Assembly: GCA_041662745.1 (NCBI GenBank)
Contig: JBAZRV010000010.1
Span: 1 to 13,264 of the forward strand
Length of the DNA stretch: 13,264 nucleotides
Direction of reading: 5' to 3'
Origin: Patescibacteria group bacterium
Lineage (GTDB): Bacteria > Patescibacteriota > Patescibacteriia > 2-01-FULL-39-33
In this document: positions 1 through 13,264 of the stretch, piece by piece
Position numbering within the stretch: position 1 is the stretch's first letter
Layout: every line of letters starts with the position of its first letter
Translations under genes and position numbers: made by a program
Notes under the pieces: model-generated
The model's database searches: none
What the model saw: the letters and a program-made list of their open reading frames with translations, nothing else
Told to the model about the DNA's origin: nothing

Positions 1-102
1 GTCTACACCATTCTCGCGCCCAAACAGAAAGAATCGGTCTTCCAAGTCATCATGAAGAACTTCGAGGACGTCTTCGGCTGGACCAAACAGCTGAGCAATT
101 AG
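1..102 (+). CDS. 3' end of a CDS truncated by the window edge (hypothetical protein C-terminus ...FEDVFGWTKQLSN*)
   Basis: Frame 1 is open from base 1 to TAG at 100-102. A strong hairpin terminator follows about 30 nt downstream. No family is recognisable from 33 residues. Confidence 0.5.
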   Translation, partial: VYTILAPKQKESVFQVIMKNFEDVFGWTKQLSN

Positions 103-133
103 CCCGAAACGGACGGAAACTTATTTGCAAATA

Positions 134-161
134 AAAATAACAGCCACGGGACTGTTATTTT
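134..161. terminator. Bidirectional rho-independent terminator
   Basis: Stem aaaaataacag (134-144) pairs with ctgttattttt (151-161). T-tracts follow on both strands. It closes the plus-strand CDS ending at 102 and the minus-strand tRNA-Ser/element A unit. Confidence 0.65.
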
Positions 162-171
162 TATTATTTTG

Positions 172-187
172 CGGAGAGAGGGGGATT
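172..187 (-). repeat. Displaced duplicate of the tRNA-Ser 3' end (T-loop AAT through the discriminator base); direct repeat of 392-407
   Basis: cggagagagggggatt at 172-187 is identical to 392-407, which is the 3' 16 nt of the intact tRNA-Ser. Confidence 0.9.
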
Positions 188-336
188 TACTCGCTCACTC
201 GGCGCCAAAAAGCGCCTCATTCACTTGTCCAAGGTAGCCGCCAAACGCTCTTGATGGTCGCGTTTGTCGTCGCTCAATTATTCGGCTCGGCTTCTGCCTC
301 GCCTCATATCTCGCTCGCTACCTGTTCGAATCCGCC
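188..336 (-). ncRNA. Unclassified structured RNA-like element, copy A
   Basis: Homologous to 10017-10160. The first 27 nt (cgctcactcggcgccaaaaagcgcctc) are identical, then one mismatch, then 12 more identical nt. Helices (plus-strand coordinates): 233-238/317-322, 242-248/260-266, 284-291/296-303 and 201-205/212-216. Three of these covary with copy B. Read on the minus strand, one hairpin is GGC-GA-GGC-AGAA-GCC-GA-GCC, that is tandem G.A pairs plus a tetraloop. It lies between tRNA-Ser and the terminator at 134-161, so read-through from the tRNA could express it. Confidence 0.55.
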
Positions 337-391
337 ATTTTCAAACGGTATTTTTTTATGACGGTAAAAAACCGTCTTAAAAAAATATTTT

Positions 392-478
392 CGGAGAGAG
401 GGGGATTCGAACCCCCGAGGGCTTTGACACCCTACTCGCTTTCCAAGCGAGCGCACTCGACCACTATGCGATCTCTCC
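392..478 (-). tRNA. tRNA-Ser, anticodon GGA, class II with long variable arm, no encoded CCA
   Basis: The minus-strand sequence folds by hand into a cloverleaf. Acceptor stem GGAGAGA/TCTCTCC. D stem GCAT/GTGC with GG in the loop. Anticodon stem CTCGC/GCGAG with loop TTGGAAA. Variable arm AGGG..CCCT. T arm GGGGG-TTCGAAT-CCCCC. Discriminator G. Confidence 0.95.
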
Positions 479-480
479 AG

Positions 481-509
481 ATAAAAGGATGCTCTTCATG
501 GGGCATCCT
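481..509 (-). terminator. Rho-independent terminator downstream of the zinc-ribbon gene pair
   Basis: Stem aggatgc (486-492) pairs with gcatcct (503-509). On the minus strand it is followed by ttttat. Confidence 0.55.
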
Positions 510-515
510 GTTTTA

Positions 516-806
516 CTAACGCCGTTTAAGCCACCTCTTGAGTGAAATAAACCACGCTCCGACAGAACTAAATCCTACGGTGAGGGGGTAATCGGGCTGA
601 GCCACATTGCCCTGCTTCCATTGTTGGACCTTACGGCTATGGCAATACGGGCACCTATTAGCAAAAAGACCGAGGGACTTAAAAAAACTGCCGCAACCAT
701 GGCAAGAAAACTGTTTCCTTTTTAAAAATCCCCTGCTCACGCCGATAGACAAAAGCGAACCGGCCAAGACTAATAAGCAAACAAAAATCGTTAGCGCATA
801 AATCAT
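516..806 (-). CDS. Small membrane-anchored zinc-ribbon protein (N-terminal TM helix; CHGC...CPYC)
   Basis: 96-aa ORF. GGAGGT Shine-Dalgarno sits 6 nt upstream of the ATG. Hydrophobic N-terminus IFVCLLVLAGSLLSIGV. Two CxxC knuckles and a basic C-terminus. Starts 4 nt after the stop of the upstream paralog. Confidence 0.6.
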   Translation of the reverse strand: MIYALTIFVCLLVLAGSLLSIGVSRGFLKRKQFSCHGCGSFFKSLGLFANRCPYCHSRKVQQWKQGNVAQPDYPLTVGFSSVGAWFISLKRWLKRR

Positions 807-810
807 GGAA

Positions 811-1005
811 TTACCTCCGTCGCCGCAGACTTTGCGGATGTTTGAATTGGCGTTGTTTCCCCCGCCTGACTATAACATCACCTTTTCTGCGGCAATAAGG
901 ACAGACCGCGCCGAGGCGGACAGCAACCTTGAAACGCATATCGCAAAGCCAGCAATAAGCATCCAGCCTGGAATCGTGACTGTTCTTTTTCGCAACTTTA
1001 CCCAT
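811..1005 (-). CDS. Small basic zinc-ribbon protein (CWLC...CPYC)
   Basis: 64-aa ORF. GGGAGA Shine-Dalgarno sits 6 nt upstream of the ATG. Two CxxC knuckles, and the second (CPYC) is shared with the downstream ORF. Promoter lies upstream at 1067-1095. Confidence 0.55.
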   Translation of the reverse strand: MGKVAKKNSHDSRLDAYCWLCDMRFKVAVRLGAVCPYCRRKGDVIVRRGKQRQFKHPQSLRRRR

Positions 1006-1066
1006 GATTTTTCTCCCTGTCTCAAAAGACGTTGCGATTTAAAAAAAGTGCAAAAAGCGTAAATGT

Positions 1067-1095
1067 ATTATACAGTAAAAAACTGAAAATGTCCA
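1067..1095 (-). promoter_or_regulatory. Sigma70-type promoter for the zinc-ribbon gene pair
   Basis: Minus strand reads TGGACA (1090-1095), 17 nt spacer, TATAAT (1067-1072). Confidence 0.5.
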
Positions 1096-1099
1096 GCAT

Positions 1100-1128
1100 A
1101 AAAAACCGCCCCGGTTAGCGGAGCGGTT
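1100..1128 (-). terminator. Rho-independent terminator of the thioredoxin-like gene
   Basis: Stem aaccgc (1104-1109) pairs with gcggtt (1123-1128), with inner ccg/cgg pairs. A run of six T follows on the minus strand. Confidence 0.6.
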
Positions 1129-1141
1129 TACCCTGATAGAA

Positions 1142-1753
1142 TTATTTTAAGGCATCAATGGCGGCATTAAGCTCGGCGGCTTCTTTGGTTAAATCATTCT
1201 GCGCTTCATAACCGTTGCCGACACGAAAATACTTGCAACCCATGACAAACGTGGGAATTGATCCCTCGGGATTAAATTCCTGATAAACAGCTAAGGCCTC
1301 AGCCGGCACTTCAGTTTCTACGGCCGTGGTTAAAGTATTGTCTCCGGTGTCAACTTCCCAATGGTAGGCCTTGATCTTTCCGGCCTTAACCGCGTCAGCA
1401 ACTACCTTGTCAAAGGTCGGCTTAACCCATTCGCAATGCGGGCACCAAGTGGTAGAGAATAAATAAACCACCGGCTTACCGCCTTCTTTACAAACAACAG
1501 CGTCTTTCTTTTCTAGGAAAGTTGAAATGCCGGCAGCGGTCGGCTTGATTGATTCCGGGGCGCTTCCGACGGGCTGAGTCGTCTGAGCCGTTTGATCAGT
1601 CAAAACATCTGTTTTAGCCGAATTAACGTTTTGTCCTTTAACCATGACTATTGCCATGATAATCATGCCAATAACGGCAATAACGGCAATGCCGGCAAAA
1701 AGCCCTAATAAAAATTGCTGATCTTTTAATAAACCTTTGTTTTCGCCTTCCAT
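1142..1753 (-). CDS. Membrane-anchored thioredoxin-fold thiol:disulfide oxidoreductase (WCPHC active site)
   Basis: 203-aa ORF. One N-terminal TM helix (LLGLFAGIAVIAVIGMIIMAIVMV), a low-complexity linker, then a thioredoxin-like domain with a CPHC motif. Confidence 0.75.
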   Translation of the reverse strand: MEGENKGLLKDQQFLLGLFAGIAVIAVIGMIIMAIVMVKGQNVNSAKTDVLTDQTAQTTQPVGSAPESIKPTAAGISTFLEKKDAVVCKEGGKPVVYLFSTTWCPHCEWVKPTFDKVVADAVKAGKIKAYHWEVDTGDNTLTTAVETEVPAEALAVYQEFNPEGSIPTFVMGCKYFRVGNGYEAQNDLTKEAAELNAAIDALK

Positions 1754-1782
1754 AAAATTAAAAATTATTTTTAGGTAATGAT

Positions 1783-1811
1783 ATTATAGCTTTTTATTAA
1801 ACATAAAGCAA
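1783..1811 (-). promoter_or_regulatory. Sigma70-type promoter for the thioredoxin-like gene
   Basis: Minus strand reads TTGCTT (1806-1811, abutting the gatA stop), 17 nt spacer, TATAAT (1783-1788). Confidence 0.5.
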
Positions 1812-3272
1812 CTATTTTATCCCTGGTTTCTGTTTATGCCAATCCGTGGCCAATTGGTATTGATGGCCGACGCGCAAAACAGTCTTCTCAGCAAAGCGCT
1901 TGCCTAATAACTGGATGCCCACGGGCAGATTGTCAGCCAGACCGGCGGGGATAGTCAAACCGCAAATGCCGGCCAACGAGGCGGGAATAGTAAAAACGTC
2001 GGCTAAATACATCTTCAGCGGATCATTGATATTCTCCCCCAACTTGAAAGCGGGGGTCGGCGCAACCGGGGTCAAAATAACATCAACCTGCTCAAACGCC
2101 TGATCAAAATCCTCACACACTAAAGTGCGGATTTGCATGGCCTTCTTGTAGTAAGCATCATAATAGCCGGCCGATAAAGCATAGGTGCCGATCATAATGC
2201 GACGCTTGACTTCGGAACCGAAACCCTCGGCGCGAGTGTTAATGTAGATATCCAACAGATCTCCGGATTGCTTGGACAGGCCATAACGAATGCCGTCGTA
2301 GCGCGCCATATTGGAAGATACCTCCGACGGGCAGATAATGTAATAGGCGGCCACGGCCAAATCCGTATGGGGCAAGGAAATATCAATAACTTCAGCGCCC
2401 AACTCCTCCAATTTTTTTGCGGCTTCAAGAACGCGATCGCGTACGCCCACATCCATACCCTCAACAAAATACTCTTTGGGCAACCCGATTTTCAATCCCT
2501 TGATATTCTTTTTGATTTCTTCCGGATAATTATCCACGCTGATATTGGGCGTGGTAGAATCTTTTTCATCGCGTCCGGCCAAGTATTTCATGATCAGCGC
2601 GATATCTTCAACGTTTTTACCAAACGGGCCAATAGTATCCAAAGATGAAGTCATGGCCATCGCGCCATAGCGGGAAACACGGCCGTAAGTCACCTTCAAG
2701 CCGGACACGCCACAAAACGAAGCGGGTTCGCGGATAGAGCCGCCGGTATCCGAGCCGAGCGCATAAAAACACATATCGGCAGAAACAGCCGCAGCCGAAC
2801 CGCCCGATGAACCGCCGGGTACGCGATTCAAATCCCAGGGATTATGGGTCGGAAAAAAACCGGAATTTTCGGTTGATCCGCCCATGGCGAACTCATCCAA
2901 ATTGGTTTTGCCCAAGATCACCGCGCCCTCATCGCGCAACTTTTTGACGGCAGTGGCATCAAACGGCGGAATATAATTCTCTAAAATTTTTGAAGCGGCC
3001 GTACTGCGCAATCCCTTAGTGCAAAATATATCCTTGATAGCTACGGGTATGCCGGCTAAGGGAGAAATACTGTCCTCCGTCTGCAATAATTTATCAGCGG
3101 CCTCGGCCTGCGCCAACGCCTCCTCTTCATTTAAAGTCAAAAAAGCTTTAATTTTTTCGTCTTGGTTTTTGATTCGCTCAAAACAAGCCGCGGTCAATTC
3201 CCGGCTGGTGAATTTCTTTTCTCTCAGGCCGGCAAAGGCTTCAAGCAGTGTTAGTTTATTTAAATCAGGCAT
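1812..3272 (-). CDS. gatA: Glutamyl-tRNA(Gln)/aspartyl-tRNA(Asn) amidotransferase subunit A
   Basis: Amidase signature GGSSGGSAAAV and full-length GatA-like sequence. The ORF track starts at a TTG at 3326. I prefer the ATG at 3272 (MPDLNKLTLLEA...), which matches the usual GatA N-terminus and avoids overlap with gatC. Confidence 0.9.
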   Translation of the reverse strand: MPDLNKLTLLEAFAGLREKKFTSRELTAACFERIKNQDEKIKAFLTLNEEEALAQAEAADKLLQTEDSISPLAGIPVAIKDIFCTKGLRSTAASKILENYIPPFDATAVKKLRDEGAVILGKTNLDEFAMGGSTENSGFFPTHNPWDLNRVPGGSSGGSAAAVSADMCFYALGSDTGGSIREPASFCGVSGLKVTYGRVSRYGAMAMTSSLDTIGPFGKNVEDIALIMKYLAGRDEKDSTTPNISVDNYPEEIKKNIKGLKIGLPKEYFVEGMDVGVRDRVLEAAKKLEELGAEVIDISLPHTDLAVAAYYIICPSEVSSNMARYDGIRYGLSKQSGDLLDIYINTRAEGFGSEVKRRIMIGTYALSAGYYDAYYKKAMQIRTLVCEDFDQAFEQVDVILTPVAPTPAFKLGENINDPLKMYLADVFTIPASLAGICGLTIPAGLADNLPVGIQLLGKRFAEKTVLRVGHQYQLATDWHKQKPGIK

Positions 3273-3312
3273 AATATTGGCAAACAAAGCATTAACGTAT
3301 AAAAACGCAAAA

Positions 3313-3606
3313 TTACTTATTCTCAAATACCTTGGGGATCACGATATAGCCATCGCGGCTAACCGGTGCGCAAGCCACCAATTCCTCGCTGATGCCCGAT
3401 TCAATAATGCGGTCTTCGCGACTGATATTGACCAATCCGGTTACCTGAGAAGTCGGCTCCACCGTCGAGGTGTCTACGGCCTGCAAAGCATCAACATATT
3501 CAAGAATTCCGGACAACTGTTCGGCGTATCGGGCCTTTTCTTGGGCCGTCAGATTAAGGCGCGCCAACTTGGCGATATGCTCTACTTGTTCTATGGTTAA
3601 TTTCAT
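3313..3606 (-). CDS. gatC: Glutamyl-tRNA(Gln)/aspartyl-tRNA(Asn) amidotransferase subunit C
   Basis: MKLTIEQVEHIAKLARLNLT... is a typical GatC N-terminus. About 97 aa and immediately upstream of gatA. I chose the start at ATG 3606 rather than the ORF-track start at 3651. Confidence 0.85.
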   Translation of the reverse strand: MKLTIEQVEHIAKLARLNLTAQEKARYAEQLSGILEYVDALQAVDTSTVEPTSQVTGLVNISREDRIIESGISEELVACAPVSRDGYIVIPKVFENK

Positions 3607-3622
3607 AAATTTAGATACAAAA

Positions 3623-3651
3623 ATATTACCACCGAAGCGGAAATAAATCAA
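3623..3651 (-). promoter_or_regulatory. Sigma70-type promoter for gatCA
   Basis: Minus strand reads TTGATT (3646-3651), 17 nt spacer, TAATAT (3623-3628). Confidence 0.45.
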
Positions 3652-3668
3652 GGCTGGAATAAACGCGT

Positions 3669-5900
3669 TTAAGCCTTCCGGCTAACCCGGCCGGCCGGCT
3701 TATCGGCCGCTTTCATTCTGACCGTAAAAGTCGTTCCCCGGCCTTCCTGGCTGTCAAAAGTCACAGAACTGCCGTCATGAGCCTCAATAATGCGTTTAAC
3801 TATGAACAATCCCAAACCGGATCCGTCGGCATACATGTCTACGGCGTTTTTGGCACGGGAAAACTTATCAAACATTTTATCCTTATCCGCCTGCGGTATG
3901 CCGATGCCCGTATCTGCCACCTCCACCGCCAAGTAATCGCCGTCCTGTTTTAGGGATAGGGTTACCGATCCCTTGGCCGTATATTTAATGGCATTATCCA
4001 CCAGATTATACAGCGCCTGTTCCAGAAAATCGGCGCTGGTCATGACCGGAGACAGTTTTTTTGGCGGTAAAACCAGATTAAGTTTCAATCCTTTACTGAC
4101 CGCCAACTCATCAAGATCGCCGTGAATTGATTTCAAAATGTCTTCCAGTTGCATTGGTTTGGCCGTCAAAGGATCAATTTTAAACTCTTCGGTATCCACT
4201 TCGGAAGCGCGTAAAATATCGCCGATAATGACATTAAGCTTTTCCGCTTTATGATAAATATTATCAAAAAACTTTTTCTTTTCCGCCTCCGGCAATTTAT
4301 CCATGGAACCGTCACGGAACATGGAAATCGTGCCCTTAATGACTGAGACCGGCGTTTTAAGCTGATGGCTGGCAATATCCAAGAACTCGGAACGCATTTC
4401 CAATAATTTCTGCAAGTGTTCGGCACGATGCAACAGTTCTTGCGTCTGTTCATCAACTTTTTTCTGTAATACTCTATTAAAATTTTTGGTTTCTTGGTAA
4501 AGCCGGGCATTATCAATGGCGACAGCCGCTTGCAATGAAAGCGTGAAAAGCAAATTAAGATCCTCTTCGGTATAGGGATCGCCGGAACCCTTAGCGCCCA
4601 AAACGATTATACCCATTAATTTCCCCGATTTCAGCAGAGGCAGGCACAAGGAAGCCTCAATATGATGCATTTCCTTTTCCAGGGCCAGCAAGGATTTTTT
4701 TTCCTTATCGGTTTTAGCATCCCGAGCCAAAAGGAATAATTCCTCTCGCACCAACGGTTTGGCTATTTGCTTCAAATATTTGGTAAAAAAACTGTCTTGC
4801 ACCAAAGATATGCCGTTAGTAATATTGAAGCCGGTTACTTTGGCGATTCTATAATTGACTGCGGAGCCGTCATTCTCCGCCAAAAGCACGCCCGCCCTAT
4901 CCAGCCCCATGGTTTTTTTAATGGTGCCAACTATTAGGTTTATTATCTTATCAAGATCATTATAGTAATTAAGTTCGCGAGTCAATCCGGATATGGTCTT
5001 CTGATAATCATAAAGGGAATAGAAAAAATATTTATTGACAAAATCAGAAAACAACCTATGAAAACTGAACATTAGCAAGACAAATAACGGCGCCACCACG
5101 ATACCGGCCAAAATCGTATAATTGCTATATAGGCTGCCCCACAGATAGGGATAAACGATGATGATGACTGAATAGAAAAGATAAACAAAAATAGAATCGG
5201 CGCCGTAGACGACAAACCATCTGGCTATCACTCGCATATCCATTAACCGATATTTTAAAATAGCATAAGAAATAATGATAGTGAAAATCAATCCTGACAA
5301 ATAAGAGAAAGGATAGATGCTGATGCCGTAAGCCGGAAGATAGGCGGTTGGACCGATAGTGAACAAAACCAAAAAGGCGATAAAAAAATACTTGATCTGA
5401 TATTTAAGCAAGGCGGAATCAACTTTCTTGTAGTATCTGTAAACCTCAAAAAACCAAAAGACTACGTAAGAGCTGAAATAAACCAAGAAAAAATGATGGA
5501 ATAATCTGGCTTTGGTGTGGACTCCCCACTTATAATAAAAAGCGTCAGCCACAAAATAATCGGTACGGCTGACGATTAAGAAAAATATTGATAAAAAATA
5601 AGCAAAAAACAACCAAAAATTAGCCTTGCGATTAGTCAGAGCTAAGCAGAAATGATACATGAATGCCGGAATAAACACTACCGATCCATAAATGAAACGA
5701 TCCCAATAAATCGCTGACGTGATATCGTCGCGATTTAAAAACATCATAAAAGTGCCAAACAGCCAGAGAGAGATAACCAGGGCATGCAAAGCAAAAGTGA
5801 AATTCAAGCGGTTCTTGGGATTTCTTAATAATACTAACCCGCCAAGAATAAAAACGAAGATGGCGCTGATTAGCGGATATAATGTCGGCAAGCTCATCAT
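3669..5900 (-). CDS. Sensor histidine kinase: N-terminal multi-TM sensor domain, GAF domain, HisKA, HATPase_c
   Basis: 743 aa. About 290 N-terminal residues are strongly hydrophobic with multiple TM helices. A central GAF-like region follows. H-box SHQLKTP, N-box DNAIKYT, G1 DTGIGI, F-box FDKFSR, G2 GSGLGL. Confidence 0.88.
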   Translation of the reverse strand: MMSLPTLYPLISAIFVFILGGLVLLRNPKNRLNFTFALHALVISLWLFGTFMMFLNRDDITSAIYWDRFIYGSVVFIPAFMYHFCLALTNRKANFWLFFAYFLSIFFLIVSRTDYFVADAFYYKWGVHTKARLFHHFFLVYFSSYVVFWFFEVYRYYKKVDSALLKYQIKYFFIAFLVLFTIGPTAYLPAYGISIYPFSYLSGLIFTIIISYAILKYRLMDMRVIARWFVVYGADSIFVYLFYSVIIIVYPYLWGSLYSNYTILAGIVVAPLFVLLMFSFHRLFSDFVNKYFFYSLYDYQKTISGLTRELNYYNDLDKIINLIVGTIKKTMGLDRAGVLLAENDGSAVNYRIAKVTGFNITNGISLVQDSFFTKYLKQIAKPLVREELFLLARDAKTDKEKKSLLALEKEMHHIEASLCLPLLKSGKLMGIIVLGAKGSGDPYTEEDLNLLFTLSLQAAVAIDNARLYQETKNFNRVLQKKVDEQTQELLHRAEHLQKLLEMRSEFLDIASHQLKTPVSVIKGTISMFRDGSMDKLPEAEKKKFFDNIYHKAEKLNVIIGDILRASEVDTEEFKIDPLTAKPMQLEDILKSIHGDLDELAVSKGLKLNLVLPPKKLSPVMTSADFLEQALYNLVDNAIKYTAKGSVTLSLKQDGDYLAVEVADTGIGIPQADKDKMFDKFSRAKNAVDMYADGSGLGLFIVKRIIEAHDGSSVTFDSQEGRGTTFTVRMKAADKPAGRVSRKA

Positions 5901-5933
5901 TTTTTTGAAAAAATAATATTTACCACTCTAAAT

Positions 5934-5962
5934 ATTATAACACATTTATAAACTCTAAACAA
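5934..5962 (-). promoter_or_regulatory. Sigma70-type promoter for the histidine kinase gene (extended -10)
   Basis: Minus strand reads TTGTTT (5957-5962), 17 nt spacer, TGtTATAAT (-10 hexamer at 5934-5939). Confidence 0.5.
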
Positions 5963-5971
5963 AATCAGATG

Positions 5972-6002
5972 AAAAAGAGCCGTCTCCCGAAAGAGACGGC
6001 TC
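5972..6002 (-). terminator. Rho-independent terminator of the reductase-like gene
   Basis: 10-bp stem gagccgtctc (5977-5986) pairs with gagacggctc (5993-6002). Loop is ccgaaa. TTTTT follows on the minus strand. Confidence 0.7.
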
Positions 6003-6016
6003 ATAGAACGTGCTTG

Positions 6017-7081
6017 TCAGTTGACTGGTGGCAAGAAAAAACCAATTTCCTCCGCCGCCCGCCAAGTTTCATCCAGTCTTTGCAAGTCAACCGGACCGAC
6101 TTCATGGAATTGCCACTCCTTGAAGGAGTGGATGAAGGTGCCGGCGTGACAGGCATAAGTGATGCCCGGCTTCAGCCTCATCGTAAAGTGGATATCAACT
6201 TTCTGAGGATCGTAGGCCAACAATCCGCCTTCAAAATGCTTGATATCCGGGCGCGCCCGAAAATCACGCTTTTTGAGAGGATTGGGCACGGCGAAATTCA
6301 GCACCACGGCATCATCCGGAATGTGTTTGTATAAATCTCTGCGGGAAGGAATGGCCTTACCCGTGATCCACAACTGGCATGACGACCCCCAGCTCAAGGA
6401 GTTTGTCCACTCCAATTTATCGGAACAGTCGCCCGCTTCCTTAGCGATGCTTTGAAACCGTTCCAAATCTTGAGTGTACATCAACACCCTGACTCCGCGC
6501 CGAGCCAAATCAATGGCCACGGCTCGACCGATCTTTGAAGTTGATCCGGTCAGGAAAACCGGTCCCTTGATTTGATACTTCTCAATCAGGGCCAGGGCCT
6601 GCCGAATAACCGTTGCCGCGGTCAAGGTATCGCCATGGACTATCCAAGCCCATAAACGGTCGGATAACTCCTTGACGATCCAAGATCCTCCGTCAGTTAT
6701 CCTAATGTCTTTGATCAGAGCACCTAAGCCGATGACCTTGACTCCCTTTCTCTGAAGTTCAAGAACGGCGTCCAGGATTCGTTTCTTGATGCCGTTTCGG
6801 CGCGTCGGCAAAAAAAAGTGCCAACCGAAATTGCGCAACAGAACGGTCCGGCAGTCAATTTCTTCTCCGGCCGGCGTCTTAAACACAAATCTGTCAACCG
6901 TATCAAACGGCTTTTTTCCGACAAGATACTTCACCGACATCACCCAGCACATCGGGTAGAGCCAAAAAAACCAATAACGCCATTCCGGATGCCGGTGGAG
7001 GCAAGAGAATGGCCAAAGCAGCCAGTTCCAGCTTTCCACCCAGTGAGCCAAAAACGCCATTTTCCGTTCATTCGTTTCCAT
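6017..7081 (-). CDS. NAD(P)-binding Rossmann oxidoreductase resembling the long-chain acyl-ACP reductase family, with a Trp-rich hydrophobic N-terminal extension
   Basis: 354 aa. GGAG Shine-Dalgarno sits 9 nt upstream of the ATG. Dinucleotide-binding motif TGSTSKIGRAV. The C-terminal block ITYACHAGTFIHSFKEW...VDLQRLDETWRAAEEIGF parallels, from my memory of it, the cyanobacterial acyl-ACP reductase block containing the catalytic Cys (FACFAEAMLLEFEGW...). The family assignment rests on recollection and is not a search result. Confidence 0.5.
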   Translation of the reverse strand: METNERKMAFLAHWVESWNWLLWPFSCLHRHPEWRYWFFWLYPMCWVMSVKYLVGKKPFDTVDRFVFKTPAGEEIDCRTVLLRNFGWHFFLPTRRNGIKKRILDAVLELQRKGVKVIGLGALIKDIRITDGGSWIVKELSDRLWAWIVHGDTLTAATVIRQALALIEKYQIKGPVFLTGSTSKIGRAVAIDLARRGVRVLMYTQDLERFQSIAKEAGDCSDKLEWTNSLSWGSSCQLWITGKAIPSRRDLYKHIPDDAVVLNFAVPNPLKKRDFRARPDIKHFEGGLLAYDPQKVDIHFTMRLKPGITYACHAGTFIHSFKEWQFHEVGPVDLQRLDETWRAAEEIGFFLPPVN

Positions 7082-7155
7082 GGCTTATAACTCCTATGTT
7101 GTAACGTTTGTTGTAACGTTCAAGTGTTAAAACCGGCAACTTACCGATTAGTAAT

Positions 7156-7198
7156 ATAATATCATATTAGCGTTATTTTGTCAATAGAATTATCCACA
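7156..7198 (-). promoter_or_regulatory. Promoter cassette copy 1: TGTGGATAA (DnaA-box-like), TTGACA, 17 nt spacer, TATTAT
   Basis: Minus strand reads GTGGATAATTctaTTGACAAAATAacgCTaATATGATATTAT. -35 at 7179-7184, -10 at 7156-7161, ttatccaca at 7190-7198. Near-identical to 8905-8947. Confidence 0.6.
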
Positions 7199-7207
7199 GG
7201 CTACTAC

Positions 7208-7235
7208 TTGACAAATTTTTTACATATGGTATAAT
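7208..7235 (+). promoter_or_regulatory. Sigma70-type promoter with extended -10 for the small membrane protein gene
   Basis: TTGACA (7208-7213), 16 nt spacer, TGgTATAAT (-10 hexamer at 7230-7235). Divergent from the 7156-7198 promoter. Confidence 0.65.
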
Positions 7236-7299
7236 GTAAACATGTTGGAACATTCAATCTAATAGCGTAGCAATACGCAAACCAAGAAGGATGAGAAAA

Positions 7300-7530
7300 A
7301 TGAAAACTTTGCAAGAGATCACGATGCGTTTGCTGGGAGCAGTTGGTGGCGCGGTTTTCGGGTTGGTGGTCCTGGCCTATTTCTTTATTTCCGCCCTGGC
7401 GGACTACCGGAATTGCTGGCTGGGATGGAAAGACACGGCCAAGGGCTTGGCTGGCTGGGCGGTTTTCATTATCGCCGCCATCGGCTACTACCCCGTTATG
7501 GCTGTGGAACACGTAGTCAACGGCGACTAA
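7300..7530 (+). CDS. Small two-TM membrane protein (hypothetical)
   Basis: The ORF 7291-7530 has an AAGGA Shine-Dalgarno best spaced (8 nt) for the ATG at 7300. Two hydrophobic helices (LLGAVGGAVFGLVVLAYFFI and WAVFIIAAIGYYPVMAV). It has its own consensus promoter and terminator. Confidence 0.6.
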   Translation: MKTLQEITMRLLGAVGGAVFGLVVLAYFFISALADYRNCWLGWKDTAKGLAGWAVFIIAAIGYYPVMAVEHVVNGD

Positions 7531-7555
7531 ACCGTCGGCGGATAAACATGCACCG

Positions 7556-7590
7556 AAGATCGGCGAGCATTCAGCTTGCCGATCTTTTTA
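7556..7590 (+). terminator. Rho-independent terminator of the small membrane protein gene
   Basis: Stem aagatcggc (7556-7564) pairs with gccgatctt (7578-7586), followed by ttttaatttatttt. Confidence 0.7.
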
Positions 7591-7599
7591 ATTTATTTT

Positions 7600-7629
7600 A
7601 AAAGCCGGCGTCCATTTATGAACGCCGGC
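7600..7629 (-). terminator. Rho-independent terminator of the FadL-like gene
   Basis: Stem gccggcgt (7604-7611) pairs with acgccggc (7622-7629). TTTT follows on the minus strand. Confidence 0.65.
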
Positions 7630-7651
7630 GCAAAGATGCAAAGGACTCGGA

Positions 7652-8821
7652 TTAGAACCTCCAGCTTCCGGAAAGGCCGAAAGTCAAGATCTCGGTTGAC
7701 ATTTTTCTTCCGGAAACCTCATTGCTTCCCCAGCCGTAACTAGTGGAAGCAATCAAGCTGAAATGCTTAGTCGGCGAATACTTGATCCGTCCACCGAGAG
7801 CCCAGCCATCAACGTCAGGCGTCATATAGTCAGCCGTCTTGGTAATGGCCTTGCTCATGTAAGTCACCCCGCCGCCGGCCGTTAACTTGTCGCTGAACTT
7901 ATGGCTGGCGCCCAAATGAATGGCGATATTGTCCTGCCAATTCATGTTGACCGCTTTGGTAATCGGCAATTTATCAAAATTCACCATGGCTCGGTTCAAA
8001 CTATTCCGACTATATCCGAAATAAGTTACTTGACCGACCAATAGCCAATCTTCCCGTGGCTGATAACCGACGGAAAAATCAACTTTTTCGGGGAACTTGA
8101 ATTTCAAGTCAATGCCATCGCGTATTTTTAGCCCCAATAAACCGGCGGTGCAACGGCCTTCAAGTCTTACCGTAACCGGCGAAAGATAATTGACGCCGAA
8201 CGCCAGTTTATCCGTCGCTTGATACATAGCGCCTGCTTGCCAGCCATAACCAAAACCCAAAGCCTTCAGGTTAACCCGAACCGGCAAAGGTATGCGACTT
8301 ACATCAAACGGTCCGACCCAAGTCATCATGCCCATGGCAATAACCGGGCCAGCGCCGATTGACAAGCGATCAGTCAGCTGCTTGGAAATAAATGGCTTGA
8401 TATAGGTTCCGGACACAAGCGTCTGAGAATCCATGCCGTACCAAATATTCTTGAAGCTGGCGCCCAGGCCGTAGTTGGTGTGGATGTCCACGCCCCAGAC
8501 GGTTGACTCGTCAATCCTCTCGGCATAAGAAACCGCCGGCAGGACATGAGCCATATTCTTGGAAGTAAACTTTTTGCCGCGCTTATCCTCATAAGTGAAT
8601 TTGGGGACCATGACTTCGGTCCCCACCTCAACCAAGCGCTTGCCATTCAATTGCAACTTACTCCCCAGATTATGGGGAAACCACATTCCCGACGGATCGG
8701 ATCCCAGTCCGATATCGGTCGTGCCGGTCGCCGCCACGCGACTCAAGCCGCCAGCAAACGCCGACTGATCAAGACACAAAAAAATAGCAAAGACAACCGC
8801 GATAATAACGCTTTTCTTCAT
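7652..8821 (-). CDS. Outer-membrane beta-barrel protein, FadL/OmpP1/TodX-like (hydrophobic-compound transporter family)
   Basis: I chose the start at ATG 8821 (MKKSVIIAVVFAIFLCLDQSAFA, a signal peptide), with AGGAGA 6 nt upstream. The sequence shows an alternating beta-strand pattern rich in G/Y/S/T and a terminal ...LSGSWRF aromatic signature typical of OMPs. The FadL-family call comes from overall length and pattern and is not a search result. Confidence 0.55.
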   Translation of the reverse strand: MKKSVIIAVVFAIFLCLDQSAFAGGLSRVAATGTTDIGLGSDPSGMWFPHNLGSKLQLNGKRLVEVGTEVMVPKFTYEDKRGKKFTSKNMAHVLPAVSYAERIDESTVWGVDIHTNYGLGASFKNIWYGMDSQTLVSGTYIKPFISKQLTDRLSIGAGPVIAMGMMTWVGPFDVSRIPLPVRVNLKALGFGYGWQAGAMYQATDKLAFGVNYLSPVTVRLEGRCTAGLLGLKIRDGIDLKFKFPEKVDFSVGYQPREDWLLVGQVTYFGYSRNSLNRAMVNFDKLPITKAVNMNWQDNIAIHLGASHKFSDKLTAGGGVTYMSKAITKTADYMTPDVDGWALGGRIKYSPTKHFSLIASTSYGWGSNEVSGRKMSTEILTFGLSGSWRF

Positions 8822-8904
8822 CTCAGTTCTCCTCATTTTTATCCCCAAGGGGATGATCTTATGTACTAAAGGCATTCAAACAACATAGTTTATGCCAATA
8901 TATA

Positions 8905-8947
8905 ATTATATCATATCAGTGATATTTTGTCAAGACAATTATCCACA
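8905..8947 (-). promoter_or_regulatory. Promoter cassette copy 2: TGTGGATAA (DnaA-box-like), TTGACA, 17 nt spacer, TATAAT
   Basis: Minus strand reads GTGGATAATTgtcTTGACAAAATAtcaCTgATATGATATAAT. -35 at 8928-8933, -10 at 8905-8910, ttatccaca at 8939-8947. Confidence 0.6.
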
Positions 8948-8950
8948 ACT

Positions 8951-8979
8951 AAAAATCGTCGCAATAAGCGACGATTTTT
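8951..8979 (-). terminator. Rho-independent (bidirectional-looking) terminator of the 306-aa gene
   Basis: Stem atcgtcgc (8955-8962) pairs with gcgacgat (8968-8975). It is flanked by A5 and T4 tracts. Confidence 0.65.
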
Positions 8980-8994
8980 CTAACATTTTAATTA

Positions 8995-9912
8995 TTATTT
9001 TGATTTAAACCAGCTTTTAACCTTCTGCCAACCGCGCCGGATAATCCCTTCACCCGTCTCGGATGAAGCCGTTGAAGAAATGTATTCTCCCACCTGATTC
9101 TCTTTGATTGAGGACTTTAAAACATCATGCGCCCTCTGCCTGATACCGGCATACTCGGGCAAAGAGGCGGCATTGGCCTTAAAAGCGGCCTCGGATTTTT
9201 GTTCCAAATCCTTACCTCGCAAAGATAAGAAATCAGGATGTTCCCCATCCCCTTTTAGTGTCGGGGCTTTAACATGCTCCATCATTAAATCCAAGGCTTG
9301 CTCCATGTCCGATCCTTCGTACAGATCCTTTCCCTCCCTAATCGGTTGAACTTTCTTAACAACTTTTTCCAGCTGGCTTATATTGAAACTATGCTCCACC
9401 GCCTGCGTTAGGTATTGCAATTTATATTCCTCAAATTTTTCCCGATGCCGGTTGTATCTCTCGGCCAACAGCCCCTTGACAATCTCTCTGACTTTTTGCC
9501 TTAGCTGCAAATCACGGCCGCGGGTGATTAAATCGGTTTTTTCGCCCAAAACTTTCCTTTCCGTTTCGTAGGCCCCGCTGATTGAGCCCAAAACTATCTT
9601 ATCCAAATTATCCTTCAGGTATTTTTCCGCTTCAGCAATTTTCCCGACAATATATTCCGGCGGAAAAAAATCCTTAGAACCCTGAATGCCCTTGGTTTTA
9701 GAAACGGCCTGGCGTAAATCCTCTAACGATTTCGCTTCGTCAATTGCCTTTTTTAATTTCTCTAATTTTTTACTATTTTCATATTGAGACAACTTCTCCT
9801 CATAGGCCTCATCGTCTAAAAAGGACTCACCGCCGAATTCCTGATCTATTATCGGCTCATCTACTTCTTGGCTGGTGAACGGTTTAGATTCCTGATTTTT
9901 GTTCCTAATCAT
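8995..9912 (-). CDS. Hypothetical soluble, highly charged (K/E-rich, likely helical) protein
   Basis: Long ORF. The ORF-track start at 9954 is a TTG. The first ATG is at 9912 (MIRNKNQESK...). No recognisable domain, TM helix or signal peptide. The start is uncertain. Confidence 0.55.
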   Translation of the reverse strand: MIRNKNQESKPFTSQEVDEPIIDQEFGGESFLDDEAYEEKLSQYENSKKLEKLKKAIDEAKSLEDLRQAVSKTKGIQGSKDFFPPEYIVGKIAEAEKYLKDNLDKIVLGSISGAYETERKVLGEKTDLITRGRDLQLRQKVREIVKGLLAERYNRHREKFEEYKLQYLTQAVEHSFNISQLEKVVKKVQPIREGKDLYEGSDMEQALDLMMEHVKAPTLKGDGEHPDFLSLRGKDLEQKSEAAFKANAASLPEYAGIRQRAHDVLKSSIKENQVGEYISSTASSETGEGIIRRGWQKVKSWFKSK

Positions 9913-9978
9913 ATGATTATAGATTAAACGCCAAAAGGCATAAAAACTAAACAAATAGCGGAACTGGACTTGAAACTA

Positions 9979-10004
9979 AATTGGTTTTAATATTTACTAG
10001 CACG
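9979..10004. repeat. 26-nt direct repeat flanking element B (copy 1)
   Basis: aattggttttaatatttactagcacg is identical to 10191-10216. Confidence 0.9.
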
Positions 10005-10016
10005 GGGTGAAGGAAT

Positions 10017-10160
10017 TACGCGCTCACTCGGCGCCAAAAAGCGCCTCGTTCACTTGTCCAGGGTCAGCGCCAATCATTATCAATGATTGGCGACGCTCGA
10101 CTGCTCTTTTCGCCTTCCGGCTCAAAGCTTGTCTCGCTTCTGACCTGTTCGATTCTCGCC
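10017..10160 (-). ncRNA. Unclassified structured RNA-like element, copy B
   Basis: Homolog of 188-336. Helices (plus-strand coordinates): 10062-10067/10140-10145, 10068-10076/10084-10092, 10106-10114/10119-10127 and 10030-10034/10041-10045. Read on the minus strand, one hairpin is CTTT-GA-GCC-GGAA-GGC-GA-AAAG, that is tandem G.A pairs plus a GNRA tetraloop. Confidence 0.55.
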
Positions 10161-10163
10161 CCG

Positions 10164-10192
10164 ATATTAAATATTTAAAACCAACTTGATAA
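10164..10192 (-). promoter_or_regulatory. Candidate promoter for element B
   Basis: Minus strand reads TTATCA (10187-10192), 17 nt spacer, TAATAT (10164-10169). This places a start about 7 nt downstream, at the beginning of the conserved GAATCGAACAGG block. The -35 is weak. Confidence 0.35.
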
Positions 10193-10216
10193 TTGGTTTT
10201 AATATTTACTAGCACG
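10191..10216. repeat. 26-nt direct repeat flanking element B (copy 2)
   Basis: Identical to 9979-10004. A degenerate third copy (aattggtttt..ttact) lies at 10266-10280. Confidence 0.9.
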
Positions 10217-10438
10217 AATTGCTGGATTAGAATGGAACCCGTTTATCCGTTTAATCCGTAATGTTAATTGGTTTTTTACTGACTTTGATTTTGACAGATT
10301 CTACGCCACAATCTAATAAAGAATTACTGCTTTTTTAGCCAAGAGTATACTTATGTGATTCTTACCAGACATGACCAGTTTAAGGCGATTAAAAGACACT
10401 AGATGAACAAGATGACCTCTTAATGGTTTAGATTGCCC

Positions 10439-12013
10439 CTAACTTACTGGCTGAGTATAATTATTTTGGCTATTAGATGAATAGGATTGGGAAAATGCCA
10501 GATAACCCATTAATATTAAATTTAACGGAGCAACTATCATTAGAAGTCCAAGCCATTTGGATTTACCTAGTTTTTCAGTTATATCCATCCATGGAACAAG
10601 GGCGACTATAATGTTAGCTATAGGAACAAACATTAGTAGGAACCACCAATACGGTCTGCCTGCGCATTTCAATATTAAGAAAAGATTAGCGATTGGCACC
10701 CAAGCCATCCAAAGACCATTAATTACTAATTTTTTAGCGATAAATTGCAGGCATAGGGCACAATAAACATATAGCAGAAGAAAAAGAATAATAATTATGA
10801 CAACGAAATATCCACCAAAATCAGATATAATCGTATTAGCTAAGGCGTTAAATGAGCTGGTAGTATTTATTGGTTCAACTACTGCTGGCACTATAATGTC
10901 GGTAGCCGTTGAATTTATGATATCAGCCGTAGGCGTAGCCACTAAATTATTAATATCATCGGTGCTGGAAATTGGAGTATTTCCAGCCGATGCCATCTGA
11001 CCTGCCAATACTACTTGCGTTGGTGTAAATTTTCCATCGCCAACTGGATTAAAGCCGCCATAAATCTCAGTCATATCGCCATAACCATCGCCATCAGTGT
11101 CAAATTTATTCGGATCAGTGCCCCATTTGGCTTCATTAACATCAAGTAAACCATCACCATCAGTGTCAATTAGGTTGCCGACTGACATGCAAATAGATGC
11201 GCAACTGTTGCTTTGACATGGCGTAATCTTTTCCCATTTGCAATCTTTAGTTAAAAATGCAATGCCAGTTTTTCCCTCGGGAGTTTTGTGGCAATAATAT
11301 CCGTCGCTTTTCTCACAACTCTTAGTGCAATAAGCATGGCCATACGTGTCGGGTAAAATCTCGCATAAACCTGGACACTTAATATCCTCACTTGCGACAG
11401 TGCCATTTGGTAGGCAATATCTTTCTGTTATCGTCTGTGGTTCAAGTCCGCAAGTATCTGATATATTTTCTATTTTGCCGTTAATTGTGATGATTCCAGC
11501 TTTAAAAATATCCTTGCCTCCGTCGGAATCAGTACAAGTACTACCACTTCCACCACTAGCCGTCTTGATACAAGCGCCATTAAGACAGCCATTCGGACAC
11601 TTATATGGGGTTATTTTAATTGTATAATTGCCTGATGAATTTTTACCACAGCTCGTTTCACTGACAGTGCTCTTGTCTGTGCAGGCATCGGCGCCAGTCG
11701 CCTGTTCGCCATTGCCTTTAGCAGAAACTGTGCCTTTGACAAAATAATCCGTTCCGCCATCCGTGTCCGTGCATGTATAGGGAGTACTATCCTCAATACA
11801 GGCTCCATCCTTACAACCGACATAACAAGAGTATGAACTTTCGGCTGCGCCAAATCCGCTACCGATTTCAGCCGCGGATTTTATTGTGCAATCCGTATCC
11901 TGAAAGCCGACATGGTTATTGTCAATACAAACCATTTTCATCTCACAAGTGGCGGCCAGAGCACTGGAGCACAGCAAAAAAATACTTATACTGGCAATAA
12001 TAATTTTTTTCAT
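10439..12013 (-). CDS. Secreted Cys-rich modular protein with thrombospondin-type-3-like Ca-binding repeats, fused to a C-terminal multi-TM domain (DUF5684-like)
   Basis: I chose the start at ATG 12013 (MKKIIIASISIFLLCSSALA, a signal peptide). Repeated modules CTD[TS]DGGxDxF...CPNGCLNGAC. DTDGDGLLD and DTDGDGYGD repeats. The C-terminal region WMAWVPIANLFLILKCAGRPYWWFLLMFVPIANII matches my recollection of the DUF5684 signature. Confidence 0.65.
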   Translation of the reverse strand: MKKIIIASISIFLLCSSALAATCEMKMVCIDNNHVGFQDTDCTIKSAAEIGSGFGAAESSYSCYVGCKDGACIEDSTPYTCTDTDGGTDYFVKGTVSAKGNGEQATGADACTDKSTVSETSCGKNSSGNYTIKITPYKCPNGCLNGACIKTASGGSGSTCTDSDGGKDIFKAGIITINGKIENISDTCGLEPQTITERYCLPNGTVASEDIKCPGLCEILPDTYGHAYCTKSCEKSDGYYCHKTPEGKTGIAFLTKDCKWEKITPCQSNSCASICMSVGNLIDTDGDGLLDVNEAKWGTDPNKFDTDGDGYGDMTEIYGGFNPVGDGKFTPTQVVLAGQMASAGNTPISSTDDINNLVATPTADIINSTATDIIVPAVVEPINTTSSFNALANTIISDFGGYFVVIIIILFLLLYVYCALCLQFIAKKLVINGLWMAWVPIANLFLILKCAGRPYWWFLLMFVPIANIIVALVPWMDITEKLGKSKWLGLLMIVAPLNLILMGYLAFSQSYSSNSQNNYTQPVS

Positions 12014-12023
12014 AGTTGTTAAA

Positions 12024-12872
12024 TTAATTTGGCTTATAAGCCGACATATATAAAACAAACGATAAAGTAGATAAAAATACTAATGCCAATTTCAATTCTT
12101 CTGATGTAAAAGCTGGATTATTTTCAGGAAAAATCGGCCACCTTACTTTCTTTTCTGATGTTAAATTTTTGAAAAAATCAATTAAAGTATTGTCGTCTTG
12201 GTTTTCATTGATATTCTCAAATAATTTAATATCTAAGCCATTTATAGCATATGACCACGCTGGGTGATAAGAATAAGCCTGATTAATATTATTAGCGTTA
12301 TCCGTGATGCTCCAAAATGCGTTTCCAATGATTGCGGGCAAGAAGAAATTGCCAGTGATTTTTCCGATTAATTCCATACTGCCATTAAGCACTAAGTGTT
12401 TAGGAATATCCACAGTCGCCATCTTTGTATTATTTTTTATAAATTCAACTATGCCATTACTTATATTTGCCTGAATGCTGTTATTTGATCCGTCTTTCAA
12501 TAAAAATGAACCATTCAATGATTTACCGCTATTATCAAGAAAACGATATTTTAACTTAAGATGACTCAAGCCAGCGATATTTTGACCGTCATAATAACAG
12601 CATATAGCATCAATATTGACATCTAATAATAATCTACTTGCTTTTGTTATTTGAGCGATATCAAGTAGTCCAGTTTTGTCGAGAATATTACCTTTCAATA
12701 AATTTGTTTTTCCAGAAATAATACTATCTACTCTTGGGATAATGCTGTTTGTCGATTTCTTTAAGGTGCGACCAACCTTGCCCATCCAAATAAATTGGCG
12801 AATAATTATTGCCGCAACTGCAAGCCAGACTAATGAAAATGCAATCAAAAAAAGTATTTCTCCAGTAGACAT
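12024..12872 (-). CDS. Hypothetical membrane-anchored protein (N-terminal TM helix, possible C-terminal TM helix)
   Basis: 282-aa ORF ending 10 nt upstream of the next gene's start. N-rich, low-GC. No recognisable domain and no clear Shine-Dalgarno. Confidence 0.55.
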   Translation of the reverse strand: MSTGEILFLIAFSLVWLAVAAIIIRQFIWMGKVGRTLKKSTNSIIPRVDSIISGKTNLLKGNILDKTGLLDIAQITKASRLLLDVNIDAICCYYDGQNIAGLSHLKLKYRFLDNSGKSLNGSFLLKDGSNNSIQANISNGIVEFIKNNTKMATVDIPKHLVLNGSMELIGKITGNFFLPAIIGNAFWSITDNANNINQAYSYHPAWSYAINGLDIKLFENINENQDDNTLIDFFKNLTSEKKVRWPIFPENNPAFTSEELKLALVFLSTLSFVLYMSAYKPN

Positions 12873-12913
12873 AATTATTAATTATTTTAGAAACTAAGTA
12901 GAATTACTAATTT

Positions 12914-12941
12914 TATTATAGCAGAAATAACTGAATAACCA
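12914..12941 (-). promoter_or_regulatory. Candidate promoter for the 12872/12013 two-gene unit
   Basis: Minus strand reads TTGGTT (12936-12941), 16 nt spacer, TATAAT (12914-12919). Confidence 0.4.
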
Positions 12942-12946
12942 AAATC

Positions 12947-12985
12947 TAAGGGCTAACTCAGCCAAAATAAGCCAAGTTAGCCCTT
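12947..12985. other. 10-bp stem hairpin (terminator-like) just upstream of the candidate promoter
   Basis: aagggctaac (12947-12956) pairs with gttagccctt (12976-12985), with a 19-nt loop. atttt follows on the plus strand. Confidence 0.35.
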
Positions 12986-13218
12986 ATTTTATTAGATCGC
13001 CGCTTGACATTGCCTGATTCTATTAAAAGCCAAACAGCCAGAGCAAAAGAATTTATCTGGCTTCTTTAGATTTGGATAATCTCGGTACATTTTCGGTCGA
13101 ATAAACAGTCTGTGGCAGTTGGCGCATTCCCAGACGAGAGACTGTAAAATATTATGTGTAAATGGTATCTTGGGATGTAGGACGATTGGCGTCCTGCCTA
13201 ACCCAAGATCCTATGCCT

Positions 13219-13253
13219 AAAACAAAAAGAAGGCCGGCTGTCGATGAGCCGGC
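13219..13253 (-). terminator. Rho-independent terminator of a minus-strand gene lying beyond the right window edge
   Basis: Stem gccggct (13233-13239) pairs with agccggc (13247-13253). On the minus strand it is followed by ccttctttttgtttt. Confidence 0.55.
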
Positions 13254-13264
13254 GAATGAGTTGG

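Follow-up and report, generated by a model that had tools for sequence, protein, structure and literature searches.

What kind of DNA can lie between an intact tRNA gene and a second copy of that gene's own 3′ end, when only about 200 bp separate the two copies? The question is raised by one end of the window, the whole stretch of DNA analysed here, which is a complete contig of 13,264 nt. An intact tRNA-Ser(GGA) gene occupies positions 392–478 on the minus strand (391/392–478/479 according to ARAGORN and Rfam; RF00005, 58.5 bits); CCA is not encoded in this gene, whereas it is encoded in the tRNA-Ser of the relatives with which it was compared. The 16-mer CGGAGAGAGGGGGATT has exactly two occurrences in the window, at 172–187 and 392–407, against a chance expectation of ~0.01 matches even with two mismatches allowed. 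On the tRNA strand it reads AAUCCCCCUCUCUCCG and corresponds to tRNA-Ser from nt 58 to the discriminator, as an initial annotation of this DNA had proposed and as the ARAGORN and Rfam placements confirm.

Read in the orientation of the tRNA, the locus has a simple order. The tRNA ends in the first copy of the repeat, termed X (392–407, minus strand; nt 58–73, comprising the 3′ part of the T-loop, the 3′ strands of the T-stem and acceptor stem, and the discriminator). Next come a 51-nt AT-rich spacer, Y (341–391, minus strand), and a GC-richer module of ~150 nt, module A (188–340, minus strand). The second X (172–187, minus strand), a displaced or duplicated tRNA 3′ end, follows directly, and an A-tract/hairpin/T-tract terminator (133–162, no strand assigned) closes the arrangement. 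The terminator, annotated initially at 134–161, is real (−15.8 kcal/mol, z = −6.9). The hairpin annotated at 360–376 also exists, but is merely the tip of a longer AT-rich hairpin (345–386) that, with a short linker, makes up Y; this hairpin has the polarity T-run/hairpin/A-run and hence is not a terminator. The interval between the repeats (188–391) measures 204 bp, and its ORFs are all short, non-conserved and overlapping the tRNA, in agreement with the earlier description of the interval as ORF-less. The arrangement is identical in k141_1154648 (L014/L041), an ENA contig assembled independently from the same population.

A direct repeat at both junctions and an intact tRNA are the footprint of a classical, tyrosine integrase-borne tRNA island; however, there is no integrase inside the 204 bp and no recurrent gene next to it. 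The initial annotation offered two readings, an ORF-less mini-element mobilised in trans or an island deleted down to an RNA module. Our preferred reading, to which we assign a probability of roughly 50%, is a non-autonomous mini-integrative element: element A would move as a small circle by conservative site-specific recombination, with the recombinase acting in trans.

A structured module beside tRNA genes of Patescibacteria

The module is a nucleic acid with a genuine fold. RNAalifold and pair counting yield five helices over ~150 nt, with standard pairs in 90.7% of the cells of the module alignment versus 30–41% when the partners are slid; compensatory double changes occur at 37 of 39 pairs across 31 module copies, and the observed pairing values were reached by none of 500 shuffles. 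One U-G pair is present in 26 of the 31 copies, and many further G-U pairs accompany it, which marks the tRNA strand as the folded strand. In module A, which scores 158.6 bits with covariance model R1 and shows covariation, helix P2 lies at approximately 231–236/317–322, P4 at approximately 237–271, P3, with its GA loops, has its apex at 289–298, and P5 forms a rod with tandem G.A loops at 191–230. P3 is capped in most copies by a GNRA tetraloop, mostly C[GGAA]G, and P4 mostly ends in CCGGNGG. Both P3 and P5 are built of 2-bp steps parted by near-invariant tandem G.A loops, and the single-stranded junctions GGA.UCGAAC, GGACAA and GAG.GCG are also near-invariant across copies; only the strands of P1 vary with the target. 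The GNRA loop and the tertiary features suggest RNA rather than DNA.

The structured module apparently represents an undescribed RNA or element family in Patescibacteria (CPR bacteria). When both copies of the window and loci L020 and L027 were scanned with Rfam 15, using gathering thresholds and E-values, only tRNA reached threshold and nothing else was credible; among these models, those for tmRNA, group I/II introns, HEARO/omega RNAs, self-cleaving ribozymes and C/D RNAs gave no match to the module. The defining motifs of box C/D RNAs, group I/II introns, retrons, tmRNA and permuted tRNAs are all absent, and these readings were rejected, as was a protein-coding one, since the ORFs that overlap the module show no conservation at the protein level and its pairs covary. 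Nothing matching the module came up in BLAST searches of phage and plasmid collections or in one scan of viral contigs, no sigma-70-type promoter pair was detected on the module strand, and the literature that we searched contained no description of the module or the element.

A degenerate pattern derived from the two copies in the window recovered 11 true loci in species-representative genomes and 15 in metagenome contigs, and model R1 (alignment A4) recovered more than 30 modules; a scan of the window with the model's filters off revealed no degenerate copies beyond A and its second copy, B. All the hosts are Patescibacteria: 'Gammaproteobacteria' titles on five MAG loci are mislabels, the homologues there being exclusively patescibacterial. 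The modules are located 45–64 nt downstream of a tRNA and on its strand, and the module-bearing tRNAs include Ser(GGA), Glu(UUC/CUC), Gly(UCC/GCC), His, Trp, Asn and Asp. The repeating unit consists of Y, module and X, and at least seven kinds of tRNA carry such units of ~200 bp. The layout of direct repeat and intact tRNA holds in L001–L035. The first nucleotide of X is always A58 and the last is the discriminator or C74, which gives 16–17 nt and sometimes a few more, and CCA is missing from X even where the tRNA gene encodes it; the left junction in every case separates GTTCG from A58. Y is nearly always an A-tract/GC-hairpin/T-tract terminator with a sequence that differs from copy to copy, and only 5–25 nt separate it from the module.

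Variations on this frame were observed as well. Six loci (L002, L022, L024, L026, L027 and L029) contain two or three units in tandem, and the modules of one array frequently belong to different lineages. The same frame encloses other cores at tRNA-Tyr (L026, ~50-nt core) and tRNA-Val (L032, ~230-nt core), and a truncated copy is found at tRNA-Cys in L012; with other cores at Tyr, Val and Cys tRNAs in related frames, the module A type thus belongs to a wider class. The right-hand X differs from the neighbouring tRNA in L032 and in the outer L026 module. Truncated remnants occur in L036, at the tRNA-Cys of L012, and in L009 and L023.

Occupied and empty tRNA loci

Comparison with related genomes shows that the elements are polymorphic. 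The closest relatives (83% nucleotide identity) are collinear with the window over 392–9867 only, and collinearity breaks exactly at the tRNA-Ser 3′ end: these genomes carry the same tRNA-Ser with no module, followed by different DNA that includes large serine recombinase genes, the corresponding position being occupied by other islands. True empty sites exist at sister copies of the element. At the DoxX–tRNA-Gly–MFS locus, L038 and L039 are clean empty sites, L036 retains a 32-nt remnant, L005 has one unit and L002 has two; the right-hand X and trailer of L005 equal the tRNA end and native trailer of L036. A further empty site is found at tRNA-Trp (L041). The integration footprint that the initial annotation recognised at tRNA-Ser is thus supported by polymorphism, by further copies (module B in the window itself, and over 30 beside tRNA 3′ ends in other Patescibacteria), and by empty sister sites, all of which favour the ORF-less mini-element mobilised in trans. 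A larger tandem duplication of the tRNA region is absent, because only nt 58–73/74 recur. Neither the circular form, nor the empty locus 2, nor an empty tRNA-Ser joined to the right flank of element A was seen.

That the element is what remains of a large tRNA-integrated island deleted to its terminal RNA gene is very improbable. Serine-recombinase islands do occupy this very tRNA-Ser in relatives, but the same ~200-bp unit recurs with the same boundaries in arrays and beside no fewer than seven tRNA species, and no island-sized version with a module was found; a covariance-model search over 9 kb of the L015 island detected no module. In its layout, element A resembles tRNA-targeting islands and prophages and their integrase-less derivatives, the cis-mobilisable elements (CIMEs): all insert in the T-loop or 3′ half of a tRNA gene with a block of identity that rebuilds the tRNA, accrete in tandem at the same tRNA and, for CIMEs as for the module, are presumably mobilised in trans. 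In contrast to islands and CIMEs, the elements described here measure 200–240 bp rather than kilobases, have no protein gene, consist in their body of one structured RNA, and contain an inverted copy of the T-arm. Casposons, which use a Cas1 integrase, likewise target tRNA 3′ ends and leave 14–15-bp direct repeats; however, they are multi-kilobase elements with terminal inverted repeats, Cas1 and a polymerase, whereas here there is no ORF, the ends are not inverted repeats, and the repeat is 16–17 nt at tRNAs and 2 nt in L040.

The module might alternatively not be selfish at all, but rather a host non-coding RNA gene serving its tRNA, for example in processing, in surveillance or as a decoy, through T-arm antisense pairing and mimicry of the 3′ end, and spread solely by duplication, homologous recombination and DNA uptake. 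In line with such a role, compensatory changes preserve the fold in all lineages, and the module always lies on the tRNA strand with a terminator after it, in streamlined genomes of ~1 Mb. A precedent for the layout is provided by plant dicistronic tRNA-snoRNA genes (cited in PMC12045711), which, like the R2 SIDE elements with junction-spanning ribozymes, place a structured, guide-like RNA just downstream of a stable RNA gene, with probable co-transcription and pairing between element and host RNA across the junction; those systems are, however, eukaryotic and contain box C/D or HDV-like motifs, none of which were found here. We consider a host RNA gene unlikely in view of the presence or absence of modules between near-identical genomes and between close relatives, the different module lineages within tandem arrays, the ectopic copies at non-tRNA sites, the tolerated truncated remnants, and the restriction of modules to only some tRNAs.

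The second copy, the contig joint and the proposed route of movement

The second copy bears on the preferred reading, a mini-element moving as a circle. Module B (10017–10162, minus strand; 5′ strand at 10147–10162) is 77% identical to module A and scores 149 bits with R1. Its X (10000–10016, minus strand) is the exact tRNA-Trp 3′ end (nt 58–74) as found in L015 and L041. The first 21 nt of its Y (10163–10216, minus strand) are the native tRNA-Trp trailer of the strain, and the rest is their complement, with which they form a hairpin. Copy B is flanked by a 26-nt repeat, the left copy of which (10191–10216, minus strand) is part of Y, whereas the right copy (9979–10004, minus strand) combines the last 5 nt of tRNA-Trp with 21 nt of native trailer. 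The repeat is explained by 21 nt of the element that equal the local tRNA-Trp trailer, to which the element is joined in the window; a target duplication of 16–26 nt from a staggered cut was accordingly rejected, the 26-nt repeat of copy B being element-borne trailer and present on one side only in L040.

Copy B also marks a joint in the contig. Positions 1–10016 of the window match ENA contig k141_1154648 with one mismatch in 10,016 nt and positions 10003–13264 match k141_1639906 with none, so that identity switches between the two contigs in a 14-nt overlap (10003–10016, no strand assigned), which is either a recombination joint within X or an assembly joint through the repeat. A third assembly breaks inside the same element B. 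In k141_1154648 (L041; 99.99% identical), the trailer directly follows tRNA-Trp, that is, the site is empty, whereas in k141_1639906 (L040) element B lies within non-tRNA DNA; in L033, module B is followed by X and next by the tRNA-Trp trailer that is native to L015/L017. Thus, near-identical genomes differ at element B. The copy in L040 is circularly permuted: tRNA-Trp C70 is followed by the trailer-like Y, the module and G71, amounting to exactly one 212-bp period plus a shared CG, which is all that its junctions have in common with the tRNA-Trp site, and the junctions fall at nt 70/71 instead of 57/58. A 212-bp circle recombining at CG would yield such a one-unit permuted product.

From anatomy, permutation and polymorphism we infer a circle, a crossover point, an enzyme and expression of the RNA as follows. 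The inserted DNA would comprise one X (nt 58–73/74), the spacer hairpin Y, which in most copies would end the tRNA transcript, and the gene for the ~150-nt tertiary-structured RNA, and would exist transiently as a circle of ~200–220 bp. On integration, the X of the element would recombine with the X of a tRNA gene, which would leave the tRNA intact and place a second X just downstream of the module; there it would pair, as P1, with the antisense 5′ strand of the module, with the native terminator next. For element A, the model predicts an empty site of GGGGGTTCG-AATCCCCCTCTCTCCG-CAAAATAATAAAAATAACAG and a circle junction of GAGTGAGCGAGTA-AATCCCCCTCTCTCCG-AAAATATTTTTTTAAGACGG, although junctions of the circle type are present in tandem arrays too; for B at tRNA-Trp it predicts GGGTTCG-ATTCCTTCACCCCGTGCTAGTAAATATTAAAACCAATT-ATCAAGTTGG, and the uninterrupted locus 2 would read ...CAGCAATT-CG-GGGTCTG..., i.e. 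CAGCAATT-CG-GGGTCTGTAATT.

The recombinase would be supplied in trans. No gene recurs beside the modules in ~40 loci, as judged by all-against-all clustering and Pfam scans of 34 neighbouring ORFs, and any enzyme must therefore act from elsewhere. Apart from housekeeping genes, the neighbouring ORFs comprise a single NYN-domain gene and three large serine recombinases, the latter being the sole mobile-DNA genes in the vicinity; none of the 34 matches the Pfam families of DEDD/RuvC-like and Tnp recombinases, no reverse transcriptase gene was found near modules, and no Y1 transposase was seen. The NYN gene was rejected as a partner, because in L024 a long-form extension is simply fused to the end of the gene. 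The large serine recombinases adjoin the tRNA 3′ end (L016 and L018, at the same tRNA-Ser) or the downstream X (L028), are only 27–30% identical to each other and are unlinked to modules in most loci; their location may just reflect the nature of tRNA flanks as integration hot spots. A 2-bp crossover is a hallmark of serine recombinases and IS110-type enzymes, and the sole mappable crossover, the 2-bp CG inside X that a single event (L040) provides, points to an enzyme of one of these two types. For classical tRNA islands, an identical overlap of 6–8 bp is expected at every insertion, secondary sites included.

Five long-form copies at non-tRNA sites (two in L020, one in L024 and two in L027) keep an RNA-mediated route alive; a small circle could not give rise to them. 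They start at approximately +1 of a decayed tRNA-Glu and finish at the end of X; their 75-nt extension has a constant left boundary in the five loci and aligns to tRNA-Glu. Under such a route, a tRNA co-transcript would be cut at tRNA-like ends and copied into DNA, with nicked tRNA-gene DNA annealed to the X tail as primer and a reverse transcriptase of the host or of a resident element as enzyme, in the manner of SINEs or non-autonomous R2 derivatives. The long forms indeed span tRNA-processing boundaries, X lies at the RNA 3′ end, the right place for a primer-annealing site, and the module lacks a promoter of its own. Nevertheless, retro-mobility seems distinctly unlikely: the tRNA-derived head that would be expected of SINEs is restricted to the five long forms, which have neither A-tails nor target duplications; there is no reverse transcriptase gene nearby; in most copies a strong terminator, Y, stands between tRNA and module; CCA is missing from X even beside CCA-encoding tRNA genes; and the exact one-unit permuted copy of L040 fits a DNA circle better.

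The module 5′ strand and the tRNA T-arm

In every module, the first 11–16 nt are the reverse complement of the adjoining tRNA from G53 on; in module A, this 5′ strand is GGCGGAUUCGAAC (324–336, minus strand), antisense to tRNA-Ser nt 53–62 with a perfect run of 10 nt. The part complementary to nt 58–64 pairs with the downstream X as helix P1, closing the module, with the rest of X as a single-stranded tail, whereas the part complementary to nt 53–57 (UCGAAC) has no partner inside the element. The tRNA nucleotides 53–57, which are matched by the invariant UCGAAC of the module, fall outside the X repeat. Together with Y, the 5′ strand forms a long hairpin with the T-arm of the tRNA, of −35.3 kcal/mol and z = −6.0 in the window. 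Across 20 copies, the perfect antisense run measures 10–15 nt with a mean of 11.0, versus a mean of 7.6 for the tRNAs of other isoacceptor types, and the match persists in copies with a missing or broken downstream X (L009, L023 and, in L002, L022 and L026, the outer modules). The modules of L002 are the only ones with CGGAC instead of CGAAC, and they adjoin the only tRNA with a GTCCG T-loop.

A plain recombinase acting on a circle leaves part of this pattern unexplained, namely, the match of UCGAAC to nt 53–57, the CGGAC/GTCCG pair of L002, the conserved tertiary-type RNA, and the right-hand X mismatches in L032 and the outer module of L026. The UCGAAC match, the L002 covariation and the conserved RNA keep alive an RNA-guided reading, in which the module RNA itself would select the target, in the way of a bridge RNA, for an RNA-dependent recombinase encoded in trans (IS110-, Nop-, Tas-like or other). 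Of the tRNA gene, the sense strand (nt 53–65) would be bound by the 5′ strand and the opposite strand by the X tail, and strands would be exchanged at a 2-nt core. Besides the preference for its own tRNA that persists without the right-hand X and the complementarity reaching beyond the repeat, the compact fold with its GNRA loop and G.A motifs, the putative 2-nt core and the putative circular intermediate would all suit such a system, and by analogy only, the TIGR-Tas paper (PMC12045711) describes, from 'parasitic bacteria', RNA-guided systems related to Nop/IS110 in which pairing involves both strands of the DNA.

Several observations make RNA-guided insertion a tentative alternative that we regard as doubtful. 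No IS110-, Tas- or other candidate gene is present in ~40 loci; the candidate guides are helix ends, whereas those of bridge RNAs are internal loops; no promoter was found, and only 5–25 nt lie between Y and module. T-arms differ by few bases, such that compensatory changes preserving P1 could account for most of the match, and L002 is a single event, for which quasi-palindrome template switching is an alternative source. Resemblance to the bridge (seek) RNAs of IS110/IS1111 resides in the putative circle and 2-nt crossover and in a structured non-coding RNA complementary to the target, which in IS110/IS1111 measures 150–180 nt; yet there is no DEDD recombinase gene within or close to the element, its candidate guides lie in the end strands and not in two internal loops, and it duplicates 16–17 nt of target-identical sequence, all of which places it outside that group. 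It is possible, if doubtful, that the module is a free-standing guide RNA of programmable recombination, by which a protein-less circle of ~200 bp would select its site through pairing with both strands of a T-arm, for a recombinase encoded elsewhere in the genome; as an alternative, the compact RNA could itself catalyse part of the reaction or its own processing.

The other proposal for the internal complement is DNA-based. Element-internal complementarity to the target is the principle of IS608, and a HUH/Y1 enzyme acting in trans, in the style of REPIN-RAYT or the PATEs of IS200/IS605, could mobilise the element as single-stranded DNA, inserting it 3′ of the invariant T-loop GTTCG with the internal CGAAC as a DNA guide for the cleavage site. 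PATEs insert 3′ of a fixed target of 4–5 nt without duplicating it; here every left junction abuts GTTCG, but the junctions of L040 are elsewhere. The folded strand is fixed, the long hairpin between tRNA and 5′ strand has z = −6, and the elements, like REPINs and PATEs, are short, ORF-less, hairpin-rich, present in several copies per genome and would depend on a single trans-acting enzyme. We find this route highly unlikely, however. PATEs and REPINs have conserved subterminal hairpins at both ends, which a Y1 transposase recognises, whereas the Y sequence differs in nearly every copy and would make a poor recognition hairpin; no Y1 transposase accompanies the modules; the L040 junctions lie at nt 70/71; the GNRA loop and tertiary features point to RNA; and REPINs and PATEs display neither tRNA rebuilding nor a conserved tertiary-type RNA.

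Two further systems were compared. CTX-phi-type IMEX, which integrate through a folded single-stranded attP by means of host Xer, also lack an integrase of their own and use paired inverted segments that imitate the target duplex, with the crossover region beside the imitating segments in both cases; CTX-phi, however, is a 7-kb phage at dif, whereas the target here is a tRNA T-arm and the element measures ~200 nt. The omega RNAs of TnpB/IscB, which combine a scaffold with a flank-derived guide directed at the empty but not the occupied site, do not match: the occupied site still contains GTTCG plus X, so that an X-guided nuclease would cut its own locus, and no Rfam match was obtained. X as a nuclease guide was also rejected, as it would target the host's own rebuilt tRNA.

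Overall, the element functions like a tRNA-targeting integrative element and yet falls outside the islands, IS110, PATE/REPIN elements, casposons and all Rfam families with which it was compared. If the preferred reading is correct, it would be the smallest kind of integrative element so far, a gene-less circle of ~200 bp that rebuilds the tRNA it interrupts. It adds a well-supported new structured RNA family, with several copies per genome, to the highly reduced genomes of Patescibacteria, in which mobile DNA and non-coding RNA are little known, and accounts for breaks of synteny and of assembly at tRNA 3′ flanks in these genomes, the window itself being joined across one copy. The target-matching strand makes it testable whether tRNA specificity is set by a guide, of RNA or of DNA, and not by a protein; if so, this would be of practical interest for programmable insertion.

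Contig joint in element B and repeated blocks

The 13,264-nt window constitutes the entire contig and, by sequence comparison, corresponds to two ENA contigs, k141_1154648 over positions 1-10016 (1 mismatch) and k141_1639906 over positions 10003-13264 (0 mismatches). These contigs overlap by just 14 nt (window positions 10003-10016), within X, the repeated tRNA 3' end, of element B, and the joint is either a real recombinant at element B or a chimeric assembly path through the 212-bp repeat.

Elsewhere in the window, a block of 23-43 nt terminating in TTATCCAC(A), which matches the DnaA-box consensus, is present in three copies (2515-2537, 7156-7198, and 8905-8947). Two of the three precede the CER1-like and FadL-like genes, for which they may serve as a common regulatory site. 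Conserved DnaA-box-like CTGTGGATAAC(C/T)TGTG boxes were also observed downstream of tRNA-Cys in three Patescibacteria loci (L003, L011, and L012), and this flanking region may be an origin region.

Locus-specific features and serine recombinases at tRNA ends

The spacer hairpin Y of element A (window 341-391) has the polarity T-run, hairpin, A-run, the inverse of that of a terminator, and in this respect differs from nearly all other copies. The adjacent tRNA-Ser lacks an encoded CCA, which is encoded in the relatives. At the comparison locus L035 (2515-2562), the intact, module-bearing tRNA-Asp is preceded, at a distance of 27 nt, by a 17-nt copy of the tRNA-Asp 5' end (GGAGTGGTAGCTCAGTT), which adds a second rearrangement scar to this tRNA.

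Genes for large serine recombinases converge on the tRNA-Ser 3' end in two relatives of the window, L016 (11223-12881, minus strand) and L018 (11324-12886, minus strand), and on the downstream X in locus L028 (2194-3750, plus strand). In all three, the recombinase ORF extends into the tRNA or the element, and the mutual identity of the three proteins is only 27-30%.

Truncated, extended, and alternative forms of the module

In the tRNA-Gly locus L036 (5390-5475, minus strand), only the linker and GGAGGGGAATCGAAT are left behind a native-type terminator, the remaining module having been lost; truncation on the 3' side was also found in several other copies, those of L009 and L023 and the tRNA-Cys copy of L012. 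In unrelated loci, namely at L002 (2268-2290 and 2505-2525) and at the module 3' ends of L026 and L032, the same GC-rich palindrome, CCTGCCTRCCGKCAGGCAGG, lies between the module 3' end and X; it may be either an optional additional stem or a very small palindromic insertion in its own right.

Long-form copies occupy non-tRNA sites in L020 (870-945 and 2632-2707), L024 (2512-2590, minus strand), and L027 (185-262 and 1790-1869). They carry a conserved extension of ~75 nt that aligns to a decayed tRNA-Glu, and start at ~+1 in every case; in L024, this extension supplies the last 9 codons of an NYN-domain gene.

The frame consisting of terminator, T-arm antisense, core, and X was also found with other cores, of ~50 nt and ~230 nt, as well as in a truncated, remnant form, these variants being located downstream of tRNA-Tyr (9607-9689, minus strand) in L026, tRNA-Val (3496-3570, plus strand) in L032, and tRNA-Cys (2292-2366, plus strand) in L012, and at L037 (1-60). 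The presence of other cores and a truncated remnant within the same frame indicates that tRNA-3'-end modules form a wider superfamily.

Follow-up and report, generated by a model that had tools for sequence, protein, structure and literature searches.

A strand-specific folded module at tRNA T-loop junctions of Patescibacteria and other uncultivated bacteria, possibly an attachment site of tRNA-targeting integrative elements

The stretch of DNA analyzed here (referred to as the window; 13,264 nt of contig JBAZRV010000010.1 of a Patescibacteria group bacterium, assembly GCA_041662745.1) carries a tRNA-Ser(GGA) gene and two diverged copies of a folded module, named A and B. Both copies lie on the minus strand, at positions 188-336 and 10017-10160, and align end to end, as described in the first-pass annotation of this DNA. 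They follow a general pattern, i.e., a core of about 135 nt (CGAAC...GAGCGCG) with a target-derived flank on each side. The features of the two units are given below in minus-strand order.

391..479, minus strand: tRNA-Ser(GGA) gene, proposed target of the copy A unit (ARAGORN; Rfam tRNA, 58.5 bits)
392-407, minus strand: repeat X1, the last 16 nt of tRNA-Ser (AATCCCCCTCTCTCCG)
337..391, minus strand: spacer between the tRNA and copy A, with a hairpin GACGGT/ACCGTC at 360-376
329..336, minus strand: X' of copy A (GGCGGATT), the partner of X2 in the closing stem
188..328, minus strand: core of copy A, CGAAC ... GAGCGAGTA, composed of a long-range helix, a GA/GA-GNRA hairpin, a variable hairpin and a 3' GGCGC/GCGCC hairpin (fold and covariation; covariance-model match 186-337, 137 bits, E 1e-38)
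172..187, minus strand: X2 of copy A, identical over 16 nt and in direct orientation to tRNA-Ser from nt 58 to the 3' end (392-407)
10217..10245, minus strand: degenerate T-arm-like segment at the left junction of the copy B unit (ACGGGTTCCATTCTAATCCAGCAATT)
10191..10216, minus strand: upstream copy of a 26-nt repeat (5 nt from the 3' end of tRNA-Trp, then 21 nt of the native flank downstream of it)
10152..10190, minus strand: turn plus S', a diverged inverted copy of the tRNA-Trp 3' end and flank, ending in X' (CGGGGCGAGAAT), which pairs with X2
10017..10151, minus strand: core of copy B, CGAAC ... GAGCGCGTA (covariance-model match 10015-10160, 130.1 bits; fold z = -4.1)
10000-10016, minus strand: X2 of copy B (ATTCCTTCACCCCGTGC), equal to tRNA-Trp from nt 58 to its end
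9979..10016, minus strand: X2 of copy B plus native flank (native flank 9979-9999; alignments to locus L084)

The remaining genes of the window are ordinary, with products including a thioredoxin-like protein, GatA, GatC, a 7TM-GAF histidine kinase, a CER1-like/SDR protein, a FadL-type porin and a DUF5684 secreted protein, and its GC content is 43.7%. Window proteins left without annotation had no match in NCBIfam or PHROGs. ARAGORN found no tmRNA and no further tRNA in the window.

The helices read by eye in the first-pass annotation were checked base by base and all of them are present where it had placed them, among them the long-range helix (GGTAGC/GCTACC at 233-238/317-322 in copy A; GGTCAG/CTGACC at 10062-10067/10140-10145 in copy B) and, in copy A, the hairpin CAAACGC/GCGTTTG (242-248/260-266). 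Single-sequence MFE folds of the minus strand of both copies (z = -2.3 for A and -4.1 for B) reproduce the proposed topology, a three-way junction plus a 3' hairpin, with the symmetric GA/GA internal loops between helices and the GNRA cap; the plus strand of copy A folds somewhat more weakly (z = -2.0). The assignment to the minus strand, which had been made from these loops, is settled by the frequent G.U pairs of the homologues described below (U.G at one pair in 38 of 51 sequences and G.U at another in 33 of 51), because a conserved G.U would be A.C on the other strand. Two earlier statements required revision. The copies had been termed an unclassified structured RNA: the module is indeed structured, strand-specific, covarying and outside any Rfam family, but nothing found here points to an independent small RNA gene, and the promoter scan revealed no sigma-70-like promoter upstream of copy A or B. 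In addition, several blocks described as conserved and single-stranded are paired or target-derived. The 5' block (ATTCGAAC or AATCGAAC) and the 3' GTAA plus flank form a closing stem, which copies the T-stem of the local tRNA, and the sequence (G)ATTCGAAC of the 5' block corresponds to a tRNA T-loop in reverse complement, a relationship that had been overlooked.

No Rfam 15 family corresponds to the copies, tmRNA, 6S, RNase P, SRP, the riboswitches, HEARO and ROOL included: in the window only tRNA-Ser reaches the gathering threshold, and at E<10 nothing credible was found over either copy or over four related loci. Homologues were retrieved by two pattern scans, (i) one exact-pattern scan of GTDB representative genomes, which yielded five loci (three in MAGs labelled Patescibacteria and two labelled "uncultured Gammaproteobacteria"), and (ii) one degenerate-pattern scan of metagenome contigs, which yielded 76 stretches; the pattern was placed in the 3' hairpin region, and so these numbers underestimate the breadth of the family and conservation in that region is inflated. 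Matches to (GAGCGA)n repeats in L020, L024 and L083 and the match in L036 were excluded as chance pattern matches. Twenty-three full elements were aligned with MAFFT with no structure fitted, and the RNAalifold consensus of this alignment contains 32 pairs, 23 of them with compensatory changes. Helices P2-P4 fall outside the search pattern, and their covariation is therefore independent of retrieval. A covariance model (R1) built from the 23-sequence alignment, the kind of search that the first-pass annotation had recommended, gave about 70 matches above 40 bits. Taken together, the covariance model and pattern scans provided 55 matches of at least 75 bits in 44 distinct metagenome or MAG loci (here numbered with the prefix L).

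In an alignment of 51 sequences, 90.9% of the paired cells are compatible with pairing, compared with 72.3% after shuffling and 28-39% with slid partners, and 28 of the 32 pairs vary on both sides; the observed measures were reached by none of 500 shuffles. This alignment was fitted to the model, and the independent MAFFT alignment agrees with it. The covariation, which in a comparison of two copies might have been due to chance, is thus upheld in both the 23- and the 51-sequence alignments. Coding on the opposite strand was considered, since ORFs 125-361 and 10007-10189 of the plus strand overlap the copies, but it was rejected: the gaps in the loops are of 1, 2, 4 and 7 nt, and the substitutions are pairwise compensatory. 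The copies are members of one uncatalogued family of folded modules of about 135 nt. Scans of IMG/VR gave chance or weak matches alone, and BLAST searches against INPHARED phages and PLSDB plasmids gave no match, in each case at the sensitivities used. Full-text literature searches turned up no account of such an element, and the parts of the TIGR-Tas paper retrieved by term look-ups contain none either.

Copy A lies 54 nt downstream of the tRNA-Ser(GGA) gene, on the same strand, and its flanks are derived from this gene. The 5' end of the copy, GGCGGATTCGAAC, is the reverse complement of the tRNA-Ser T-loop plus T-stem; GGCGGATT taken with CGAAC is an inverted copy of the T-loop and the 3' strand of the T-stem (10 contiguous nt). 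[quoted passage not shown] A terminator-like hairpin followed by a T-run can be read by eye at about 130-166, past X2 of copy A; the terminator scan reported none after copy A or copy B.

Copy B is bracketed by a perfect direct repeat of 26 nt (100% identity; 9979-10004 and 10191-10216), which the first-pass annotation had missed. The identical 26 nt are found directly after tRNA-Trp in L084, a 22.5-kb contig reached via a window protein. Upstream of copy B, the segment 10152-10190 forms with the repeat 10191-10216 a hairpin (AAAACCAA/TTGGTTTT), and what looks like a terminator ahead of this copy consists of the flank copy AAAACCAA, a short turn and the diverged inverted copy TTGGTTTT...GGGGCGAGAAT. 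The native tRNA-Trp flank of L084 has no such hairpin. From this comparison follows the general architecture S - turn - S' - core - S, in which S is the target-derived segment and S' its inverted copy.

The same arrangement recurs across the family. Among 45 copies with enough upstream sequence, 24 are located 44-63 nt downstream of a tRNA gene of the same strand, 6 come after another copy and 15 have no upstream tRNA; a tRNA gene on the opposite strand was found within 300 nt of none of them. The linked tRNAs represent 12 anticodon types (Glu-TTC, Glu-CTC, Trp, Asp, Gly-GCC, Gly-TCC, Gln, Lys, three Ser types and Val). In nearly all tRNA-linked copies a 3' direct repeat of 16-22 nt begins exactly at tRNA nt 58, past GTTCG, and the 5' end shows 10-15 contiguous nt of inverted identity to the T-arm of the same tRNA. 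The 5' block changes with the ending of the T-loop, being AATCGAAC with ATT, ATTCGAAC with AAT and GCTCGAAC with AGC. In L026 and L028 the downstream repeat is missing, and the 5' copy still fits the upstream tRNA. The inserts have the order [tRNA nt 58 to 3' end, with or without flank] - [hairpin/turn or cargo] - [inverted T-loop/T-stem] - [core], and the inserted DNA directly abuts the native tRNA 3' end, leaving the tRNA intact. Flanking direct repeats of the kind expected of tRNA islands are present; they are exact and extend 14-30 nt from nt 58, and the upstream tRNAs are called intact. A tRNA primer-binding site was ruled out as the source of the flank, which has tRNA sense and contains no CCA complement.

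Three forms of the tRNA-Trp locus were distinguished. In L084, whose flanks are 100% identical to the window (blastn, 300 nt), copy A is present and copy B is absent, and the site corresponding to copy B reads rpmG - intact tRNA-Trp - flank - a gene of 305 aa. The window and L084 are identical from ATTCCTTCACCCCGTGCTAGTAAATATT... rightwards and unrelated leftwards, with the breakpoint TTCG|ATT in the T-loop; X2 of copy B plus its flank is therefore the native 3' end of tRNA-Trp. Locus L086, from the same sample as L084, contains the 282-aa and 524-aa genes of the window, the 26-nt repeat, the turn, the inverted copy, the core and ATTCCTTCACCCCG, past which it continues into different, unrelated DNA (GGGTCTGTAATTAAG...). 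The window thus equals the left part of L086 joined to the right part of L084. Identity common to L084, L086 and the window is limited to 14 nt (tRNA nt 58-71), a shared block too short for a k-mer mis-join; moreover, the window's joint recurs in L080, a relative at 92% identity. As judged from sequence comparison, this is the pattern that would be expected of an attB site, an element-borne site and a hybrid joint, respectively. The reciprocal joint (tRNA-Trp followed by GGGTCTG...) and a circular form of L086 were not observed, and L086 could represent a second chromosomal locus instead of an excised (attP) form.

Further signs of mobility come from exchanges of flanks and from arrays. L082, at tRNA-Asp, and L030, at a Gly-type end, have cores that are 98% identical and flanks exchanged on both sides to fit the respective target; these two loci come from the same metagenome, and gene conversion between resident copies could account for the pair instead of fresh retargeting. 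Cores 9-13% apart were found at Asp/Gly, Glu/Val-like, Ser/Trp and Gly/Gln. Tandem arrays are present in L041, L019, L014, L021, L029, L043 and L055. In L041 (rpmG - tRNA-Trp - unit - unit), the tRNA-end copy farthest from the gene is the most decayed, as would result from the entry of each new unit at the functional tRNA. In L064 a whole unit is perfectly duplicated in tandem and the second core is internally deleted. Units lacking a tRNA in front retain, in those inspected, a short tRNA-end remnant, the hairpin and the inverted copy. Minimal units are about 220 bp long, and other units carry cargo: L009, L048, L054 and L029 consist of repeating [segment-hairpin-X'-core-X]-cargo units, and the genes between units, in either orientation, encode PMT_2 and GT2 glycosyltransferases, radical SAM/SPASM proteins, polyprenyl synthetase, CYTH and NYN proteins. 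Some copies are incomplete, keeping the 3' end without the 5' part (two in L004, two in L014 and one in L049) or showing internal deletions and 3' truncations (L051, L064 and L012).

These observations bear on whether the module is mobile at all. It might instead be a chromosomal structured sRNA or a tRNA-trailer RNA, for example a mimic or decoy of the acceptor/T-arm, duplicated together with tRNA 3' ends and non-mobile. Strong purifying selection on the structure is compatible with a cellular RNA, and so is a closing stem that equals the tRNA T-stem and carries a tail corresponding to the acceptor 3' strand. Terminator-like sequences (hairpin plus T-run) can be made out by eye behind X2 of copy A, in L001, L004 and L005 behind the tRNA or X2, and behind the distal copy of L041, and high-scoring cores persist without X2 in L026 and L028. 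Such an RNA leaves unexplained the presence and absence of copies among near-identical strains, the joints to unrelated DNA, the decayed arrays and the cargo units, and it is accompanied by neither a promoter nor a conserved partner gene. We therefore regard it as very unlikely.

The surroundings of the copies were searched for a gene that might act on them. Clustering of 463 ORFs located within 4 kb of the copies revealed nothing conserved, the top cluster being a spurious antisense ORF over the element itself, and in the Pfam analysis of 147 neighboring ORFs no family occurred in more than three of them. Among the 25 families listed of the 178 found in neighboring ORFs there is no integrase and no enrichment of transposases or reverse transcriptases near the copies; no integrase was found at the array loci. 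Genes for DEDD recombinases, TnpB, IscB or Cas-like proteins were detected neither in the window nor in the neighboring ORFs of the 44 loci, among the Pfam families listed. Several known types of element were rejected on structural grounds: (i) casposon-like or ordinary transposons, given that there are no terminal inverted repeats, (ii) the template and variable repeats of a DGR, as the differences between copies are not limited to adenines, and (iii) the homing crRNA/tracrRNA of a CAST, as no transposon-end repeats and no Cas or Tns genes were seen. The core is presumably also unlike the ShCAST sgRNA.

The order S - turn - S' (inverted) - core - S, with a precise 3' junction and a duplicated length ranging from 14 to more than 38 nt, would also be produced by a SINE-like non-autonomous retroelement, whose RNA, perhaps co-transcribed with the tRNA, is copied into the nicked T-loop through target-primed reverse transcription; the inverted copy would then stem from cDNA snap-back and the direct repeat from a staggered second nick. 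The several copies with an intact 3' end and no 5' part, the strand-specific structure and the lack of terminal inverted repeats point in the same direction. Reverse transcriptase genes are, by contrast, neither found nearby nor enriched, and any bias towards 5' truncation is weak given that internal and 3' deletions occur too. Furthermore, the intact tRNA-Trp of L084 together with the L086 form resembles conservative, reversible recombination. Retrotransposition is not reversible, and we consider this origin highly improbable.

What is firmly established is a conserved, strand-specific folded module situated exactly at a T-loop recombination junction, with inverted and direct copies of the target on its flanks. 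To explain it, we lean, with slightly better than even confidence, towards reading the core as the end module, or attachment site, of integrative elements directed at the tRNA T-loop, acting as a folded single strand with a putative recombinase supplied in trans. In the mechanism proposed, the target point would be the T-loop, between nt 57 and 58, and the module would act as the folded single strand of the tRNA-sense strand. In a single-stranded or cruciform form, X'-X pairing would restore the target duplex on the right side of nt 57|58, so that the closing stem would reproduce the duplex beside the crossover point; to the left there would be a mismatched bulge and 2-3 bp (TCG/CGA). The multi-helix core may be recognized by, or set the target for, a putative recombinase encoded elsewhere or on a helper element. 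One strand exchange between a folded circle [X - hairpin/cargo - X' - core] and the tRNA gene would give L - X1 - ... - X' - core - X2 - R, which is exactly the unit order observed. Recombination in trans is an assumption of this reading.

The GNRA loops, the tandem sheared G.A pairs and the conserved U.G wobble weigh against this reading, since they point more to a functional RNA than to a site on DNA, and classical att arms are not known to show RNA-like covariation. Alternatively, the module may be a guide-type RNA, analogous to bridge or omega RNA, for a putative RNA-guided recombinase or nuclease: X' would pair with nt 53-65 of the tRNA gene on its sense strand, and the 3' flank X, being just the DNA adjacent to the element, with the opposite strand, the scaffold serving to bind the protein. 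Besides the motifs just named and the highly conserved junctions, it is favored by the behavior of both terminal segments, which follow the adjacent tRNA over 12 types while the scaffold stays constant. Such a target-tracking signal revealed the programmable loops of IS110 bridge RNAs. The 3' segment is, like those of TnpB omega RNAs, derived from the flank and about 16 nt long, and the core adjoins the crossover point. On the other hand, X' and X are mutually complementary and the closing stem would tie both of them up, the core resembles no known guide scaffold by Rfam or sequence comparison, and beside the copies there is no IS110, TnpB, IscB, Cas-like or other conserved gene and no detected promoter. 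A guide RNA in this sense appears rather unlikely.

A more inclusive formulation is possible, though we would assign it clearly less weight than the folded attachment site as such: the module would be either the scaffold of a novel type of target-specifying RNA or a folded single-stranded att site, through which a recombinase encoded elsewhere would place DNA cassettes in the T-loop of essentially any tRNA gene. Its details, held just as tentatively, are that the terminal segments may read both target strands and that insertion would rebuild the tRNA, in an integron-like or bridge-RNA-like cassette system that uses tRNA genes as its anchor in Patescibacteria and other uncultivated bacteria.

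We rate the element as a probable tRNA-targeting integrative element with a structure-defined site, kin in principle to the folded sites of attC and CTX and to tRNA islands. Integron attC is likewise a strand-specific folded recombination site with covarying stems, and integron cassettes likewise have one structured site per cassette, in promoter-poor arrays of accessory genes (as in L009, L048, L054 and L029) that contain no recombinase; in both systems new units appear to enter beside an anchor site. In integrons this anchor is attI next to intI, whereas here it is the tRNA T-loop and no IntI was found. The attC site is also a simple R''-L''/L'-R' hairpin (RYYYAAC ... GTTRRRY), in contrast to the 135-nt three-way junction with an extra hairpin and conserved loops described here, and the element differs further from integrons in that its cargo has mixed orientation and its flanks copy the target. 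With CTXphi attP(+) and other IMEX, which use the host XerCD, the element shares inverted segments in one strand, which are predicted to fold into a stem imitating the duplex target with a mismatch beside the cleavage point, and the lack of an integrase of its own; the order X - ... - X' - module beside a native X fits single-strand exchange. CTXphi, however, targets dif, while the element targets tRNA genes and carries no filamentous-phage genes. CTX integration is irreversible, and the tRNA-Trp states of the element look reversible.

The islands and prophages of tyrosine integrases that use tRNA genes (T-loop sublocation) similarly regenerate the tRNA and show flanking direct repeats, and the three tRNA-Trp forms seen here may be counterparts of their attB, attP and hybrid joints. 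The element is distinguished from them by (i) the absence of an adjacent integrase gene, (ii) minimal units of only about 220 bp, (iii) an inverted target copy that is always present, (iv) a covarying structured module in place of ordinary arm-type sites, and (v) the use of the same core at 12 tRNA species. The element resembles the bridge (seek) RNA of IS110/IS1111 and the omega RNA of TnpB in having a structured non-coding module of about 150 nt at its very end beside the crossover, with terminal segments that follow the target sequence, as guides might, and, as in omega guides, a flank-derived 3' segment. The guides of the IS110 bridge RNA, however, lie in internal loops, whereas the candidate guide segments of the element are terminal, complement each other and may be no more than copies of the target DNA. 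IS110 and IS605 insert without the long direct and inverted target duplications that the element has. In omega RNA the guide is the flanking DNA beside the TAM; the 16-nt 3' segment of the element is preceded in the target by TTCG, and this target is duplicated. Neither bridge nor omega RNA has sequence or Rfam similarity to the element.

If the folded attachment-site reading is correct, the family would be a widespread, uncatalogued module that marks the insertion of DNA into tRNA genes without destroying them, apparently with no recombinase needed in cis, and it would explain why genome-reduced uncultivated bacteria have islands and small cassette arrays beside tRNA genes. The combination, at 12 tRNA species, of a constant scaffold and ends that match the target is a trait of interest in programmable recombination systems, and the covariance model obtained here can be used directly for annotating such elements and for seeking a co-occurring enzyme.

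A second conserved segment of approximately 75 nt (S2; ...TCTCAATTTCYCCAATAATCYCGTYAAAATTTTGAGAAATTTCAGAC...AGGACTAC) was distinguished at the tRNA-Glu-type units, at the distal end of the cargo segments, in the following loci from metagenome or MAG contigs:

L009 2581-2658, S2
L048 1851-1928, 4586-4657 and 7718-7786, S2 in three copies
L054 114-191 and 1105-1179, S2 in two copies
L043 140-217, S2
L051 2369-2443, S2
L005 1719-1796, S2
L002 3409-3483, S2
L001 3330-3407, S2

S2 terminates with the final 7-8 nt of tRNA-Glu, and the segment is placed as if the acceptor end were targeted by a second kind of insertion. Its reverse complement resembles the final ~25 codons of a protein (VVLKSEISQNFDGIIGEIEKWAEIL, followed by a stop), with variation of the synonymous type.

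Two tRNA-Gly(GCC) loci, L026 (8771-8921) and L028 (1852-2002), are syntenic, sharing 84% identity in their upstream regions. Their cores belong to different sub-lineages, the nearest relative being an Asp copy for L026 and a Glu copy for L028. Neither locus has the tRNA-end repeat downstream; nonetheless, the 5' inverted copy in both still matches tRNA-Gly. At two other, mutually unrelated loci (one Ser-type, one Trp-type), the downstream copy of the tRNA end carries one and the same small palindrome, inserted where its T-stem part meets its acceptor part:

L031 about 3120-3150, minus strand, GCCTGCC GGCAGGC-like palindrome
L055 about 940-970, GCCTGCC GGCAGGC-like palindrome

The window itself contains a 43-nt direct repeat (7156-7198 and 8905-8947; 86% identity; ATAATATCATAT.AG.G.TATTTTGTCAA.A.AATTATCCACA), whose copies lie closely upstream of two minus-strand genes, encoding a CER1-like/SDR protein (6017-7081) and a FadL/Toluene_X porin (7652-8875), and which may be an operator or promoter element common to both. 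Independent assemblies end at nearly identical points:

Window 13264, end
L086 (copy B element joined to another flank) 1-15
L087, end
L089, start

The break points are the left edge of the region with the 282-aa gene, the hairpin turn that precedes copy B, and a site lying 96 nt upstream of the 305-aa gene; their coincidence hints at additional repeats or strain heterogeneity around this island.

Three loci (L020, L024 and L083) proved unrelated to the element, their long (GAGCGA)n-type microsatellite tracts fitting the search pattern by chance. Stacked between the native end of the tRNA and a full copy are shorter divergent core relatives, or 5'-truncated copies that have lost all but the 3' hairpin module:

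L056 5205-5310, short or truncated core relatives
L004 5828-6012, short or truncated core relatives
L014 1040-1270, short or truncated core relatives

These stacks suggest the existence of more subfamilies or abortive insertions.

Follow-up and report, generated by a model that had tools for sequence, protein, structure and literature searches.

A perfect 26-nt repeat around a short element in a Patescibacteria contig reads as the end of a tRNA-Trp gene with its trailer, and points to an apparently undescribed family of structured elements at tRNA 3' ends

MITEs of DDE transposons carry terminal inverted repeats and a fixed-length duplication of an arbitrary target, and elements of the IS200/IS605 (HUH) type and PATEs insert 3' of a short motif without duplication and have similar subterminal hairpins at both ends. 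In the IS110/IS1111 elements, the internal loops of a bridge or seek RNA are complementary to target and donor, and the transposase is of the DEDD type. The primer-binding site of retroviruses and LTR retrotransposons is a stretch of 18 nt complementary to a tRNA 3' end, bounded by m1A58. Closest to the locus described here are the CIMEs, which are elements that retain attL and attR and have lost their integration genes (PMC5704250), and the ssr9 module of ISPpu9 (IS110 family), which consists of a small RNA only, forms minicircles and spreads with the IS transposase (PMC12288879).

The window, which means the whole stretch of 13,264 nt of contig JBAZRV010000010.1 that was analysed, contains two copies, A and B, of a short element. 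A sequence-only reading had noted that B is bracketed by a perfect 26-nt direct repeat, and had taken this repeat for unrelated AT-rich sequence. The bracket itself was confirmed by a search of the whole window, in which AATTGGTTTTAATATTTACTAGCACG occurs at exactly two sites, 9979-10004 and 10191-10216 on the + strand, spaced 212 nt apart and enclosing 186 bp that contain copy B. The chance expectation for the 26-mer is 0 (200 shuffles), no further copy is present in the window at up to 3 mismatches, and among related contigs the 26-mer is confined to these two loci. A dispersed promoter or terminator module, which had been named as the alternative, is made unlikely by the presence of only two copies in the window and no match in viral contigs. 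A promoter consensus scan of the 26-mer gave nothing beyond the shuffled background, and such scans were uninformative. The decayed third copy proposed at 10266-10280 is weak, since its 10-mer AATTGGTTTT has 5 occurrences in all, including within two coding regions. To the left of the 26-mer the likeness persists imperfectly and with an indel (ACTTGAaacTAAATTGG at 9968-9984 against ACTTGA-TAATTGG at 10184-10196), and inside the bracket a third, partial and inverted copy at 10168-10184 forms with the right copy an AT-rich hairpin of about 22 bp.

It had been suggested that an orthologous locus with one repeat copy and no element should be looked for, and such an empty site was found in the sister contig L022, which is 99.99% identical to window 1-10016. 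The order in L022 is MiaB, tRNA-Thr, L33, an intact tRNA-Trp, the 21 nt TAGTAAATATTAAAACCAATT and the 305-aa gene that the window also has; the element is absent and the 26-mer is single, directly after the intact tRNA-Trp. Read on the minus strand, the left 26-mer of the window (9979-10004) is CGTGC, which corresponds to tRNA-Trp nt 70-74, followed by TAGTAAATATTAAAACCAATT, the same stretch that trails tRNA-Trp upstream of the 305-aa gene in L022. The last five nt of the left 26-mer belong to the tRNA because window 10000-10016 (GCACGGGGTGAAGGAAT) is the reverse complement of tRNA-Trp nt 58-74 (ATTCCTTCACCCCGTGC). This distal tRNA-Trp fragment of B, which overlaps the left 26-mer by these five nt, is identical at 17/17 positions to the 3' end of the tRNA-Trp gene located at L022 9842-9913. 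Judged by this comparison, the 26-mer reads as the last five bases of tRNA-Trp (nt 70-74) and the next 21 bases. The repeat was thus wrongly taken for unrelated AT-rich sequence, and the statement that it has no similarity to the tRNA-derived repeat around copy A holds for the letters and fails for the kind of sequence, since GCACG and the next 12 nt are the tRNA-Trp 3' end.

The right 26-mer (10191-10216, minus strand) likewise consists of tRNA-Trp nt 70-74 and the trailer. It is found at the tRNA-facing end of the element, where the expected tRNA body is absent. The junction at 10216|10217 breaks from the tRNA at nt 69|70 and is also present in L020 and L021, and a truncation like that of tRNA-Trp at B is seen for tRNA-Glu in L009 and L013. 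The sequence joined to tRNA nt 70 is a spacer, S (10217-10438, minus strand), downstream of a DUF5684 gene, and it may be the right end of a second, larger insertion. Since the left 26-mer is the distal tRNA end with the 21 nt in front of the 305-aa gene, and the right one is the tRNA-side copy and an arm of the hairpin, the 26-mer is a repeat of the attL/attR type from a tRNA-end element, and not a target-site duplication of unrelated DNA. Its make-up of the tRNA-Trp end and the following bases also places B, like copy A, in a family of tRNA-end elements.

The 26 nt are probably a chance outcome of events at this locus and not a property of the insertion mechanism. In L024, a contig of 958 kb with 84% identity in MiaB, the order is L33, tRNA-Trp and a homologue of the 305-aa gene; the element is absent, and the native tRNA-Trp trailer is GTTGATAATTCTGTG. 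In the strain of L016, L026 and L028 (93% identity in the 305-aa gene), B is followed by the tRNA fragment, by the native trailer as in L024 and by a 265-aa ORF, and GTGC with the 21-mer, in a version with 1 indel, lies about 1 kb beyond, upstream of the 305-aa gene. All four contigs of this strain, in which the tRNA side of B was also sought, break inside B. Because these contigs keep the trailer and the ORF at this place, we infer that the window lineage has undergone a deletion of 1015 nt between two GTGC tetramers, which would have put the 21-mer directly behind tRNA-derived sequence. The length of the repeat would then go back to a tRNA-derived repeat of 17 nt, to this deletion, adjoining an older trailer copy to the distal fragment, and to a replacement of the tRNA body at nt 69|70. 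The 26-mer keeps its identity whether the window is read as a product of accretion or as a chimera, both of which are considered below.

The proposal that A and B are copies of one element family was upheld, and the first 62 nt of B are 89% identical to A. In B, the inner edge of the distal fragment (10000-10016, minus strand) falls at tRNA nt 57|58, as in other family members with an intact distal fragment. The fragment adjoins a conserved structured core (10017-10147, minus strand; 158 bits with the covariance model, no Rfam family), which contains a hairpin H1 (10019-10059), a long-range helix (10061-10067 with 10140-10145), a variable hairpin (10068-10092) and a small hairpin (10111-10123) with a GNRA loop on the minus strand. 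The next part is a T-loop-like segment (10148-10162, + strand; TTCGATTC and TCGCCCC), an inverted copy of the tRNA T-loop and T-stem, which forms a closing stem with 10003-10017. The AT-rich hairpin X (10163-10216, no strand assigned), with arms at 10168-10184 and 10193-10208 and the right arm within the right 26-mer, stands where other copies have a terminator hairpin between core and tRNA. Copy A has the corresponding parts: a distal tRNA-Ser(GGA) fragment (172-187, minus strand; nt 58-73, reverse complement CGGAGAGAGGGGGATT), the core with a T-loop-like segment (188-336, minus strand, 170 bits with the covariance model; segment TTCGAATCCGCC at 325-336), and, at 337-479 on the minus strand, a spacer and hairpin (337-390) and an intact tRNA-Ser(GGA) gene (391-479), whose 3' end at 392-407 is the proximal repeat. 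The earlier statement that neither copy has terminal inverted repeats is incorrect, as the ends can pair in both. In B, CGGGGTGA (10003-10010) and GAATT (10013-10017) stand against GATTC and TCGCCCCG (10151-10163), including an acceptor-like stem of 7-8 bp, GGGGTGA/TCGCCCC; in A, GGGGGATT stands against AATCCGCC with one mismatch. Two ORFs inside B are absent from the called genes on record, and the indels between copies are not in threes. A tmRNA, SRP RNA or tRNA-like gene was considered for B because of its GGGG start, the TTCGA and CCGGAAGG, and was rejected, since ARAGORN found neither tmRNA nor tRNA inside the element and Rfam gave nothing.

An RNAalifold prediction for the core from 14 copies contains 29 pairs, and compensatory changes were seen at 23 of them. 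Identical helices are predicted for the reverse strand, and the evidence for the strand is mixed. The G.U counts slightly favour the + strand (14 vs 6), whereas the tRNA strand is favoured by GNRA loops (GGAA, GGGA, GUAA) in the small hairpin, by a helix extension of the invariant hairpin H1 with two tandem G.A/A.G motifs, one of which is substituted by Watson-Crick pairs in copy 2 of L008, and by a U.G pair that is conserved in 12/14 copies. From the GNRA loops, the tandem G.A motifs in H1 and the kept U.G pair we think that the tRNA strand, on which the end of the molecule is the tRNA-like 3' segment, is probably the functional one, be it RNA or single-stranded DNA. A search of Rfam 15, including tmRNA, SRP RNA, HEARO and ribozymes, gave nothing relevant at E ≤1 for the window and at E ≤10 for B and the L003 copy.

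Further copies were collected from genome and metagenome collections, with a pattern from the part common to A and B and then with a covariance model from the 14 copies. The family so far comprises about 20 copies from metagenomes of CPR bacteria (Patescibacteria), after exclusion of the pattern matches L005, L007, L010 and L017, which lie inside unrelated sequence and are due to chance. According to ARAGORN the copies are convergent to the 3' ends of genes for tRNA-Ser, Gly-TCC, Gly-GCC, His, Trp, Glu, Asp and Tyr. An intact tRNA adjoins copy A (Ser-GGA) and copies in L001 and L002 (Gly-TCC), L003 and L012 (His), L006 (Gly-GCC), L008 (Trp, and Tyr with a short variant), L011 (Glu) and L015 and L019 (Asp). 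On the tRNA strand, a typical unit runs from the intact tRNA through a hairpin, usually terminator-like, an inverted segment of nt 54-63/65, the core and a copy of nt 58-73/74 to the original downstream DNA; the core is about 130 nt long, and the whole unit is about 200 bp and without protein genes. The core, the inverted T-loop segment and a hairpin next to it are present in all copies, and the distal tRNA copy in most. The family appears to be undescribed, and a literature search that included the core sequence found no description of it.

The tRNA-derived parts follow the neighbouring tRNA. Exact direct repeats of 13-17 nt (nt 58 to 73/74) were tabulated in 8 of 11 tRNA-adjoining copies, that of L001 being 16 nt; in L011 and L015 only 6-7 exact nt of the distal fragment are left, in L006 none, and in L002 the fragment is partly decayed. 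Intact distal fragments start at tRNA nt 58 (nt 59 in L001), and six further copies have 16-17 nt exact. In 11 copies, the inverted segment agrees at 9-12 of 12 positions with nt 54-65 of the tRNA beside it; it follows the T-loop variant of its own tRNA, with TTCGAAT at Ser and Tyr, TCCGATT in L001 and L012, TTCGAGC at both Asp loci and TTCGATT otherwise. The tRNA-side hairpin has a different sequence in every copy. In L002 and L003, which belong to one MAG and adjoin tRNA-Gly and tRNA-His, the cores are about 98% identical and the tRNA parts and hairpins are unrelated. Tandem arrays are found in L001, L008 and L009, some of which mix subtypes. The sequence-only reading was therefore right that the flanking repeats are unequal in length and sequence and do not fit a target-site duplication by a DDE transposase, as they are variable and always a tRNA 3' end, and the related loci in essence bear out its suggestion of element variants that each bring along a copy of the target they occupy.

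This arrangement sets the family apart from several of the systems above. With MITEs it has in common that the units are small, non-coding and multi-copy and have short inverted repeats; the DDE-transposon MITE is excluded, however, as the repeats are tRNA sequence of 13 to 26+ nt, always from the 3' end, in a fixed orientation and with an inverted repeat that is derived from the target. The IS200/IS605-type (HUH) and PATE elements are excluded by the long direct repeats and by a tRNA-side hairpin that differs in sequence from copy to copy. The likeness to a primer-binding site, with 16-17 nt complementary to a tRNA 3' end and an inner edge in the T-loop at nt 57|58, is a resemblance only, since the copy in the CPR elements includes A58 and stops at nt 73/74, and the family is without reverse transcriptase or LTRs. 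A retro-element with a primer-binding-site-like 17-mer was dropped for the same lack of a reverse transcriptase and because CCA is absent unless gene-encoded. A phage or plasmid origin was likewise dropped: blastn against phage and plasmid collections gave no match, and viral contigs matched neither the core nor the L020 junction.

Most features of the family are in line with those of CIMEs and other tRNA-integrative elements, namely the position at the 3' part of a tRNA gene that is left intact, direct repeats of the tRNA 3' segment, tandem accretion arrays, presence and absence between close strains, and the lack of an integrase of its own. For B the tRNA is intact in L022 but truncated at nt 69|70 in the window, and the direct repeat comprises 17 nt of tRNA-Trp, 5 of them inside the 26-mer. 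The CPR unit differs from a CIME in being only about 200 bp long and discrete rather than a decayed island, in having a covarying core common to eight tRNA species and an inverted T-loop copy, and in that no cognate integrase was found. Overall, it is rather likely that B is an integrase-less mini-element of the tRNA-end family which is moved by site-specific recombination in trans. This is supported by the tRNA 3'-end specificity, the intact tRNA, the tRNA-derived direct repeats, the arrays, the presence and absence in near-identical sequences, and a permuted B unit described below. No integrase, transposase, reverse transcriptase or phage family was detected when the ORFs of the window and the 422-aa ORF of L030 were compared with Pfam, and the genes on either side of B with PHROGs, and neighbouring ORFs at the other loci look by listing like housekeeping genes. 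The unit has no conserved ORF, and since no recombinase gene was found in or beside the copies, only an integrase-less derivative can be claimed.

The permuted unit is found in L020, which is 100% identical to window 10003-13264. Here the tRNA fragment of B ends at nt 71 and is followed by GGGTCTG, and the unit of hairpin and B, with a single copy of the 26-mer, stands in a non-tRNA context. One of its junctions has nt 70-74 and the other nt 58-71, so that at contig level the unit is a circular permutation in which the two junctions have only CG in common. Since the fragment reaches only to nt 71 in L020, the difference between the window, L022 and L020 comes down to an exchange within the 14 nt of tRNA-Trp nt 58-71. 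In the mechanism that we propose, units would move or be lost by conservative site-specific recombination inside the tRNA-derived identity, with the recombinase supplied in trans, as in a CIME-like life style. B would be the inner element at tRNA-Trp, and a larger insertion, with the DUF5684 gene and spacer S at its end, would have entered the tRNA 3' end around CG (nt 70-71), which would give the state in the window. In further cells or samples, excision of the outer insertion alone would produce a hairpin-tRNA junction, and its excision together with B would produce L022 and a circle with the junctions of L020. Composite excisions have been documented for CIME-ICE tandems (PMC5704250). Such accretion and excision would account for every junction seen.

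Other observations are less easily brought together with recombination in trans. No recognisable genes of mobile elements lie in the putative larger insertion, and a junction tRNA-Trp|GGGTCTG, which is predicted and would place G at tRNA position 72, was not seen in the contigs. With only 212 bp, a double-stranded circle would be under strain. A classical double-strand integrase reaction makes no use of the inverted T-loop copy, and the conserved fold and the near-identical cores of L002 and L003 are also left unexplained. As these two cores match and their ends are unrelated, either gene conversion between cores or a mobile core that re-templates its ends would be needed. Together, the inverted T-loop, the fold and the L002/L003 cores leave room for a guide- or structure-directed mechanism.

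The strongest alternative, which we regard as possible, is that the bracket in the window is a join of two B loci across a common stretch of about 226 nt, made by assembler error or by homologous recombination. One locus, alpha, would have B downstream of the DUF5684 gene and then GGGTCTG, as in L020, and the other, beta, would be canonical, between tRNA-Trp and the 305-aa gene. The common stretch would consist of nt 70-74, the hairpin, B and nt 58-71, and only the 212-nt spacing would become secondary. In agreement with this, the window matches L022 as far as 10016 and L020 from 10003 onwards (99.99-100%), and beyond these stretches both contigs read differently. The common unit exceeds the usual assembly k-mers, and contigs from three assemblies are broken within B or at its edge. 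The ends of two Logan contigs, at window 10187 and 10008, lie at k = 31 where they would be expected for an additional junction, "hairpin, 26-mer, GGGGTG", beside the hairpin. Such a junction would mean a hairpin adjoining intact tRNA-Trp, or a B-B tandem or circle, and would count for the recombination in trans as well. The pairing of the two flanks of B in the window could thus be an assembly or recombination product across the exact repeat of about 226 nt. However, accretion and excision cover the identical junctions with real molecules only, a second strain, that of L016, has B upstream of the 305-aa gene, and locus beta is complete in no contig. Homologues of the 282-aa protein, with which an empty site downstream of the DUF5684 gene was sought, gave only short contigs that end before the site.

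It is unlikely that the core acts as a catalytic or guide-like RNA, or as single-stranded DNA in a folded form, and directs insertion at the tRNA T-arm while its ends are re-templated for each target, either in the manner of IS110-type bridge/seek-RNA modules or by a new mechanism. The strong covariation points in this direction, as do the GNRA loops of the tRNA strand and its tandem G.A motifs, and one terminal segment can pair with one strand of the tRNA gene and the second with the other. The ends track the T-loop variants, including U55C in L001 and L012 and not at the corresponding loci L002 and L003, near-identical cores are found at two different tRNAs in one genome, and the dinucleotide common to the two L020 junctions would also fit. 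An RNA-only minicircle module that uses an IS110 transposase is documented (PMC12288879). The CPR unit resembles this ssr9 module of ISPpu9 in being small with only a structured RNA gene, in its site-specificity and palindromic target, in a putative recombination at a common dinucleotide and in an element palindrome that resembles the target. It differs in that no IS110 (DEDD) transposase was found with it, in the long perfect direct repeats of the target, in a target that is the tRNA T-arm and acceptor and not a REP sequence, and in that its circles are putative. The surroundings of the copies gave no DEDD, TnpB or IscB gene, the internal loops are unchanged between targets (L002 vs L003), and perfect direct repeats of 16-17 nt are unlike the products of IS110. 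The family is therefore not assigned to the IS110/IS1111 modules, in view of the ~98% identity of the L002 and L003 cores despite different targets, the missing transposase gene and the lack of an Rfam match. A TnpB-style guide was dropped, as the restored tRNA would recreate the target. The broader proposition that the core is a functional RNA or folded single-stranded DNA that specifies T-arm insertion, has its ends rewritten for each tRNA and retargets among at least eight tRNA species appears doubtful.

We consider it quite unlikely that the units are resident, non-mobile genes for an ncRNA beside tRNA genes, for instance with a part in tRNA 3'-end metabolism, and that the repeats arose by ordinary duplication, deletion or gene conversion. 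The conserved structure, the fixed orientation to the tRNA, hairpins that resemble terminators used jointly with the tRNA, and the lack of a mobility gene would agree with it, but presence and absence vary (L022 vs the window and L024 vs L016), arrays mix subtypes, the B unit is also found in a second, non-tRNA context (L020), and the element ends match each of the eight tRNA species that are occupied. Independent insertion of B into an AT-rich non-tRNA target with duplication of 26 nt, by staggered cuts, target-primed synthesis or template switching, as the sequence-only reading had envisaged, would give the perfect direct repeat on both sides but is very improbable and is contradicted by L022 and L020, since the 26-mer holds tRNA-Trp nt 70-74, runs into nt 58-69 on one side only and trails tRNA-Trp in L022, the right copy lies within the hairpin of the element itself, and the L020 unit has one 26-mer only.

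The odd 26-nt repeat thus has an ordinary, checkable origin, and the tracing of this origin exposed a family, apparently undescribed, in which each copy bears a direct and an inverted copy of the T-arm region of its own tRNA. If the units are moved in trans by tRNA-specific recombinases, no integrative element of this kind would be smaller, and the units would mark hidden islands in CPR genomes. If instead the core is an active RNA, it would represent a new targeting principle, and a core-directed insertion, if true, would make the family a new class of structure- or RNA-guided miniature mobile elements in these bacteria. For users of the MAGs it is relevant that exact repeats of 200-230 bp at tRNA genes break CPR assemblies or may mis-join them.

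The hosts were placed in Patescibacteria/CPR by naming MiaB homologues, and one contig belongs to Candidatus Falkowbacteria. Three of the MAG contigs carry the depositor label Gammaproteobacteria.

The T-loop reads TCCGATT, with C at position 55, in tRNA-Gly(TCC) of the metagenome contig L001 (L001:1994-2066) and in tRNA-His of contig L012 (L012:4768-4839), whereas it reads TTCGATT at the equivalent loci, L002 and L003; U55 is normally invariant in tRNAs. The U55C change is also present in the inverted segment of the adjoining element in both L001 and L012. Elements of two contigs, L001 and the array-bearing L008, contain a 20-nt GC-rich palindrome, CCTGCCTGCCGG(C/T)AGGCAGG (L001:2270-2300, L001:2505-2525 and L008:9458-9477), which is inserted at or within the junction that joins the core to the distal tRNA fragment, and the tRNAs hosting these elements are tRNA-Gly and tRNA-Tyr.

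In three arrays, two in contig L009 and one in L013 (L009:150-235, L009:1735-1818 and L013:2368-2445), the tRNA-Glu expected after the element is reduced to GTAG(T/C)C(C). Next comes an AT-rich segment of ~75 nt, TTAAAGTCTGATATTTC..AAAATTTTAACGAGATTATTGGGGAAATT.., which is conserved among the arrays and beyond which their sequences diverge. This parallels the truncation of tRNA-Trp in the window between 10216 and 10217. A small insertion distinct from the family, of an 'anticodon-loop' type, is found at L008:2637-2851, two genes from the tRNA-Trp array. Here a 38-nt duplicate of the 3' half of tRNA-Thr(TGT), spanning the anticodon loop through the 3' end, stands ahead of the tRNA itself, and the two are separated by ~100 nt of GC-rich, hairpin-forming DNA.

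Beside copy B, the window strain and the strain represented by L016 are distinguished by a 1015-nt indel (L016:365-1381 versus window:10001-10004) bordered by GCAC/GTGC. The extra DNA of the L016-type strain holds a membrane-like ORF of 265 aa, which gave no matches in Pfam or PHROG, and both strains are contained in sample ERZ27249449. The 10-mer AATTGGTTTT occurs five times in the window (positions 2900, 6038, 9979, 10191 and 10266) against 0.14 expected, with two of the occurrences within coding regions.

The gene at window:7652-8875 (minus strand) encodes an outer-membrane beta-barrel protein of the FadL/TodX type (Pfam Toluene_X, E = 7e-27), and such a gene is also kept in the 958-kb relative L024. 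The host genome appears to be of the Patescibacteria/CPR, a lineage not known to possess an outer membrane, for which such a protein is unexpected. Two copies of a 43-nt repeat, 86% identical (window:7156-7198 and window:8905-8947), sit immediately upstream of two genes of the minus strand, one CER1-like and the other the FadL-like gene. Since the repeat, read on that strand, contains TTGACA and the stretch TATGATATTAT, its sequence probably represents a promoter/operator shared by the two genes.

At the right side, the window (ending at 13264) and the independent contig L020 (L020:1-15) have ends differing by no more than 14 nt, and the match to L030, a 92% strain, ends at window position 12882, which together suggests a further repeat or variable boundary just past the window's right end.
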